DNA from: an uncultured Pseudomonadota bacterium
Lineage (GTDB): Bacteria; Pseudomonadota; Gammaproteobacteria; Acidiferrobacterales; UBA6901
Length of the DNA: 64,000 nucleotides
Assembly: GCA_963698375.1 (NCBI GenBank)
Contig: CAVOQN010000006.1
Span: 165,488 to 229,487 of the forward strand
Direction of reading: 5' to 3'
The notes beneath the pieces were generated by a model. That model worked only from the letters and a program-made list of their open reading frames with translations, did not search any database and was not told the origin of the DNA. Within the stretch, counting starts at the first letter, position 1. Every line of letters begins with the position of its first letter. Shown here piece by piece: positions 1 through 64,000 of this stretch. The translations under genes were made by a program, and so were the position numbers.

Positions 1-163
1 TCATGGTCAGGCGTGCCGCTCAAGTGTGTTGGGATTCGCACCATCGTCCGGCGTCGTTTGCGTGATTCGCAGCGTGAAAAGAGACATCTTTTTTACATGC
101 AAGGCGACGCGTACTCCCTGAATAAGGTTCGGTGTCCGGCCGATTGCTTGGGGAGAATGTTTT

Positions 164-1183
164 TTAGACGGCATTTTCCACGCCGAGGTTATCGGTCAGG
201 AACCGGTCGTATTCTCCGGTGCTGACGATGTGCGTGCCATCGCAATTGAATTGCATTCGTATGGCATCGCGGGTGATGCTGATCCCCATGTTGCGCAGAT
301 AAAAGTTGGGAATGGTGCGCAGGATTTGCAGCTTCTTGACGACGTGTATGATTTCTTCCTTTGTCAGGGGTTGCCAGTTCTGGTAGCGGCGTTTGTAGGC
401 GTCCGTGTAATTTTCGGGAAGGCTCAGATTACTGAATTCCGAGGCGAGCGTGTCGTATAGCCGGCGGATCAGGCGGGTTTTTTCCTCATAGGCCAGTACC
501 GGAAAATGGCGGTCCAGATAACTGGTGTCGATCAGTTTGTTGGCGGGATGGATTTCATAATTGAGCGGATCGAAGATCGACGTCAGCCGGATTTCACCGC
601 TGTTGAAGTGCAGGGAAACTTCGCTTACGCAACGTTCGACCAGCAGGACTTGCAGACTGGGAACCAGCTCCGGCAGCACCTTGTCCATCGGGCTTTCACG
701 CCGCTCGCGGTCAAAGACCGATTCGCGCATGGACGGGTCGCCTTTGATGCTGACTTGCAGGTGGTTGCCCTTGATGCCGGTGGTGGCGAGCAGGTTCTCC
801 TTGAGTGTAAGCTCTTTGGTGCGCTGCGCGATAATTCGGTTAACTTTTTCGCTCACTGCGCAATCGGAGGCCATGAGCTTGAGGAAATGTTCCTTGTCCA
901 GGACAATCAGCGTCGTGTCGGTCGTGGCGGTGACCGAGGCCGTGCGCTTTCCCTGGCTGATGATGGCCATTTCACCGAAGATATTGCCACGACCGCGCTG
1001 CCCGATTTCCACCCGGTTGGTGAACTCGTGCAAAAAAATCGAAACCTCGCCGGACTCGATAAAGTAGGCAGAATCCGCCGGCTCGCCCTCGGAAAAAACC
1101 ACTTCACTCGGCTGATAATGGCGTACCGTGCCGCAGGCCCGAATGGTGTCGAAGTCCAACGCTTCAAACATAATCTCTTCCAT
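164..1183 (-). CDS. cyclic nucleotide-binding domain protein with uncharacterised ~220-aa C-terminal domain
   Basis: ORF 164..1234. N-terminal cNMP-binding signature (FGEMAIISQGKRTASVTA). ATG at 1183 lies 7 nt after GGAGG. Confidence 0.8.
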   Translation of the reverse strand: MEEIMFEALDFDTIRACGTVRHYQPSEVVFSEGEPADSAYFIESGEVSIFLHEFTNRVEIGQRGRGNIFGEMAIISQGKRTASVTATTDTTLIVLDKEHFLKLMASDCAVSEKVNRIIAQRTKELTLKENLLATTGIKGNHLQVSIKGDPSMRESVFDRERRESPMDKVLPELVPSLQVLLVERCVSEVSLHFNSGEIRLTSIFDPLNYEIHPANKLIDTSYLDRHFPVLAYEEKTRLIRRLYDTLASEFSNLSLPENYTDAYKRRYQNWQPLTKEEIIHVVKKLQILRTIPNFYLRNMGISITRDAIRMQFNCDGTHIVSTGEYDRFLTDNLGVENAV

Positions 1184-1335
1184 TGCTCGCCTCCTCTGTG
1201 CACGATGGGGCAATCTATCGGGATATCCAAGCACGAATTCTGGCTAGCATACAACAATGTCCCGCCAGTTCCCTTCTGTTATCGTGGTCGCGCAGGACCA
1301 GATCGGGGAACGGCAGTCCCGGACATTGGCATGGA

Positions 1336-3606
1336 ATGAGCCGGTTTCGGGCGTACGATTGGCCTCAATCACTAGGATATATAAGGAAGGCGTTTATTCA
1401 TTCTGAACCAGAAGGCGTGACACATCGCGGGCGGGTTTGGGGCGCGCTTTCCGGCGGGGCGGCCGTAGCCGCGGCTTCCCTGCCACCCGTGATCGCCCTT
1501 GGAGTTCTCGCTGCCACACCGCTGGGTTCCTCGATGCTCGTGTCCGGTATGGTGGCTGCTTTTGTCGCGGCAATATTCGGCCGCGCCTGCGCCGCGTTTA
1601 TCTCACGCACGCCGGGAGAAGTCTCCACACCGGATATCGCACTCACGATCGTCTATGCATCACTCTGTGCCGACCTCATTCTCCGAAGCAACTCCCAGCT
1701 GGCAGTGGGTGAAGTAATCGCTGCATTGTCGCTCGCGGTCGTGCTGATGGGTGTGCTGCAGATCCTGGCCGGCTGGGCGCGGTTGGGCAAGATGCTCAAT
1801 TTTCTGCCTTATCCGGTTACCGCCGGTATCGTCACCGGCACGGGGCTGCTTCTGGTGTGGGTACAGCTTGGCCCGTTGATCGGGCTTGAGGGTCGTCTCA
1901 CAAATTACGACTGGGCAAGTCTTGTCCGGGGTTTTAATGCACTGGCGTTGCTGATCGGCGTTGCCTCCGCGCTGGCGGTGTGGTTTTCCCCGAAGCGGAT
2001 CCAGCCGCTGCTCGCCGGCCTCGTTGTCGGCACTGTCCTCTATCATGTTGTGGTCTCCTTTTCCGGAGCCGGCACCGCAGGACCAACGCTCGATGCGATG
2101 TCCGCGTTCAGCGTTGCCCACGAGCGGGTAGCAGGATTCTGGGGTCGGGTGGATTCGGCGTGGCTGCTGGAGACGAGCATTCGAGTCCTGCCGTATGCGG
2201 CCCTGCTTGCTCTCGAAGGCACGCTGGAACTCGCACACACTTCACATGCCGTCAGCGAAATATCCGGTGTGCGGACCGATATTCACAGGGGATTGATTGC
2301 CCAGGGCGTCGCGAATATTTTGTCCGGTGTGTTGGCCGGTCTGCCCGTGGCGCCGAACCATTCGCAATCGGCGACGGCGGCACGCATGGGCGAAGCAAGC
2401 GCATTTGTTCCAGGCGTGAGTGCCGCGGTCATCTTTCTGGCTGCGGTGGCGTTCGGAGGATTTCTCGCCTTTGTACCCGTTGCGGCGCTCGCCGGTGTGC
2501 TCGTGGCCGTTGGGCTGGGGCTGATCGACCACTGGACACGTGGCCTTGTCCACCAGGCGGCGCGCAATCAAGACGCACACGTCGAGATCAAATGGAATCT
2601 TGTCGGCGTTGCCGCGGTGGCGGGCGCGTTCTTTTTCAGCGGCGTGCCGTTGGCGCTGCTGGTAGGCACGGTGCTGGCCATGGTTCTGCTGGCTCGCAGT
2701 CTGTCCGCCGCAACCAGCTTTTCTCCCGAGCATGGCGTACATTTCACATCTACCCGCTTGTGGCCGACGGAACAGGCGTTGTGGCTCAAGTCGAAACGCC
2801 ATGTCATCCGTGTGTTACGGCCTCGCGGTGGTTTGTTTTTCGGCACCGCCGAACAGCTTGCCGAACAGCTTGCCGAGATCGAAGCGCCCATACGCTATTG
2901 CATCATCGACTGCTCGCAACTGACCGTAATGGATGCGACCGGCTGCCACATCATCGCCACCAGCGCGAGAAAACTCGCCGAACGGGGCGTGATTACCCTG
3001 CTCGCGGGGCTTGATACGGAAAATCCGCGCGACAAGGGACTGGTAACGCTTGGTCTCGACTCTCCATCGCCACAGAAGTACTGGTTCCGCGACCTGGATC
3101 ACGCGCTGGAATGGGCGGAAGCGGAACTCCTGCGTGAGCGCTGGCCAGAGGCCGCAGCCGACGATCCAATCGGGCTCGGTGACACGCTGCTGGCAAAGGG
3201 AATGTCCCATGCGGAGATGACGGCATTGCAGCCGCACCTCGGGGTGACCGATCTCGAGGCGGGGACGCTGTTGTTCGAGCGCGGAGCGGAGGGCGATTCC
3301 CTGTACGTCATCAGCCAGGGCCTGATCGAGATTTGTGTATCCACAAATACCCGGGATGGTCAGAACCGGCGCCTGGCCGTGATCGGCCCGGGTTGTATAT
3401 TCGGCGAGATCACCATGCTGACAAATGGACCGCGCACAGCGGATGCGGTGTGCGTGAAACCCGCGCGGCTTTACGTGTTGCGGCGCGAAGGACTGCTCGA
3501 AATCGAAAGGCTGTTTCCAGGAATCCACGCAAAGATCATCGTCAATCTAAATCAGCACCTTGTGACACGGCTGACGGCGACGACCGAGATCGCGCGTGAA
3601 CGCTAG
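1336..3606 (+). CDS. SulP-family anion permease fused to STAS and C-terminal cyclic nucleotide-binding domains
   Basis: ORF 1183..3606. Multi-TM SulP core, STAS-like segment (VIRVLRPRGGLFFGTAEQL) and C-terminal cNMP motif (FGEITMLTNGPRTADAV). Start set at the MSRFRAY ATG. Confidence 0.85.
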   Translation: MSRFRAYDWPQSLGYIRKAFIHSEPEGVTHRGRVWGALSGGAAVAAASLPPVIALGVLAATPLGSSMLVSGMVAAFVAAIFGRACAAFISRTPGEVSTPDIALTIVYASLCADLILRSNSQLAVGEVIAALSLAVVLMGVLQILAGWARLGKMLNFLPYPVTAGIVTGTGLLLVWVQLGPLIGLEGRLTNYDWASLVRGFNALALLIGVASALAVWFSPKRIQPLLAGLVVGTVLYHVVVSFSGAGTAGPTLDAMSAFSVAHERVAGFWGRVDSAWLLETSIRVLPYAALLALEGTLELAHTSHAVSEISGVRTDIHRGLIAQGVANILSGVLAGLPVAPNHSQSATAARMGEASAFVPGVSAAVIFLAAVAFGGFLAFVPVAALAGVLVAVGLGLIDHWTRGLVHQAARNQDAHVEIKWNLVGVAAVAGAFFFSGVPLALLVGTVLAMVLLARSLSAATSFSPEHGVHFTSTRLWPTEQALWLKSKRHVIRVLRPRGGLFFGTAEQLAEQLAEIEAPIRYCIIDCSQLTVMDATGCHIIATSARKLAERGVITLLAGLDTENPRDKGLVTLGLDSPSPQKYWFRDLDHALEWAEAELLRERWPEAAADDPIGLGDTLLAKGMSHAEMTALQPHLGVTDLEAGTLLFERGAEGDSLYVISQGLIEICVSTNTRDGQNRRLAVIGPGCIFGEITMLTNGPRTADAVCVKPARLYVLRREGLLEIERLFPGIHAKIIVNLNQHLVTRLTATTEIARER

Positions 3607-3634
3607 TCGCGCGATCTCGGCTTGCTCCGCTTGA

Positions 3635-3873
3635 ATCTCGATCTTTGCAGAAAGTGCGCTTGCTTTTGATGCCTCGGGCATCTCTTGCCCCTGCCAGTAT
3701 TGAAAACCAGGGGATCGTTGTAAGACATGGACTCCGGGCAGATTCTGCGCGTGATATCCACCGACCCCGGTTCGGTGTGCGACATGGCTGCGTTTGCTGC
3801 ACAAACCGGCAACCAACGGTTGGAGCAAGGCAGCGAAAACAGCAAGTTTGTTTTCCATCCGATAAAAGCCTGA
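3635..3873 (+). pseudogene. TusA/SirA-like sulfurtransferase remnant (no start codon, one frameshift, one in-frame TAA)
   Basis: My own translation gives FDASGISCP in one frame and PLPVLKTRGSL*DMDSGQILRVISTDPGSVCDMAAFAAQTGNQ..FHPIKA* in another. Frame break at C-run 3688-3691, TAA at 3721-3723. Confidence 0.6.
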
Positions 3874-4042
3874 ACGCCAGTCACAGCCAACAATCCGATT
3901 CGTGGCGAGTTTCTCGCTAAAGGCATCCGCGGCAGTTCGGCAGCAAGCGGCGGTTAATACCATAGTGTATCTGTCGGGTATAGTGTCGTGATTCAACTGT
4001 CATTTATCGAATGCGCCGTTAGGGCAGCATAATCTCGCCCAT

Positions 4043-4117
4043 GTTTGGTGCGCGCCGCAGGCGTTCGGTGTAAGTTTGGTGCACGTTGTTGGCATTCGGT
4101 GAAAGTTTGAATGTGAC
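4043..4117. repeat. 31-nt tandem direct repeat, about 2.4 copies
   Basis: GTTTGGTGCGCGCCGCAGGCGTTCGGTGTAA / GTTTGGTGCACGTTGTTGGCATTCGGTGAAA / GTTTGAATGTGAC. It lies ~230 nt upstream of the FecR/TPR gene. Confidence 0.6.
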
Positions 4118-4347
4118 AAAGTAATTATATTCTTCACCAGCTAGAGTATCCCGCAGTTTTTTCAGTACAATGAATCGCGTCGTGTAGTTCTCGAACAGTC
4201 AAATCAGAACCAGTGTGTGAATCACTCGTTCTGTTGTGAATCCAAGAACAACAAAGCTGTAACAAGCCTGACTGCGTTTGAAGTGCCAGGAGCTGTCTGC
4301 CATGGATCCAAGGCAACAATAAAAAAATCGCGTTGGAGGTTATGGGG

Positions 4348-7300
4348 ATGGCAAGGAATTCTTCTGGCACGCATGCGTGCCACGAAAGTCTTGTGCGCTT
4401 GACGTTCGTCACAGCTGTCTTCGCATTTCTTTTCATTCCGAATTCGTATGCTGCCGCGCCTTGCGATCCTGCCGCCGGACAGATTGCGAGTGTGGAAGGC
4501 AAGATTGAAATCCAACGTGGCGTCGACGCACGTTGGGAGACGGTCAAGTTGAAAGACACCCTGTGCGAGGGTGATTCATTGCGGGCCGCCGAACGCAGCC
4601 GCGCGACGATTGCACTGGCGAATCAGGCAGTCTTCCGCATCGATCAAAACAGCACCATTCGCCTGACCAATATCAGCAGCAAGCCCGAGGAGCGCTCGTT
4701 CCTGAACCTTCTGAAGGGAGCGGTTCAGTCGTTCAGCCGCAAGCCGCGTCAGTTCGAAGTCAGCACCCCCTACCTGAACGGTTCTATCGAGGGCACCGAG
4801 TTCGTCATTCGCGTGACCGAGAATCAGACCATTCTTACGGTTTTAGAAGGCACGGTGCGGGCGGCCAATGAACAGGGGAGCGTAACGGTTCCTTCCGGAC
4901 AGGCGGTCGCCGCCGAGGCCGGCAAGGCACCACAATCGCTTACCGTAGTGCGCCCGCGCGACGCCGCCCAGTGGACGCTTTACTATCCGCCGGTATTGGA
5001 TCTGACGGATAGCGCCGCTGCACCAGCCTCCTTGCGCGATGCCCAGGAGCACGCGGCCCGCGGTGACTACCCCGCGGCGTTTACCGCGCTGGATGCCGTG
5101 AAGCAGGGTGAGCGTGACGCCCGCTATTCTCTTCTTCGCGCTTCGCTATTACTGTCTGTTGGCCGGATAGACGAGGGGCGTAAGGAGATCGACCGCGCCC
5201 TGGCGCTGGATGCCAATTCCGGTGTGAGCCATGCCCTCAATGCAGTCATTGCCGTAGTATTGAACGAGCGCGACCTGGCCTTGGCGGAAGGCCGCAAGGC
5301 AGTCGAATTGGCGCCGGATTCTGCCGCGGCATACATCGCCTTGTCTTACGCACATCAGGCACGTTTTGACTTGCCTGCGGCCCGCGAAACACTGCTGACG
5401 GCTGTGAAGCGTCAGCCGAAGGATGCCCTGGCCTGGGCACGTCTGGCCGAATTGCAGCTGATGCTCGGCGAACGCAACGAAGCCATTGCCGCAGCCGAGA
5501 AGTCTTCGGCCCTGGCACCTGGCCTGGGACGGGCGCACACAATCCTTGGTTTTGCAGCCCTTTCGGGCTTCCGTGTCGCGGCGGCAACCAAGTCTTTTGA
5601 AAAGGCGATCGCCGCCGATAACGCCGACCCCATGCCGCATCTGGGTCTCGGTCTGGCGCGCATCAATCGCGGTCAACTGGAAGCAGGTCGACGCGAGATT
5701 GAGCTGGCAGTTGGTCTGGATTCGAATAACGCCTTGCTGCGCGCCTATTTGGGCAAAGCCTATTTCGAGGAACGCCGCACGGACATCGACGCCCAGCAGT
5801 TCCAGGTCGCCAAGGAACTCGATCCGCGTGATCCCACGCCATACCTTTACGACGGTATCCGGCTGCAAACCGAGAACCGCCCGGTCGAGGCCGTACAGGC
5901 GTTGGAAGACTCGTCTGACCGCAACGATGATCGTGCCGCTTATCGCGGGCGACTGCTGCTGGACCAGGACCGTGCCGCGCGCGGCACCAGTGTGGCGCGC
6001 GCCTACAGCGACCTCGGTTTCTCGTCGGTGGCTGCCAACGAAGCCACGAATTCCCTGGCGGCGGATCCGAGCAATGCCTCGGCCCATCGCTTCCTGGCCG
6101 ATTCACTGCGTGATGATCCGCGCCGCGAGGTCGCGCGGGTGAGCGAGGAACTGCAGTCGCAATTGTTGCAGGATATTTCGATCTATCCGGTGCAGCCGAG
6201 TGCCGGTGAAACCGGCCTGAACGTGGTGACCGCCGGTGGCCCGGCGAACGCCGGCTTCAATGAATTCACGCCGCTGTTCCAGCGTGATCAGGTGCAGGCG
6301 ACGGTCAGCGCATTCATGGGCGGCCAAAATACCTCCGGTTACGAAGTGGCGGCGTCGGGTCTTTATAAACGCTTTTCCGTGAGTGTCGGCGCCTACGAAT
6401 ACACGAGCGACGGTTTCCGCCCGAACAACGACAACAAGCACTCCGTCAATAACTTCTTTGCCCAGGCCGAGGTGGCCGACGGGTTTAACGTGCAGGTCGA
6501 GCACCGCCATCGCTATTCCGAGAACGGCGATCTCGTCATGCAATTTGACCCGACGACGTTCTATCCGGACGCTCGTCAGAAGCGGGAAATCGAAAGCGAT
6601 CGCATTGGTGCCCGCCTGAACATCGGTCCGCGCTCGACGCTGTTGCTCTCTTCCATATTCTCGGATCGTTCGGAGGATGGCGGACTCACGCTGGTAAATA
6701 TCCCCAACGTTTTCGTCTTCCGCAGGGATTTTACGGTTCGAGAGGACAGCAATCAGCACGAACTGCAGTACCTGTATCGCGGCGATCAGTTCAAGCTTCA
6801 GGCTGGCGCCTCGCGCTCGAGTTCCGATGTGGATACCCTGGATCTGGCATCGTCGACGGTGTGGGTGCCCCTGCCGTCACCGCCGTTCCCCCCGGGCTCG
6901 ACAACGCCGGTCACGAGTGTGATCCCGACCCAGGCGAACAACGAACTGATCGACACGCGCGGCTATCTCTACGGCTACACCCGGTTCCCGTCGGTCGTGC
7001 AATGGACGGTGGGAGCCGGGTATGACAAGCATGAAGAAGATGCCTACAACTACGACGACGCGCAAATCAGCCCCAAGCTGGGCGCCAAGTGGGACATCAC
7101 CAAAGCGGTGGCCTTGCGCGCGGCCTACATCAAGTCCGTCAAGCCGGGCCTGTCGGCCAACCGCACGCTGGAACCGACCCAGGTGGCCGGGTTCAACCAG
7201 ATTTTCGATGACGCGAACGGCACCAAGGCAACACGGTATGGCGCCGGCCTGGATTGGCGCGCGGCGCGCAACGTGTTCACAGGTCTCGAGGCCACCTGGC

Positions 7301-7812
7301 GCGACATCGAGCACCCGAATATCGTCAGCAGCACCATCCAGTTCGAGGACTGGAACGAACAGTTGCATCGCCTGTACGCCTACTGGGTGCCCACCGCACG
7401 CTGGAGTCTGGGTGTCGAGGGAGCCTATGACATGTTCGAAAGTAACTCCCTGGACATCAGCCGGCCGCGCAATGTCACCACGTTCACGGCGCCTGTGCGT
7501 TTGCAATATTTCCACCCGAGTGGCTGGTTCGCCTCTCTGGTGACGACGTACGTCGATCAGACGGTCGAAAACAACAATCTTGCACCGCCGCCCGCAACGA
7601 TTCAGCTGGACAGCAAGTTCACCGTGACCGACTTTGCACTGGGTTACCGGTTACCGAAGCGGGCGGGCATCGCCAGCATCACAGTGCAGAACCTGTTCGA
7701 CCGGTCGTTCGACTATCAGGACAACAGCTATCGTGCCTTTCAGGATGTGAGTATCACGACGCCGTATCAGCCGGAACGTGTGGTGATGGGTCGCGTGACA
7801 CTAAGTTTCTAG
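4348..7812 (+). CDS. secreted FecR-domain / TPR-repeat / C-terminal beta-barrel outer-membrane protein
   Basis: ORF 4333..7812. Signal peptide ...FIPNSYA/AAP, FecR-like N-domain, ~350 aa of TPR-like repeats, ~550 aa beta-rich C-terminus ending ...VMGRVTLSF (aromatic terminus). GGAGG lies 7 nt before ATG 4348. Confidence 0.8.
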   Translation: MARNSSGTHACHESLVRLTFVTAVFAFLFIPNSYAAAPCDPAAGQIASVEGKIEIQRGVDARWETVKLKDTLCEGDSLRAAERSRATIALANQAVFRIDQNSTIRLTNISSKPEERSFLNLLKGAVQSFSRKPRQFEVSTPYLNGSIEGTEFVIRVTENQTILTVLEGTVRAANEQGSVTVPSGQAVAAEAGKAPQSLTVVRPRDAAQWTLYYPPVLDLTDSAAAPASLRDAQEHAARGDYPAAFTALDAVKQGERDARYSLLRASLLLSVGRIDEGRKEIDRALALDANSGVSHALNAVIAVVLNERDLALAEGRKAVELAPDSAAAYIALSYAHQARFDLPAARETLLTAVKRQPKDALAWARLAELQLMLGERNEAIAAAEKSSALAPGLGRAHTILGFAALSGFRVAAATKSFEKAIAADNADPMPHLGLGLARINRGQLEAGRREIELAVGLDSNNALLRAYLGKAYFEERRTDIDAQQFQVAKELDPRDPTPYLYDGIRLQTENRPVEAVQALEDSSDRNDDRAAYRGRLLLDQDRAARGTSVARAYSDLGFSSVAANEATNSLAADPSNASAHRFLADSLRDDPRREVARVSEELQSQLLQDISIYPVQPSAGETGLNVVTAGGPANAGFNEFTPLFQRDQVQATVSAFMGGQNTSGYEVAASGLYKRFSVSVGAYEYTSDGFRPNNDNKHSVNNFFAQAEVADGFNVQVEHRHRYSENGDLVMQFDPTTFYPDARQKREIESDRIGARLNIGPRSTLLLSSIFSDRSEDGGLTLVNIPNVFVFRRDFTVREDSNQHELQYLYRGDQFKLQAGASRSSSDVDTLDLASSTVWVPLPSPPFPPGSTTPVTSVIPTQANNELIDTRGYLYGYTRFPSVVQWTVGAGYDKHEEDAYNYDDAQISPKLGAKWDITKAVALRAAYIKSVKPGLSANRTLEPTQVAGFNQIFDDANGTKATRYGAGLDWRAARNVFTGLEATWRDIEHPNIVSSTIQFEDWNEQLHRLYAYWVPTARWSLGVEGAYDMFESNSLDISRPRNVTTFTAPVRLQYFHPSGWFASLVTTYVDQTVENNNLAPPPATIQLDSKFTVTDFALGYRLPKRAGIASITVQNLFDRSFDYQDNSYRAFQDVSITTPYQPERVVMGRVTLSF

Positions 7813-7896
7813 TAATGTAATACAGAAATTGGAGCGTCTTGTTTATTGTGCCAAGGAAACAGGGCCAAACCTCATAACTCAAGCAGGAGAACAGCA

Positions 7897-8724
7897 ATGA
7901 TCAACAAGTCAGGTGTGAAGTGGTTACTAAAGTTGGCTCTGGCCTCTCTGGCGATTGGAGCTTCGAGCAACATCTGGGCAGCCTGTACACAGGCCGCGCC
8001 CGGTGCAAAGACAGTTCTAAATCTCAAAGGCGTTGTGGCATGCGATGCCGTCGCCGGACGAGTTGGCTGTGACATCGCCAATGGTAGTGGCAGTTGTACT
8101 GCGTACTCAGGTAGCACCCCGATGTTCACCGCCAATAGCTCGATTAATTCAGACGGAAGCATCAGCTGGAACATCACTTCTGGTTCCCAATACAATGTCG
8201 ACGAGGTTTTTGTGCAGGGCACCACCGGAGGCGAGACGTGCGAGTACGCGTACGCGGACGAAGCCACAGCGGGACAGTTGCTCGGCTTCTATAAGGATAA
8301 CCAAACTTACCAAACCGTGAAAAATGTCAGCTTCTGCACCGATGGCAAAAATCAGGTAAAGCAGGTGGCTAAGCCGCTGCCGGGTTGCCCGGCTGACGTG
8401 CAGGCGGCCCTGAATGATGGCACCATTCCGGGTGACTACGCCATCGTCGGTACCATCACCGACGGTGACTCGGCGACCCTGTGTCTCAAGAGTGGTGTCA
8501 CGGTCGAGCCGTGCATCAACGAGGAAGGCAAGGGTCTCGGAACCACACCCGCCGGTAAAGTACCGCGCTGCTCGGAAGGTCCGAACGCGGCTGGCTCACC
8601 GTCCTTCAAGCGCAACCTGACCTTCTCGATGAACAAGACTGGCGAAAACAGCCAGCTGTTCGTCTGCCTGCCCCCGACCTATACCTTCGGCGGTGGTCAG
8701 TCCTGCGGTTGGGTATACTATTGA
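7897..8724 (+). CDS. secreted cysteine-rich protein of unknown function
   Basis: ORF 7846..8724. AGGAGA RBS before ATG 7897, signal peptide ending SNIWA/AC, many Cys residues, followed by a terminator. Confidence 0.7.
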   Translation: MINKSGVKWLLKLALASLAIGASSNIWAACTQAAPGAKTVLNLKGVVACDAVAGRVGCDIANGSGSCTAYSGSTPMFTANSSINSDGSISWNITSGSQYNVDEVFVQGTTGGETCEYAYADEATAGQLLGFYKDNQTYQTVKNVSFCTDGKNQVKQVAKPLPGCPADVQAALNDGTIPGDYAIVGTITDGDSATLCLKSGVTVEPCINEEGKGLGTTPAGKVPRCSEGPNAAGSPSFKRNLTFSMNKTGENSQLFVCLPPTYTFGGGQSCGWVYY

Positions 8725-8750
8725 TTGCGTGACGCACTCGCGTGAGATCA

Positions 8751-8777
8751 ATGCCCCCGAAAGGGGGCATTTTTTTG
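8751..8777 (+). terminator. rho-independent terminator
   Basis: ATGCCCCC-GAAA-GGGGGCAT stem-loop followed by T7. Confidence 0.8.
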
Positions 8778-8898
8778 TTTCTAGTTTTTGTTAAGGCTGG
8801 CCAGCCCGCGTTTTGACACCCTTCCCTGAACCAGCACTTATTCTCACGGTTCAATCACAATTCTTTTGTTCCGGTGTGTATGCAGGTATGTTGCAGCC

Positions 8899-10068
8899 AT
8901 GCCCGTAAACATTGCGATTGCCGTGATTGTTGTCGCCGAATTGTTCGGCACCTCACTGTGGTTCAGTGCCAATGCCGTGGCCGATGCGCTGCAACGCCAG
9001 TGGGGCATCTCCGTTCTGGATCTCGGCCACCTCACGAGTGCGGTGCAGTTCGGGTTCATCAGCGGTACCTTTGTCTTCGCTTTCTCGGGCGTGGCCGACC
9101 GGTTTTCCGCGAGCCGCATTTTTGCGCTGTGCGCAGTACTGGGCGCGGCAACCAATGCGGCATTTGCCTGGTCGAGCGGCGGGCTCGCCAGTGCGCTGCT
9201 GTATCGCTTTCTCACCGGTCTTGCACTCGCCGGCATTTATCCAATTGGCATGAAGCTGGTGGTGAGCTGGGCGCCACAAAAGGCCGGCAATGTATTGGGT
9301 TGGCTGGTCGGCATGCTGGTGTTCGGCAGCGGCCTGCCGCATTTCGTGCGCGGTCTGGATGTGACGCCAAACTGGCAAGGTGTGATCTACACCGCCTCGG
9401 CTCTCGCGCTGCTCGCGGCGTTGATGGTGGGCTGGCTCGGCGACGGGCCGCATCACGGCACCGCCCGGCGGCTGCAATGGGGTGCCGTGCTGCAGACGTA
9501 CCGCATTCCGGATTTCCGCGCGGCCGCGTTCGGTTACTTCGGCCACATGTGGGAGCTGTATGCGTTCTATGCGCTGGTGCCGCTGCTGATCGCGCAACGC
9601 ATCGGGAGCGTTGCATCGAACGAAGTGTATCTCGCGGCAGCGGGCGTGTTTGCCGCGGGTGGCATCGGTTGCATTGCCGGTGGCCTGATTAGTCATCGTT
9701 GGGGCAGCGCGCGGGTGGCGATCGTGGCGCTAGCGGGTTCAGCCACCTGTTGCCTGTTGTATCCGCTCGCGCAGGACCTGTCGTCGCCGATGCTGCTTGC
9801 CTTGTTGCTGGCGTGGGGATTTTTTGTCGTAACCGACTCGCCGCAATTTTCAGCACTCGCCGCCGGCGCCTGCCCGCCGGAGCGGGTAGGGAGTGCACTG
9901 GCGCTGATGAACAGTGTTGGATTTGCTATCACCATCGTGGCTATCGAACTTGCCACCAGCCAGTGGGAAGGCATGCGAACCCATATCGCCTGGTTGCTGT
10001 TGCCGGGCCCGCTGCTGGGCCTCATTGCCATGCGCCGGTTGTGGCACCATAACGAAACAGCCTTCTAA
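8899..10068 (+). CDS. MFS transporter
   Basis: ORF 8866..10068. About 12 hydrophobic segments with MFS-like loops. Start set at MPVNIAIAV. Confidence 0.85.
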
Positions 10069-10069
10069 A

Positions 10070-10112
10070 ATTCGGCCAGCCCGGCGAGGTGTGGTTGCCG
10101 GAGTCGAGGGGC
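10070..10112 (+). repeat. relic of the 3' end of a Vgb-like beta-propeller gene (left flank of the PhoX-like gene)
   Basis: About 36 nt nearly identical to 40966-41010 (GGCCAGCCCGGCGAGGTGTGGTTGCCGGAGTCGAGGGG; encodes ..GQPGEVWLPES..). Confidence 0.6.
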
Positions 10113-10133
10113 TGGAAGCGGTAATGGAGACAA

Positions 10134-11453
10134 ATGAAAAACGGCCCTGACCTTATATATCTGCTGCTTGCTGCCATGGTCGGTAGCAACACGCATTCCA
10201 TGTCTGTCGCCGATTCGACCGTCGTCAATGGTTCAATGGCGTTTAACCCGATCGCCGGTTCTGCGTACACCGCGCTTACCTCGGATCCCGTCATTCTCTC
10301 CAGCCAGCCGTGGGTCATCCCCGAGGGCTATACGCAGCGCATCATCGCAGACGAAACCAACCTGAATATTTATGCCGGCCCCGACTGGAGCGACATGAAT
10401 GTGGCCAACGAAACCGGCAAACACGCCGGCCGATATTTGTATCGCACCCACGAAGTGCGTCCGAGTTCGAGCAACCCCGGCGCCTACACCGGTGGCGCCG
10501 TGTCGGTGGTGGATCTTAAAACCGGCAAGGCCAGGGTTATGGCGCAGCGTCACGATTGGGAAGCAGTGGATGGACTCGTGTGGTCGCCGTGGGGCACGCT
10601 GCTGTTTGGCGAGGAGACCGGCAACGCCCGGTTGCGCGATCCGGATCATCCGGCGGCGATCCGCGGCCTGATTTACGAAATGAAGCCCGACACGCACGAT
10701 CCGACCCGTGCCGAATGGATAAAGGCGCGACCGATGCTCGGTTCGGTGTCGCATGAAGGCATTGAGCTCGACAGCGAGGGCAATGTGTATGTGATCGACG
10801 AATTCGCCTCGGGCGCGATCTACAAGTTCGTGCCGAAAAAGCACGGTGACCTGAGAGACGGCCAGTTGTACGCCCTAAAGCTTGATGGCAACAGCAACGC
10901 GGATCGCACCGGTCCGGCTACCTGGGTGGCGCTCGACATGGACCGCGTGCAAGTCGATGCGCGCACCGCCGCCGCAAACGCCGGTGCCACCGGCTACGGC
11001 CGCCCCGAGGATCTGGAACGCATCGGCGACAAGCTGTACGTCGCAATCACCAGCGAAGCGCGTGTGCTGTCCATCAGCCTGGGCGGCAAGCCAGTGGTGC
11101 AGAATTTTGTCCGTGCCGGGCTGAATGTCCCGGTCGAGAACCGCTCCGCCGGCATCACCGGTTTCCGCAAACCGGACAACCTGGCCAACGGACCGGACGG
11201 CAACCTCTGGATCGTGGAAGACAACGTCCCAAGTGATCTCTGGGTGGCACTGCCGGACAGCGATGGTGACGGCGCCAGCGATGGCGTGTCTCTGTTCGGT
11301 TCGCTCAAGGACAACGGTGCCGAGGGAACCGGCATCTACTTTGGCAAGGACCCCGACACGTTGTTCGTGAACGTGCAGCACTCGGTCACCGGCAATGACA
11401 AGACCATGGCGATCACGAGTCGCAAGCACCAGATTCCCAGCCGTCCCCGTTAA
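10134..11453 (+). CDS. PhoX/DUF839-like secreted beta-propeller protein, paralog 1
   Basis: ORF. Motifs GRPEDLERIGDKLYVAITSE, NLANGPDGNLWIVEDN and EGTGIYFGKDPDTLFVNVQHS resemble the PhoX C-terminal region. About 80% aa identity by eye to 23415..24737. Confidence 0.75.
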   Translation: MKNGPDLIYLLLAAMVGSNTHSMSVADSTVVNGSMAFNPIAGSAYTALTSDPVILSSQPWVIPEGYTQRIIADETNLNIYAGPDWSDMNVANETGKHAGRYLYRTHEVRPSSSNPGAYTGGAVSVVDLKTGKARVMAQRHDWEAVDGLVWSPWGTLLFGEETGNARLRDPDHPAAIRGLIYEMKPDTHDPTRAEWIKARPMLGSVSHEGIELDSEGNVYVIDEFASGAIYKFVPKKHGDLRDGQLYALKLDGNSNADRTGPATWVALDMDRVQVDARTAAANAGATGYGRPEDLERIGDKLYVAITSEARVLSISLGGKPVVQNFVRAGLNVPVENRSAGITGFRKPDNLANGPDGNLWIVEDNVPSDLWVALPDSDGDGASDGVSLFGSLKDNGAEGTGIYFGKDPDTLFVNVQHSVTGNDKTMAITSRKHQIPSRPR

Positions 11454-11456
11454 ACT

Positions 11457-11504
11457 TGGTTATCGGAGTCGGGGGCGTATAAGCTGGTAGTGATCCGGGA
11501 GTGA
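11457..11504 (+). repeat. relic of the Vgb-like gene 3' end (right flank of the PhoX-like gene)
   Basis: Translates WLSESGAYKLVVIRE*, compared with WLPESGADKLVVIRE* at 40987..41030. Confidence 0.6.
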
Positions 11505-11629
11505 AGCTTGGTTGTGGGTGGGAACTGACAAGGCCAGATATTATTCGGTGAAGGGCGGCTCTTTGCCTGACGTTGACAGCAGCGAGCCGGCAACTTATCT
11601 CAATGTGAGCAACAGCCTTGGGAGGAAAC

Positions 11630-12580
11630 ATGAAAATACGTCGCCTAGGCAGCGTGGCAGTGATGGCGAGTTTGGTGAGTGTGCTGGCGCAGGCGGCACC
11701 CACGGCGGTCGTTCTTGGCACGGCCACCAAGGGCGGCGGATTTGAACTCTACGGACAGCACCTGGCTGAGGTAATCGACGAAGCCGATGCGTCCTTGAAA
11801 ATCGAAATACGCGCCACCCGCGGCAGCGCGGAGAATCTGCCGCTGCTCGAAGCCGGCAAACTCGACATCGGACTGGTCGAAGGCAATGCCGTGCATGCGG
11901 CCTTCGAGGGCATCGACCGGCCGAAGTCCGCATTGCGTATTGTGGCCGCCATGTATCCGGGCCCCGGCATGTTCGTGGTGCGCGGCGACAGTCCGTATCG
12001 GACTGTCAGCGATTTAAAAGGAAAATCCGTGGCCTTCGGCACGCCGGCCTCGGGCCTGACCAAACTCGCGCGTGATGTGCTCGATGGTCTGGGGCTGACA
12101 CCGGAACGCGATTTTAAAGCGGTGTTTCTGGACAAGGCCGGCGATGGCCCGGCATTCGTGCTGGACGGAAAAGTCGCCGCGCTCTGGGGCGGCGGCATCG
12201 GCTGGCCGGGATTCACCAAGGTAGCCGCCGGCCCGCACGGTGCGCGCTTTATTGTTCCGGATGCAGGCGAAATCAAGTTTATTCAGGCCAAGCATCCGCA
12301 CCTGCGCCGCATGACTGTACCGGCCGGGACCTATGCCGGGCAGGACGCGCCCATTCATTCGGTAGGTTTGTGGTCGTTCGTGCTGGCACGCGCCGATCTG
12401 CCGGACGACGTGGCCTACAAGCTGGCGCGCGCCGTGCACCGCGGCGAAGCAAAACTGGCCGCGCGCCTGGCGCAGGGCCAGTATTCCACCGCGGCCAATA
12501 CCGCGAGCGAAGCGCCGCGCGCCGAGTTGCTGCATCCCGGCACGGCACGCTACCTGCGCGAAATCGGCGCACTGCGCTGA
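11630..12580 (+). CDS. TAXI-family TRAP transporter solute receptor
   Basis: ORF 11618..12580. GGAGG RBS, signal peptide, TAXI-like motif ATRGSAENLPLLEAGKLDIGLVEG. Confidence 0.85.
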   Translation: MKIRRLGSVAVMASLVSVLAQAAPTAVVLGTATKGGGFELYGQHLAEVIDEADASLKIEIRATRGSAENLPLLEAGKLDIGLVEGNAVHAAFEGIDRPKSALRIVAAMYPGPGMFVVRGDSPYRTVSDLKGKSVAFGTPASGLTKLARDVLDGLGLTPERDFKAVFLDKAGDGPAFVLDGKVAALWGGGIGWPGFTKVAAGPHGARFIVPDAGEIKFIQAKHPHLRRMTVPAGTYAGQDAPIHSVGLWSFVLARADLPDDVAYKLARAVHRGEAKLAARLAQGQYSTAANTASEAPRAELLHPGTARYLREIGALR

Positions 12581-12607
12581 AGCGGAATTATCGGCGGAAG
12601 CCCCATC

Positions 12608-12814
12608 GTGCCATACAAGACGGTTGCCGATCTGCCCGATGCCGTGCGCCAGCATCTGCCACCGGATGCCCAGCACATCTACCTGGCGGTGTTCAACAAT
12701 GCCTGGACTGAGTATGCGGAACGTGCCGACCGGGAGGTGATTGCGCACAAGGTGGCGTGGTCAGCGGTGAAGAAGCAATTCGTGAAACGCGGTGACCAGT
12801 GGGTGAAGAAGTAG
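12608..12814 (+). CDS. chaB: ChaB family protein
   Basis: 68-aa ORF. PYKTVADLPDAVRQHLPPDAQHIYLAVFNNAW...HKVAWSAVKK is typical of ChaB. Confidence 0.8.
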   Translation: MPYKTVADLPDAVRQHLPPDAQHIYLAVFNNAWTEYAERADREVIAHKVAWSAVKKQFVKRGDQWVKK

Positions 12815-12853
12815 CGGCCGCAACGCCATGACCTCAACATTGGCAGAGGCCGG

Positions 12854-13087
12854 TCAGTCTGGACAGTAGCAGTTGGTTACATGCCAGTCCGGATGGAAAC
12901 GCTTGCCGTGCTCTTCGCATGCGCCGCGCGCCGCGGCGATCGTGTCCGCGTAGAAATATTCGTGGCACAGGCGACACTTGCAGAATTTTGGTTCCTTGGT
13001 GACGGAGTGTGTTGTCGGCCTGTGCTTCGGTTCGCTCACATTCTCTTCCTGTTGTGCTTCACACACGCTTGCGTCGGGTGCACACAT
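12854..13087 (-). CDS. small cysteine-rich hypothetical protein
   Basis: 77-aa ORF. Its ATG overlaps the stop of the upstream PfpI gene (TGATG). I recognise no family. Confidence 0.45.
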   Translation of the reverse strand: MCAPDASVCEAQQEENVSEPKHRPTTHSVTKEPKFCKCRLCHEYFYADTIAAARGACEEHGKRFHPDWHVTNCYCPD

Positions 13088-13608
13088 CAGGCCGCGGTCG
13101 CGGCGACAGCCTGCAGTATTTTTATGAACTCGCGCAGGAAGGCGGGCAGGTCGGCCGGCGTGCGCGAGGTGACGAGATTGCCATCCACCACCACCTCGGC
13201 ATCGCGATAATTGGCACCGGCGGCCTTGAGTTCGTCCGCCACCGAGCGGTAAGCCGTGGCCGTGCGGCCAGACAACACGCCGGCCGAGATCAGCACTTGT
13301 GGTCCGTGGCAGATGGCGGCCACCGGTTTGCCAGCCGCAAAGAAATGCCGTACCAACGCCAGAACTTGTGCATCCTGGCGCAGTGCCGCCGGCGCCTTGC
13401 CGCCCGGCAGCAGGAGCGCGTCGTAGTCTTCGGGGCGAATCCCGGCTATCGCGCGGTTGGCGTGCACGCTTTCGCCGTGCTTGCCGCGAATCGGACCGAC
13501 CGTGAACGAACCGATATCCACCTGCATGCCTTCATCGCGCAGTCGCGCCAGCGGCACAAGCAGCTCTGAATCCTCGAAGCGGTCAGCGCCCAGAATCAGG
13601 ATCTTCAT
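13087..13608 (-). CDS. DJ-1/PfpI family protein
   Basis: MKILILGADRFEDSEL...GKPVAAICHGPQVLISAG nucleophile-elbow motif. Confidence 0.9.
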   Translation of the reverse strand: MKILILGADRFEDSELLVPLARLRDEGMQVDIGSFTVGPIRGKHGESVHANRAIAGIRPEDYDALLLPGGKAPAALRQDAQVLALVRHFFAAGKPVAAICHGPQVLISAGVLSGRTATAYRSVADELKAAGANYRDAEVVVDGNLVTSRTPADLPAFLREFIKILQAVAATAA

Positions 13609-14351
13609 TTCCGCCCTGCGACGCGCCGGACTTCCAGGTGGTTGACCACGTTGCGCACTCCGACCAGATACCAGGCGTTGTACTCGGTTTGGCGCCGCTC
13701 CTCCTCGTTGGTGACCACGCCGCTCAACGTGACAACATGATCGCGAACGCTGATACCGATATCGCCGGCATGCGGCATGAGCGGGTCTTTCTCCAGAACC
13801 AGGCGCAAGGCATCGGTGATCTCGCCATCGTTATCGGCCTCGGGTGGCACGACCTTCATCTCGTTCAGCACGTCGCGGCAACCCGGTGCCCACCACGCCA
13901 GTGCCCCGGTCAGCCGTTTGTGCGACAGGCTGCCGAGATGTCCGTTGAGTTCTACCACGCCATCCACAACGGTCACGCCGATAACGTCCTTGCCGCCCGG
14001 CGGGACGCGCAACGTCTCCATCACGCCCTTGTGATAAACATGCAGTGCACAATCGCGCAGTGTCGGCTCGTTGAGGATCGCCTGCGTGATCGACTCGCGG
14101 ATCGCGCCATCGCCGCGCGGCTCGCTCGGTCGCACGCGCAGCCGGTCCATGATGCCGTCGACACCGTCCACACGGCTGACACACTCGTAGGCGCGCCGCT
14201 TGGCGATGACACTGTCGACCTCGCCTTCGAGTATGAGTGAGCGGTCCACAACGTTGTATTCGATTTGCACCGGCCTGCGGTGCTGCTTCACCGCCGGCTC
14301 GCGCTCGAGCGCCGCAAGCACGGCCTTCTCCACTGCGGTTCGTTCGGCCAT
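13605..14351 (-). CDS. BON domain-containing protein
   Basis: ORF 13605..14378. Repeated BON-like segments. GGAGG before ATG 14351. ATGA overlap with the PfpI start. Confidence 0.8.
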   Translation of the reverse strand: MAERTAVEKAVLAALEREPAVKQHRRPVQIEYNVVDRSLILEGEVDSVIAKRRAYECVSRVDGVDGIMDRLRVRPSEPRGDGAIRESITQAILNEPTLRDCALHVYHKGVMETLRVPPGGKDVIGVTVVDGVVELNGHLGSLSHKRLTGALAWWAPGCRDVLNEMKVVPPEADNDGEITDALRLVLEKDPLMPHAGDIGISVRDHVVTLSGVVTNEEERRQTEYNAWYLVGVRNVVNHLEVRRVAGRK

Positions 14352-14644
14352 ACCGCCTCCTTCATCCGGTTGAGGCATTGATGAGGAAAATAGTGTATGC
14401 CGCGAAACACGGCGGCTGCATTGCGGAAGGTCAAAAAAAACCGCTTCGTAGCGGGAGGATCGGGGCGAAAATCATTCGCGACAACTCCTCTGTGGCCCGG
14501 TTTTCTGCCGATATTGGCAATCGGCAGGTGTCGGGTTGTTGAAAACGCCTGCCTGTGCGTAAATGCCAGCAGTCGTGCAGAAGTTGCAGGGCCCCCTCGA
14601 TCACATGGCGCACTCATGATCCATTCACATTTCGCTGCACCCTC

Positions 14645-15472
14645 ATGCCGGTAGCTTTCTGGTTGCTGCGTCTGGCGATACATCTGTTGAGTCTGGTCTC
14701 ACCAGAATTGGCCGCGCGCTGGGTGTATCGCCTGTGGTTTCAGCCGCTGCGTTATCCCGAACCACAGCAGGAAAAGGAATGGCGCCGCACGGCCCAACCG
14801 CTAACCGTGATGCATCGCGGTCAAACGCTGGCGGTTGAGTCCTGGGGAGCGGGGCCGACTGTATTGATGGTGCACGGCTGGAACGGGCGCGGCATGCAAC
14901 TCGGTGCCTTCGCGCCCGCGCTGGTAAAGGCCGGCTACCGGGTTGTGACGTTTGATACGCCGGCACACGGCCGCTCGCCGGGGCGCGCCACCAACATGCC
15001 GGAAATCAGCGAAGCCATCCAGGAGGTCGCGCGCGCCTGCGGGCCGGTGCACGCGGTGATCGGTCATTCCTTTGGTGTCGCCTGCACGCTCCTCGCGGTG
15101 CAGCAGGGGCTGAACGTGAACCGCATTGTCGCCATCAGCCCGCCGCACAACGTGCGCGGCCTCACGCAGAAGTTTTTCACGGCACTGGATATCGGCACGC
15201 CGGTACAGGAAATCTTTAACCGGAAATTTGAGAAGAAATTCGGCGCCGACCTGTGGGAACGATTTTCCACTGAAGTGCTGGCACGCCAACTCAGTGTGCC
15301 GGGCCTGATTGTTCACGACCAGGACGACCGCGACGTTCCCCTGGCCGAAGGCGAAGCCGTGGCACAGGCCTGGCCGGGGGCGCAGCTCGTTCGCACCACG
15401 GGCCTCGGCCATCGCCGCATCCTGCGCGACCCGGAAGTCATTGCGCGCGTCACGGCGTTTATCGCAGCCTGA
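14645..15472 (+). CDS. alpha/beta hydrolase
   Basis: ORF 14555..15472. HGWNGRG oxyanion region and GHSFG nucleophile elbow. Confidence 0.8.
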   Translation: MPVAFWLLRLAIHLLSLVSPELAARWVYRLWFQPLRYPEPQQEKEWRRTAQPLTVMHRGQTLAVESWGAGPTVLMVHGWNGRGMQLGAFAPALVKAGYRVVTFDTPAHGRSPGRATNMPEISEAIQEVARACGPVHAVIGHSFGVACTLLAVQQGLNVNRIVAISPPHNVRGLTQKFFTALDIGTPVQEIFNRKFEKKFGADLWERFSTEVLARQLSVPGLIVHDQDDRDVPLAEGEAVAQAWPGAQLVRTTGLGHRRILRDPEVIARVTAFIAA

Positions 15473-15627
15473 CCCCAGGCTGTACGGTAACGCCGCAATC
15501 AAGGCGTTACGGGTGGCGGTCGTGTACGCGTGTTCATGACATGAACTAATTCAATCCAGAGCAGCACTCATGGCATCCGTAGAAGGGGTGTCTCTCGGGA
15601 CCGGATTGCTGTGCTGATATGCCACGT

Positions 15628-16975
15628 TCAGGTATCGACCGCAAACGACACTTCCACGCACAGGCCCTTGCCGTCCTCGCCCGCGGCGAGGGTGACGTGC
15701 GCGTGATGCAGATCGGCTATGCGCTTGACGATGGACAGGCCAAGGCCGCTGCCGGTTTGTTCGGTGCCGAGCACGCGATAGAAGCGCTCCCAAACAAGTG
15801 GCTGCGCCTCGGCCGGGATGCCCGGGCCCTGATCGACAACGGAAAAAACTGCCTGGCCATCGCGGCTTGCGATGGCCACCCGCACCTGGCTTCCGGATGG
15901 GCTGTAGCGTATGGCGTTGTCGATGAGATTGCGCATCAGGATACCGAGCAAGGTGGCAACGCCGGGCGCGCGCACCGCGGCACCTTCCGCCAGTTGCAGC
16001 GTCGATGTTTTTTTGAATGGCAACGGGCGCCAGCGCGGAGATCACGTCCACGGCCAGCGCGCGCAAGTCGCAGGATTCGCCTGACTGAAGTTGTTCCGGC
16101 TCCAGCCGGGCGAGCGTCAGCAGTTGCTCCACCAGGTGCGCGGCACGCGTGCAGCCGAGCACGACGTTGTCCAGTGCACGCTGCCGTTCCGCATCCGCTG
16201 CGGCGGCGCGTGCCACTTGCGCCTGGGTCATGATGGCGGCCAACGGCGTGCGCAATTCATGCGCGGCATCGGCGGTGAAGCGCCGCTCCTTGTCGAGCGA
16301 GTCGCGCAGACGCGCGAACAGCTGGTTGAGTCCCTCCACCAGCGGCATGACCTCGACGGGAACAGAACTGCCTTCCAGCGGCGTGAGATTGTCGGCGCGC
16401 CGTTGCGCAACCTGGTTACTCAGTGATTGCAAAGGGCGCAGGCTGCGCGCGACGCCGAACCAGATGAGCAGGCCCAGCACTGGCAGCGCGAACAGCATCG
16501 GCCGCAACAGGTTTTCGGCAATGGTTTCCGCCAGCTCGTCGCGCACTTTGCGACGCTCGCCGACCTGGATGAGGTAGTGCCGCGAGTCGTCCCAGGCGCT
16601 GAACACGCGCCAGGATTTGCCATCGACACGGCTGTTGCTGAATCCTTCCTGCGTGGTTGACAACGGTGAGTTCGGCGCGCTGGCCGAATGCAGCACCAGC
16701 TTGCGTCCTTTCTCCCACACCTGAAACGCCACGTTGCGGCTGTAGCGGTGCAGTGGCGGTGCGTGTTCGGTGTCGTAGTCATCGGCTTCGTGGCCGATCT
16801 GAACGAACAGCAGTGAGGCGGACTGGGCCAGGTGCGCGTCGAGCAGTTCATCCAGCTCGTGACGCGTGTCCCGATAGCTGAAGATCAGGGTAACGCCCCA
16901 GGCCAGCAGCGTGACCAGCAGCAACACCACCAGCAGGCGGCGCTTGATGGAATGCCGGGTGCGTCGCTCAGTCAT
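15628..16975 (-). pseudogene. two-component sensor histidine kinase (QseC-like), frameshifted in a 7-nt homopolymer
   Basis: ORF 15551..16984 carries TM/HAMP/HisKA (FTADAAHELRTPL) and then leaves frame. ORF 15628..16023 carries HATPase_c (NLIDNAIRYS, GSGLGLSIV). The join is at T7 (fwd) 16008-16014. Confidence 0.8.
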
Positions 16976-17636
16976 GCGCGTCACGCGGTATCAGGTAGCC
17001 CACGCCCCGGATGGTGTGCACCAGTTCCGGCGCCAGTTTACGTCGCAGGTGGTGCACATGCACTTCTATTGCGTTGCTGCCTGGTTCTTCGCCCCACGCG
17101 TACAGCCGCTGCTCCAGTTGCTCGCGCGACAGCACGCGCCCGGCGTTGAGCATCAGTTCATGCAGCAGGGAAAATTCGCGCGCGCTGAGTTCAACCGGCT
17201 GGCCGCGGAACAGCACGCGGTGTTCCGCCGGATTCAACTCCAGATCATTCACATGCAGGGTCGCCGCCGCTTCGCCGCGGCTGCGGCGTGTGAGGGCGCG
17301 CACGCGCGCCGCCAGTTCATGCAGATCGAACGGCTTCACGACATAGTCGTCCGCGCCACTGTCCAGCCCTTTGATGCGATCTTCAATAGCATCGCGCGCT
17401 GTCAGGATCAGCACTGGCACGGTATTACCGCGGGTACGCACGCGATTCAGCAGTTCCAGTCCGGAAAGCTTCGGCAGGCCGAGATCAAGCACCACCGCCG
17501 CATAGGTTTCGGTTTGCAGCGCCGCATCCGCCTGCGCGCCGTCCTTCACCCAATCGACCGCGAAACCGGCTTGACCCAGTCCGGCCTGAATACCGTCACC
17601 GAGCAGACTGTCGTCTTCGACCAGCAATAGGCGCAT
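16968..17636 (-). CDS. OmpR-family response regulator
   Basis: MRLLLVEDD...VLDLGLP receiver domain plus winged-helix C-terminus. Overlaps the kinase start by 8 nt. Confidence 0.9.
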   Translation of the reverse strand: MRLLLVEDDSLLGDGIQAGLGQAGFAVDWVKDGAQADAALQTETYAAVVLDLGLPKLSGLELLNRVRTRGNTVPVLILTARDAIEDRIKGLDSGADDYVVKPFDLHELAARVRALTRRSRGEAAATLHVNDLELNPAEHRVLFRGQPVELSAREFSLLHELMLNAGRVLSREQLEQRLYAWGEEPGSNAIEVHVHHLRRKLAPELVHTIRGVGYLIPRDAHD

Positions 17637-17640
17637 GCCG

Positions 17641-18246
17641 CTATCTTATGACACTCCACAGCACAGCCATACTGGTCAGCAGGCCGGCACCGAGCAGCCA
17701 ATGCGCACGGCCCACACCCTGACCGGGTTCGCCGGTTTTGTAACCGTTGATCATCGCGCGCACCAGATTCTCGCGGTGCAACAGGCTGCTGACCAGCACG
17801 CCGAGCACATGCACCGACACAAGCGCCAGCATGGTGTTGGCAATACCTTCGTGCAGATCTTCCAGCCACTCGCCGCCAATCTTTTCGTAGGTCGCGTAGC
17901 CGGTAACGCCCGCGAGCAGACCCAGGAACAGCAGTCCGAAAATCACCCAGCTGCCCGCCGGGTTATGGCCCACGTAGTGTTGTGGAGAACGGGTGAGCAG
18001 CGACTTGAGGTAGGCCACAACTTTGGCGGGACGCAAGGTAAAGGCACTGAAGCGCGCATAACGTGTCCCGACGATGCCCCACAGCAGGCGGAAGCCGATC
18101 AGCCCGAGCATGGAATAACCGATCAGCACGTGCACGTCTCGAAAGTATTCCGACTCTGCGGTCAGAAACGCGCCGACAAAGGAAATGGCCAGCAGCCAGT
18201 GAAACAGGCGAGTAGGGATATCCCACACCAGAATGCGTGTTTTCAT
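17641..18246 (-). CDS. cytochrome b561 family protein
   Basis: Start MKTRILVWDIPTRLFHWLL with a GAAGGAGAA RBS. Four TM segments with conserved His residues. The longer 393-aa ORF is a spurious extension. Confidence 0.85.
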   Translation of the reverse strand: MKTRILVWDIPTRLFHWLLAISFVGAFLTAESEYFRDVHVLIGYSMLGLIGFRLLWGIVGTRYARFSAFTLRPAKVVAYLKSLLTRSPQHYVGHNPAGSWVIFGLLFLGLLAGVTGYATYEKIGGEWLEDLHEGIANTMLALVSVHVLGVLVSSLLHRENLVRAMINGYKTGEPGQGVGRAHWLLGAGLLTSMAVLWSVIR

Positions 18247-18257
18247 GCTGTTCTCCT

Positions 18258-18716
18258 TCATTTCGGCAGTCGTATGCCGCGTTCGCTGTAATTGCCCTTG
18301 TCGCCGTCGACATGGCAGGCCGAGCAGTTGGCCGCGCTTTTTACTTTCGGGTTGTTCCAGGTGTGCGCCGGCACCTCGTCGTGCTCGTGCATGAACCAGC
18401 GGGTTTCGGTAATGCGCAGCACCGGCGTCGAGGAGCCGGTACGATCGCGCCCCGCGTTCTGTTCCAGGAAGGCTGTAACGCGGGCCGCGGTCTGCGGATC
18501 GAGGCTGGCGTCTGTGCCGAAATGCTTGTCGAGTCCGGACATCAGTGCGCGCCACGATCGCACCGGCAACAGCCGTGGCGGATAGGCGATGTGGCAGCTG
18601 GCGCATTCGGCCTGATAAGTCGGGTCGCTGATGTTGTAGACATGGTCGCCGGCCTCGGCCAGGCCGGTGCCGCCGGCAAGCGCAAGAATAAAACCAAAAC
18701 GTTTCATCAAGTGCAT
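18258..18716 (-). CDS. diheme cytochrome c
   Basis: Signal peptide and two CxxCH motifs (CASCH, CSACH). Confidence 0.8.
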   Translation of the reverse strand: MHLMKRFGFILALAGGTGLAEAGDHVYNISDPTYQAECASCHIAYPPRLLPVRSWRALMSGLDKHFGTDASLDPQTAARVTAFLEQNAGRDRTGSSTPVLRITETRWFMHEHDEVPAHTWNNPKVKSAANCSACHVDGDKGNYSERGIRLPK

Positions 18717-18728
18717 GACAGGCTCCTG

Positions 18729-19145
18729 TTAGCGGACGGACATGAGATAGGTGAGCACATCGCCTTTTTCCGCGGGCGTGCAGGCGCGGCCGAGCACATC
18801 GTTGCAATTGCGCCGGAACCACTTCTCAACCTTGTCGGCCCGGGCAAAGCGTTCGGCATTGGCTGCTGGCGCGAGCGGCGCAATTGGCTTGTCGGTTTTG
18901 GCATGCCGGCCCTCAGTCGCCGGATTGCGCGTATGGCAGGCGGCACAACTCCACTCCCGCCCATGGGTACTGGTAAAGAAGGCCGCGCCGCGCGTGGCGG
19001 AGAAACCGGCGAAGCCGGTCTGTTCCTGTCGCGCTGCCGCCTCAAAGGTACGCAGGAAATCCGCCGGGGTTTCGGCGCGGGCCGAGACGGCAAGCGCCAC
19101 AGCCAGCGCGGCGAGGCCGGCTCGGACCAGAGGGAATGTGTGCAT
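18729..19145 (-). CDS. DUF1924-type monoheme cytochrome c
   Basis: Signal peptide, CAACH, and the C-terminal motif KVEKWFRRNCNDVLGRACTPAEKGDVLTYL. Confidence 0.75.
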   Translation of the reverse strand: MHTFPLVRAGLAALAVALAVSARAETPADFLRTFEAAARQEQTGFAGFSATRGAAFFTSTHGREWSCAACHTRNPATEGRHAKTDKPIAPLAPAANAERFARADKVEKWFRRNCNDVLGRACTPAEKGDVLTYLMSVR

Positions 19146-19553
19146 GGTGATGTCTCCCGCAGCGGTTGATTGCGGGACATACCCTAGCGCCCGAACCTTA
19201 TGGGAAACTTAACAGTGGCAATGAATCCGCGAGTATCCGGGCAGGAGAGGAGTTGTCGCGTATATTAGGAAGAATTCCCCTCTGGCGCGGGTTTTCGATG
19301 AGCAACTTCCGCACCTGATGAGCAAGATCGGTGTCTACACCTTATATAACCCGGAAGACTCGGTGACCAGAAAGAATTCAGCCGTCCCATCCAGGCCGAC
19401 GCTCGCGCCTGGAACGTTTCCTCATCCGGCACCAGGCCGGCATGCCGCGCACCATGTTGCGCTACGCCATTGGGCATCTGCCAGTGCCACAGCGCGGCGT
19501 TATCTTCAGGACAAGTCAGCACGAAGAGCGCAGCCGTTCGGAGCTTTACCGGA

Positions 19554-20528
19554 CTATGTACAGCACATGTATCGCCACACCGGTGCATACAAGGGCGTCC
19601 CGTCCGGCAGCAGCGGCGTCTTCTCGTCGGTGACAACCGCGCCGTGGGCGTCGTTGTAACTGCCGGTGGACGGCAACGCATCGCTGTGCAGCATGTGCGT
19701 GTTGTTGTAGGGCGCGGCGACGCTGTCGACATCGATCGGCGCGCCATAGTCGGCCAAACCCATCAGCGTCCACGCCGCCAGCTTCGCCGGCAGGTTGTCA
19801 CGGTCGTGGTTGAAGCCAAAGTAGCCAGCGGTCGGGGTCACGTGGTTGCGGTCCTGCCACGGTGCCACGCCATAGCTGTTGCCGTCGCCGGGGGCTGCAA
19901 ACATCAGCACCCGGTCGAGAACATAATACTTCCCGATCACGGCGGCGTGCCCGGCGCCTTGCGAGTGGCCGGAAAACTGCAGGCGTGACCAGAACGGCTG
20001 CCCGTTGTCCAGGTATTGGTCCCAGCCTTCACCCGGCCAGGTCGCGTGCAGGTATTGCAGCAGTTTGATCAGCCGGTTGATGATGGAATTGTTGGCGTTG
20101 ACCGCCACCAGCGTGCTGCGATCGGTACCGTCAATGATCTCGAGGCGAACCCGTTCGTAGCAGGTCAGGTCCGGATCGGTGGCGCACAGATCGATGACCT
20201 CCCAGGAGTTCGGGTAGCGCAAGCCGATGACATGGTTGCCGGCTGCCGCCATCTCCTGCATGTAGCGCTGACTGTTTTCGGGTTTGCCGTAGGAACCCGG
20301 CAAGTGCACCAGCAACCGGCCGCGTGCCACGACGCGCGTGTCGCGGTAGGCGTAGTGGTCGTCGAGCCAGTTGTTGATATTGGTGTCGGTGGCAGCTGGC
20401 GCCACGATGTGTTCGGACAGCGCACCGGCGGGTGGCGCGATGGGGGTGTCGCCACCGCCACCGCTCCCGCCACACCCGGCAATGTTCAACATCACTACCA
20501 AACCGGCAAATCCCGCCTGCCATGACAT
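19554..20528 (-). CDS. lipoprotein, alpha/beta-hydrolase-like (GHSQG)
   Basis: ORF 19554..20846 trimmed to the ATG after GGGAGG. Lipobox LNIAGC. GHSQG nucleophile elbow. Confidence 0.75.
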   Translation of the reverse strand: MSWQAGFAGLVVMLNIAGCGGSGGGGDTPIAPPAGALSEHIVAPAATDTNINNWLDDHYAYRDTRVVARGRLLVHLPGSYGKPENSQRYMQEMAAAGNHVIGLRYPNSWEVIDLCATDPDLTCYERVRLEIIDGTDRSTLVAVNANNSIINRLIKLLQYLHATWPGEGWDQYLDNGQPFWSRLQFSGHSQGAGHAAVIGKYYVLDRVLMFAAPGDGNSYGVAPWQDRNHVTPTAGYFGFNHDRDNLPAKLAAWTLMGLADYGAPIDVDSVAAPYNNTHMLHSDALPSTGSYNDAHGAVVTDEKTPLLPDGTPLYAPVWRYMCCT

Positions 20529-20582
20529 CGTATCCTCCCGTGGGCGCGCTTCGCCCCAACCCGAATGGCGGAGCATGCAATC

Positions 20583-20610
20583 ATAACGCACCGATTGGCC
20601 AGCGGTTGAC
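20583..20610 (-). promoter_or_regulatory. candidate ECF-type promoter GTCAACC-N15-CGTTAT (copy A)
   Basis: The same -35/-10 blocks at identical spacing, with a divergent spacer, occur at 22318..22345 and 25597..25624. Confidence 0.5.
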
Positions 20611-20668
20611 GCCGGCTGAATCTCCCCCACCAGAAATAGTCGTCTCCGATTGGAAGCGACTCGGATTG

Positions 20669-22261
20669 TTAACGTTTTCCAATCGGAGTGTCGGCACGGC
20701 GCAGGGCCCAGACACTGGTGGTGAAGTTCGAGCCGTTGGGCACCGCCGAGTAGAACACCCACGTCTTGGAGGTTCCGATGTAGGGCTCGGGTTCGGATTT
20801 CGCCAGGCTGGCGACGGTCAAGTCGCTCGTATTGGACAGTCGCCATTGCGATTCCGTAGGCGGCGATTGCAGCACCGTCGAGAGCCAGATCTCGCCAGTG
20901 TTGGTGATGGTGTCGTAGAAACCGAGGCCTCTTTCGTTCACCTGGTAAGTGGTGTAGAGCAAGTCATCGAAGACAATGCTCTGGTTGGATTGTGCGAGTG
21001 CCGGATTGACGAGCAGCGAGTCGGGCGGCGTAATCTGCTCGACACTGGTGAACAGCGTCTCCCCCGAACTGCGCTGGTAAACCGTGGTGGTGGCGGTAGC
21101 ATTGATGCCCGGAAGGATCAGCTCACTGTCGCCGAACACCATGGACCACGGGTCGATCTTGTTGCTCGGATCGCCGGTCACGAAATAGGGCGGCGTGCCC
21201 GGGCTGTCCACATCGAACTCCTTCACCTGCACGTAACCCCGCGCGTCGAAGCTGCCAAAACTGAGCGCGGCCTTGCCGCGGAACCAGCGCGCGAAGCCTG
21301 CATCCATCGGGGCGAAGCCGTTCGCGGGCAGCGGCTGGGTTTCCACATCGTGCACGCTGGCGGGATCGGCCAGGCTGATGTACTGCAACGTGAACGAGGT
21401 GTTGCCCGGGGGGCTGTAGCCGGCGCCGGCGACCGTCGAGTTGCGGATCCAGAAGACGTAGTTAGTCGCGTTCGGAAGGTTGGTGGGATAAATAGCGCGG
21501 CGCAGCGTGTCCACCGCGGTCGCGAGTGTGGTAACGGTTCCGGTGGTGGCACTGGTCGGGCGCACGAGAATCAGTTGCCCGGTACGATTCATGCCCACGT
21601 AGAACGCACCCTGCGCATCAATGCCGGCATTGGCCCGGCCCCAGGCGCTGCTGTCGAAAGCGCGAAAGCCTTTGCCGTCCGGCGGGTCGAGTGTTCCGGT
21701 GGCGGGGTCCACGGCACAGTGCCACATGGTGCCCAATCCGGAACCATCGGTGGACTGCTCAAACCAGACCATGTAGCGGCTATCGTCCGTGAACTCCACG
21801 TTGGCATAGCTTACGAGCGGGTCGCCCACCTGCACGTCGTTTACCGCAAAGGTGTGCGTCTGCGCGACCACCGCAGAGGACGGCGCCGACATGGCGCCCG
21901 CGCTGTCCTGGGAAGCCACTTGGTAACTGAAGCTGGTACCTGCAAACAGCCCGCTGTCGTTGAAATGGTTGCTGGTTGAGGTAGTGACTGGCTGGCCGTT
22001 GCGGTAGATCACGTACGAAGCCGCCGCGGTGACCACATCCCAGGCGAGGCTGATCTCCGACGACGACACTGCATTCGCCGTCAGGCCTGTGGGCGCCGTC
22101 AGCGAACCGGGTGGCGGGGGCGTCGAGCCAGAACCACCTCCGCCTCCGCACGCTGACAGGAATACGCATGACAAGAGGAGTATCGTCAGTCCAGTTGAAC
22201 GCATCATCACTGTTAACCCCGGTTTCAATTTATGTGTGAACACAGCTCGTCTGCATGACAT
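20669..22261 (-). CDS. lipoprotein with N-terminal fibronectin type III domain and unknown C-terminal domain
   Basis: ORF. Lipobox FLSAC followed by a G-rich linker. FN3-like LTANAVSSSEISLAWD...YVIYRNG. The start context GGAGGACACGATGTCATG is conserved with 20528. Confidence 0.75.
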   Translation of the reverse strand: MSCRRAVFTHKLKPGLTVMMRSTGLTILLLSCVFLSACGGGGGSGSTPPPPGSLTAPTGLTANAVSSSEISLAWDVVTAAASYVIYRNGQPVTTSTSNHFNDSGLFAGTSFSYQVASQDSAGAMSAPSSAVVAQTHTFAVNDVQVGDPLVSYANVEFTDDSRYMVWFEQSTDGSGLGTMWHCAVDPATGTLDPPDGKGFRAFDSSAWGRANAGIDAQGAFYVGMNRTGQLILVRPTSATTGTVTTLATAVDTLRRAIYPTNLPNATNYVFWIRNSTVAGAGYSPPGNTSFTLQYISLADPASVHDVETQPLPANGFAPMDAGFARWFRGKAALSFGSFDARGYVQVKEFDVDSPGTPPYFVTGDPSNKIDPWSMVFGDSELILPGINATATTTVYQRSSGETLFTSVEQITPPDSLLVNPALAQSNQSIVFDDLLYTTYQVNERGLGFYDTITNTGEIWLSTVLQSPPTESQWRLSNTSDLTVASLAKSEPEPYIGTSKTWVFYSAVPNGSNFTTSVWALRRADTPIGKR

Positions 22262-22317
22262 CGTGTCCTCCCCGTGGGCGCGTTTCGCCCGGGCCCGGAA
22301 ACCGGGGGCATGCAGTC

Positions 22318-22345
22318 ATAACGCACCGACAGGCTAGCGGTTGAC
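22318..22345 (-). promoter_or_regulatory. candidate ECF-type promoter GTCAACC-N15-CGTTAT (copy B)
   Basis: See 20583..20610. Confidence 0.5.
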
Positions 22346-22561
22346 ACGGCTGAACCTCCCACACCAGAAATAGCCGTCTCCAATCAGAAGCGGCCAAGGC
22401 ATCAGATGTTTGCGTTGACACACTCGACCCGCGCCGTGATGATTCAACAAGCCGGCAAGGAGAATATTAAGAAGAAACTGTTACGAGCCGGCCTCCGTCC
22501 GAAGGGAGAGTTCCGCATGCGCACGAGCACTCATGTTCTGCTGGCAGCGGCAAAAAAACCC

Positions 22562-22611
22562 GGGTCAGAGAGGAATTGTTGCTAATATTAGAAAATATTC
22601 CTCTCTGACCC
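22562..22611. repeat. 50-nt palindromic repeat, GGGTCAGAGAGG family
   Basis: GGGTCAGAGAGGAAT-N20-ATTCCTCTCTGACCC. Related copies at 44950, 45825 and 52796. Confidence 0.8.
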
Positions 22612-22657
22612 TGATTACCCAGTCCCCTCACGACGTAGTCAACGAAACAACACAGCA

Positions 22658-22999
22658 ATGAGCAGCCAACCCAAGTGCCCGAAGTGCGCTTCCGTCTACA
22701 CCTACGAAGACGGAAACATGTTTGTCTGCCCGGAATGCGCGCATGAATGGTCGAAGGAGGCGGCAGCCGAAATTATTGATGAGGGCCTGATAGTCAAAGA
22801 TGCGCACGGCAACCTGCTGCACGACGGTGACAGTGTGTCCGTCATCAAGGATCTCAAGGTCAAGGGTTCCTCGTCGGTGGTGAAGGTTGGCACCAAAGTG
22901 AAAAACATCCGGCTGGTCGAGGGCGACCACAATATCGACTGCAAAATCGACGGCATTGGGCCGATGAAACTGAAGTCAGAGTTTTTAAAGAAGGCGTAG
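22658..22999 (+). CDS. phnA: PhnA/YjdM zinc-ribbon protein
   Basis: CPKC...CPEC zinc ribbon and a C-terminal domain with [16 protein letters not shown]. Confidence 0.9.
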
Positions 23000-23089
23000 T
23001 TTATGAAAAGATGATGTAGTGATTAAACTTTTGTCACTGCGTACCCTAAAATGTCTTTAACAATTTCATCTTTCATCACCGTGGAATCC

Positions 23090-23239
23090 ATGAAAGCAGT
23101 TGTCCACGACCACTACGGCCCACCGGATGTGCTTCGGGTCTCGGAAATCGACAGGCCCATCCCCCGTAACCTGTGTTGGGCGAATGTCGCGAATACTGCA
23201 CTGAATTCCTTTCCGGCGCGGATCAGCTGGCGTATTTAA
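23090..23239 (+). pseudogene. N-terminal fragment of an MDR-family quinone oxidoreductase
   Basis: MKAVVHDHYGPPDVLRVSEIDRPIP matches the N-terminus of 43817..44797 ([25 protein letters not shown]) and then diverges into nonsense. Confidence 0.5.
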
Positions 23240-23414
23240 AAAAATTTCACTTGTTCGTCATATGCCTGCCATGCAGGCAGGCATGTCCCCGGCTCGCTCC
23301 GGCGCGCGCCGCGGCGGCGCCTGAGCCGATTTAATGAACAGGTAACAAACGGCCACTAGAGTTCCTGTCGCAGTGCGCACCCGCACCCCAAACCTTTGCT
23401 TACCGGGAGACAAA

Positions 23415-24737
23415 ATGAACAGGAAATCCTTGCTTGCCGCCGCGATCAGTGCCGTCGTGGTTTCCGCCGCCGTTGCCGATTCGACCGTCGTCAAGGGCCC
23501 GATCGCATTCAACCCGATCGCCGCCTCCGCGTACGCGGAGCTGACCACCGATCCGGTCATCCTCAACAGCCAGCCGTGGGTTATTCCCCAGGGCTTTTCG
23601 CAGCGCATCGTGTCCGACGAAAACAACCTGAATATTTATGCCGGCTCCGACTGGAACGACATGAACACGGTCAATGAGACCGGGAAACATGCCGGCCGAT
23701 ACATGTACCGCACTCATGAAGTGCGTCCGGACACCAGCAACCTCGGCGCGTACACCGGCGGTGCGGTGTCGGTGGTGGACCTGAAGACCGGCGAGGCCAG
23801 GCTTGTGGTGCAGCGCCTCGATTGGGAAGCCCTCGATGGCATCGTCTGGACGCCGTGGGGCACGGTGCTGTTTGCCGAGGAAACCGGCAGCGCCGTGTTT
23901 GCCGACCCGGATTATCCGGCCGCGATCCGCGGCCTGGTCTACGAGATGAAGCTCGACCGGAGGGACCCGACCCGCGCCGAATGGGTCAAGGTGCGTCCGA
24001 TGCTCGGTTCGGTGTCGCACGAAGGCATTGAATTCGACAGCGAAGGCAACGTGTACGTAATTGATGAAACCAGCCCAGGCGCAATCTTCAAGTTTGTGCC
24101 GAAGCACTATGGCGACCTGAGCGATGGACAGCTGTACGCGCTGAAGGTGGACGACAGCGCCAACGGTGATCGCGTCGGCCCGGCCGAATGGGTGGCGCTC
24201 GACATGAACCTGGCGCCGATGGATGCACGCACTGCCGCCGCCAATGTCGGCGCTACCGGCTACGGCCGCCCCGAGGACCTGGAGCGCATCGGCAACACGC
24301 TGTACGTCGCGATTACCAGCGAGGCGCGCGTGCTGTCAATCAGCCTCGGCAACACGCCGGTGGTGAAGAACTTCGTCAAGGCCGGCCTGAATGTCCCGGT
24401 GGAGAATCGCACGGCCGGCATCACCGGCTTCCGCAACCCTGACAACCTCGCGAACGGACCGGACGGCAAGCTCTGGATTGTAGAAGACAATGTGCCGAGT
24501 GATATCTGGGTGGCACTGCCGGACAAGGACGGCGACGGCGTCAGCGACGGCGTTTACCTGTTCGCCACGCTCAAGGATAACGGCGCCGAAGGCACCGGCA
24601 TCTACTTCGGCAAGGACCCGCACACCCTGTTCGTGAACGTGCAGCACTCGGCCACCGGCAATGACAAGACCATGGCGATTACCAATCGTCAACGCGGTCA
24701 TGGTGGCGATGACGACGATTATCACGTCGGCCGTTAA
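23415..24737 (+). CDS. PhoX/DUF839-like secreted beta-propeller protein, paralog 2
   Basis: ORF 23373..24737. Signal peptide MNRKSLLAAAISAVVVSAAVA. Colinear with 10134..11453. Confidence 0.75.
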   Translation: MNRKSLLAAAISAVVVSAAVADSTVVKGPIAFNPIAASAYAELTTDPVILNSQPWVIPQGFSQRIVSDENNLNIYAGSDWNDMNTVNETGKHAGRYMYRTHEVRPDTSNLGAYTGGAVSVVDLKTGEARLVVQRLDWEALDGIVWTPWGTVLFAEETGSAVFADPDYPAAIRGLVYEMKLDRRDPTRAEWVKVRPMLGSVSHEGIEFDSEGNVYVIDETSPGAIFKFVPKHYGDLSDGQLYALKVDDSANGDRVGPAEWVALDMNLAPMDARTAAANVGATGYGRPEDLERIGNTLYVAITSEARVLSISLGNTPVVKNFVKAGLNVPVENRTAGITGFRNPDNLANGPDGKLWIVEDNVPSDIWVALPDKDGDGVSDGVYLFATLKDNGAEGTGIYFGKDPHTLFVNVQHSATGNDKTMAITNRQRGHGGDDDDYHVGR

Positions 24738-24782
24738 CGCTGATTCGTATCAGGTTACCAGTTAGGGAATAGTCTTCATGAT

Positions 24783-24818
24783 TGCCGCGGCGCTGCAATG
24801 CGCCGCGGCATTTTTTTT
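24783..24818 (+). terminator. rho-independent terminator
   Basis: TGCCGCGGCG-loop-CGCCGCGGCA followed by T8. Confidence 0.8.
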
Positions 24819-24915
24819 GCCCAGCGAGCCTGCGGCCGTTTCATCTGAAAAATATCATCGCGCCAAAATCACACTGATCAACGCAATCGCTACCTCTGCA
24901 AATTCCGGATTGGAC

Positions 24916-25533
24916 TTATAAATAATTGCTGGAGTCCACCGGCCGGAAGTAGTTGCCAATCGCCGCCACATGGCGGTGATCGGTGCCGCAGCAGCCGCCG
25001 ACCACGCGCAGTTTCGGCAGCAGTGTGCCGAGCGCGCGGTATTCGTGTCCCAGTTCCACCGGGTTGCCGGCATCGAGGTCGGTGCTTTCGTCGAGTTCGG
25101 CATGGCTGCGTTTCGAGGCATTGGCGCGCAGCCCGCGAATGCGCTGCGTCCACGCGCCGCCATTTTTCAGCTCGCGCTCGAAGTGCGTGGGGTGTGCGCA
25201 GTTGATCATGAAGTAAGCCGCGTAGCCGCCGGTCTCGGCGTCGGTGCGCTCGATCGCGCGTTGCAGCGTGTCACCGCTCGGCAACTTGCCGTCGGTTTCG
25301 AGCGTGAACGAAATCACCACTGGCATCTGCGCGTCGCGCGCCGCCACGCGCGTGTCGCGGTAGGCGTAGTGGTCGTCGAGCCAGTTGTTGATATTGGTGT
25401 CGGTGGCAGCTGGCGCCACGATGTGTTCCGCCAGTGAACCGCCGATTGGGCTGCCCGGATTGTTGCTTCCGCCGCCACAGCCGGACAGGGCCAGCATCAT
25501 CACCAGACCAATAATCAGCAATTGTAAAGACAT
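24916..25533 (-). CDS. chimeric ORF: lipoprotein signal/N-terminus fused in frame to the C-terminal half of a homocysteine S-methyltransferase paralog
   Basis: The N-terminus MSLQLLIIGLVMMLALSGC...AEHIVAPAATDTNINNWLDDHYAYRDTRV matches 19554..20528. The C-terminus DAQMPVVISFTLETDG...GGCCGTDHRHV matches 32196..32626. Confidence 0.6.
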   Translation of the reverse strand: MSLQLLIIGLVMMLALSGCGGGSNNPGSPIGGSLAEHIVAPAATDTNINNWLDDHYAYRDTRVAARDAQMPVVISFTLETDGKLPSGDTLQRAIERTDAETGGYAAYFMINCAHPTHFERELKNGGAWTQRIRGLRANASKRSHAELDESTDLDAGNPVELGHEYRALGTLLPKLRVVGGCCGTDHRHVAAIGNYFRPVDSSNYL

Positions 25534-25596
25534 CAGAAATGAACCCTTCTGGTTGCACAGCATTCTGTTCCAGCCCGGTGTCCGGCGTATACAGCC

Positions 25597-25624
25597 ATAA
25601 CGCACCGGTCGACAAATGGTTGAC
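25597..25624 (-). promoter_or_regulatory. candidate ECF-type promoter GTCAACC-N15-CGTTAT (copy C)
   Basis: See 20583..20610. Confidence 0.45.
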
Positions 25625-25675
25625 GTCGTTTCGATATTCAATGCGTAGGCAGCCGGGTTTTGATCGAGGCACAAG

Positions 25676-26458
25676 TTACTGCGCCAGAATCTCGCGAATT
25701 GCCTCGATCACGAACTCCGGTTTGTCTGACTGGATGAAGTGCCCGCTCTCCACCCACTGCTGACGGCCCTCCGGGTACAGGCGCGCGAAATCCGCACGCG
25801 TATTGTTGGAGTGCTTCACGACGTCGCTGTCCCGCTTGTCCACCGCGCTCAGGATACTTACCGGTTTGTTGGTAACCGTGGGCAGGGCCAGCACTGCCTG
25901 ACCGGTGGCGGGTGCGGCATCGAACTCTCTTTTCTTTTCGCCGGTTAAATAAACGTGCAGGAGCGCGCGCACCCACCACGATTGCTTGTCGAGCGCGCCG
26001 GCGCCCTCCATCTGGGTGGGGTGTGTGGCGTCCACCAGCACCAGGCCACGGACTTCATCCGGATACTGGCGCGCGAACAGTTGCATGTACAAACCGCCGA
26101 GCGAATGGCCCACCAGCACATACGGCGGCATCAGCCCCTGGCGGCGCAGCAGCGTGCGCAGCTCGTCCACGATATGCGCGCCGTCGCGCGGCGTTACGGC
26201 CGGGTCGCTGCCGCCATAACCCGGCCGGTTGTAGGCGAACACCGTGGCGTCCTGACCGATGTCGCGAAATACCTTGTCCCAGCTGTGCAGGGACGCACCG
26301 AGACCATTCTCAAACACCACCACCGGCGCACCGCCCTTGATCAGCGCGAATTCGATATGTCGTTGATCAATCGTTGCCACGTCGACAGCGGGCAGGCTGG
26401 CGCAACCCGACAGGAGAGCGAGAAGCAAGAATGGAATTCCCAAAAAGCAATTTTTCAC
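25676..26458 (-). CDS. alpha/beta hydrolase lipoprotein
   Basis: Lipobox LLSGC and GHSLGG nucleophile elbow. Confidence 0.85.
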   Translation of the reverse strand: MKNCFLGIPFLLLALLSGCASLPAVDVATIDQRHIEFALIKGGAPVVVFENGLGASLHSWDKVFRDIGQDATVFAYNRPGYGGSDPAVTPRDGAHIVDELRTLLRRQGLMPPYVLVGHSLGGLYMQLFARQYPDEVRGLVLVDATHPTQMEGAGALDKQSWWVRALLHVYLTGEKKREFDAAPATGQAVLALPTVTNKPVSILSAVDKRDSDVVKHSNNTRADFARLYPEGRQQWVESGHFIQSDKPEFVIEAIREILAQ

Positions 26459-26602
26459 CAGCTATCCTCGGCATGCATGATTCGTGACAAAGATTCTCCG
26501 TGTGACCATGGCCGCAAGATGCAGAACCTACCGTAAACGGTTAAGGTGATCATTCACAGAGTGCTCATGCAATCGGCGCAGCCCTTGTCGGTGTCGGAGA
26601 AA

Positions 26603-29264
26603 TTATTTCAGCGGTGTGGCCGGGTTCGCTCGATTACCGTCGCGGGCGGCGCGTGCGCGATCCTGTAGATAGGCCTTGATCCCGGGGTTTTCCTGCGAGG
26701 TCGCAATGTCGGAATAATGCAGAGCGATGCGGGAACGAAGGCTCTCGTTCCAGGGCGCGAGCGCCAGCGCGTCGTCGTATTGACGAAAGATCTCCATCGC
26801 GGATCCCGGCCCCAGGCTGATGCGGTAGCCGTTCAGGTAAGCCTGTTCGGCGGCCAGCGCGCGTTCGAGTTTCTCTGCCTCGCCCTTGCTGCGCAGCTTG
26901 ATCGCCGCCAGGAAGTCGTGTGCGGCGGCACGTTTCAGGTCCGCAATAAACTCGATGTTTGCAGCGATCCGCAGTTTGTGCGGGACCGCATAATCCCACG
27001 GTGAGAAGAATTCGTAACGTGGATGGACCAGCGTATTCTCCGGCACGTCCCGCAGCACGCGCCGGATATGCTCGCCGTCTGTTACGAACTGCGCCAACAC
27101 CGCCTCCGGCGTCGTCAGGCCGTAACGCGCGAGCCCGGCGAGGGCTTCGTGCCCGGAGCGCATGACCCGTTCAATGCGGGTGCTGTCGAGTACAATCTTC
27201 TCGTTCGAGCCGATCAGGATTGTGTTGTAGCCGCTCGCCTTGAGTGCGGGCATGAAGAAGCCCATCAGCATATGCGGGAAGCTGTCGGCGAAGGTCTTCA
27301 ACACCATGGTGTACTGGCTCGGCGGCAGGTTCGCCGGCATCCACTGAATCAGCATGCCACCGGGTGCCAGGCGTTGCCGCAGCAGGTTGTAGTATTCACG
27401 AGAGTAGGAGAACCCGTTAGACGCAAAGTCGAGCGATGTCTTCTCATCGGCGGAGATCACGCGGTAGCGATCGTTCGTGGTCCGCAAGTAGTTCGCGATG
27501 TCGTCGATCACCACGCGTGCTCGCGGGTCAGACAGGACGCGGTGGTTTTCGTTGGTGAAGAACACCGCACCCGTGACGACGCTTGGCTCGATTTCCACGC
27601 AGGTAATCGTTTGCACCCGCGCATGGCGGATGCTTTCGCCCGCGAGAATGCCGGAACCAAGCCCGATCGACAGTTCGGTCGAGACATCGTCCAGCAGCAA
27701 CTTTGGCAAATGGGCCAACAACAGTTGCTTGTACTCGGTGAACGTATTGCCGCCGATGACGATGCCGTCGATGGCCATTACCTTCTCGCCCGTGACCGGG
27801 TCGAGTGTCACCTTGGTTGTGGCCGACGGTCCGTCCTGGTAGAACATGGTCAGATGCGTCGGGCTCTCATTTTCGGAGGGAAAATGAAAGTCGAGCGGCA
27901 CGTGCGCAAGAACCAGCAGCGCGCCCACGGCCGCCGCGGGCACGGCCCAGCGCAAACGTCGTGCGCCGGCCAGACGCAGCGCCAGGAAGGTAAATCCGAT
28001 ACAGGCGTTCAGTGCCGCCATCAGCAGGATGCCGCGCTGGATACCGAGCCAGTTCAGCAGCACGAAACCGGGCAGCAAGGCACCGGCCACATTGCCGAGG
28101 GTATTGCTCGCGTAAATCAGCCCGACGCGCCTGCCCGTGTGCTGAAGGTCGACAATGCCGACGCGCCCCACCAGCGGGAAGGTCGCGCCAATCAAGGTCG
28201 CCGGCACCAGCATCACGAGTAAACGCGATGCCGAAGCGCGCGACAGTGAGCAACCCGATATTGCCCGTCGCTTCACTCAGGAATTCGCGGATTGCCTGCG
28301 GCCCGAGGAATGCAAACAGCACCGGTAGCGCCACAGCCGAAGACACGGCAATGAGCACCTGAATCCAGCCAAACAGTGCCACCCGGTCAACGACCCGATC
28401 AACGAACAGGCGGGCCAGGTAACCACCAAGCGCGATGCCGGTAATAAATGCCGTGAGCATCGTCGTGAGCGCGTAGGTCGAATTGCCCAGGAGAAAAACG
28501 AGCGATCGCGTCCAGTAGATCTCGTAGGCAAAGGATGTCAGGCCGGACACACCGAGAGCGAAGAGCAGCAATGCATAGGTTCTGGGCGAGAGCGCCTCGC
28601 CGTTCGGTGCCGGCCTTGCGTCGGGTAGCGGCACCGCCGTCGCTGGCACCGGGTTCACGCGGCGGGACGCGGCCCACGCGATCAAGCCCAGACCCAGGTT
28701 GCCCACGACCGCGACGTAGACAGTCACGTGGATACCAAAGGTTCCGATCAGGTAAAAGCCGCTTGCCATGGCGCCTGCAACTGCGCCAATGGTGTTGATG
28801 GCATAGAGAGTGCTCAGATCGGCACCCGCCGCGGAGAGCCGCCGGACCACGAACCGCGCGAGCACCGGCAGCGTCGCGCCCATGAGAAAGGTCGGTATCA
28901 TGACCAGACCAAAGGCGAGCACGAAACGCGAAGCCGCGAGCATCGCTTCGGAATGACCCGAGATCTCGTAGAGTGCGAGATAGGCGGGCGTAATTCGCAA
29001 CAGCAGAAAATGTACGGCGAGCGCCGCGAGACCAATCCCGATTTCCAGGAGGGCATAGAAGCGCAGCGAATTGGTGTTCCGGTCCGCGACTTTTCCGAGC
29101 AGCCAACTCCCCAGCGCGAGTCCCGACATGAACGCTGCCAGCACGACACCCACGGCAACGGCCGTTGTTCCGAACACATGCGTGAGCATTCGTACCCAGA
29201 CGATCTGGTAGACGAGGCCGCAGGCGCCGGAGAAGAAAAACAGGGTTAGGATGAGTAGCCGCAT
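26603..29264 (-). pseudogene. spermidine synthase-like protein with N-terminal polytopic membrane region and C-terminal TPR-like tail, one frameshift
   Basis: ORFs 27867..29264 and 26603..28276 join at ..LLTVARFGIA / LLVMLVPATLIG (homopolymer at 28221-28223). The aminopropyltransferase-like core has IGLGSG and DAYKQ-type segments. Confidence 0.7.
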
Positions 29265-29401
29265 ACCACGCCTATTCTGACTGATAATGCAGTCAGATAT
29301 TAAGGGTATCGACCCCTTTATTTCCGCGGGGCGGTTGCGTTAAACCTGTTTTGTATTTGCAAGTAGCTTTCGCGGTACTGTACATCGTTAGGGATCAGGC
29401 G

Positions 29402-29917
29402 TTACGCATGGCCGAGATAGGCGAGCGCCTGATCCATGCAGCAGTTCGAGTGCGACAGGTTCAGGCCTAGCTGATACGACAGCTCGGCGATCATGGCTTC
29501 ATCGTTGGTTCCCAGCTCTCGCGTGTCCATGGACATTGGCCCGTAGCACTGTGAATCGTAGAGCACGGTGTAGTGGACAATCGCCGGATAGCGTGCCACC
29601 TCGAGCCGGAACACGCTGCAGGGCACCTCCTTGTCACAGTCATTCCTGCACACGCCCGTGCCGAGGTGCAGGGCTTCCTCGGGAACACCCGCCGGCGTCG
29701 CGATCTTGCAGGTTTGGCGCGGAGCAGCTGTGTCGTGTTCTGTCAGTTGAAACACACGCGGCCCGTCGTGCCGGAAGCTGGCCACCGCCTTCGGCACCAC
29801 GCCGCCCTGGAAGAACAGCCGATAGCGGCCGCGTGTGTATTCGCCGCAAAGCCAAGCGCAGCGGCGAACAGCAAGCCGCAGCAGGTGGTTCGTGCCGGCC
29901 CTGGGCGGTTTTTTCAA
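29402..29917 (-). CDS. hypothetical protein
   Basis: 171-aa ORF with a TTG start, divergent from 30018. I recognise no family and the start is uncertain. Confidence 0.4.
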   Translation of the reverse strand: MKKPPRAGTNHLLRLAVRRCAWLCGEYTRGRYRLFFQGGVVPKAVASFRHDGPRVFQLTEHDTAAPRQTCKIATPAGVPEEALHLGTGVCRNDCDKEVPCSVFRLEVARYPAIVHYTVLYDSQCYGPMSMDTRELGTNDEAMIAELSYQLGLNLSHSNCCMDQALAYLGHA

Positions 29918-29922
29918 GATCG

Positions 29923-29951
29923 TTGACTCTGCAAACCAAGCTGGCGAATAT
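29923..29951 (+). promoter_or_regulatory. candidate sigma70 promoter TTGACT-N17-GAATAT
   Basis: Lies 67 nt upstream of ATG 30018. Confidence 0.4.
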
Positions 29952-30017
29952 CGGCAGGCGGCAGGGGAGATGGAAAATCCAGGCCCCCCGCATCGAATGA
30001 TAGTGGGGGGTTAGCGC

Positions 30018-31991
30018 ATGCGAGTATCGTTCATCAGGACCGCACAGTTTTACAGCATATTGCTGCTGCTCTGGACCGCAAGCGGCATGTCGCCGGCCTC
30101 TGCCAACAGTCCGCCTGACACACCGTCAATTGACGCCCCGAGCGTCGATGGAACGATCGTCCACCCCGCCGACGTGCACATGGAAACGAATACGACGTTT
30201 TCCGACCCCGATCCCGGCGACACACATGTCTGTACCGATTTTGAAATCTGGATCGTCGCGCCTTCGGAACGCGTCTGGGTAGCATCGTGCATAGCCGGCC
30301 CGCAGAAGTATCACACCCACATCGGCGACGGCGTGTTTGAGAACTCGCACGCGGGAAGAACCGCGTTCATGTTCGAAACCGACTATCTGCTTCGCGCACG
30401 CTTCAAGGACAGCAGCGGTGATCCAGGCACGGAGTGGAGCGATTGGGGCCAGCGCCTTTTCCGCACCGCTTCCACCCCCGCGCCCGGCGGGCCGATCGCC
30501 TGGACCGTGATGCAACCGGATTACGAAGTCGAGATTTTTGCCACGGGGTTCGAGCTTCCGGTCAACATCGCCTTTGTGCCAAATCCGGGGCCGAATCCGG
30601 ACGACATTTTCTTTTACGTGACGGAGCTGTACGGCCGCATCAAGGTGGTCACGCGCGACGGCACCGTCACGGATTACTTTAGTGGTGCACTCAATACAAC
30701 GCCGAGTGGGGAGTTTCCTGGCTCGGGCGAGATGGGCCTGGCCGGAATCGTCGTTGATCCGGCGACCGGCGATGTCTTCGCCAGCATGCTTTACGATGCC
30801 GATGGCGTTGTGGGCGGCCCGAGTTATCCCAAAGTTGTGCGCTTCCACAGTCACAGCGACGGCAGAATAGCGGACGACGCCACCACGATCCTGGATATGC
30901 CCGGCGAGGACAATTACGAATCGCACCAGATATCCAACCTTACCATCGGCCCCGACGGCAAGCTCTACGTGCACTTGGGCGATGGCTTCGATGAATCTAC
31001 CGCGCAGTACCTCGACTCCTACCGTGGCAAGATACTGCGCATGAACCTCGACGGCTCACCCGCGAGCGACAATCCGTTTTACGACCTCAGCGACGGCATT
31101 AATTCCAGAGACTACATATTCGCCTATGGATTCCGCAATCCGTTCGGCGGCGCCTGGCGGGCGGCCGATAACGCTCACTACGCAGTTGAAAACGGACCTG
31201 GTGTAGACCGGTTCGCCAAGATTGTGCGCGGCTGGAATTACCTCTGGGATGGAACCGATGACAGCATGCTGAATTTTGCCATCTACAATTGGTCACCCGC
31301 CGTCGCGCCGGTAAACATTGCTTTCGTCCAAACGGCGACTTTCAACGGAAGCAGGTTTCCTCTAATAAAGATGGATCACGCCTACGTTACCGAATCCGGC
31401 CCGACGTGGGCCACCGGCCCCGTGGGTGAATTCGGAAAGCGAATCAGCGAATTCGCCCTCGATCCGGTTGGCAACTTGCTGAGCGGTTACCCCAGGACAT
31501 TGATCGAATATAGCGGCACTGGCAAAGCGACGGCTGCCGGTTTGGCCGCGGGTCCCGACGGACTCTATTTCACGGATTTGTACGTTGACCAGCGCTTCGA
31601 CACCGCAGTCGCCGTGGGCGCCAACGTTCTTCGAATCAGGTACGTCGGTACACTGCCTGTTCCTGAACCGCCGCCTGTCCCGTCGCCGTCCGCCAAGGCG
31701 GATGGGGCAAAGTGCTTTATCGCCACCGCGGCCTACGGATCGCCAATGGCGCATGAAGTGCGATACCTGCGCGCGATGCGCGACCGCTATCTGCTTCCCA
31801 GCAATCTCGGCCGCTGGTTTGTTGAACAGTACTATCGGTTCAGCCCGCCGCTCGCACAGACGCTGCGCGTGCATGATGATTTAAGGGCGGTCGTGCGCGT
31901 TGGCCTTGCACCGCTGGTGGCGTTCAGCAAGTGGTTGGTGGGTTCCGATGAGTCCGAAGGCGATACGATCGGTGGGGTCAGGGTCAATTAA
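30018..31991 (+). CDS. PQQ-dependent sugar dehydrogenase-like beta-propeller protein with C-terminal CFIATAAYGS module
   Basis: Signal peptide. Motifs GPDGKLYVHLGDG, GKILRMNLDGSPASDNPF and FAYGFRNPFG. C-terminal CFIATAAYGSPMAHEVRYLRAMRDRYL. Confidence 0.8.
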   Translation: MRVSFIRTAQFYSILLLLWTASGMSPASANSPPDTPSIDAPSVDGTIVHPADVHMETNTTFSDPDPGDTHVCTDFEIWIVAPSERVWVASCIAGPQKYHTHIGDGVFENSHAGRTAFMFETDYLLRARFKDSSGDPGTEWSDWGQRLFRTASTPAPGGPIAWTVMQPDYEVEIFATGFELPVNIAFVPNPGPNPDDIFFYVTELYGRIKVVTRDGTVTDYFSGALNTTPSGEFPGSGEMGLAGIVVDPATGDVFASMLYDADGVVGGPSYPKVVRFHSHSDGRIADDATTILDMPGEDNYESHQISNLTIGPDGKLYVHLGDGFDESTAQYLDSYRGKILRMNLDGSPASDNPFYDLSDGINSRDYIFAYGFRNPFGGAWRAADNAHYAVENGPGVDRFAKIVRGWNYLWDGTDDSMLNFAIYNWSPAVAPVNIAFVQTATFNGSRFPLIKMDHAYVTESGPTWATGPVGEFGKRISEFALDPVGNLLSGYPRTLIEYSGTGKATAAGLAAGPDGLYFTDLYVDQRFDTAVAVGANVLRIRYVGTLPVPEPPPVPSPSAKADGAKCFIATAAYGSPMAHEVRYLRAMRDRYLLPSNLGRWFVEQYYRFSPPLAQTLRVHDDLRAVVRVGLAPLVAFSKWLVGSDESEGDTIGGVRVN

Positions 31992-32050
31992 ATCCCGTCG
32001 CGCTGCCGCCATCACGCAGGCAATCAACGATGCAACCTAGCAAATGACGA

Positions 32051-32093
32051 GGTCAGGTCTTGCAAAGATCATTGGATCTAGCAAGACCTGACC
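32051..32093. repeat. palindromic repeat, GGTCAGGTCTTGC family
   Basis: GGTCAGGTCTTGC-N17-GCAAGACCTGACC. Related to 43669..43742. Confidence 0.8.
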
Positions 32094-32195
32094 CTATTGT
32101 CTTGTGTCTTGCAGGCGTATATCGGCATGCACGCTGCCCTGAAAATCGCCAAACCGTTGCATGTATTCAATGATCAGCGACGACCGGATCGGGCT

Positions 32196-33158
32196 TCATA
32201 AAAAACTGCTGGAGTGCACCGGCCGGAAGTAGTTGCCAATCGCCGCCACATGGCGGTGATCGGTGCCGCAGCAGCCGCCGATCACGCGCAGTTTCGGCAG
32301 CAACTTGCCAAGCGCGCGGTACGCGTGTCCCAGCTCCACCGGGTTGCCGGCATCGAGGTCGGTGCTTTCGTCGAGTTCGGCATGGCTGCGTTTCGAGGCA
32401 TTGGCGCGCAGCCCGCGAATGCGCTGCGTCCACGCGCCGCCATGTTTCAGCTCGCGCTCGAAGTGCGTGGGGTGCGCGCAGTTGATCATGAAGTAGGCCG
32501 GGTAGCCGCCGGTGTCGGCGTCGGTGCGCTCGATCGCGCGTTGCAGCGTGTCGCCGCTCGGCAGCTTGCCGTCGGTTTCGAGCGTGAACGAAATCACTAC
32601 CGGCATCTGCGCATCGCGCGCCGCCAGCACAATGCCGATCGCCTCCTCGACATAGGTCATGGTGAACGCCGCCACCAGATCGGCGTCGGTCTGCGCGAAG
32701 GTTTCAATCTGCGGCGCGTGGTAGGCGCGCGCCTCTTCCACCGACATGCGCGCATCGACGCGGTAGCCGTCGCCGCGCGGGCCGAGGTTGCCGCTGATCG
32801 GCATCGGTGATTGCGCGGTTTCGAACGCATCGCGGATTTCCAGCATCAGGCCAATCGCCTTGCGGTTGGCGTCGGCCAGCGCGACCGCGTCGTAGCCGAG
32901 TTTGGCCGCCCAGTCCGGGTTGGCGCGCCAGGTGGGAGCTTCCAGTACCAGCCCCATGCCCTGGTCGCGGGCAATGCCGGCATAGCAGCGATAATAATCG
33001 CGCAGCCGTTCGAAACCGGCATCGTCCTTGAGCAGGTCGAAGGACGCGAAATACGGCAGGTCGAGCCCGTCGTGGAAAATCAGTGTGGTTTCGAGGCCGC
33101 CGTCGGTGAGGAACAGCTGGTCGCGAAGTTGTGGGAGATGCTCGCGGTATTTGCTCAT
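32196..33158 (-). CDS. homocysteine S-methyltransferase family protein
   Basis: ORF 32196..33278 trimmed to MSKYREHL. Motifs LFLTDGGLETTLIF and C-terminal GGCCGT. Confidence 0.85.
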   Translation of the reverse strand: MSKYREHLPQLRDQLFLTDGGLETTLIFHDGLDLPYFASFDLLKDDAGFERLRDYYRCYAGIARDQGMGLVLEAPTWRANPDWAAKLGYDAVALADANRKAIGLMLEIRDAFETAQSPMPISGNLGPRGDGYRVDARMSVEEARAYHAPQIETFAQTDADLVAAFTMTYVEEAIGIVLAARDAQMPVVISFTLETDGKLPSGDTLQRAIERTDADTGGYPAYFMINCAHPTHFERELKHGGAWTQRIRGLRANASKRSHAELDESTDLDAGNPVELGHAYRALGKLLPKLRVIGGCCGTDHRHVAAIGNYFRPVHSSSFL

Positions 33159-33216
33159 GACGTTTCTCCGTATTGAGTTGATGGTATTCGGTTTCAGGAA
33201 TGTTCGTTCGCCCGGC

Positions 33217-34011
33217 TCAGCCACTGCGCTGCTGCAGCACCTCCAGTTCCTCGTCTTCGGAACGCGGGCGCGACACATCCTGCCACCGCAGCATGTCGAT
33301 CACCCGCGCCGAGGCCCCGTCGTAGAAGCCGGTTTCGCGCGCGAAGTCCTTCGGGTTGTGGAAGGTGCCGAACAGGATGTCGAACAGCGGCAGGTCGCTG
33401 TAGTTGCGCGCGTGCACGCCGCGCTCGTGGTGCGCGGAGTGGCTTTCCGGACGCTGGATGATGTAGCCCAGCCACCGTGGCGTGCGAATATTGCTGTGCT
33501 GGAACACGCCGAGGAAGGTGGTGGTATAGATCACCAGCACCGTCGCCTCGGGGGTGATGCCGACGATCATCGTGAGGCACAGGCTGCTGAGTGCCGTCCA
33601 GCCGATCATGTCGAGCGGGCTGAACCAGAAGGCGCCGGCCGCATCCAGTCGCTCGGCGCTGTGGTGCATCTGGTGCACGCTGCGCCACAGCCAGGTCGAG
33701 GCGTGCATGCTGCGGTGATAGACCCAGGCACCGGCCTCGTACACCAACAGGCCGGCGAGTGCGCCGCCCCAGGTGCCGAGGGCGGTGAGATCAAACAGCC
33801 GCAGGCCGGCGAGCGCCTCGCCCCACACGAACGGCAGGTACGACGACACCAGGAAAAACACCGCAAACATGGCGATTCCCTTCGCTTGCCAGCCGCGCAC
33901 TTTCGGCAGTTTCCGCGCCGGGGCCACGGTTTCCCACAGCATCAGGCCGCCGATGATGGTAAAGATCACAAGCGAAACGGGGTCGAGGATCAATTGCAAA
34001 AGGGTTGGCAT
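33217..34011 (-). CDS. sterol desaturase / fatty acid hydroxylase family protein
   Basis: Histidine boxes HQMHHS and HSAHHE. TM-rich N-terminus. AAGGAG RBS before ATG 34011. Confidence 0.85.
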   Translation of the reverse strand: MPTLLQLILDPVSLVIFTIIGGLMLWETVAPARKLPKVRGWQAKGIAMFAVFFLVSSYLPFVWGEALAGLRLFDLTALGTWGGALAGLLVYEAGAWVYHRSMHASTWLWRSVHQMHHSAERLDAAGAFWFSPLDMIGWTALSSLCLTMIVGITPEATVLVIYTTTFLGVFQHSNIRTPRWLGYIIQRPESHSAHHERGVHARNYSDLPLFDILFGTFHNPKDFARETGFYDGASARVIDMLRWQDVSRPRSEDEELEVLQQRSG

Positions 34012-34109
34012 GACAGGGCTCCTTGGATAATGATGAACGTGCACGCAGGCTACGCCGCCCGACCCCGGCCCACTAAAGCCAAACACGCCACCAACCGGAC
34101 ATATCAGCC

Positions 34110-35168
34110 ATGCTCAATCCGAATCCGCCTGATTCACCGCCTATTCCGGTCGCGATGCTGGTGTTTCCCGAGACCACGGCCTCGGTGGTGTATGGCATGT
34201 ACGACATGTTCATGTCGGCCGGGCGCGACTGGAGCGTGATTCTCGATGGCCGGCCCGGCCCGCAGCGGATGCAGCCGATGCTGGTGTCCGCGCGTCCCGG
34301 TCCGGTTGCCGTCGGCAACGACGTGTCGATTGCCGTGCACGCAACGTTCGCCGACTGCCCGCCGGTCGAGATCATCTGCGTACCGGAAATGAACCTGCCG
34401 CCCGGCGAACCGTTGGGCGATCGCTTCAAGGCCGAGATCGACTGGCTGCATCGAGCGCCACGCGCAGGGCGCCATTCTCGCCAGCGCCTGCTCGGGCGCC
34501 ATGCTGCTGGCCGAGGCCGGACTGCTCGACGGGCTCGATGCCACCACCCACTGGGCATGGTGCGCCGATGCTGTGCGAGCAGTACCCGAAGGTGAAGGTG
34601 CGCGAACAGCGCGCGCTGGTGGTGAGCGGCGAGGGCCAGCGTCTGGTGATGGCCGGTGGCGGCACCACCTGGCTCGACCTCGCGTTGTATCTCATCGCGC
34701 GCAGCGTCGGCGTCGAAGCCGCGATGCAGGTGGCGCGCATTAACCTCATCGACTGGCACGCCATCGGTCAGCAGCCGTTCGCGCGCCTCGCGCGTTCACG
34801 CCAGGTGGAAGATGCCGTCATCGCCCGCTGCCAGGCGTGGATCGCCGAGCACTACAACGAGCCCAACCCGGTGCACCGCGCTGGTGCGACTCTCGGGCCT
34901 CGCCGAACGTTCGTTCAAGCGCCGCTTCCAGCAGGCCACCGGCATGCCGCCGCTGGAATACGTGCACGCGCTGCGCATCGAGGAAGCCAAACAGATGCTG
35001 GAGGCGGGCGAGGAACCGATCGAGACCATCGCCCTTGAGGTGGGTTACGAAGACGCGGCGTTTTTCAGCCGCCTGTTCAAGCGCAAGGTGGCCTTGAGCC
35101 CGGCGCAGTACCGCAAGCGCTTCGGGGCGCTGCGGCAATCGCTGATGAATCCGCCGTCGCCCGGTTGA
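34110..35168 (+). pseudogene. GlxA-like (DJ-1 domain + AraC HTH) transcriptional regulator with three frameshifts
   Basis: The coding signal passes through four frames: 34110.., HAQGAILASACSGAMLLAEAGLL.., CEQYPKVKV.., ..LSGLAERSFKRRFQQATGMPPLEYV... Breaks are near 34458, 34561 and 34875. Confidence 0.75.
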
Positions 35169-35279
35169 CCTGTCCTCGTGCACGGGTGCTTCGCTTCATT
35201 TGCAGTAGCCCGGGTTTCGGCAGACACTGCAAGGCTTGGTCCGCAACCGCGGAGCAAGCGAGCGAAACGGAGGCCGACC

Positions 35280-36128
35280 ATGAACAAGGTGGAAGCGAAA
35301 GACAAGCAGCACAAGAGCTGGACGCTGGTCGCGCCGGGCTGGGGCAAGTATGACTCGTTGATGCGCGCCTGGAGCGCGCCGGTCACCGAGCGCATGATCG
35401 CGCTGGCCGCCATTCGCGAAGGTTCGCGCGTGCTCGACATCGCCTGCGGCGCCGGCGAGCCGGCGCTGACCGTGGCCGAGAAGGTCGGGCCGACGGGTGC
35501 CGTGCTGGCCACCGACTTCGTCGAGGAAATGGTCGGCTTCGCGCGCTCCAAGGCCCAGGCGCGCGCGCTCACCAACGTCGAGTTCCGCTGTGTCGATGGC
35601 GAAGCGCTCGACGCCACGGGCGGCGCGTTCGACGCCGTGACCATGCGTTGGGGCCTCATGTTTATGCCCGACCCGGTCGCGTGCATGCGCCGCGTGCACG
35701 ACGCGCTCCGGCCCGGCGGCAAGGCGGTGGTGTGCTGCTGGACCGAGGCCGCAGACAACCCGTTCGTCACTGTGCCGCTCGGGGTGCTCAAGCGGCACAT
35801 GGAGGTTCCCCAGCCGCCCGCCGGCGCCCCCGGCATCTTTGCGCTCGCCAGCGCCGACCGGTTACACGAAATCTTTGCCGAAGCCGGGTTTCGCAACGTG
35901 GCCATCGAGCAGGTGACCATCCCGATGGCCGATTTCGCCACCGGTGCCGAGTACGACGAATTCATTCGCGAACTGGCGGGACCGGTGGCCAGCCTGTTTG
36001 TGCAGCTGCCAGCCGAAACACAGGAAGTAGTAAAAAAAGAAATCGCCCGCGATGCCGAGGCCTACAGCGCCACGCCCGGGCGCGTGGTGCTGCATGGCAT
36101 CACCCATGTTGTGGTCGGCACCAAGTAG
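35280..36128 (+). CDS. class I SAM-dependent methyltransferase
   Basis: ORF 35178..36128 trimmed to the ATG after GGAGG. SAM motif VLDIACGAGEP. Confidence 0.85.
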   Translation: MNKVEAKDKQHKSWTLVAPGWGKYDSLMRAWSAPVTERMIALAAIREGSRVLDIACGAGEPALTVAEKVGPTGAVLATDFVEEMVGFARSKAQARALTNVEFRCVDGEALDATGGAFDAVTMRWGLMFMPDPVACMRRVHDALRPGGKAVVCCWTEAADNPFVTVPLGVLKRHMEVPQPPAGAPGIFALASADRLHEIFAEAGFRNVAIEQVTIPMADFATGAEYDEFIRELAGPVASLFVQLPAETQEVVKKEIARDAEAYSATPGRVVLHGITHVVVGTK

Positions 36129-36220
36129 CCGGATCCAGTCCGTAGCGTTGTGTTGACACACCCAGTCACCGCCACAGGGGGGAAGCAGCACAGGCGCAGG
36201 GAAGCACGGGTTTTCATATT

Positions 36221-36252
36221 TATAAAAAGAAAAGGCCCGGTGATGACCGGGC
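36221..36252 (-). terminator. rho-independent terminator (hairpin GCCCGGT-CATC-ACCGGGC plus T-rich tail on the minus strand)
   Basis: Lies between convergent genes. An A-rich run on the plus side could make it bidirectional. Confidence 0.6.
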
Positions 36253-36285
36253 TCGAAGACAAAGTGAAAATGATTTATGAACCGT

Positions 36286-37829
36286 TCAGGCCTGGCCCGG
36301 ATCGCCCGGTGATCCCTTGAGCGGTTGGCCGCCCTGCCGGGCACAATCGTCGGCGGGCAGAATCAGGTAGCCCTTGCCCTTGCAGCTGTTCATTCCACCG
36401 CAGGCGTTGCTGGCGGTGGCGCACACGGTCTTGCCCTTGCAGCTGTTGATACCGTAGCAGGCGATCTCGCCGGCCTCGACCTTGGGCGCGTACACATCGA
36501 CGGATTTGTACAGGCCGTAGAAGGCGCCGGCCGCGGCGATGCTCAGGGCGGCGCCGCGGGTGAGTTGCGCCTGGCGCGGGCGCTCGCGCCTGGCCACCGA
36601 GCGGATCATTTCCTCCAGGCACCGGTCCGGTTGCAATGGCAGCCACAGGCAGTACACGCTGGCGGCAAGCAGAACCGCCAGCGGCGCGATGAGTGACCAC
36701 AGCGGCAGGGTCATGGTATTGGTGATCATGAGCCACAGCACGACTGCCGAAATGGCGGCGCTGGCGGTGCCGACCCAGAACGGCGCGAGCCGGTCGCGGC
36801 GGATGCCTTCGCGGTACAAGCCGTAACTCGCAGCCGCGACGGAGGCGACGAATAGCGGGTACATGTAGGCGTGCGTGGCGAAGGCCGCGGCGCCCACCGC
36901 GCCGAACGCGGCGACCAGCAGCGGAATACCCGCGCACACGCCGGCGGCAACCACGGCGCCGGCGAGTGTGAACAGCTGACGCGCCATGACGCTACCACGG
37001 CGACGCCACGAGGATTGTTCATCGATGAACTGCTGCAAGGCGGCGCCGGCCGGCTTGTCCGCTTTCAACACCACGCTGTGGGCGCCGAACAGGCCGGCGA
37101 CCTCGCGTGTCTTGTCGCTGTTGCTGCCGGTAAAGTAATCGAGCTGGTCGACAATTTCGACATTGCCGAAGCCGGCGGCGCGGAACATTTCCAGGTAGCG
37201 GTCTTCGGACACCGCCCGACAACACATTCGGCCCACAGGGCCGGGTCGTTCTGGAACTGCGCGCCAATCGGCTGGCGCAGCGCGATGTCCGCCAGTTGCA
37301 GCCGCCCGCCCGGGCGCAGCACGCGGAAAATTTCCGCCAGCGCGCGCGCCTTGTCGGGCACCAGGTTCAGCACACCGTTGCTGGTGACGACGTCCACCGA
37401 GGCGTCGGGCAGCGGAATGGATTCGGCATTGCCGCCCAGGATCTCGACATTGCGGATGCCGTGTTGATCGAGGATGCCGCGCAGCTTCGTGCGCATCGCC
37501 TCGGTCATGTCGAGCGCATAGACCTTGCCGCGTTCGCCCGCCTGTCGCTGCGCGATCATCACGTCGGTGCCGGAACCCGAGCCGATGTCGAGCACGGTAT
37601 CCCCTTCCCGGATCGCGTCGGCGGCAAAGGGGTAGCCGACACCGGCAAACGATTCCAGCGCCGCCGCCGGCAATCCGGCGAGGACCGTGGCCGGGTAGTG
37701 CACAAACTCGCAGGCCGTGCGGCCGGTGGGGAAATGAAAATCGGACTGTGGCGCGTTCGCGACCTGGGTGTACATCTGCTTCACCGCGCCGAGTATGTGC
37801 TCGCGCTTGTTGCTGGTGATGGCAACCAT
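36286..37829 (-). CDS. ArsM-like SAM methyltransferase fused to a 5-TM domain and a C-terminal 6-Cys (CYGINSCKG...) domain, one frameshift in a G-run
   Basis: ORFs 37065..38030 and 36286..37236 join at ..LWAECVVG/AVSEDRYLEMFRAAGF (C-run fwd 37215-17). Motifs VLDIGSGSG and SNGVLNLVPDK. No stop codon before the TM region. Confidence 0.7.
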
Positions 37830-37903
37830 GCTTTTCTCCCGTGGTGATCGGCGCAGGGCTTTGTTGTGTGGGTCGACGTGATTATCCGAAACCGGACGCC
37901 GGA

Positions 37904-38146
37904 TTAAAACCGTTTGGTCAATTTCCGGATGCGCTGTCGCAGGGCGTCCGGCGCGACGGCGATTTCGGGGGCCTTGATCATCCCGTGCAGGCGCTTGTCG
38001 AACTCCATGCGTGAGAAGCAGGCGCGGCATTTGTGCAGGTGCGCATCAACCGCGGCGTGATCGTTCGGTTCCAGTTCGTTGTCGAGGAACTCGAACAGCA
38101 TGCGGATGGCTTCGTCACAGTTCAGTGTGCGGGGTTCTTTGCTCAT
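37904..38146 (-). CDS. RsrA-type ZAS anti-sigma factor (small, soluble)
   Basis: 80 aa. C10, H36-x3-C40-x2-C43 (HLHKCRAC). ATGA overlap with the sigma gene stop. Confidence 0.85.
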   Translation of the reverse strand: MSKEPRTLNCDEAIRMLFEFLDNELEPNDHAAVDAHLHKCRACFSRMEFDKRLHGMIKAPEIAVAPDALRQRIRKLTKRF

Positions 38147-38793
38147 TGTTCCTCTTTCGGTGGCGCGTCCACCAGCCCCTTGTCGAGGGCGTGTTGCCAT
38201 AGACACTTCTGCATCATGCTGCGCGCCCTGGCCAGGCGCGAGCGCACGGTGCCGACCGGGAGGTCCAGGTTCTCCGCGATCTCGTGGTACTTGAAACCTT
38301 CAACGTCGGCCAGCATCAGCACCACGCGAAAAGATTCGGGCAGGCTGGCGAGCGCCGACTCGATGTCATCATGCAGCAGCCGGTCGAGGAACTGTTGTTC
38401 GGGGTTTCCCCACCACAGTAGCACCGGCTGGTGCAGGCGCTCGAAGATCGAGAACGGCCGGTCATCGCCCTCCGGCTCCTCGATGTATTCCTCGTGCGGT
38501 GTGCGGTTCACGGCCCGGCGCCGCTCGCTGATGAAATGATTGGTCATGATGCGCATCAGCCACGCCCCGATGCGCGTCGGGTCCTGCAGCGTGTCGATAC
38601 TTTTCCACGCATGCTCAACCGTGTCGGCCACCAGGTCTTCGGCGTCGTGCGGATTGCGCGTCAGTCGCCGGGCCTTGCAAAAGAGCTGGCCGAGGTTGGT
38701 GTCGATGTACTGCCCCAGCAGCTCGAGGGAGGGAGTCGGAGAGTTCATCTGCCGAATGATCACCACGTCTGTTTTAAGTGTGATCCCGATCAT
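38143..38793 (-). CDS. ECF (sigma-70 family) RNA polymerase sigma factor
   Basis: Region 2 DAEDLVADTVEHAW and region 4 VGTVRSRLARAR. Start at 38793 (GGAGGG 8 nt upstream). Alternative start ATG 38748. Confidence 0.9.
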   Translation of the reverse strand: MIGITLKTDVVIIRQMNSPTPSLELLGQYIDTNLGQLFCKARRLTRNPHDAEDLVADTVEHAWKSIDTLQDPTRIGAWLMRIMTNHFISERRRAVNRTPHEEYIEEPEGDDRPFSIFERLHQPVLLWWGNPEQQFLDRLLHDDIESALASLPESFRVVLMLADVEGFKYHEIAENLDLPVGTVRSRLARARSMMQKCLWQHALDKGLVDAPPKEEQ

Positions 38794-38880
38794 ACACGAA
38801 CCCTCCGGCTTCCCGGGGCACGGGCCGCCGCGGGGGAGCAAGTGTAGTCGGAATGCGGTGTTTTCCTGTTCATAAGGGGC

Positions 38881-38909
38881 AAGACGCAAACCCCCGGCAA
38901 ATGGTTCCC
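38881..38909 (-). promoter_or_regulatory. candidate ECF promoter GGGAAC-N17-CGTCTT (sigma operon)
   Basis: The motif recurs at 38955, 58192 and 58732. Confidence 0.55.
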
Positions 38910-38954
38910 GCCAGTTTCGATGTTCCGGAAAAAGTTTTGCCCCTGCCCGGGGAC

Positions 38955-38984
38955 GGGAACTCTTTCGCGGGCGTGTTGCGTCAT
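38955..38984 (+). promoter_or_regulatory. candidate ECF promoter GGGAAC-N18-CGTCAT (divergent methyltransferase)
   Basis: Lies 67 nt upstream of ATG 39051. Confidence 0.5.
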
Positions 38985-39050
38985 GCAGCCTAACGGCGGA
39001 ATAAACCGCCCAATACCAACCACCAGCACTACTACTACGGAGGATTTACC

Positions 39051-39854
39051 ATGAGCCTGACCTGCCCAGTTAATTTTGACGTGGACTACCTGCGCCAGCA
39101 GGTGGAAATTGAATACGACCGCGTGGCCCGCGAGCCGCATGGCGAGTTTCACTTTCACCGTGGTGCGGAATACGCCCATCGCTACCTCAACTATTCGCGC
39201 GAGGACCTGAGCCTTGTGCCGACCGTAGCCAGCGACCGTTTCGCCGGGGTCGGCAACCCGCACCGGGTCGGGCCGATTTATCCCGGCGAAGTGGTGCTGG
39301 ATCATGCCTGCGGTGCCGGCATGGACCTGATCATTGCCGCGCACCACGTTGGCCCGCGCGGCCGGGTGATCGGCGTGGACATGACACGTTCCATGCGCGA
39401 GAAAGCGGCCGAGGGCGTGCGACTCGCCGGTGTGGCCGACCGCACCCAGATCCTCGACGGGCTCTATGAGCAGCTGCCATTGGAAGACAACAGCGTGGAT
39501 GTCGTGATCTCGAACGGTGTCATCAACCTGGCGCCCGACAAGACCCAGGTGTTCAGCGAGATCAACCGGGTCCTGCGCCCGGGTGGCCGGGTGTTCATCT
39601 CCGACGTGGTGATCGCGCACGAGCTGAAGGTCGAAACGCGCAGCAATCCCGATATCTGGGCGGCCTGCATCGGCGGCGCGTTGCAGGAGCATGAGCTGGT
39701 CGAACTGGCCCTCGGCGCCGGCATGAAGAATGCGCGCATCACCGAGCACTTCGACTGCTTCCGCGACACCCCGGCGGAGCGCAAGGTGGCCAAGGCGCTG
39801 AACGTGCACGGCGTGAATTTCTTCGCCAACAAGGCCTATCAGGTGTATCAATAG
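39051..39854 (+). CDS. ArsM-like SAM-dependent methyltransferase
   Basis: Motifs VLDHACGAGMD, SNGVINLAPDK and IWAACIGGAL. GGAGGA RBS. Confidence 0.85.
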   Translation: MSLTCPVNFDVDYLRQQVEIEYDRVAREPHGEFHFHRGAEYAHRYLNYSREDLSLVPTVASDRFAGVGNPHRVGPIYPGEVVLDHACGAGMDLIIAAHHVGPRGRVIGVDMTRSMREKAAEGVRLAGVADRTQILDGLYEQLPLEDNSVDVVISNGVINLAPDKTQVFSEINRVLRPGGRVFISDVVIAHELKVETRSNPDIWAACIGGALQEHELVELALGAGMKNARITEHFDCFRDTPAERKVAKALNVHGVNFFANKAYQVYQ

Positions 39855-39882
39855 TAGAGGCATCGAGGTGAAGCGGAAGATC

Positions 39883-39913
39883 AAAACCCGGCCACTGCCG
39901 GGTTTTGATTTTT
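39883..39913 (+). terminator. rho-independent terminator
   Basis: AAAACCCGGC-CACT-GCCGGGTTTT followed by GATTTTT. Confidence 0.8.
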
Positions 39914-40071
39914 AAGCGCGTCGACCTGATGCTCGGTTGGCATTTGTTGGTCAGGGCCCGGCCCGCGCATTGACACACCCCGCCCGCGGCCGCGATGATT
40001 CAGCAAGGCTGGCGATGTATATATAAGGATAAACTGTAACGCGCCGGCCACCGCCACAGGGGAGAGAGCGC

Positions 40072-41030
40072 ATGCGCAAGGAAACCCGGGCTTTACTGGC
40101 CGTCCTGCTGCTCGTTACCAGCACGCTGTGCGCCGCGTTCGAAATCAAGGAATACCCGGTTCCGAAAGGCGCGCACCCGCACGATGTCGCGCCGGCCGCC
40201 GATGGCGGCGTGTGGTACACCGCCCAGCATCAGGGCGCGCTCGGGTATCTCGACCCGAAAACCGGCAAGACCCGCCACATCCCGCTCGGCAATGGTTCCC
40301 GTCCACATGGGGTTATCGTGGGGCCGGATGGCGCCGCGTGGATCACCGATTCCGGTCTCAACGCCAATCGTGCGCGTCGACCCGAAAACCGACAAGGTCG
40401 AAGTCTTCCCGCTGCCCAAGGGCACGCCGAACGTCAACCTCAACACCGCCACGTTCGATAACGCCGGCATCCTGTGGTTCACCGGCCAGAACGGTTACTA
40501 CGGCAGCTTCGATCCCAAAACCAAAAATAACCAAGGTGTTCGAGGCCCCGCAAGGCCGCGGGCCGTATGGCATCTGCACCGCGCCGGATGGCAGCGTGTA
40601 TTACGCCTCGCTCGCCGGCAGCCACATCGCGCGCATCGATACCAAAACCGGCAAGGCCACGGTCATCGAGCCGCCCACGCCGTACCAGGGCGCGCGCCGC
40701 GTGTGGGCGGATTCACAAAACCGAATCTGGGTCAGCGAATGGATCTCCGGCCAGGTGTCGCTGTACGACCCGAAAACAAAAAAATGGAAAGAATGGAAAG
40801 CCCCGGGCGACAACCCGCAGGTGTATGCGGTGTACGTGGACAACAAGGACATTGTCTGGCTGTCGGATTTCGGCGCCAACGCCATGCTGCGCTTCGACCC
40901 GAAGACCGAAAAGTTCACCGTGATCCCGAGCAAGAGCGGCAACGCGCGCGTGCGCCAGATTCTCGGCCGGCCCGGCGAGGTGTGGTTGCCGGAGTCGGGG
41001 GCGGATAAGTTGGTGGTGATACGGGAGTGA
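40072..41030 (+). pseudogene. Vgb (streptogramin lyase)-like beta-propeller protein with two homopolymer frameshifts
   Basis: Three ORF segments (40072.., 40184.., 40128..41030) read through as FEIKEYPVPKGAHPHDVAPAADGGVWYT...IVRVDPKT...KITKVFEAPQGRGPYGI... Breaks at AA 40366-67 and A5 40523-27. Confidence 0.75.
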
Positions 41031-41117
41031 TGGAATAAGAGTGACTAGCCAGAAAATAAATCTGTCCCGGTTTTAGTCCCGATTCTGTTTTTTATGACGG
41101 CATGTTTTTTTATCAGA

Positions 41118-41150
41118 CCTTAATGCCGGGTTGCAAACCCGGCATTAAGG
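41118..41150. repeat. perfect 15-bp inverted repeat (CCTTAATGCCGGGTT-GCA-AACCCGGCATTAAGG)
   Basis: Read directly from the sequence. Lies 37 nt upstream of the NYN gene start. Confidence 0.8.
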
Positions 41151-41186
41151 AGGTCTAATAAAAGTTGGTGCTCAAGGAGAAACACT

Positions 41187-41730
41187 GTGGCCGAACTCGT
41201 ATATGTCGACAATTCCAACGTGTTCATCGAAGGCGAACGCGTTATGGCTGTTGAAACAGGGATTGCGATGAACATTTACGACGCTATGAACAACCGAATT
41301 CTGGACAACTCCTACAAGATTGATTTCGGTCGTTTGCACGAATTTCATAGCCGGTAAAGATCGGTCCAATATTAAGAGATGCATGCTATTCGGCAGCCGT
41401 CCTCCCCCCAACGATTCAATTTGGCAAATCGCCAGAAAAGCAGGCTTCGAGGTAATCACCGAAGATCGAAATGTTGCAAACAAAGAAAAGAAGATCGACA
41501 CAGGAATCGTCGCGGCTATGACGAAAGACGCCTATACCATCGCAGACAAAGCTAATGATACGATTACCCTCGTCGCGGGTGACGCAGATTTCGTACCGTC
41601 GATTCGAATGCTCAAGGATGACGGATTCAATATAGAAGTAGCGTTCTGGGATCATGCTTCCAGAGAGTTGCGGGAGGTATGTTCTAGATTCATCTCCCTT
41701 AACCCAATACTCAAGCATTTAGCCTATTAG
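41187..41730 (+). pseudogene. NYN (LabA-like) domain protein, one frameshift
   Basis: GTG 41187 after AAGGAGA gives VAELVYVDNSNVFIEGE...RLHEF. Continues in ORF 41320..41730 (..LVAGDADFVPSIRMLKDDGFNIEV). Break at TTT 41343-45. Confidence 0.7.
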
Positions 41731-41811
41731 GCTTGAGCGCTAACGAGTCAATCGCGCTATGCTAAAAGTGTCGAGGCTATTTAACTTGATGGAAAAACCA
41801 GTATTCCCTTA

Positions 41812-42002
41812 GACAACAAGGTTTTCGTCTAGATGTCGGATTTCGGCGCGAATGCCATGCTGCGCTTCGACCCGAAGACCGAAAAGTTCACCGTGATCCC
41901 GAGCAAGAGCGGTAACGCGCGCGCGCCAGATTCTCGGCCGGCCCGGCGAGGTGTGGTTACCGGAGTCGGGGGGCGAATAGGTTGGTGGTGGTGAGGGAGT
42001 GA
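41812..42002 (+). repeat. degenerate duplicate of the Vgb-like gene 3' end
   Basis: Aligns base for base with 40839..41030 apart from a few substitutions, a 2-nt deletion and a premature TAG. Confidence 0.8.
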
Positions 42003-42138
42003 CTGATAGTTTTGAATCTATTATTTCGAATGGCGTAACAAAGTATTACAGAGCTTTCGGGCCACTTGACTGCCTCACCGTACTTTACCATTATGAACCG
42101 AAGTATCCCAAAGGACTAAAGATCTTCCATGTACGTCT

Positions 42139-42585
42139 ATGACAATGAAACAGGCTGAAGGCAACACGGCGATGAAGTGTCTCGCACCCCTTGTCGGGAT
42201 ATTTTCCGGATCGATGCTTGGCTGGGCACTGTTTTTTCTATCGCCGGATTTCGCATCGGAAAAAATCACTGTGGGCGATATTTGCGCGCGACTATATGGC
42301 TTGGCATTCGGATTTTATGGTTGGGGTATTGCCATTGTTATCGGCCAAAACAAGAGTCTTTTTTGCGGTGGCTTCAATGAGTTTATGAGTGAAGATCGTT
42401 TAAGGATAAGCGGGCTTGCAGTGGTTTCTGTCGTGCTTCTCATAGTAGATGCGGGTTTGTTAGTGAAAGGCCACTACGAGATTTATTCAGTAATCTGGGT
42501 TATTTTGATGTTTGGATTTCTCGGCGAGGTTGGCTGGGCAAATCCGTTATATATACCTAAAAAGTTTATCGACTTTTTTATTTGA
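42139..42585 (+). CDS. hypothetical membrane protein (AT-rich)
   Basis: 148-aa ORF with about 4 hydrophobic segments. I recognise no family. Confidence 0.55.
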   Translation: MTMKQAEGNTAMKCLAPLVGIFSGSMLGWALFFLSPDFASEKITVGDICARLYGLAFGFYGWGIAIVIGQNKSLFCGGFNEFMSEDRLRISGLAVVSVVLLIVDAGLLVKGHYEIYSVIWVILMFGFLGEVGWANPLYIPKKFIDFFI

Positions 42586-42624
42586 GTGAATGACTGTGTT
42601 TGTCTGGAAAACGGATACTGTCTT

Positions 42625-43077
42625 ATGAAAAAGATGATTATTGCCAAACGCAACGCACGTGTACTCGGTCTGGTTGTCGGTATCATGTGGCTGACCACGT
42701 GCCTAACCTCAATGCTTTTGGTTCTAGATTTAATTCTAAGCCGAAGTGTGACCATTTATGGTTTGGTTTACCCATTGGTCTTGGCCTCGTGCGTGATAGC
42801 AGGTTTTGTCGGCGCTACCGTATTGTCGAAGCTGCTTGCGTCGTTATTTACGGTTCCCAGCGCACCAAGTGTCCGGACTATTTCTTCACCGAATAAGTAC
42901 ACTCTCGCCGGAAGTCCGGCAGCCTTTTGTTCGATAGTAGCTATTGCAGTGATTGCACCGGTTCATTTCGTTGGCGGTGTGGCGTTATCTTCCGATACGA
43001 CATCCGCCCCTATTTACCTCAGTGATGACACACAGGCAACTCCTAGCCCATCGGAAGTAAAAAATTTCGGTAATTAA
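42625..43077 (+). CDS. hypothetical membrane protein (AT-rich)
   Basis: ORF 42586..43077 trimmed to MKKMIIAKRN. Hydrophobic segments are present. Confidence 0.55.
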   Translation: MKKMIIAKRNARVLGLVVGIMWLTTCLTSMLLVLDLILSRSVTIYGLVYPLVLASCVIAGFVGATVLSKLLASLFTVPSAPSVRTISSPNKYTLAGSPAAFCSIVAIAVIAPVHFVGGVALSSDTTSAPIYLSDDTQATPSPSEVKNFGN

Positions 43078-43096
43078 TCTGAGCGCTACTTAAAAC

Positions 43097-43513
43097 ATGT
43101 CAAACGATAAAAAATATCCATCGGTTATTTGGTCCATCCTTGCGGATGACGTCAGACAGGAAACGGGCTCCAAGATATCCATCATTGGCGCTTATACTGG
43201 CAACGATATAACAGTTACGCCAACACAGCAGTTGCCGACAGGTCAATCGATTGGATTTCCGTTGACAGTATTGTATGTATTCGAAGGTGTCGAAGGTGAG
43301 CACGAAGCGCGGCTAAACATCTTCGATCCATTAGGTAAAGCAGTTGGGAATGGAGTTCTGAAGTTTAATCCGGGCAAGGTGAGTACTGTTAACGCGATAT
43401 TTAAGTTACCAAATTTTGTTGTATCTGAGTCTGGTCAATATACCGCCAAACTTTCATTTGGTGATCAAAAACCATACGAATTCAAGTTCAAGGTTAAAAT
43501 CGCACAAGCGTAA
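43097..43513 (+). CDS. hypothetical soluble protein (AT-rich)
   Basis: 138-aa ORF with beta-rich composition. I recognise no family. Confidence 0.6.
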   Translation: MSNDKKYPSVIWSILADDVRQETGSKISIIGAYTGNDITVTPTQQLPTGQSIGFPLTVLYVFEGVEGEHEARLNIFDPLGKAVGNGVLKFNPGKVSTVNAIFKLPNFVVSESGQYTAKLSFGDQKPYEFKFKVKIAQA

Positions 43514-43516
43514 GAA

Positions 43517-43661
43517 TTAAAGGGGTCAGTACCCTTTTAGCCTCGCAGTACCGCAGAATCCAGTCAGATTGAACGGCCACGCCATTTCATTGCACGTGCT
43601 GTAACAACGCCTGTTCGACCTCGTCCAGCGAAAACTTGCCCACCTCGACAACCGTGGCCCG
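43517..43661. repeat. 145-nt direct repeat, copy 1 (contains the 3' end of a lost minus-strand gene)
   Basis: About 90% identical to 44794..44939. The minus strand reads ..ATVVEVGKFSLDEVEQALLQHVQ*. Confidence 0.8.
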
Positions 43662-43668
43662 CAACTAT

Positions 43669-43742
43669 GGGGTCAGGTCTTGCAAGTTAACTTCCACTAA
43701 AATCAAATCATGGCGCAAATTGATTGCTCAAGACCTGACCCC
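43669..43742. repeat. palindromic repeat, GGGGTCAGGTCTTG family
   Basis: GGGGTCAGGTCTTG-N46-CAAGACCTGACCCC. Confidence 0.75.
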
Positions 43743-43816
43743 GTTTCACAGCGGAGTTGGTTTCTCGGACAATGTGAACGATTGCGGATCAAAGCTGCCT
43801 GCGAAGGAGATAACGC

Positions 43817-44797
43817 ATGAAAGCAGTTGTGTATGAGAAATACGGGCCGCCCGAGGTTCTTCAAATTCGGGAGGTTGAAAAGCCCGTACCCAAGGACAAT
43901 GAAGTCCTGATAAAAACACATGCGACAACGGTTACATCCGGGGACTGGAGGGTGCGGAGTCTCAATGTGCCTGTCGGCTTCGGGCTCATCACGCGTTTGG
44001 TATTTGGAATTACAAGACCAAGGCAACCCATACTCGGGACAGAGCTGGCGGGTGTCGTTGAATCGGTCGGCAACCATGTAAGCAAATTCAAGGTCGGTGA
44101 CCAGGTTTTTGCGTTCAGCGATGCCGCCATGGGTTGTTATGCGGAGTACAAATGCATGCCACAAGACGGGGCGATGGCATTAAAACCGGCCAACCTGACC
44201 TTTGACGAAGCCGCCGCCATCTCGTTTGGCGGCACAACGGCATTGAATTTCCTCAGGAGAGGAAAACTTCAGCGCGGAGAAAGCGTACTCGTCATTGGGG
44301 CGTCCGGCGGGGTAGGCACCGCAGTGGTGCAGCTTGCCAGGCACTTCGGCGCCGACGTGACCGGGGTGTGCAGTAGCGCGAACGTGGAATTGGTGAGGTC
44401 ACTGGGCGCCCGTCATGTTATCGACTACACCAAAGAAGACTTCACGCAGAATGGCAAAACCTATGACATCATTGTCGATACCGCCGGCACGGCGCCGTTC
44501 TCCCGCAGCAAGGCTTCATTAAAGGCAGGCGGCCGCCTGCTACTGGTTCTGGCTGGGCTGCCAGACATGCTTCTGATTCCATGGGGGGCAATGACAAGCA
44601 ACAAGAAGATCATCGCCGGGCCAGCGTCCGGACGCGCGGAAGATCTGCGTTTTCTCGCGAGTCTGGCTGAGACCGGTGAATTCAAACCTGTCATTGATCG
44701 GCGCTATCCGTTTGAGCAGATCGCCGAGGCACACCGCTACGTCGATTCCGGACGCAAGAGGGGAAACGTCGTCATCACGCTGAAACATGACAATTAA
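43817..44797 (+). CDS. NADPH:quinone oxidoreductase / zinc-type alcohol dehydrogenase (MDR) family protein
   Basis: MKAVVYEKYGPPEVL..., GASGGVGTAVVQLA Rossmann motif, AAGGAGA RBS. Confidence 0.9.
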   Translation: MKAVVYEKYGPPEVLQIREVEKPVPKDNEVLIKTHATTVTSGDWRVRSLNVPVGFGLITRLVFGITRPRQPILGTELAGVVESVGNHVSKFKVGDQVFAFSDAAMGCYAEYKCMPQDGAMALKPANLTFDEAAAISFGGTTALNFLRRGKLQRGESVLVIGASGGVGTAVVQLARHFGADVTGVCSSANVELVRSLGARHVIDYTKEDFTQNGKTYDIIVDTAGTAPFSRSKASLKAGGRLLLVLAGLPDMLLIPWGAMTSNKKIIAGPASGRAEDLRFLASLAETGEFKPVIDRRYPFEQIAEAHRYVDSGRKRGNVVITLKHDN

Positions 44798-44939
44798 AGG
44801 GGTCAGCACCCTTATAGCCTCGCAATACCGCAGTACCCGGTTCAGATTGAACGGCCCCGCCGTTTCATTGCACGTGCTGTGACAACGCCTGTTCGACCTC
44901 ATCCAGCGAAAACTTACCCACCTCGACGACCGTGGCCCG
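44794..44939. repeat. 145-nt direct repeat, copy 2
   Basis: See 43517..43661. Both copies begin at the stop codon of the preceding gene. Confidence 0.8.
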
Positions 44940-44949
44940 AAAATAATGT

Positions 44950-44998
44950 GGGTCAGAGAGGATTATTCCCTATAGTAGGGAACATTGTTCTCTAACCC
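44950..44998. repeat. palindromic repeat, GGGTCAGAGAGG family (degenerate)
   Basis: GGGTCAGAGAGGATT...TTGTTCTCTAACCC. Confidence 0.65.
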
Positions 44999-45036
44999 GG
45001 TTATCCGTTCGTACTCCACCTGGCCACTGACCTGTC

Positions 45037-45816
45037 ATGCTGTTAGGAAGTAATCGACTTCTCTTCACCGCCGTGTTTGTTTCCGTGGCCTTGCATGCCA
45101 TGGCGTTTGTGCTGTCTGGCCATCTGTTCAAACTCACCGGCAAGCCAGAAGTCCTCGAACTGAAGAACGAGATTATCCTTACGGAGGTGTTGCCGCCTGC
45201 GGACAATCCGGTCACGACACCCGTCACGAAGAACCAACCGGCCTCGCAGGCAGCCCCGCCTGCCCCGACGGCGGAAGCATGGGCCTTTGCGGGCCGGTAC
45301 ACGCTCAAAAACAGCAAGGGCTACCGGTATAACTGGGGACAACAGGTTCGCAGCATGATGGGCACCGCCGTCGATGGGCCCGATCAGGGCCTCGTCCGGT
45401 TTCGTCTGGAAATTGCACCCGACGGGACGTTGGCAAAACTGGAAACGCTGTGGACCACCTCTGCCGCCGCCGAGCGGCTGGCTCGCCAGGCCATCCGCAA
45501 CCTGCCGCCGTTGCCGCCCACCCCGACTGGCAAGCCGTTGATCTTTGATCGAACGATTTCGTTCCTGTCCGATACCACGGAAAGCCCGCCGACCTACAAG
45601 GACGACTGTGATCCGGTGCCACCCGCGTTCGAGAGCCCGTACACCTGGGACGGCAAAGAACCGTGGGTGCCGCCCAAACCGAAACCTGTTGTAAAGCCCG
45701 ACCCGCAGGCCATGGAAGAGTGCCTCAAGCAACTGCCGCAGGATTCGATCGAGGCAGAACTCGGGCGCAACGAGGACCTGTACGGACGATGGGGGACCCG
45801 CGAGTCGGAGCGGTAG
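45037..45816 (+). CDS. TonB C-terminal domain family protein
   Basis: N-terminal TM segment, Pro-rich linker, and a C-terminal segment GLVRFRLEIAPDGTLAKLE...AERLARQAIRNLPPLPP. Confidence 0.7.
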   Translation: MLLGSNRLLFTAVFVSVALHAMAFVLSGHLFKLTGKPEVLELKNEIILTEVLPPADNPVTTPVTKNQPASQAAPPAPTAEAWAFAGRYTLKNSKGYRYNWGQQVRSMMGTAVDGPDQGLVRFRLEIAPDGTLAKLETLWTTSAAAERLARQAIRNLPPLPPTPTGKPLIFDRTISFLSDTTESPPTYKDDCDPVPPAFESPYTWDGKEPWVPPKPKPVVKPDPQAMEECLKQLPQDSIEAELGRNEDLYGRWGTRESER

Positions 45817-45824
45817 AAAAAACC

Positions 45825-45874
45825 GGGTCAGAGAGCAATTCTTTCCAATATAAGCAACAATTCCTCTCTGACCC
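45825..45874. repeat. 50-nt palindromic repeat, GGGTCAGAGAG family
   Basis: GGGTCAGAGAGCAATT...AATTCCTCTCTGACCC. Confidence 0.8.
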
Positions 45875-45987
45875 AGATTTTCCTAAATGCTACGAGCAGG
45901 CATGGACCAAACTAAAGTTGGCCCGTGGCCAAGCCGTGAGGCTTTGCAGCGCAGGTATAGGGCAAATGAAACTATGACCAAACTAAA

Positions 45988-46023
45988 GGGGTCGGAGTGA
46001 TTTAACTTTAATCACTCCGACCC
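45988..46023. repeat. hairpin repeat, GGGGnCGGAG family (possible bidirectional terminator)
   Basis: GGGGTCGGAGTGATT-TAACTTT-AATCACTCCGACCC flanked by A-rich and T-rich runs. Lies between convergent genes. Confidence 0.75.
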
Positions 46024-46053
46024 TTATTAACTTTTTAAACTTGCGTTCGATCC

Positions 46054-46491
46054 TTACGGCTTCAGGTAGGCGTACTTTTCCTTGACCTGGAGTCGCGTGA
46101 CCTCACGGACGCCGGAGGGCACGAGCTTGATGACCGACAGAAACTTCTTCGGGTCGAGGTTTCTGCGTTTCAGGGTGATTTCGCAGACGCGGAATTCCAC
46201 ACCCTTGGACGCCAGCTTTTCCACGGGAATGCTGTAGGGATTACCTTTCTTGTCTTCCGTGCCTTCCATCAGGAAATCGACCCCGCTGGAGTGAGTGACC
46301 ACGACGATCTTTGCATTCGGTTCGACTTCCAGATGGTTGCTGATGTTGCGCAACGCGTCCGAAGCCTGCTCATTGCCGAGGTTCACGTGATAAAGCACCT
46401 TCTCCACGTCGCTGTCGGCAGCCATCGCCATGCCCGAAATTGCAATAGCACCGATCGCACCGGCGATCAGAAATACTTTACGAATACCCAT
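46054..46491 (-). CDS. periplasmic DsrE/DsrF-like (COG1416-type) protein
   Basis: Signal peptide. Motifs KVLYHVN...IVVVTHSSGV...GVEFRVCEITL...VPSGVREVTRLQ..YAYLKP. Confidence 0.75.
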   Translation of the reverse strand: MGIRKVFLIAGAIGAIAISGMAMAADSDVEKVLYHVNLGNEQASDALRNISNHLEVEPNAKIVVVTHSSGVDFLMEGTEDKKGNPYSIPVEKLASKGVEFRVCEITLKRRNLDPKKFLSVIKLVPSGVREVTRLQVKEKYAYLKP

Positions 46492-46837
46492 AGTCCAGCT
46501 CCTCGTTGGTGGTTGTTGGGAATCAAATCCCGTTGTTCCGAAGGGAACATGAGGGAGACGGGCGCGAAGGGGCTAATATTTCAGAAGAATTATTACTTAT
46601 AACGATTAATACCATTGATGGTATCGGGATGCGAGGCAAGCCAAACCGTGCCGCTATCCGGATGCTCCGAAAGGAGGGGAAAGATTGATTTTCTGCACCA
46701 AACGATGAAAGTGGACGCTAATTCAAGGTGTCAGGAGTTAGAATTATAAAGAGTCGTAGTGATGTATCGTTAATCACTCCGACCCTTTTAATTCGACGCT
46801 TTAATCGTTTGCTATTAACGTTTTTCCACTTTTCCTT

Positions 46838-47749
46838 ATGACTAAAATAAACGCGATGCGGGTTTTGTTTTCAGTTGTTTGTTTGAGCATGGTGGCTTTA
46901 AGCGCGCAGGCGGCGGAACCCATTCGCCACTACGCTGGCCCATTGTTTGATGCCCATTTGCATTACAACGCCGAGGCGGGTGATGGCCAGACTGACCCGT
47001 TTCCGCTCCCGGATGTGTTGGCGCGCATGCAGCGCAATGGCGTGCGCGGCATCCTTGCCAACTCGCGCCCGAATGATGGCACGCTGGCGCTCGCCGCAAC
47101 GCCGCTCGCGCGAAAAGCAAATGTGCAGGTGGTTCCTTTTGTGCGCCTCTATCGTAACCAGGCGGATTACGACAGCTGGTTCGGCGATGAGTCTATTTAC
47201 CAGATGGTGCAAACTGAATTGGCACGTGGCACGGGAGCCGGGCCATTCAGGGGTTTGGGCGAATTTCATCTTTACGACAGCGCCAACGCCAATGGCGTGG
47301 TGGTGAAAAAAATAATGGCGTTGGCGGAGGAAAAGAATCTGGTGCTGCTCGCACATGTGGACGATGTGGCGATTGACCTATTAATGGCCAGCACCGTGTC
47401 GCGCGGCCAGAAAGTCCGCCTGATCTGGGCGCACACCGGTATTGACGGCGCACCTGTAGCACGAGTGGAGGAGTTGCTGGTCAAGTACCCGTTGCTCATG
47501 GGGGAGTTGTCCTACCGGCCGGGGCTGGCTTGCGGCGATTTCAATTTTTGCCCCGAGTGGCGCGCCTTGTTCATCAAATACCCCGGCCGCTTCCTGATCG
47601 GTTCGGACACCTGGAACAATCAACGTTGGCTGAGTTATGACGACCTTATCAAGCGTTACCGCATCCTGCTGGCGGATTTACCTGCCGATGTGGCGCGACG
47701 CATCGGATGGTTGAATGGCAAGGAGTTGTTTGGGCTGTCGGAGCCTTGA
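46838..47749 (+). CDS. secreted metal-dependent amidohydrolase (TIM-barrel) family protein
   Basis: Signal peptide. FDAHLHYN metal-binding motif. HVDD and IWAHTG segments. Confidence 0.7.
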
Positions 47750-47897
47750 TTTTTTAAATGCGAGCTAAAACCACGAAAATCGGGTCAGACCACAGTTTCT
47801 TAAGGTATCTGTAATATAAGGGGACGGCGGGATTGCTGTTCGTGGTTAAGCTGATCAACACCAGACCTTATGTGCTTATAGATTTATAGGAGTAAAA

Positions 47898-48242
47898 ATG
47901 AGATTTTCAATTATTATTTTACTAATAATGTTTTTAGGCGGCTGCGCATCAGGATTAGAAAAGTTGCGTAATGTAAATTCTGGTATGACGCCGAATGAAG
48001 TAGATCAAATTATGGGAAACAGGGATGATTTCAGTACTATAGAAAAAAATGGTGATACATTCACCCTCTATAAATACACAAATCGATTTTGCAATTCTCA
48101 CGTCGACATAAAAGATAAATGTGATTACTTTGTCGTATTTAAAAACGATAAGGTAACTGAAACGGGTATAAAAAATATAGGCGCCAACAAACCGAGTCTG
48201 GAATATACGAATATGAAATATATTAATCTTTTTCAGAAATAA
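47898..48242 (+). CDS. small lipoprotein (AT-rich), BamE/SmpA-like motif
   Basis: Lipobox FLGGC. GMTPNEVDQIMG. Confidence 0.65.
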   Translation: MRFSIIILLIMFLGGCASGLEKLRNVNSGMTPNEVDQIMGNRDDFSTIEKNGDTFTLYKYTNRFCNSHVDIKDKCDYFVVFKNDKVTETGIKNIGANKPSLEYTNMKYINLFQK

Positions 48243-48298
48243 ACTATTGCGTAACAAGTCGCCCGTTGGGACGCTTTGCCGCGATGCGGCTAATAAAA

Positions 48299-48331
48299 GG
48301 GGACGGAGGGATTAAAGTTTAATTCCTCCGT
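48299..48331. repeat. hairpin repeat, GGGGnCGGAG family
   Basis: GGGGACGGAGGGATTAAAGTTTAATTCCTCCGT. Confidence 0.7.
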
Positions 48332-48387
48332 TTTGTGAATTCATTAAGTTTCTCCGGCCTTTTTGTTACCCCGTGCTTGTGCTGTTC

Positions 48388-49242
48388 TCAGCTGCGGGGG
48401 ACGGTTTGTTTACGTGCGTGCTGCAACTCCAGTTCAAGCAACATGTCTTTTTCCAGATTCTTTAAATAACCCGGGTTCGTATTGTGGTAGCCGTTAAGAA
48501 AGGCGATGCGGACTTTATTGTCCGGTAGCGACAGGATTTCGACACGGTACTCGATTTCCTTGCGTGTGTAGCTTCCAGTGCTCCGACCTGGTTCGCTTTT
48601 CAATACGGTCCAACCACGCTTTAACAGGGCAATATTCGCCACTTGTTGCAGGGTGGCGGGTGTGGCATTGAACTTCTCCACATTGAGCGTAACGTATTCA
48701 ACAAACAGGGCCGGTTCATCCACCGCCTTTTTGGCCACAGGCTTTACTGCACCGGGCGTACCCGTGTTTGATTGGGGCGTTGGCAGTGTCGGAATTGTTT
48801 TGGCCAGGTAGTCGGCCATGGCTATCATGTCGGGATCGCTACGGGGGCTTATGGTAAATCTTTCGACGGCTTCCTGCGCTGTGAGTTTAGCGTTATTCCG
48901 AATTCGGAAATCAGCGCCGTTCCTGAGTAAAATTGCCGCCACCGGCCGGTGCATGTAGACGCCCGCCAGATGCAGGGCGGTATCCCCATTGTTGTCCTGA
49001 AGATTGAGGTCGGCCCCGGCCTGGACCAATTCCTCGACGGCGTTCTGTTTTCCATAGCGTGCCGCAATCATCAAGGCACTGCGGCCGATATCGTAGCGCT
49101 TGTTGATGTCCGCGCCGGTGCTGAGTTGCGCACGCAGCGCTCCCACATTGCCTTTTTTGGCAGCCTCATCCAGGGTCGGCGCGGCGTGTACTACCGGTAC
49201 CAGCAGTGAGATATTCAAAAAAAATATGATATAGCGAAACAT
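48388..49242 (-). CDS. secreted ankyrin-repeat protein with unknown C-terminal domain
   Basis: Signal peptide. Three to four ANK repeats (GRSALMIAARYGKQNAVEELVQAGADLN, NGDTALHLA). Confidence 0.8.
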   Translation of the reverse strand: MFRYIIFFLNISLLVPVVHAAPTLDEAAKKGNVGALRAQLSTGADINKRYDIGRSALMIAARYGKQNAVEELVQAGADLNLQDNNGDTALHLAGVYMHRPVAAILLRNGADFRIRNNAKLTAQEAVERFTISPRSDPDMIAMADYLAKTIPTLPTPQSNTGTPGAVKPVAKKAVDEPALFVEYVTLNVEKFNATPATLQQVANIALLKRGWTVLKSEPGRSTGSYTRKEIEYRVEILSLPDNKVRIAFLNGYHNTNPGYLKNLEKDMLLELELQHARKQTVPRS

Positions 49243-49479
49243 GGATTCTCCAGATGTAACAGACCGGTGAGTATGCAGAAATAGTAAGCGTTCCTTTCAG
49301 GAAAAACCACGCGTGCTCAATCGACGTCGTTTCTTGCTCACAACTATGCAAGAATCTGTGTCAAATATTCAGGGTCAGAGTCAAAACTGCGCACTTCTGT
49401 ACAATTAGTTAAAGGGAACGCAGTGATTTAGGTTTGATCCCCCTATCTCCGTACCACCACCGACACACGAGGACCACCC

Positions 49480-49944
49480 ATGGATATCCAACGACTTGCC
49501 GTTCTCCTTTCCATTTGTTTTGCCGTAACCGCTTCTGTTGTCGTGGCCGACGATGTCCCGGGCATCAAGGACGGCGACCGGTTGACACAGGACGTTGCCG
49601 GCAAAGTCGCTGACATCTCCACCCCGGACTTGCAGCGCGCGATCGAGAAGATTCCGGACCTGGTGCTGATCGACATCCGCATGCCGAGCGAAATCGAGTC
49701 CATGGGCGGCGCCATCAAGGCGCCGCAGAACGTCAACATCCCGCGCGGCTGGCTTGAATTCCGCGTTACCAACACTGCCCGGAGCAAGGACACGCCCATC
49801 GTCGTGTACTGCGGCGGCAACATTCGCAGCGTTCTGGCCGCCCACACGCTACAGCAGATGGGCTACACCAACGTGAAGAACTACGCCGACGGTTTCTTCG
49901 GCTGGAAGCAGAAGGGGTTGCCGGTCAAACAGCAAGACAAATAG
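49480..49944 (+). CDS. secreted rhodanese-domain sulfurtransferase
   Basis: Signal peptide. Active-site loop VVYCGGNIRS. Confidence 0.85.
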   Translation: MDIQRLAVLLSICFAVTASVVVADDVPGIKDGDRLTQDVAGKVADISTPDLQRAIEKIPDLVLIDIRMPSEIESMGGAIKAPQNVNIPRGWLEFRVTNTARSKDTPIVVYCGGNIRSVLAAHTLQQMGYTNVKNYADGFFGWKQKGLPVKQQDK

Positions 49945-50030
49945 GGTCAGTGAGCATTTGTTGCTTGTAAGAGGGAAATTGGTGTCGGAAGGATCAGTAC
50001 CCAATTATTCGTTGCGAGTTGGACTGTAAA

Positions 50031-50064
50031 GGGGGACGGAGAGAGTTTAACCCCTCCGTCCCCC
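50031..50064. repeat. hairpin repeat, GGGGnCGGAG family (terminator-like)
   Basis: GGGGGACGGAGAGAGTTTAACCCCTCCGTCCCCC followed by TTTTTA. Confidence 0.75.
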
Positions 50065-50207
50065 TTTTTACGTCCTGAATTCCTTGCGGTTTGACAGCGA
50101 TTCCGTCCACGCGCAAGCTGTAAGCCGCTTCAAGTCCCGGTCTGAATCGCTTTCTCGCAAGATCCGTTCCGCGCCGTCCTGGCGCCCCTGCACGAGGAGA
50201 GATCGTC

Positions 50208-50486
50208 ATGCCACGTTATATGATTGAAGTCCCGCACAGCGCCGACAAGCGCGCCTGCCTGAATGCCGTTCACATTTTTCTCAAGACCGGCTCCCACTAC
50301 CTGACCCACTGTGACTGGGGTTGTTTCGATGGCGAACACAAGGCCTGGATCACGGTTGAAACCGACAGCCGCGATGATGCGCTGCGCATCGTGCCGCCCG
50401 CGTTCCGGCACGAGGCGAAGGTGACCCAGCTCAACGGCTTCAGCCTCGAACAGATCGAAGGCATGATGGAAAAACACCCCGGCTAA
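50208..50486 (+). CDS. hypothetical small protein
   Basis: 92-aa ORF with a GAGGAGAG RBS. I recognise no family. Confidence 0.6.
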   Translation: MPRYMIEVPHSADKRACLNAVHIFLKTGSHYLTHCDWGCFDGEHKAWITVETDSRDDALRIVPPAFRHEAKVTQLNGFSLEQIEGMMEKHPG

Positions 50487-50523
50487 CTGTTTGCATCGCC
50501 GATGCCCCGGGAGGGGAAAATTC

Positions 50524-51135
50524 ATGTCAGACTTTTATCTCGACAGTCATCGTGAACTGCAGGATCGCTTCGACACCCGGCGTCTCGCCGACCGCCTGGA
50601 CGAGGCGCTGGTGCATGACACCATCACCGAATCCGAGAAGGCGTTCATCGAAAGCCGCATGATGTTCTTCATTGCGACCGTGGACGAACGCGGGCACGCC
50701 ACCTGTTCCTATCGCGGCGGCGACCCCGGGTTCGTGCGGGTGGTGGACGAGCACACTATTGCCTTTCCCAACTACGACGGCAACGGGATGTACCAGTCCA
50801 TGGGGAACGTGCTCAACACCGGCCAGGTTGGGATCCTGTTTATCGACTTCGAACGGCCGCAGCGACTGCGCTTCAATGGCGAGGCGCGTATCGACCACAG
50901 CGATCCGCTCATGGCGGCGTATCCGGAAGCGCAATTCGTGGTCCGGGTACGGGCGCGCGAAATTTTCGGCAATTGTCCGCGCTACATTCACAAAATGAAG
51001 CTCGTCGAACGCTCCCATTTCGTACCCAAGCGCGGTTGCCAGACACCGGTACCCGGCTGGAAGGCCGGGGAATGGGTGGCGGATGTGTTGCCGCAGAGCG
51101 ATCCGGCCCGGGACAAGACCCGCGAAGTGCTGTAA
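50524..51135 (+). CDS. pyridoxamine 5'-phosphate oxidase-like FMN-binding protein
   Basis: ORF 50491..51135 trimmed to MSDFYL. Motifs MFFIATVDERGHATCSYRGG...NYDGNGMYQSMGN. Confidence 0.8.
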   Translation: MSDFYLDSHRELQDRFDTRRLADRLDEALVHDTITESEKAFIESRMMFFIATVDERGHATCSYRGGDPGFVRVVDEHTIAFPNYDGNGMYQSMGNVLNTGQVGILFIDFERPQRLRFNGEARIDHSDPLMAAYPEAQFVVRVRAREIFGNCPRYIHKMKLVERSHFVPKRGCQTPVPGWKAGEWVADVLPQSDPARDKTREVL

Positions 51136-51314
51136 CCGCCCACCTGACGGGCGCTCGGAATAACATAGATAGAGTCTGTGTGTCGCCATGCCAGCACATG
51201 CCTGGGCTATCCCTTGGGTGCTCAGTCCGGCTCGACTAGACTTATTGTCAATGGCACGTGGTAGGCCAGCGGATGGGCGTGTGCCGAAAGCCACATGGGC
51301 GGTAACCATAACGC

Positions 51315-52769
51315 ATGCGCTTCGTCCCATCTCTACGACTCATCGGTGCGCTGTACGCGACGATCGTCACCCTCATCATTGGGGCCGCATCGGGCTACGT
51401 ACTCTACGATCTCTATCGCCAGTCGCAGCAGCAGGGTGCGCAACGCATCGAGCGTGAATTCGCGCAGCAGGCGCAGGGCATCACCCAGCTCGTGCAGTTC
51501 TACAGCGGGGTGGCCGAACGCCTGGCGCGGCAGAGAACGGTTGTTGACCTCGCCCTGTTCGCCGACCACACCAAGGCGCAGGAATGGTCCGCCTCGTTGC
51601 GTGCGCATCTGCCCGATGTCACCGGACTTGCCTTGTTCGCCACCGACGGCGGAATCCTGGGTGAGTCGGCACCGCAACGTGTCGGACAACTCTGTCTTGC
51701 CGATATGCGCCGCCTGGCGACGGGCATGGCGGCACCGCGCTTTCCGGTACACAGCGAACGTGCCGGATTGGAGCATGTCGACATCACCGCAATGGTCAAA
51801 GAGAGCGAGAACACCGCGGGCATTCTGTTCCTCAGCCTTTCACTGCAGCGACTGCAGCAGACACTCGAAGAGGCGGCAGTCGCCGGTCAGGCCCTTGTGT
51901 TGCGCGACGCCGAAGGCAAGCGGATCGCAAGCATCGACAAGCTCGGGGAAGCGTCCGACGCTCAAACCGAGCAAGGACCGATTCCCGGCACACCCTGGTC
52001 GCTGGAACTCACACAGCGCAGTCCGGATGTCTGGCGTCTGTACCAGGTGTTTATTCCCGCCACCGTCGTGGCCGCACTCGCAGCGATCGTGCTGATCCTG
52101 GTTTTGTCCTGGAACTCGACGCGCCTGTTCACGCGCGAACTCGACCAGTTGCGAACCATGTTGCAGCAAGTGGCCGAAGGCGCGCCGCTTGGGCCTCAGC
52201 GGCAGCCGTGGTTACGTGAGTTGCAGCCCATCATTCCGGCCATTCACGTGCTCGCCGCTCAGATTCAAGACAAGCAAAATCAACTTGCCGAGCTCAGCGC
52301 GACCGACGCCCTCACGAAACTTGCCAACCGACGGCGCTTCGAGACGGACCTGGCCAGCGCGTTTGCCAACGCCCAACGCGGTCACGCGATGTATCTGGCG
52401 CTCATCGACCTCGATTATTTCAAGGACATCAACGATCAACAGGGGCACGACACCGGTGATCGCGTGTTGTGTGCACTGGCCGACGTACTGCGTCACGAAT
52501 GTCGTGCCGGCGACCAGGTCGCGCGTCTTGGAGGCGATGAGTTTGCGGCGATTCTGGCCGATACCACCAGCGAGGGAGTGGAGCAGTGGTACGAACGTCT
52601 CCGTGAGCATTTACGTAGTACCGCGGTGACGGCGTCCCTCACGATCAGCGTGGGTTTCATTGCCCTCGGGGGCGACCGCTTTGACCAGACGAGTGACGCA
52701 CTGCGTGCGGCCGATGCCGCACTCTATCAAGCCAAGGAGCGCGGTCGCAATTGTGTGATCGAGGGCTGA
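51315..52769 (+). CDS. membrane sensor diguanylate cyclase (GGDEF)
   Basis: Two TM segments flank a periplasmic region. Motifs DALTKLANRRRF and GGDEFAAIL. Confidence 0.85.
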   Translation: MRFVPSLRLIGALYATIVTLIIGAASGYVLYDLYRQSQQQGAQRIEREFAQQAQGITQLVQFYSGVAERLARQRTVVDLALFADHTKAQEWSASLRAHLPDVTGLALFATDGGILGESAPQRVGQLCLADMRRLATGMAAPRFPVHSERAGLEHVDITAMVKESENTAGILFLSLSLQRLQQTLEEAAVAGQALVLRDAEGKRIASIDKLGEASDAQTEQGPIPGTPWSLELTQRSPDVWRLYQVFIPATVVAALAAIVLILVLSWNSTRLFTRELDQLRTMLQQVAEGAPLGPQRQPWLRELQPIIPAIHVLAAQIQDKQNQLAELSATDALTKLANRRRFETDLASAFANAQRGHAMYLALIDLDYFKDINDQQGHDTGDRVLCALADVLRHECRAGDQVARLGGDEFAAILADTTSEGVEQWYERLREHLRSTAVTASLTISVGFIALGGDRFDQTSDALRAADAALYQAKERGRNCVIEG

Positions 52770-52795
52770 CAGGTTCCGGAGCGGGGTGCAATAGC

Positions 52796-52852
52796 TGTCA
52801 GAGAGAAATTCTTTCTAATACAAGAGCAATTGCTCTCTGTCCTCGTTTCATT
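52796..52852. repeat. palindromic repeat, GTCAGAGAG family (degenerate)
   Basis: CTGTCAGAGAGAAATTC...CAATTGCTCTCTGTCC. Confidence 0.65.
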
Positions 52853-52916
52853 CTCTATACCCACGCGGCCTGCACCATGCGTTTTTCTCAGTCGTTCAAA
52901 TGGAGGAGAATGCACG

Positions 52917-53214
52917 ATGCGTATTGGAAATCCCGGCACACTCGATTTCCGTAGCGTCGTAGCCGAGAATGGGAAAGAGGTTGTGACCTTTTGCTTGACA
53001 CGTGCCCAGGGAAGTCCTGCATCTGCATGTTTGCGTGCAGGACCGAGACGGTCTGTGGGTATATGACTGCTGTCCCACCCGCGAGGGCTTTGAGTCGTTT
53101 GCTGAAAGTGAGAATTTTCAGAATGCAGTGAAGGCCGCAGGGCTCCCGGCGCCGAAGGTAACGCCGATGGGTGATGTGCACGCCGCATTTCTGGCAGGAC
53201 AGCGTGCCCTGTAA
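52917..53214 (+). pseudogene. small conserved-looking protein, apparently frameshifted near 53000
   Basis: GGAGGAG RBS before ATG 52917 (MRIGNPGTLDF...). Continues in ORF 53002..53214 (..GLWVYDCCPTREGFESFAESENFQNAV..). Confidence 0.4.
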
Positions 53215-53267
53215 AAACAAGAAACAAGTCGTGAATGGATTCTGAATCCACTCCACAGGAAAACCAA

Positions 53268-54230
53268 ATGCCAACGGCACGCTTTCGAAATGCAGCACTG
53301 GTGATAGTGGGCGCAGTGGTTGTCGGGCTGGGCGTAGTGACGGCTTCGTATCAACGCGACATTCAACAGGCCCGCGAGCGGGTGGCGACTGGCAGCCGCA
53401 TTGCCCAGACGCCCTGCGGTCCGATTGAATACGCCGTGGTGGGTGACGGTCCGCCAGTGCTGGTGGTGCATGGCGCCGGCGGTGGATTCGACCAGGGACT
53501 GGATTTCGCGACGCCACTGGCTGGACGCGGCTTTCGCCTTATCGCCATGTCACGCTTCGGTTATTTGCGCACGCCGCTGCCGACGGATGCCTCGCCGCCG
53601 GCGCAGGCCGATGCGCATGCCTGCCTGCTGGACGCACTCGGCATCAAGCGCGTCGGCGTTTTCGGCGCTTCGGCCGGTGCCCCGTCTTCCCTGCAGTTTG
53701 CCTTGCGGCACCCGCAACGAATCAGCGCACTTGTGTTGCTCGTTCCGGCCACTTATGTACCGCGACCCGGCGACGCACCGTCGGTGACCAAGCCCAGTGG
53801 CCTGGAATTCGTGATTGATATGGGCCTGCGGTCGGATTTTCTGTTTTGGGCAGCTGCGCGGCTCGCGCCTCAAACCTTGACCCGCGCAATACTCGCGACA
53901 CCGCCGGCCGTGGTGGCGGGCGCCAGCCCTGAGGAGCAGGCACGCGTGCAGATGATGCTGGACCACATCCTGCCGATTTCGCAGCGCCGGTTCGGCCTGC
54001 TGAACGAGGCCGCCGTTATCCCTTCCATCCAGCGCTATGCGCTCGAACGCATCCGCACCCCGACCTTGACGATGAGTTTTGCTGACGACCTGTTTGGTAC
54101 CTATGAAGCTGCCCGCTACACGGCCGAGCAGATACGCGGCGCTCACTTTGTCGGCTACCCGAGTGGTGGACACCTGGCAGTTGGACGCCAGCAAGAAGTA
54201 TGGAACGAGATTGCGCGTTTTCTGAAATAG
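53268..54230 (+). CDS. alpha/beta hydrolase
   Basis: ORF 53235..54230. Motifs VVHGAGGG and GASAGA nucleophile elbow. N-terminal TM segment. Confidence 0.8.
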   Translation: MPTARFRNAALVIVGAVVVGLGVVTASYQRDIQQARERVATGSRIAQTPCGPIEYAVVGDGPPVLVVHGAGGGFDQGLDFATPLAGRGFRLIAMSRFGYLRTPLPTDASPPAQADAHACLLDALGIKRVGVFGASAGAPSSLQFALRHPQRISALVLLVPATYVPRPGDAPSVTKPSGLEFVIDMGLRSDFLFWAAARLAPQTLTRAILATPPAVVAGASPEEQARVQMMLDHILPISQRRFGLLNEAAVIPSIQRYALERIRTPTLTMSFADDLFGTYEAARYTAEQIRGAHFVGYPSGGHLAVGRQQEVWNEIARFLK

Positions 54231-54470
54231 CAGCTAACAACGTGGACCAGGTAATCGTGTCAGCGATAAGAGTGGTCAGAACACATCCAGGAGATACGAA
54301 TAGTAAGGGCCAACGTATAAACAGCTCACTTCTGCACCATTGCATGTTTTCCGGTTGATTCGACCCCATGCCCCATATGACTATTCCATCCAGGCTGGTT
54401 ATACCAATAGCCCGGGCCTTCGCACGTGGATTAGATTGGGATACCTTCCCTGGAACGAGATAAAGGTGAA

Positions 54471-55079
54471 ATGAAGATGAAAAACAAAATACTGATCGGA
54501 ATTGGAATTCTGGTTGTCATTCTGGCTGTTGCATGGGTCTTTGCCGAGCCAGTGGAAAAGTATAAGGCTGGCGACGCGTTCCCGCCGACGAAACTCGTGA
54601 ACATACACGGTGTTGAGGTCACCATCCCGAACTCAAAATCAAAATGGATTCACCTTCAATTCCGCAGATTTGCCGGCTGCCCAATCTGCAACTTGCATCT
54701 TCAGTCATTCTTAAAAAGAAACTCAGAGATTGAAGCAGCGGGTATTCGTGAGGTTGTCGTATTCCACTCGCCCAGAGAGTCGCTGCTGCCGTATCAGGGT
54801 AAATTCCCGTTTGATGTCATCGGCGATCCCGACAAGAAGTTGTACGCACAATTCGGCGTCGGGACGTCAATATTTTCCTTGCTGGATGTACGCGCCTGGC
54901 CGGCTATCGTGCGAGGCAATTCTGCAAAAGACAAACCGACAGTGGATCCGGAGGGCAGCGTTTTGGGTTTACCGGCAGACTTCCTCGTCAATTCAGAGGG
55001 CACAATTGTCGCCAGTCATTATGGCAGACATTCCTACGATCAGTGGTCGGTAGATGAACTTCTGGCGCTTGCGAAATAG
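54471..55079 (+). CDS. peroxiredoxin-like (AhpC/TSA, redoxin) family protein
   Basis: N-terminal TM or signal segment. FRRFAGCPICNLHL motif. Confidence 0.8.
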   Translation: MKMKNKILIGIGILVVILAVAWVFAEPVEKYKAGDAFPPTKLVNIHGVEVTIPNSKSKWIHLQFRRFAGCPICNLHLQSFLKRNSEIEAAGIREVVVFHSPRESLLPYQGKFPFDVIGDPDKKLYAQFGVGTSIFSLLDVRAWPAIVRGNSAKDKPTVDPEGSVLGLPADFLVNSEGTIVASHYGRHSYDQWSVDELLALAK

Positions 55080-55192
55080 AAATTCGAATCCGGGGGCAGA
55101 TTTATTTACAGCGCGCGTATCTGCAGGGACAGTGGAAAGTGCTTGCGTTGATAAGCAATATTCCCTCTGCCCCCTTTCCCGTCCTCGTCAGA

Positions 55193-55498
55193 TTAGAAAC
55201 TGGAGCAGGCTGGCCCATCCTTGCCCGCAAGGACGCCTTTGATATCCGGATGATTTTTTAGCTCGCCCAGTATTTTGCTGTAGAGCGCGTCAGGCGTATT
55301 TCTGGCGAAGACAACATCAAGATAGCCGTCCTCTCCAATGACATAACTTGTGAATTCGTCCGCATCGTACTTAAAAAGTATATTGGTAACGGCAGTACTG
55401 GTTTTTGCCTGAGCATCCTCTGCAAGAACTGTTTCAGTACCAGCGATTCCGCAGAACATCATGAACGTAAATAAAAAAGGCGTTATTTTCCGACGCAT
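55193..55498 (-). CDS. small secreted hypothetical protein
   Basis: 101-aa ORF with a signal peptide. I recognise no family. Confidence 0.55.
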   Translation of the reverse strand: MRRKITPFLFTFMMFCGIAGTETVLAEDAQAKTSTAVTNILFKYDADEFTSYVIGEDGYLDVVFARNTPDALYSKILGELKNHPDIKGVLAGKDGPACSSF

Positions 55499-55915
55499 TG
55501 TAATTCCTCGCTTGTAGATCAGGGCAACACCCTGACGATCCTAATCACCAGCAGTTGATATATTAGGTGTGGCAAAGGCGTATCGTTTTTTTGTCGTCCG
55601 TGTTTTGAGTGTAGTTCGACTGAGTGCAGAGTACAGGCGCATCTCATTGCCTGTCAGGCCCTCGTTTGGGATGGGCGTCAACTGATCGCCGGCTATCCGA
55701 TCGAAGAAACCAGCCCCATCGACTGCTCCAGTGAGAAGAGACGAGTGATGTCTATCCGGAAACCCAAGGCAAAAAGTAGACGCCTTGTTGCGGCGTATTT
55801 TCTTTCAGGACCTGACGGTTTGCATGCTCATGGTAGTGTCCTTTTTGGTAGTTAGGGACACCAAGCCTAGCCGGGGCCTGCTGACAGCCTTATGTCAGTA
55901 GGCTTTGAAAAATAA

Positions 55916-55940
55916 TGCCTGTCGAAGCGGGGATCGAACT
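55916..55940 (-). other. tRNA 3'-end-like fragment (T-loop plus acceptor 3' strand), not a complete tRNA
   Basis: The minus strand reads GTTCGATCCCCGCTTCGACAGGCA. No matching 5' half or anticodon arm. Confidence 0.3.
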
Positions 55941-56073
55941 ATGGGGGCAGACCACGGATCCTTCTGTATTGATGAATGGGCCTGGTGCAAGACGCAGCCT
56001 TTGTCCCAACTTCTCAACTGAGAATCTTTTGTCCTTGACCTGAACTAATACCGGAAGATTGGTCATTCCCGAC

Positions 56074-56526
56074 TCAGTGTAAATAGGCGTAACCGTCGTG
56101 TTGCAAGCGGACGATCTCCGCATCCGCCATGGGCACGAGCTTGATGAAGTCCTCAAAATCGTTCCGGCCGAAGCCTTGCATTTTTGCCGAAGCCTGACAA
56201 AGCCGGAATTGGATCACGTCGCCGATAGCGAGATCCCGTGCGCGCCTGGCATGGTCCTGGTGATGTTTGCGCGTGCCTTTCGCGAACGGTTGAATCGCAC
56301 CGTCGTGGATTACGACGACGATTGAGGCGGCGAAGGGATCGCTGCCATAAATAGTCTGCAGCAGACTAACCCGATCGAGAATCTGCATTAATTTGGAAGG
56401 ATCGGCGCTGGAGACGTCGTACACCACCTTTGCCGGTGCATACCGACCTGAATCGGTCGCCCTGACGGGCGCGGCAACCAATACCAGCATCAATGCGGCG
56501 ATGACGTAACGGATTGGCATGTTCAT
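56074..56526 (-). CDS. periplasmic DsrE/DsrF-like (COG1416-type) protein
   Basis: Signal peptide. Motifs KVVYDVS...IVVVIHDGAI...FRLCQASA...VRLQHDGYAYLH. Lies 8 nt after the anti-sigma stop. Confidence 0.7.
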   Translation of the reverse strand: MNMPIRYVIAALMLVLVAAPVRATDSGRYAPAKVVYDVSSADPSKLMQILDRVSLLQTIYGSDPFAASIVVVIHDGAIQPFAKGTRKHHQDHARRARDLAIGDVIQFRLCQASAKMQGFGRNDFEDFIKLVPMADAEIVRLQHDGYAYLH

Positions 56527-56534
56527 CCGGCGAA

Positions 56535-56795
56535 TCAGAAATTGTCGATCAGCTTCTTCAAACGATTCTGCAGCGAAGGGGGAGTTTTATCCGCGCCGGT
56601 TTTCTTCAGGCGCTCGTTGATCTCCCGCTCGATCTGGGCGCGGGAAAAGCAGCTGCGGCAGTGGTCGAGGTGGTGCTCGATCATGTTTATGTCTTTCGGA
56701 TTCTTCAGCTCGCCATTCAAGTACGCATAGAGATGATCGAACGCCTCCAGGCAGTCGCTGTCCAGGTTTTCGGGCTTGTCGGGTGTGTGTGTCAT
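56535..56795 (-). CDS. RsrA-type ZAS anti-sigma factor (small, soluble)
   Basis: 86 aa. C15, H42-x3-C46-x2-C49 (HLDHCRSC). ATGA overlap with the sigma stop. Confidence 0.85.
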   Translation of the reverse strand: MTHTPDKPENLDSDCLEAFDHLYAYLNGELKNPKDINMIEHHLDHCRSCFSRAQIEREINERLKKTGADKTPPSLQNRLKKLIDNF

Positions 56796-57409
56796 GAGTG
56801 CGATTCCATCTGGTTGCAGTTAGGTACAAGACCGGCATCCTGTGCGTGCTGCCACAGGGATTTTTGCAGCAAGGTGCGGCCCCGGTTCATTCGTGAACGG
56901 ATGGTGCCGGGTGAGACATCCAGAACCTCGGCGGCATCGTCGTAGGACAGCCCTTCGATGTTGATCAGCACCACCACCACACGGAACGACTCGGGCAGGC
57001 TTTCAATCGCGGCGAGCAGGTCGTTGCCGAGCAGTTTATTGAATACTTCCCGCTCCGGGTTGGCCCACCAATTAAGAAACTCATCGGATTGATGGATAAG
57101 CAGGCTGGCGATTTCACTGTCATCACCTGCCGTGGACAATTCATCGTATGCGGTTTCCGTCGGGCGAACGGATTTCTTGCGGTAATCGCTGAAATAGCAG
57201 TTGTGGAGAATGCGGAACATCCACGGGCGGAAACGACCCTGATCCTCCAGGCTGTCGAGGGACGACCACGCCCTCGATGCGGCCTCCGCGACCAGGTCTT
57301 CGGCATCGGCGCTGTTGCGGGTGAGCCGCAGCGCCACCGAATACAGTGAGTGCATGTTGTCGTCGATGCGTCGGCTGAAGAAGGCCTTCTTGTCGTCTTG
57401 ATCCGACAT
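56792..57409 (-). CDS. ECF sigma factor, paralog of 38143..38793
   Basis: Motifs DAEDLVAEAASRAW, WWANPE, LPESFRVVVVL and PGTIRSRMNRGR. Confidence 0.9.
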   Translation of the reverse strand: MSDQDDKKAFFSRRIDDNMHSLYSVALRLTRNSADAEDLVAEAASRAWSSLDSLEDQGRFRPWMFRILHNCYFSDYRKKSVRPTETAYDELSTAGDDSEIASLLIHQSDEFLNWWANPEREVFNKLLGNDLLAAIESLPESFRVVVVLINIEGLSYDDAAEVLDVSPGTIRSRMNRGRTLLQKSLWQHAQDAGLVPNCNQMESHS

Positions 57410-57413
57410 CGTG

Positions 57414-58145
57414 TTATCCCGCGGCCATTCCCGATTGATAAACCCGTATACCACCCGGAGACAGCAGGCGCCAGTTCTCGTTCGTCAATGGCGCGGTTGC
57501 CAGCAGCACCTGCGAGTTCCGGCTGATCGATGTATAGAAGGTCTGTTCCAGCACATGCAGCTGTGTGTGGGCATGAACAAAGAGGTATTCGCCGTTGCTG
57601 AGAATGAAATTGAATTCCCCGAGTGCAGACAGCTCGTTGACGACCGGCTCTATCGCGGCCGTCACGTCGCCCGGAAAAATTGCGCTGCCGTGTTTAACAT
57701 TGGTTGCGATGGCATCCAGCAGCATGCAAAAAGCCCGCTCGGAATCGGTATTCCCCAGCGGCTGAAACCGGCCGGGGGTGCATTGACTCACATCGGCCAA
57801 CCCCGGCAGTTTGCCGTTGTGCGCGAAAATCCAGGAGTGGCCATTCCATTCCCTCTCGAAGGGGTGGGTGTTGGCGGCCGTCCGGCCAGCGCTGGCGGGA
57901 TTGGCCCTGCGAATATGGGCAACCACGGTTGTGCTTTTCAGACGCGATTTCGCCAGCAAGGAGAGATAGCGACTCTCTGACGCGGGGACCGCGTCCTTGA
58001 AGACGCGCGAAGCACGGCCCTCGAAATAGGCTACCCCCCAACCGTCGGCGTGCGGTCCACTCTTCCCACCGCGGGGGATCAGGCGCGTCAAATAATGGCC
58101 AACATCCGTTGGCTGGTTCGCGCTCATTGCAAAAAGTTCGCACAT
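57414..58145 (-). CDS. class II glutamine amidotransferase (YafJ-like)
   Basis: N-terminal MCELFAMSAN... with nucleophile Cys2. DGWGVAYFEG. Confidence 0.85.
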   Translation of the reverse strand: MCELFAMSANQPTDVGHYLTRLIPRGGKSGPHADGWGVAYFEGRASRVFKDAVPASESRYLSLLAKSRLKSTTVVAHIRRANPASAGRTAANTHPFEREWNGHSWIFAHNGKLPGLADVSQCTPGRFQPLGNTDSERAFCMLLDAIATNVKHGSAIFPGDVTAAIEPVVNELSALGEFNFILSNGEYLFVHAHTQLHVLEQTFYTSISRNSQVLLATAPLTNENWRLLSPGGIRVYQSGMAAG

Positions 58146-58191
58146 GATCCACCTGTCTTTCGTTATGCCGGAAGCCGGGCCTCTATGGCTA

Positions 58192-58220
58192 TAGACGCAG
58201 TGCGTGGCACGTCAGGTCCC
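58192..58220 (-). promoter_or_regulatory. candidate ECF promoter GGGACC-N17-CGTCTA (amidotransferase-sigma operon)
   Basis: Same architecture as 38881..38909. The -35 lies within hairpin 58211..58249. Confidence 0.5.
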
Positions 58221-58249
58221 GAAAAGAAGAATAAATTTCGGGACCTGAC
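58211..58249. repeat. hairpin GTCAGGTCCCGAAA-N11-TTTCGGGACCTGAC
   Basis: 14-bp perfect stem, downstream of gene 58261..58629. Related to the GTCAGGTC repeats. Confidence 0.75.
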
Positions 58250-58260
58250 GCCAGGGCCGG

Positions 58261-58629
58261 TTAAAACGTAAGCGTTGCCGCGCCTTCGCTGACCACACCC
58301 AGCATGGCGACCGACCCGGCCAGCACTGCGCCATCGATCAGGTCTTCCTTCTCGTAACCGCGCACCTTGGCGCAGGGTGGGCAAACCATTATGGTGCCGC
58401 CGTTGTCCATGATGTTCTTCATCATGTCCTTGATCGGCGGGTCGAGCGGGTTCGGCCGGGCCATTTCCGCCGCACCCTTGCGCGCCCAATCGGCGCCTGA
58501 GCTCACCAGAAACATCGTCACGTTGTAGCCGGAAGCGATGCCGCCATTGGCAACGCTCCATGCCACGGAGGCGCGTTCATCGTTAAAACCGTTCGTTACC
58601 ACAACGACCAGCTTCTTTGTGTCTGACAT
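58261..58629 (-). CDS. DsrE-family protein with CPPC motif (cytoplasmic)
   Basis: ORF 58261..58701 trimmed to MSDTKKLVVVV after GGGAGA. Motifs FLVSSGADW and IMVCPPCAKVRG. Confidence 0.8.
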   Translation of the reverse strand: MSDTKKLVVVVTNGFNDERASVAWSVANGGIASGYNVTMFLVSSGADWARKGAAEMARPNPLDPPIKDMMKNIMDNGGTIMVCPPCAKVRGYEKEDLIDGAVLAGSVAMLGVVSEGAATLTF

Positions 58630-58731
58630 GTGTATTCTCCCAGTTTGGTTGAACTCAGGACATTCGCAATGTCCGTCGATTTGCTCCTCAAGAGCCCGCA
58701 TGTTCCGCAGTTTTGGACATGCTTATGGGTG

Positions 58732-58760
58732 AAGACGCATTGCCATGTCATCCAGGTCCC
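58732..58760 (-). promoter_or_regulatory. candidate ECF promoter GGGACC-N17-CGTCTT (DsrE-family gene)
   Basis: Same architecture as the other three sites. Confidence 0.5.
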
Positions 58761-59014
58761 GGGAATTCAGAAATTTTTATAAAAGCAGAGTTTAAACGTT
58801 GTTTACCCCAACCCATTTCGTTGCTGCGTTTCAGAAAGTGCCAAGCCCGGCAATACCATGGCTGTTATCCCCCCGGTACTTCGTGATAGCCGGATTGAAG
58901 AACTATTTCCCTGTTTTGATCACGCCCACGTCTGATCTCGATCAAGGAAATGGAGGCGTATGGGCGTAAGGTGATAAACGGAATCAAGTAATTCTCAGCG
59001 AGGAGGTGTGTTCC

Positions 59015-59137
59015 ATGCTTCCTGCTCAACCCCAATTACCTGTCAGACAGCCTGTCTGTGGATTATTGCACCCGGTCGATCGTGCCTTTCTTGTTTCAAA
59101 CCGACTGCACGCTGACAAGAAAATGATTAATTGTTGA
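59015..59137 (+). CDS. 40-codon ORF with a strong RBS (speculative small protein)
   Basis: GAGGAGG lies 8 nt before the ATG. Encodes MLPAQPQLPVRQPVCGLLHPVDRAFLVSNRLHADKKMINC. Ends 10 nt before the next gene. Confidence 0.3.
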   Translation: MLPAQPQLPVRQPVCGLLHPVDRAFLVSNRLHADKKMINC

Positions 59138-59146
59138 AAACATACG

Positions 59147-59887
59147 ATGACACACCTTGTAAACGCGAATATCACGATATCGAAACGGTTAACAGAGTTA
59201 CCGGATCAACATATCCAGCGCATGGCAGAAATTGTTGTCCACTATTTTCCCGATCAGAGGTTAATGGAAGAGACGATACGCAATCACCTGAAACAAGCAG
59301 GCACGGTGCGCCTTGCCTGGCGTCAGGATCGAATTGTCGGTTTTTCGATCGCATCAGGATACAAAATGCTGACACCTTTTTACCCGAAACCGGCGAACGT
59401 CATCTTTCAGCGCATGTTGTATCTGGATCCGGATATTTTGTATCGTGGTCTGGGTCTGCGGCTGCTGTCGGTCACCCTGAAAGATCTGTTCGGCTGGCTG
59501 TGGCCGCTCAAACGGCTGGTCTGTATTTGCCGCACCCAAAATCCTGTCGTGGCCAGGATCATGGACATGTATAACGTGTCCTATCCGCAGCATCAGCAGC
59601 CAGTGCCACAAGAAATCAGAAAGTTTGGCGAAAGTTTGTTGCCCATTCTTGGCGCCGATTCTCTGGATGAACAATGTCGGCTGGTCGGCACGCTTACATC
59701 GTTTGCCGGCAGGGACTACACGGATATCTGGAATCGGTTTCTGCATCGTCGTAATAACAAATATGAGACGCTGATGTTGAACAGCGCATTCAAGGAAGAA
59801 AAAGGCCGCATAATCAATAGTGGCGCATTTGTGTTGATGATCGCCTATGCGAAACCACTCCGGTTTATTCGTTATATTTTCCATTGA
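59147..59887 (+). CDS. hypothetical protein with GNAT-like N-terminal half
   Basis: 246-aa ORF. YRGLGLRLL resembles GNAT motif A. The C-terminal half is unrecognised. Confidence 0.55.
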   Translation: MTHLVNANITISKRLTELPDQHIQRMAEIVVHYFPDQRLMEETIRNHLKQAGTVRLAWRQDRIVGFSIASGYKMLTPFYPKPANVIFQRMLYLDPDILYRGLGLRLLSVTLKDLFGWLWPLKRLVCICRTQNPVVARIMDMYNVSYPQHQQPVPQEIRKFGESLLPILGADSLDEQCRLVGTLTSFAGRDYTDIWNRFLHRRNNKYETLMLNSAFKEEKGRIINSGAFVLMIAYAKPLRFIRYIFH

Positions 59888-59931
59888 TGTCGAAGTGGAG
59901 GAATTTCAGCGACGAAAGGGATCGACCAAAT

Positions 59932-59966
59932 GGGTGGGAGTGATTTTCACTTTAAACTCTCCGCCC
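59932..59966. repeat. hairpin repeat, GGGnGGGAG family
   Basis: GGGTGGGAGTGATTTTCACTTTAAACTCTCCGCCCC. Confidence 0.65.
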
Positions 59967-60215
59967 CATTATCGTTCGCTAATGTAGATCAGAAATCTCT
60001 GGCCAGAGCGGAATTTTCTACAATAACCTGTTGCTGCTAGTATTTACGCGTCCTCGACGAGGTATACGAACAGTACCGCAGCCGAGTGAAAAACTGGTTC
60101 TGACTCGAGGGCAGGGCCGGTGGCGAGTAGCCGGTTCTGCGGCGCCCGAATGGACAGGGGTGTCAGGGCGAGTAGCAGCTGGCATGCCGAAGTGTTCACA
60201 GAGAGTTGGATTGGG

Positions 60216-60656
60216 ATGGCATCTGCAAAAGAACAGGCGCAAAAGCTTTCTCGGGAAATTCGCGAGGCGATACGGACTGCACGCACAGCGAGCACACGCG
60301 CCCGGATGGCGGGTGAGGAGTTCAAGGAATTGCTGGTGAAAGTCGAGGCCGAGGCCGAGGCGGCGAGAAATGTGGTGGAATATCCGGGCGGGCGCTACGA
60401 GTGCAACGCCTGTCACCAGCCGGTGATTTTTACGGAAACCCAACGCGAGTTTCCGCCGTGCGACAGTTGCGGCAGTAGCCGTGGGTTTAGCGGCCCGCCC
60501 CCGCGGGTGCTCGACGTGATACCTGCTACGCCTCGAAGATTTTCTGCCGGGCTCTATGAATGCACGCAATGCAACGCACCGGTGGCCTTGGTCGAGAACA
60601 GCGATACGCTCTTGCCTTGCGAGTTTTGTGGCGCAACAGAGTTCCGCGAATTGTAG
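60216..60656 (+). CDS. double zinc-ribbon protein with N-terminal coiled coil
   Basis: ORF 60120..60656 trimmed to MASAKEQ. CNAC...CDSC and CTQC...CEFC. Confidence 0.6.
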   Translation: MASAKEQAQKLSREIREAIRTARTASTRARMAGEEFKELLVKVEAEAEAARNVVEYPGGRYECNACHQPVIFTETQREFPPCDSCGSSRGFSGPPPRVLDVIPATPRRFSAGLYECTQCNAPVALVENSDTLLPCEFCGATEFREL

Positions 60657-60850
60657 AGTTGACGCGGATTATTCAGGACGAAAAGAATAAAAGAGGCTGG
60701 AAAGATATAACATTAATCACCCGACGAAGGGGGTTGAATCAACGGACCAGTGTTGATGAAATGTTTTCCAGCAATGCAGGCTTATTGAACTTCGGATTCC
60801 ATACAACACCGGCTAGACTCACTCACGCACTCAAACAACTGGAGTCAACA

Positions 60851-61651
60851 ATGTCTCTCCTGACCCGTCTCGTTCTCGCAGTTTTGTTGGCGGCCACTCT
60901 GGCCACCCCGGTGCTCGCGCGTGACGAGGCACCAGCTACCGATGCGCAGGGGCTTGTGACGTTTGCCTCGGAGGATGGCCTGGCGCGCCTGGCGCGTTCG
61001 CCGGCGAAGATCGACTTTCCCGCGCTCGCGAACCAGTTCGAGGCGCAAACCAATGCCATGTTCTGCGGTCCGACCACTGCGGCCATTGTGCTCAACGCCG
61101 TGCGCACCCGTAGCTCCGAGCTGCCGCGTGATCGCAGCCGCCTGCGTGCCGATGACTTGCGGTACATACCGGGCACGATCGATCCGGTTATCCCGCGCTA
61201 CACGCAGGATAACGTCATAACGAAAGGTCCGAAGACCCGCGCCCAGGTGATGGGCGAGCCCATCACTGTCGATGGAAAGCAAATCAAGGACTTCGGCTAT
61301 CAGCTACGCCAGTTCGATGAACTGCTCAAAGCGCACGCGCTCCACACCCGACTCGTCATCGTCGACGACAAAAAGTCCGAGAAGGAAATACGCACCGACC
61401 TGGTTGAAAACCTCAAGCGCCTCGGCGACTACGTGGTCGTCAACTACTGGCGCAAGGCGGTTGGCCAGCAGGGCGGTGGCCATATATCACCACTGGGCGC
61501 CTACGATGCGGAATCGGATTCGTTCCTCGTCCTGGACGTGAATCCCGCCAGCGCCGGATGGGTCTGGATGCCAACCACGACACTGGTCAACGGCATGCGC
61601 ACGCTTGATACGGTCGAGAACCGCGGGTATATCCACGTGGAATTGCGCTAA
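60851..61651 (+). CDS. secreted phytochelatin synthase-like (papain-fold) protein
   Basis: Signal peptide. Motifs QTNAMFCGPTTAAIVLNA and GGGHISPLGAYDAESDSFLVLDV...RGYIHV. Confidence 0.9.
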   Translation: MSLLTRLVLAVLLAATLATPVLARDEAPATDAQGLVTFASEDGLARLARSPAKIDFPALANQFEAQTNAMFCGPTTAAIVLNAVRTRSSELPRDRSRLRADDLRYIPGTIDPVIPRYTQDNVITKGPKTRAQVMGEPITVDGKQIKDFGYQLRQFDELLKAHALHTRLVIVDDKKSEKEIRTDLVENLKRLGDYVVVNYWRKAVGQQGGGHISPLGAYDAESDSFLVLDVNPASAGWVWMPTTTLVNGMRTLDTVENRGYIHVELR

Positions 61652-61701
61652 GCGAGAATGGGCTGTCACTGGAGTCAGACTGCCGTGGAAAACACTGGCG
61701 A

Positions 61702-62364
61702 GTGAACGGATACTGGGCAATGATGCGAAATCATTTCAGTAATATCCGTCATGACGATTTTTTTCCTGCTATCCAGCGGGTGGCACTGGCGGCCGTGATG
61801 TTGTCTCTGGCTGTGCCAGCCATTGCAGTCATCAATACCGGCACTGATGCGGAGGCCGAGCTTCCGTACTGGGAGGTTGTCGATCAGGGTGTTTCGATAC
61901 GCCTGGTGCAGCGCCTGCCCGATCAGACGCGCGGTTTCTACCAGGCTCGCGGATTTTCTATTGCCGACTCGGAGTTGATCGCGCAAAGCTGCATGTTTCA
62001 GACTGTGATCAAGAATGTCACACCGCCTTCTGACCCGGCCGTAATCGAGTACAACATGGAAGAGTGGATTGTGCATGCCGTTGGTGCGCAACGCAGAATG
62101 AAAACCCGCGAAGACTGGAAGAAGGAATGGATGGCGCGTGGCGCACCGAAGGCCGCGCAACTGGCTTTTGAATGGGGGCTCATACCAACCCGCCAGACTT
62201 ACCGACCGGGTGATTACAACTGGGGCTTGTCTGTATACAACCTCCCACCCGGCACGCCATTCGATCTCGACGTTGTCTGGTACCAGAACGGCGAACGCCG
62301 AAGCGCGCTGCTGAAAGGTGTGGTTTGTGCGCCAGATATACACGTGTCGCCGGCCCCACAATGA
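61702..62364 (+). CDS. hypothetical periplasmic protein
   Basis: 220-aa ORF with one N-terminal hydrophobic segment. The stop overlaps the TlpA start (ATGA). The start is uncertain. Confidence 0.65.
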   Translation: MNGYWAMMRNHFSNIRHDDFFPAIQRVALAAVMLSLAVPAIAVINTGTDAEAELPYWEVVDQGVSIRLVQRLPDQTRGFYQARGFSIADSELIAQSCMFQTVIKNVTPPSDPAVIEYNMEEWIVHAVGAQRRMKTREDWKKEWMARGAPKAAQLAFEWGLIPTRQTYRPGDYNWGLSVYNLPPGTPFDLDVVWYQNGERRSALLKGVVCAPDIHVSPAPQ

Positions 62365-62897
62365 AGACACTGAGACGCTCATTCCTCCGCTGCACGATTC
62401 TCGTGTCGTGGTTTGTGCTGTACGCGGCGCAGGCTGCCGGCAACGATGCGGCGCAATTCTTGCCGCCCCTGCAAAAACCATTTGCCGCACCGGATTTCAC
62501 GTTGCGGGGCGAAGACGGAAAAACTTACCGGCTGTCGGATTATCGCGGCAGTGTCGTCGTGCTGAACTTCTGGGCGACATGGTGCCCGCCGTGCCGTTAC
62601 GAAATGCCCTCAATGGAGCGCGCCCACAAGAAGCTGCAGGGCGAGAAGATTGTGCTGCTGGCAATCAATGTGGGTGAAAGCGAAGACAAGGTCTTTGAGT
62701 TTACCGGTCAATACCCGGTAACGTTCCCGCTGTTGCTGGATACCGAAGGTGCCATCATCCGCAAATATAAGGTGATCGGGATGCCTACGACCTTTGTGAT
62801 CGACCCGCGCGGTATCGTCACGCACCGTGCTGTCGGTAGCCGTGAGTGGGATGATGAACAATTGCTCGCGCAGCTGCGCAAACTGCTGAAGCCGTAA
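62361..62897 (+). CDS. TlpA-family thiol:disulfide oxidoreductase
   Basis: Signal peptide. FWATWCPPCRYEMP. Confidence 0.9.
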   Translation: MKTLRRSFLRCTILVSWFVLYAAQAAGNDAAQFLPPLQKPFAAPDFTLRGEDGKTYRLSDYRGSVVVLNFWATWCPPCRYEMPSMERAHKKLQGEKIVLLAINVGESEDKVFEFTGQYPVTFPLLLDTEGAIIRKYKVIGMPTTFVIDPRGIVTHRAVGSREWDDEQLLAQLRKLLKP

Positions 62898-63287
62898 TCG
62901 CCAACCAGCGGCTTGGCCGTGCCCGGCATGCTGCACTCGTACCCGCAATTAAAATCACGCAACGAAATGGTTTTGTGTACTTATTTGTTGTAGCCCCCGG
63001 AACTGGAAAAGCAAGCCGGTAATTTTTCGTAAAATCCATGCACGCCATTGCCCCGGACTAGCCTTACAAATATCAAAGGCACCGCTTTAGCTGTTTGATC
63101 CATCCTGCGGAATTTTCGAACATTCTTGCCCGAGTTTCAGCCTTATCCCGAATGGCTTCCCGGTTGCCCATTGACGTCTAATCACCGTTCCATCACCATT
63201 CGCGCCGAACGCGAACTTATAAATGCGTAACCAAGAACCAGAAGTGATGGCCTGACTCAGGCCCATCGTTTACAAAGGGGCCCACAC

Positions 63288-64000
63288 ATGTCGTTGTTCG
63301 TCGCTTATGTCCGGCGCTTGTTCGCCGCGTCTGTTATTTTGCTGCTCGCAGCCTGCGGCGGCGGCGGAGGTGGCGGGGCCAGTGCCCCCGGGTTTTCGGT
63401 CGCGCCACAAAGTCTGACGTTCAGTGCAGCATCTGCCGCAAGCGCAACCCCGTCAGCACAGACGATCACGGTCACTGTCACGAGCGGCACTGTTTATCTG
63501 GCTGCCGCCTACGGCGGCACCGCCATTGCGAATGCCACGTTTTATATCACGGGACCAACGACAGCGGAGGTGACGGTTTTTCCGGCCGCACCATCCAGTC
63601 TCGGTCCCGGACAGCACAGCGGCACGGTGGCAATCATTGGCTGTAATGACGTCGCCTGCAATTCACAAGTTGCCGGTAGTCCCTATTACGTAACGGTAAC
63701 CTACAATATCCAAGGTGTAGTGGCTTCTCCTTCCGCGTTGACTTATACACTTGGCAACTCGCCGGTTGCCGGCGATTTAAGCCGTCAATTCACCATTACC
63801 GGATACCCGAATCAGAACTGGAGCATTGGCACTAATGTTTCATGGCTTAGTGTGACACCATTGGTTGGCAATACCGGTGGCCCCGTTCAGGTTACGGCTT
63901 CTCTTGTGCAGGCACAGATTGATGCGCTCGGTAATGGAGTCTATACGGGATCCATCACGGTAACCCCGGCTTCCAGCCCTCCTTTTGCTGTACCGGTAAC
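63288..64000 (+). CDS. lipoprotein with repeated Ig/BACON-like domains (3' end truncated by the window)
   Basis: My own translation from ATG 63288 gives MSLFVAYVRRLFAASVILLLAAC-GGGGGG..., open to the window end. It is absent from the ORF track because it has no stop codon. Confidence 0.75.
   Translation, partial: MSLFVAYVRRLFAASVILLLAACGGGGGGGASAPGFSVAPQSLTFSAASAASATPSAQTITVTVTSGTVYLAAAYGGTAIANATFYITGPTTAEVTVFPAAPSSLGPGQHSGTVAIIGCNDVACNSQVAGSPYYVTVTYNIQGVVASPSALTYTLGNSPVAGDLSRQFTITGYPNQNWSIGTNVSWLSVTPLVGNTGGPVQVTASLVQAQIDALGNGVYTGSITVTPASSPPFAVPV

Follow-up and report, generated by a model that had tools for sequence, protein, structure and literature searches.

SigR-RsrA of Streptomyces coelicolor and SigH-RshA of M. 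tuberculosis (ECF12) each combine a two-domain ECF sigma factor with a small soluble ZAS anti-sigma factor carrying Cys and H-x3-C-x2-C. The module described here has the same architecture, and its two regulatory genes are likewise translationally coupled and probably autoregulated. However, the module is proteobacterial, both of its proteins score below the NCBIfam cut-offs, and its predicted regulon is very small and DsrE-centred, whereas that of SigR-RsrA contains thioredoxin/mycothiol genes. A proteobacterial RsrA homolog, Rmet_0596, was noted in the RsrA paper (PMC3177212). RpoQ of Cupriavidus metallidurans was considered as a match and rejected; it belongs to ECF16, its anti-sigma factor is bound to the membrane, and its promoter differs (PMC13492112).

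The reactive-sulfur sensors found in the literature, namely CstR/YrkD, sHdrR and SoxR, are DNA-binding repressors. SqrR, BigR, FisR and OxyR are further reactive-sulfur sensors. Homologs of DsrE, rhodanese and TusA are regulated by CstR/YrkD-type repressors that sense sulfane sulfur, and sulfur carriers of these types are also among the genes regulated by SqrR/BigR and sHdrR/SoxR, which is a point of likeness to the module (PMC9918477). A Cys-based sensor is expected in the module as in these repressors, but neither their sequence nor their mechanism is related to that of a sigma/anti-sigma pair. An ECF response to an inorganic sulfur compound is known from RpoE1/RpoE4 of Sinorhizobium meliloti (ECF26), which respond to sulfite and are autoregulated with a small regulon (PMC3511301). 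These factors differ from the module in ECF group, in having a COG5662-type anti-sigma factor instead of a small RsrA-like ZAS protein, and in their output, which is the sulfite dehydrogenase SorT and not DsrE. In the literature searched, the module is undescribed and nothing relevant connects ECF or anti-sigma factors to DsrE, to persulfide or to sulfane sulfur, and the main text of the ECF classification paper (Casas-Pastor 2021) mentions neither DsrE nor sulfur.

The 64-kb stretch of DNA that was analysed (the window) contains all five open reading frames of the original prediction at the expected positions, every one on the minus strand (Table 1). According to the ORF coordinates, 4 nt separate the amidotransferase stop codon from the sigma ATG, the sigma and anti-sigma genes overlap by 4 nt with the anti-sigma start lying over the sigma stop codon, and 8 nt separate the anti-sigma stop codon from the ATG of DsrE150. 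This tight packing from the amidotransferase to DsrE150 is consistent with one predicted operon. By blastx, the 576 nt separating DsrE150 from the next gene hold no remnants of module genes, and scanning the window for tRNAs and Rfam families gave no matches.

Table 1. Features of the module and of the sister locus in the window.
Feature	Position	Strand	Basis
P1, predicted ECF-type promoter GGGACC-N16-GCGTC, 5' of dsrE122	58734-58760	-	exact motif match
DsrE122, cytoplasmic DsrE-family protein with CPPC (C83-P-P-C86)	58261-58629	-	Pfam DsrE, 58.5 bits
16-bp hairpin just 3' of the dsrE122 stop codon	58209-58251	-	RNA fold
P2, predicted second copy of the ECF-type promoter, 5' of the amidotransferase-sigma-anti-sigma-DsrE150 operon	58194-58220	-	exact motif match
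YafJ-like class II (Ntn, Cys1) glutamine amidotransferase-fold protein	57414-58145	-	Pfam GATase_4, 230 bits
ECF sigma factor, 205 aa, SigH/SigR-like, WWANPE linker motif	56792-57409	-	Pfam Sigma70_r2 and Sigma70_r4_2
ZAS anti-sigma factor, soluble, 86 aa, RsrA-like (C15, H42-x3-C46-x2-C49)	56535-56795	-	Pfam zf-HC2
DsrE150, DsrE-like protein with predicted signal peptide (secreted) and one conserved Cys (FRLCxAS)	56074-56526	-	Pfam DsrE
Paralogous sigma, 38143-38793 (216 aa), and anti-sigma, 37904-38146 (80 aa)	37904-38793	-	
Predicted sister promoter GGGAAC-N16-GCGTC, 5' of the paralogous sigma	38883-38909	-	
Predicted sister promoter GGAAC-N17-GCGTC, 5' of the ArsM-like methyltransferase at 39051-39854	38956-38982	+	

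The amidotransferase-first operon of four genes had been proposed as the defining unit. Comparison of about 95 related loci did not bear this out, and the conserved partner of the switch is instead the upstream cytoplasmic CPPC DsrE. The conserved unit consists of three genes, encoding DsrE122 (122 aa), the ECF sigma factor and the RsrA-like zinc anti-sigma factor, in the order P1, dsrE122, sigma, anti-sigma. This core order was kept in 16 of 16 genome loci and in 48 of 52 metagenome loci, the latter located starting from DsrE122, so that the proposed link of a ZAS switch to proteins of the DsrE type shows strong conservation. In total, approximately 80 loci keep both order and strand, with sigma identities of 57-96%. 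In 28 of 79 loci no more than 60 nt lie between DsrE122 and sigma; with the shared ECF promoter motif, this points to dsrE122 as the leading gene of the ancestral operon. The operon in the window has acquired a second promoter copy, a hairpin, the YafJ-like amidotransferase and the secreted DsrE-like protein.

The domain content of the sigma factor, Sigma70_r2 (17-80) and Sigma70_r4_2 (130-180) only, assigns it to the ECF (group IV) class, with a TIGR02937 score of 87 bits (cut-off 42.9). Its best NCBIfam match was SigH_actino (TIGR02947; 128.5 bits, under the cut-off of 251.55), and its best PDB match was M. tuberculosis SigH (5zx2, E 5e-28). The C-terminal tail A-x-D-x-G-hydrophobic is common to both proteins, but SigH lacks the WWANPE linker insertion. 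The predicted family signature WW[AG]NPE was confirmed: of 120 relatives of the module sigma, 114 carry WWANPE, and of 120 relatives of the 38-kb sigma, 93 carry WWGNPE.

The anti-sigma factor matched zf-HC2 at 24.5 bits (Pfam cut-off 22.2) and the NCBIfam RsrA model TIGR03988 at 53.3 bits, under its cut-off of 62.5, and its best PDB match was RsrA (5frf, E 3e-7). The four predicted zinc ligands are present and invariant in 16 sequences (15 orthologs and the 38-kb paralog). With H-x3-C-x2-C and an upstream ligand, the protein fits ZAS class I and carries a putative zinc site. In RsrA, E39, E40, L45 and E46, which flank two Cys residues, tune diamide sensitivity (PMC3177212). These residues are mostly not kept in the module protein, which has D44 (variable), H45, F50 and S51 at the equivalent positions, and its redox sensitivity is therefore not predictable from sequence.

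DsrE122 appears to be the main target of the module as well as its conserved first gene. Its orthologs are 58-94% identical and lie directly upstream of the sigma gene, and the C83-P-P/A-C86 motif is invariant in 15 of them. The AF2 model (pLDDT 90.9) was compared to the PDB with Foldseek, and the top 13 matches were all DsrE/TusD/YchN proteins (TM 0.66-0.78). This fold, together with a PF02635 score above the gathering score, places DsrE122 in the DsrE/TusD superfamily, although its likeness to YchN is weak by sequence (profile against 1jx7, E 0.01). In the alignment with 3mc3, C83 falls on the first Cys of its C-X7-C motif. In the C-X7-C motif of the DsrE3A type, this Cys is established as that of the DsrE active site (PMC4175335), and from the alignment we infer the corresponding function for C83. 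DsrE3A of Metallosphaera cuprina, a member of the DsrE/TusD/YchN superfamily, shares the fold, but DsrE122 has C-P-P-C instead of C-X7-C, and its recurrent neighbours do not include hdr, tusA or lipoamide/dihydrolipoamide dehydrogenase genes. Among 1.84 billion representatives, 170 clusters were retrieved at E 1e-10 or better, mostly with C-x-P-C, and the DsrE122 relatives form a small clade of their own. Where the sigma gene is absent, DsrE122 orthologs are found beside other regulators (HxlR, or LysR with a rhodanese), which fits a regulated effector.

Autoregulation of an ECF factor would proceed from a promoter whose -35 element is AAC-like and whose -10 element is CGT-like. The motif of P1 and P2 occurred exactly twice in the window, both times correctly placed, compared to 0.42 matches expected. 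At 74 of 80 distinct loci, GGGACC-N15/16-GCGTC was present 5' of the gene for the DsrE122 ortholog; the spacer measured 16 nt in 66 loci and 15 nt in 8, and the median distance to the ATG was 76 nt. In 23 of 79 loci, a P2 copy follows DsrE122 ahead of the next gene. In many genomes the motif also stands 5' of the sigma operon, of a rhodanese gene (L003, L004 and L049-L052) or of an amidotransferase gene (L073). We infer that the motif acts as a promoter. The SigR promoter, GGAAT-N18-GTT, is unlike it. The dsrE122 gene had been described as separately promoted; it does have its own promoter-like site, but the motif is of the same ECF type as that of the operon. No sigma-70-like promoter was found at 55000-59200 (2.8 expected). 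The dsrE122 5' UTRs of 69 loci had no significant structure (mean z -0.66) and thus lend no support to a riboswitch-like leader.

The hairpin following dsrE122 has a folding energy of -36.2 kcal/mol (z -7.1). The -35 box of P2 lies within its 3' arm, and a U-tract is absent downstream. Similar hairpins were found in 22 of 23 distinct P2-carrying loci, with compensatory changes in 5 of 11 pairs; 90% of cells were paired compared to 78% in shuffles, and none of 500 shuffles reached the observed value. The hairpin probably allows an excess of DsrE122 over the regulators.

The amidotransferase, DsrE150 and rhodanese are accessory members, sometimes recruited with their own promoter copy. The amidotransferase begins with MCELF, the Cys coming first after Met, and matched PDB 1te5 at E 5e-45. 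Cys1 and the GATase_4 domain assign it to the class II (Ntn) YafJ type, and YafJ/PA1307 (1te5) shares both features; here the protein is an accessory of an ECF regulon. It scored 53.3 bits against the EgtC model TIGR03442, under the cut-off of 218.65. Only in the window and in L007, L028, L032 and L041 does the gene lie between DsrE122 and sigma, whereas in L073 it is upstream with its own motif copy. The subfamily (58-88% identity) was recruited at these two different positions and is a recurrent accessory, but with 6 of about 95 loci (about 6%) it represents a minority, lineage-specific insertion and not the defining member that had been proposed.

DsrE150 scored marginally against Pfam DsrE (PF02635; 24.5 bits compared to 22.7), and an ortholog reached 32 bits. 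A profile of 10 orthologs matched 2pd2, a structure of the DsrE-like kind, at E 4e-5, and the one conserved Cys lined up; the signal peptide was called by eye from the alignment. The predicted membership of both DsrE-like proteins in the DsrE superfamily was upheld, and the HMM check gave no unrelated family. However, the secreted protein is accessory; 11 of about 95 loci (about 12%) have it. Rhodanese is an accessory in about 10% of these loci, and its recruitment supports sulfur handling. Recurrent linkage of sqr, pdo, sox or tusA to the module was not found among the neighbours across related loci.

The sigma/anti-sigma pair at 38 kb is a true paralog as predicted, with 45% identity (E 1e-53) for sigma and 33% (E 4e-14) for anti-sigma; its gene lengths were taken from the gene calls of the near-identical locus L108. 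The two sister promoters are arranged back-to-back at 38883-38982, and the same bidirectional layout was found in L110-L112. Through GGAAC-N16/17-GCGTC promoters, the sister family is predicted to control ArsM-like methyltransferases consistently, and in some genomes (L111, L112) also another CP(P/A)C DsrE. The ArsM-like proteins scored 179 and 196, under the NCBIfam arsenite-methyltransferase cut-off of 263. Between the two families, the promoters are distinguished by essentially a single -35 position (GGGACC compared to GGAAC), and the families may therefore serve as orthogonal ECF parts. The window also carries a phytochelatin-synthase-like gene, with zinc-ribbon proteins nearby, in addition to ArsM-like methyltransferases.

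On balance, the module is probably an autoregulated proteobacterial ECF/ZAS thiol switch of the SigH/RsrA type whose conserved direct output is the CPPC DsrE. In the resting state, the anti-sigma factor would hold sigma via its C15/H42/C46/C49 zinc site. A thiol-reactive signal would modify the cysteines, zinc would be lost, and the freed sigma would transcribe from P1 and P2. Because the outputs have persulfide-carrier folds (DsrE, rhodanese and the periplasmic DsrE-like protein), sulfane sulfur, as persulfide, polysulfide or thiosulfonate, is tentatively taken as the most likely signal. C83 of DsrE122 would take the sulfur and C86 would resolve it, and DsrE122 might also reset the anti-sigma factor as thioredoxin does for RsrA. 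The fullest version of this reading would make the module the first ECF/ZAS sulfane-sulfur sensor, in which persulfide or polysulfide bridges the zinc cysteines and frees sigma, DsrE122 is both detoxifying acceptor and anti-sigma resetter, and the sister family couples the same sensor type to methylation of toxic species; as a whole it is rather doubtful. The module could instead be a generic thiol-oxidative or electrophile switch like SigR-RsrA, with DsrE122 as a CxxC thiol-disulfide oxidoreductase and not a sulfur carrier. SigH and RsrA are the closest characterised relatives, the CPPC lies at a strand-helix junction in the AF2 model like that of CxxC redox proteins, and the DsrE122 family is labelled 'predicted peroxiredoxin' by JGI. 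A divergent gene in L046, weakly matching the CMD family, which includes AhpD, has the same promoter motif, and some DsrE122 orthologs adjoin a regulator gene of the HxlR family, which includes thiol-based electrophile sensors. However, the recurring accessories are rhodanese and DsrE-like proteins and not thioredoxin, glutaredoxin or Msr, the redox determinants of RsrA are not kept, and the regulon is apparently tiny compared to the broad SigR regulon, so that a generic switch is unlikely.

Sensing of a thiophilic metal or metalloid (As(III), selenite, tellurite, Hg, Cd, Cu), where the anti-sigma zinc site is the toxicant's point of attack and the metal(loid) is bound or carried by the CPPC of DsrE122, would agree with the ArsM-like targets of the sister family and with the phytochelatin-synthase-like and zinc-ribbon proteins. 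Vicinal cysteines are good soft-metal ligands, and those of the CPPC would suit such metals. This explanation is nevertheless quite improbable, since metal-theme neighbours are not conserved near the module in other genomes, the ArsM-like scores are below the arsenite-methyltransferase cut-offs, and rhodanese and DsrE are sulfur-transfer folds. The original prediction suggested a reactive-sulfur or glutathione-conjugate response; in its glutathione-conjugate version, the amidotransferase-led operon of four genes would be the functional unit. The four genes are tightly packed behind P2, the same amidotransferase subfamily was recruited at two different positions, once with its own promoter copy, and EgtC is an example of a GATase_4 relative that cleaves gamma-glutamyl bonds. 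Even so, such a unit is very improbable: the amidotransferase is missing from about 94% of related loci, DsrE122, which had been set apart, is the most conserved member, and none of the analyses here specifically supported a glutathione-conjugate signal. The probability of chance adjacency without shared regulation is negligible, given the order and strand kept in about 80 loci over that range of sigma identity and the promoter motif common to them.

The ECF/ZAS module is a conserved, uncharacterised candidate stress switch and may be a new bacterial route for sensing reactive sulfur. If so, it would represent a new sensing architecture and the first functional handle on the distinct C-x-P-C DsrE clade. 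The module comprises three genes and a sharply defined motif; because it can be rebuilt in E. coli, the hypothesis is testable without growing the hosts. All named relatives are uncultured MAGs, and the module is common in uncultured Gamma- and Betaproteobacteria of sediment and wastewater.

The module appears to be autoregulated: an ECF sigma factor and its ZAS anti-sigma factor would have a cytoplasmic CPPC-containing DsrE protein, DsrE122, as their conserved target. All five open reading frames of the region were found at their predicted positions on the minus strand, and the assignment of DsrE122 and of DsrE150, a secreted DsrE-like protein, to the DsrE family held above the Pfam cut-off. 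Amidotransferase and sigma are 4 nt apart, sigma and anti-sigma overlap by 4 nt, and 8 nt separate anti-sigma from DsrE150, as would be expected of a single operon. The gap between DsrE150 and the next gene was empty of module genes.

Positions and supporting matches of the module features and related promoter sites in the window
Feature	Position	Strand	Evidence
DsrE122	58261-58629	-	Pfam DsrE, 58.5 bits
Amidotransferase	57414-58145	-	Pfam GATase_4, 230 bits; N-terminus MC...
ECF sigma	56792-57409	-	Pfam r2 and r4_2 domains
Anti-sigma	56535-56795	-	Pfam zf-HC2
DsrE150	56074-56526	-	Pfam DsrE, 24.5 bits (cut-off 22.7)
P1, putative promoter	58734-58760	-	Exact motif match before DsrE122
P2, putative promoter	58194-58220	-	Exact motif match before amidotransferase
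16-bp hairpin	58251-58209	-	Directly after DsrE122 stop codon; predicted fold, -36.2 kcal/mol, z -7.1
Sister-family promoter-motif site	38883-38909	-	Motif match
Sister-family promoter-motif site	38956-38982	+	Motif match

The neighbourhoods of sigma homologs, together with a species-genome scan using the sigma factor, yielded 16 loci (14 distinct), all from uncultured Gamma- or Betaproteobacteria (Burkholderiales, Arenicellales, Xanthomonadales). All 16 carry DsrE122, sigma and anti-sigma in this order and on the same strand. A reciprocal scan with an alignment of DsrE122 orthologs gave 80 metagenome loci, and 52 of these had at least 1200 nt downstream. Sigma was found in 48 of these 52 loci (81 of all 95 loci), anti-sigma in 47 (66), the secreted DsrE-like protein in 7 (11), a rhodanese in 5 (9), and the amidotransferase in 3 (6). 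DsrE122 was better conserved than sigma (58-94% versus 57-96% identity, mostly higher within the same locus). The locus counts and the conserved order indicate that the core is a three-gene unit of DsrE122, sigma and anti-sigma, headed by DsrE122, with the amidotransferase and the secreted DsrE-like protein as accessories. The four-gene unit led by the amidotransferase, as given in the original prediction, was therefore replaced by this core. DsrE122 had also been described as a separate upstream gene; it does carry its own promoter motif, but it leads the conserved unit rather than standing apart from it.

In the aligned regions upstream of DsrE122, a T-rich tract precedes cGGGACCtg-N-tGCGTC(t/a)T. 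This ECF-type motif was detected in 74 of 80 distinct loci, with a spacer of 16 nt in 66 and 15 nt in 8, and the median distance from motif to ATG was 76 nt. Two exact matches, P1 and P2, occurred within the window against 0.42 expected, and no sigma-70-like promoter was found in window 55000-59200. DsrE122 and sigma lie at most 60 nt apart in 28 of 79 loci, where P1 alone must drive all three genes; 23 of 79 have another motif copy, corresponding to P2. The motif also preceded rhodanese genes (L003, L004, L049-L052) and, in L073, an amidotransferase gene upstream of DsrE122. The shared motif is in-silico evidence that DsrE122, the sigma operon, the rhodanese and the amidotransferase would form one regulon.

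The bases just 3' of the -10 element were conserved (...GCGTCtTtaCc..tAAGC..., window 58630-58733, minus strand, and orthologous leaders) and often start a small 5'-terminal hairpin. A structured 5' leader of DsrE122 was not found, the leaders overall being no more structured than shuffled sequence. Locus L046 contained a perfect motif copy near 2819, which faces not DsrE122 but a gene for a 381-aa protein (1640-2785, minus strand). This protein, which may be an extra regulon member, matched the CMD family, which includes AhpD, weakly (22.7 bits, cut-off 23).

The 3' arm of the hairpin that follows DsrE122 forms the -35 box of P2 and the first spacer bases. Comparable hairpins were present in 22 of 23 distinct loci carrying P2, and the outer stem covaries, with compensatory changes in 5 of 11 pairs. 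Paired cells of the alignment reached 90% compared to 78% in shuffles, and the covariation score was 0.40 compared to 0.21 in shuffles and 0.05-0.12 in slid controls; none of 500 shuffles reached the observed pairing or the observed covariation value. With no U-tract after it, the hairpin does not qualify as a canonical terminator. The hairpin may attenuate read-through or stabilise the dsrE122 3' end, by which DsrE122 would be made in excess over the regulators while P2 kept autoregulation.

Five DsrE122 orthologs without an adjacent sigma (L042, L044, L045, L060, L100) are each followed directly by an HxlR-family gene in the opposite orientation. A LysR-family gene and then a DsrE122-rhodanese pair were found in L077, and a rhodanese also directly followed DsrE122 in L079. 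The DsrE122 proteins of these seven loci were about 73-80% identical, and the ECF promoter motif was absent from the DsrE122 strand in all of them. The HxlR or LysR genes beside sigma-less DsrE122 fit a role for DsrE122, often with a rhodanese, as an effector wired to different regulators.

The DsrE122 model was confident (pLDDT 90.9), and the 13 top-ranked fold matches in the PDB were all DsrE/TusD/YchN proteins. The C83-P-P/A-C86 motif was invariant among orthologs, and C83 aligned with the first cysteine of the C-X7-C motif of 3mc3. The first cysteine of this motif is the established active-site residue in DsrE3A (PMC4175335). An exhaustive profile search among 1.84 billion representatives gave only 170 clusters at 50% identity (E <=1e-10), most with C-x-P-C; the proteins thus form a small DsrE clade of their own. 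DsrE150 orthologs all had a hydrophobic signal-like N-terminal segment and a single conserved cysteine, which aligned in the profile match to the DsrE-like structure 2pd2 (E 4e-5). The amidotransferase resembles PA1307/1te5 (E 5e-45); an EgtC identity was rejected by the curated EgtC model.

A third DsrE-family protein in the window (46054-46491, minus strand; Pfam DsrE, 38 bits) shares 35% identity with DsrE150, and its N-terminus is hydrophobic and resembles a signal peptide. A rhodanese at 49480-49944 (plus strand) has a similar N-terminus. No ECF promoter motif was found upstream of either gene.

Among curated models, sigma matched actinobacterial SigH best, although its 128 bits fall short of the cut-off of 251, and its closest solved relative was M. 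tuberculosis SigH (E 5e-28). Its group may already be catalogued, as uncharacterised, in the ECF classification. An RpoQ lead for the module was rejected. The anti-sigma scored 53.3 bits with the RsrA model, under the cut-off of 62.5, and matched the RsrA structure at E 3e-7; C15, H42, C46 and C49 were found in every one of 15 orthologs and also in the paralog.

The predicted paralogy with the pair at 38 kb was confirmed, with 45% identity between the sigmas (E 1e-53) and 33% between the anti-sigmas (E 4e-14). The proposed sequence motifs proved to be real family signatures: of 120 relatives of this sigma, 114 have WWANPE, and of 120 relatives of the 38-kb sigma, 93 have WWGNPE. The latter relatives, the sister family, share a layout in which an ArsM-like methyltransferase diverges from sigma, anti-sigma (80-84 aa) and a second methyltransferase; the divergent operon of L111 and L112 further includes a 121-126-aa DsrE with a GVCP(P/A)CA motif. 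Both families are tied to C-P-x-C DsrE proteins. The sister-family intergenic region carries (G)GGAAC(C/T)-N15/16-TGCGTC on both sides; compared to GGGACC, the families therefore differ mainly at one -35 position.

In the proposed mechanism, the anti-sigma would sequester sigma in a zinc-dependent manner, and cysteine modification in the anti-sigma would release it. Sulfane sulfur is tentatively favoured as the signal, at close to an even chance, because the outputs are persulfide-carrier folds. CstR/YrkD-type sulfane-sulfur repressors, which control DsrE, rhodanese and TusA homologs, provide a precedent (PMC9918477); the outputs are similar to those of CstR/SqrR-type sensors, but the module itself is unrelated. 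A known ECF sigma that serves one sulfur compound, sulfite, is ECF26 RpoE1/E4 (PMC3511301), but its anti-sigma and output differ. No paper connecting ECF or anti-sigma factors with DsrE, persulfide or sulfane sulfur came up in full-text searches.

Generic thiol-oxidative or electrophile stress is unlikely as the signal. The module would work like SigR-RsrA, but it lies outside that family by curated cut-offs, promoter, tuning residues and taxon. RsrA E39, E40, L45 and E46 tune diamide sensitivity (PMC3177212), and their counterparts here are D44, H45, F50 and S51, so redox sensitivity is unreadable from the sequence. Thiophilic metal(loid)s, suggested by the ArsM-like enzymes of the sister family and a phytochelatin-synthase-like neighbour, are a rather improbable signal. 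The glutathione-conjugate response first proposed, centred on the amidotransferase, is very improbable. The module is widespread and well defined, and it lends itself to direct testing.

Methyltransferase genes were concentrated around the 38-kb paralog (window 32196-39854): a homocysteine S-methyltransferase-family gene (32196-33278), a UbiE-like gene (35178-36128) and two ArsM-like genes (37065-37826 and 39051-39854). Downstream of the 38-kb anti-sigma (36286-37826, minus strand), the ArsM-like methyltransferase is split into two frames near 37217 by the loss of one nucleotide from a run of G (GGGG to GGG) relative to L108. That locus, 99.6% identical, has an intact 514-aa gene in which methyltransferase, multi-pass hydrophobic region and Cys-rich tail are fused; the frameshift reflects either a sequencing error in the homopolymer or a true pseudogene. 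The Cys-rich tail in the window (36286-36450, minus strand) had no Pfam match as an ORF and may resemble DUF2282/bufferin-type precursors.

Near the module in L001, a YeeE/YedE-type Sulf_transp gene was found (8085-9176, minus strand), and near the sister-family module in L110, a gene of the family of the sulfite exporter TauE (7674-8753, minus strand). Each was seen only once, so neither is a recurring association. Rfam and tRNA scans gave no matches within the window. Zinc-ribbon DUF1451-like and phytochelatin-synthase-like (Pfam, 117 bits) proteins are encoded at 60120-61651 (plus strand), about 1.4 kb upstream of P1 and on the strand opposite the module, and these neighbours recur in close relatives. 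The stretch 41000-44000 has a low GC content (46% compared to about 60%) and may be an acquired island; it contains an NYN-domain protein (41320-41730), a DUF6941 protein (43097-43513) and two ORFs without Pfam matches.
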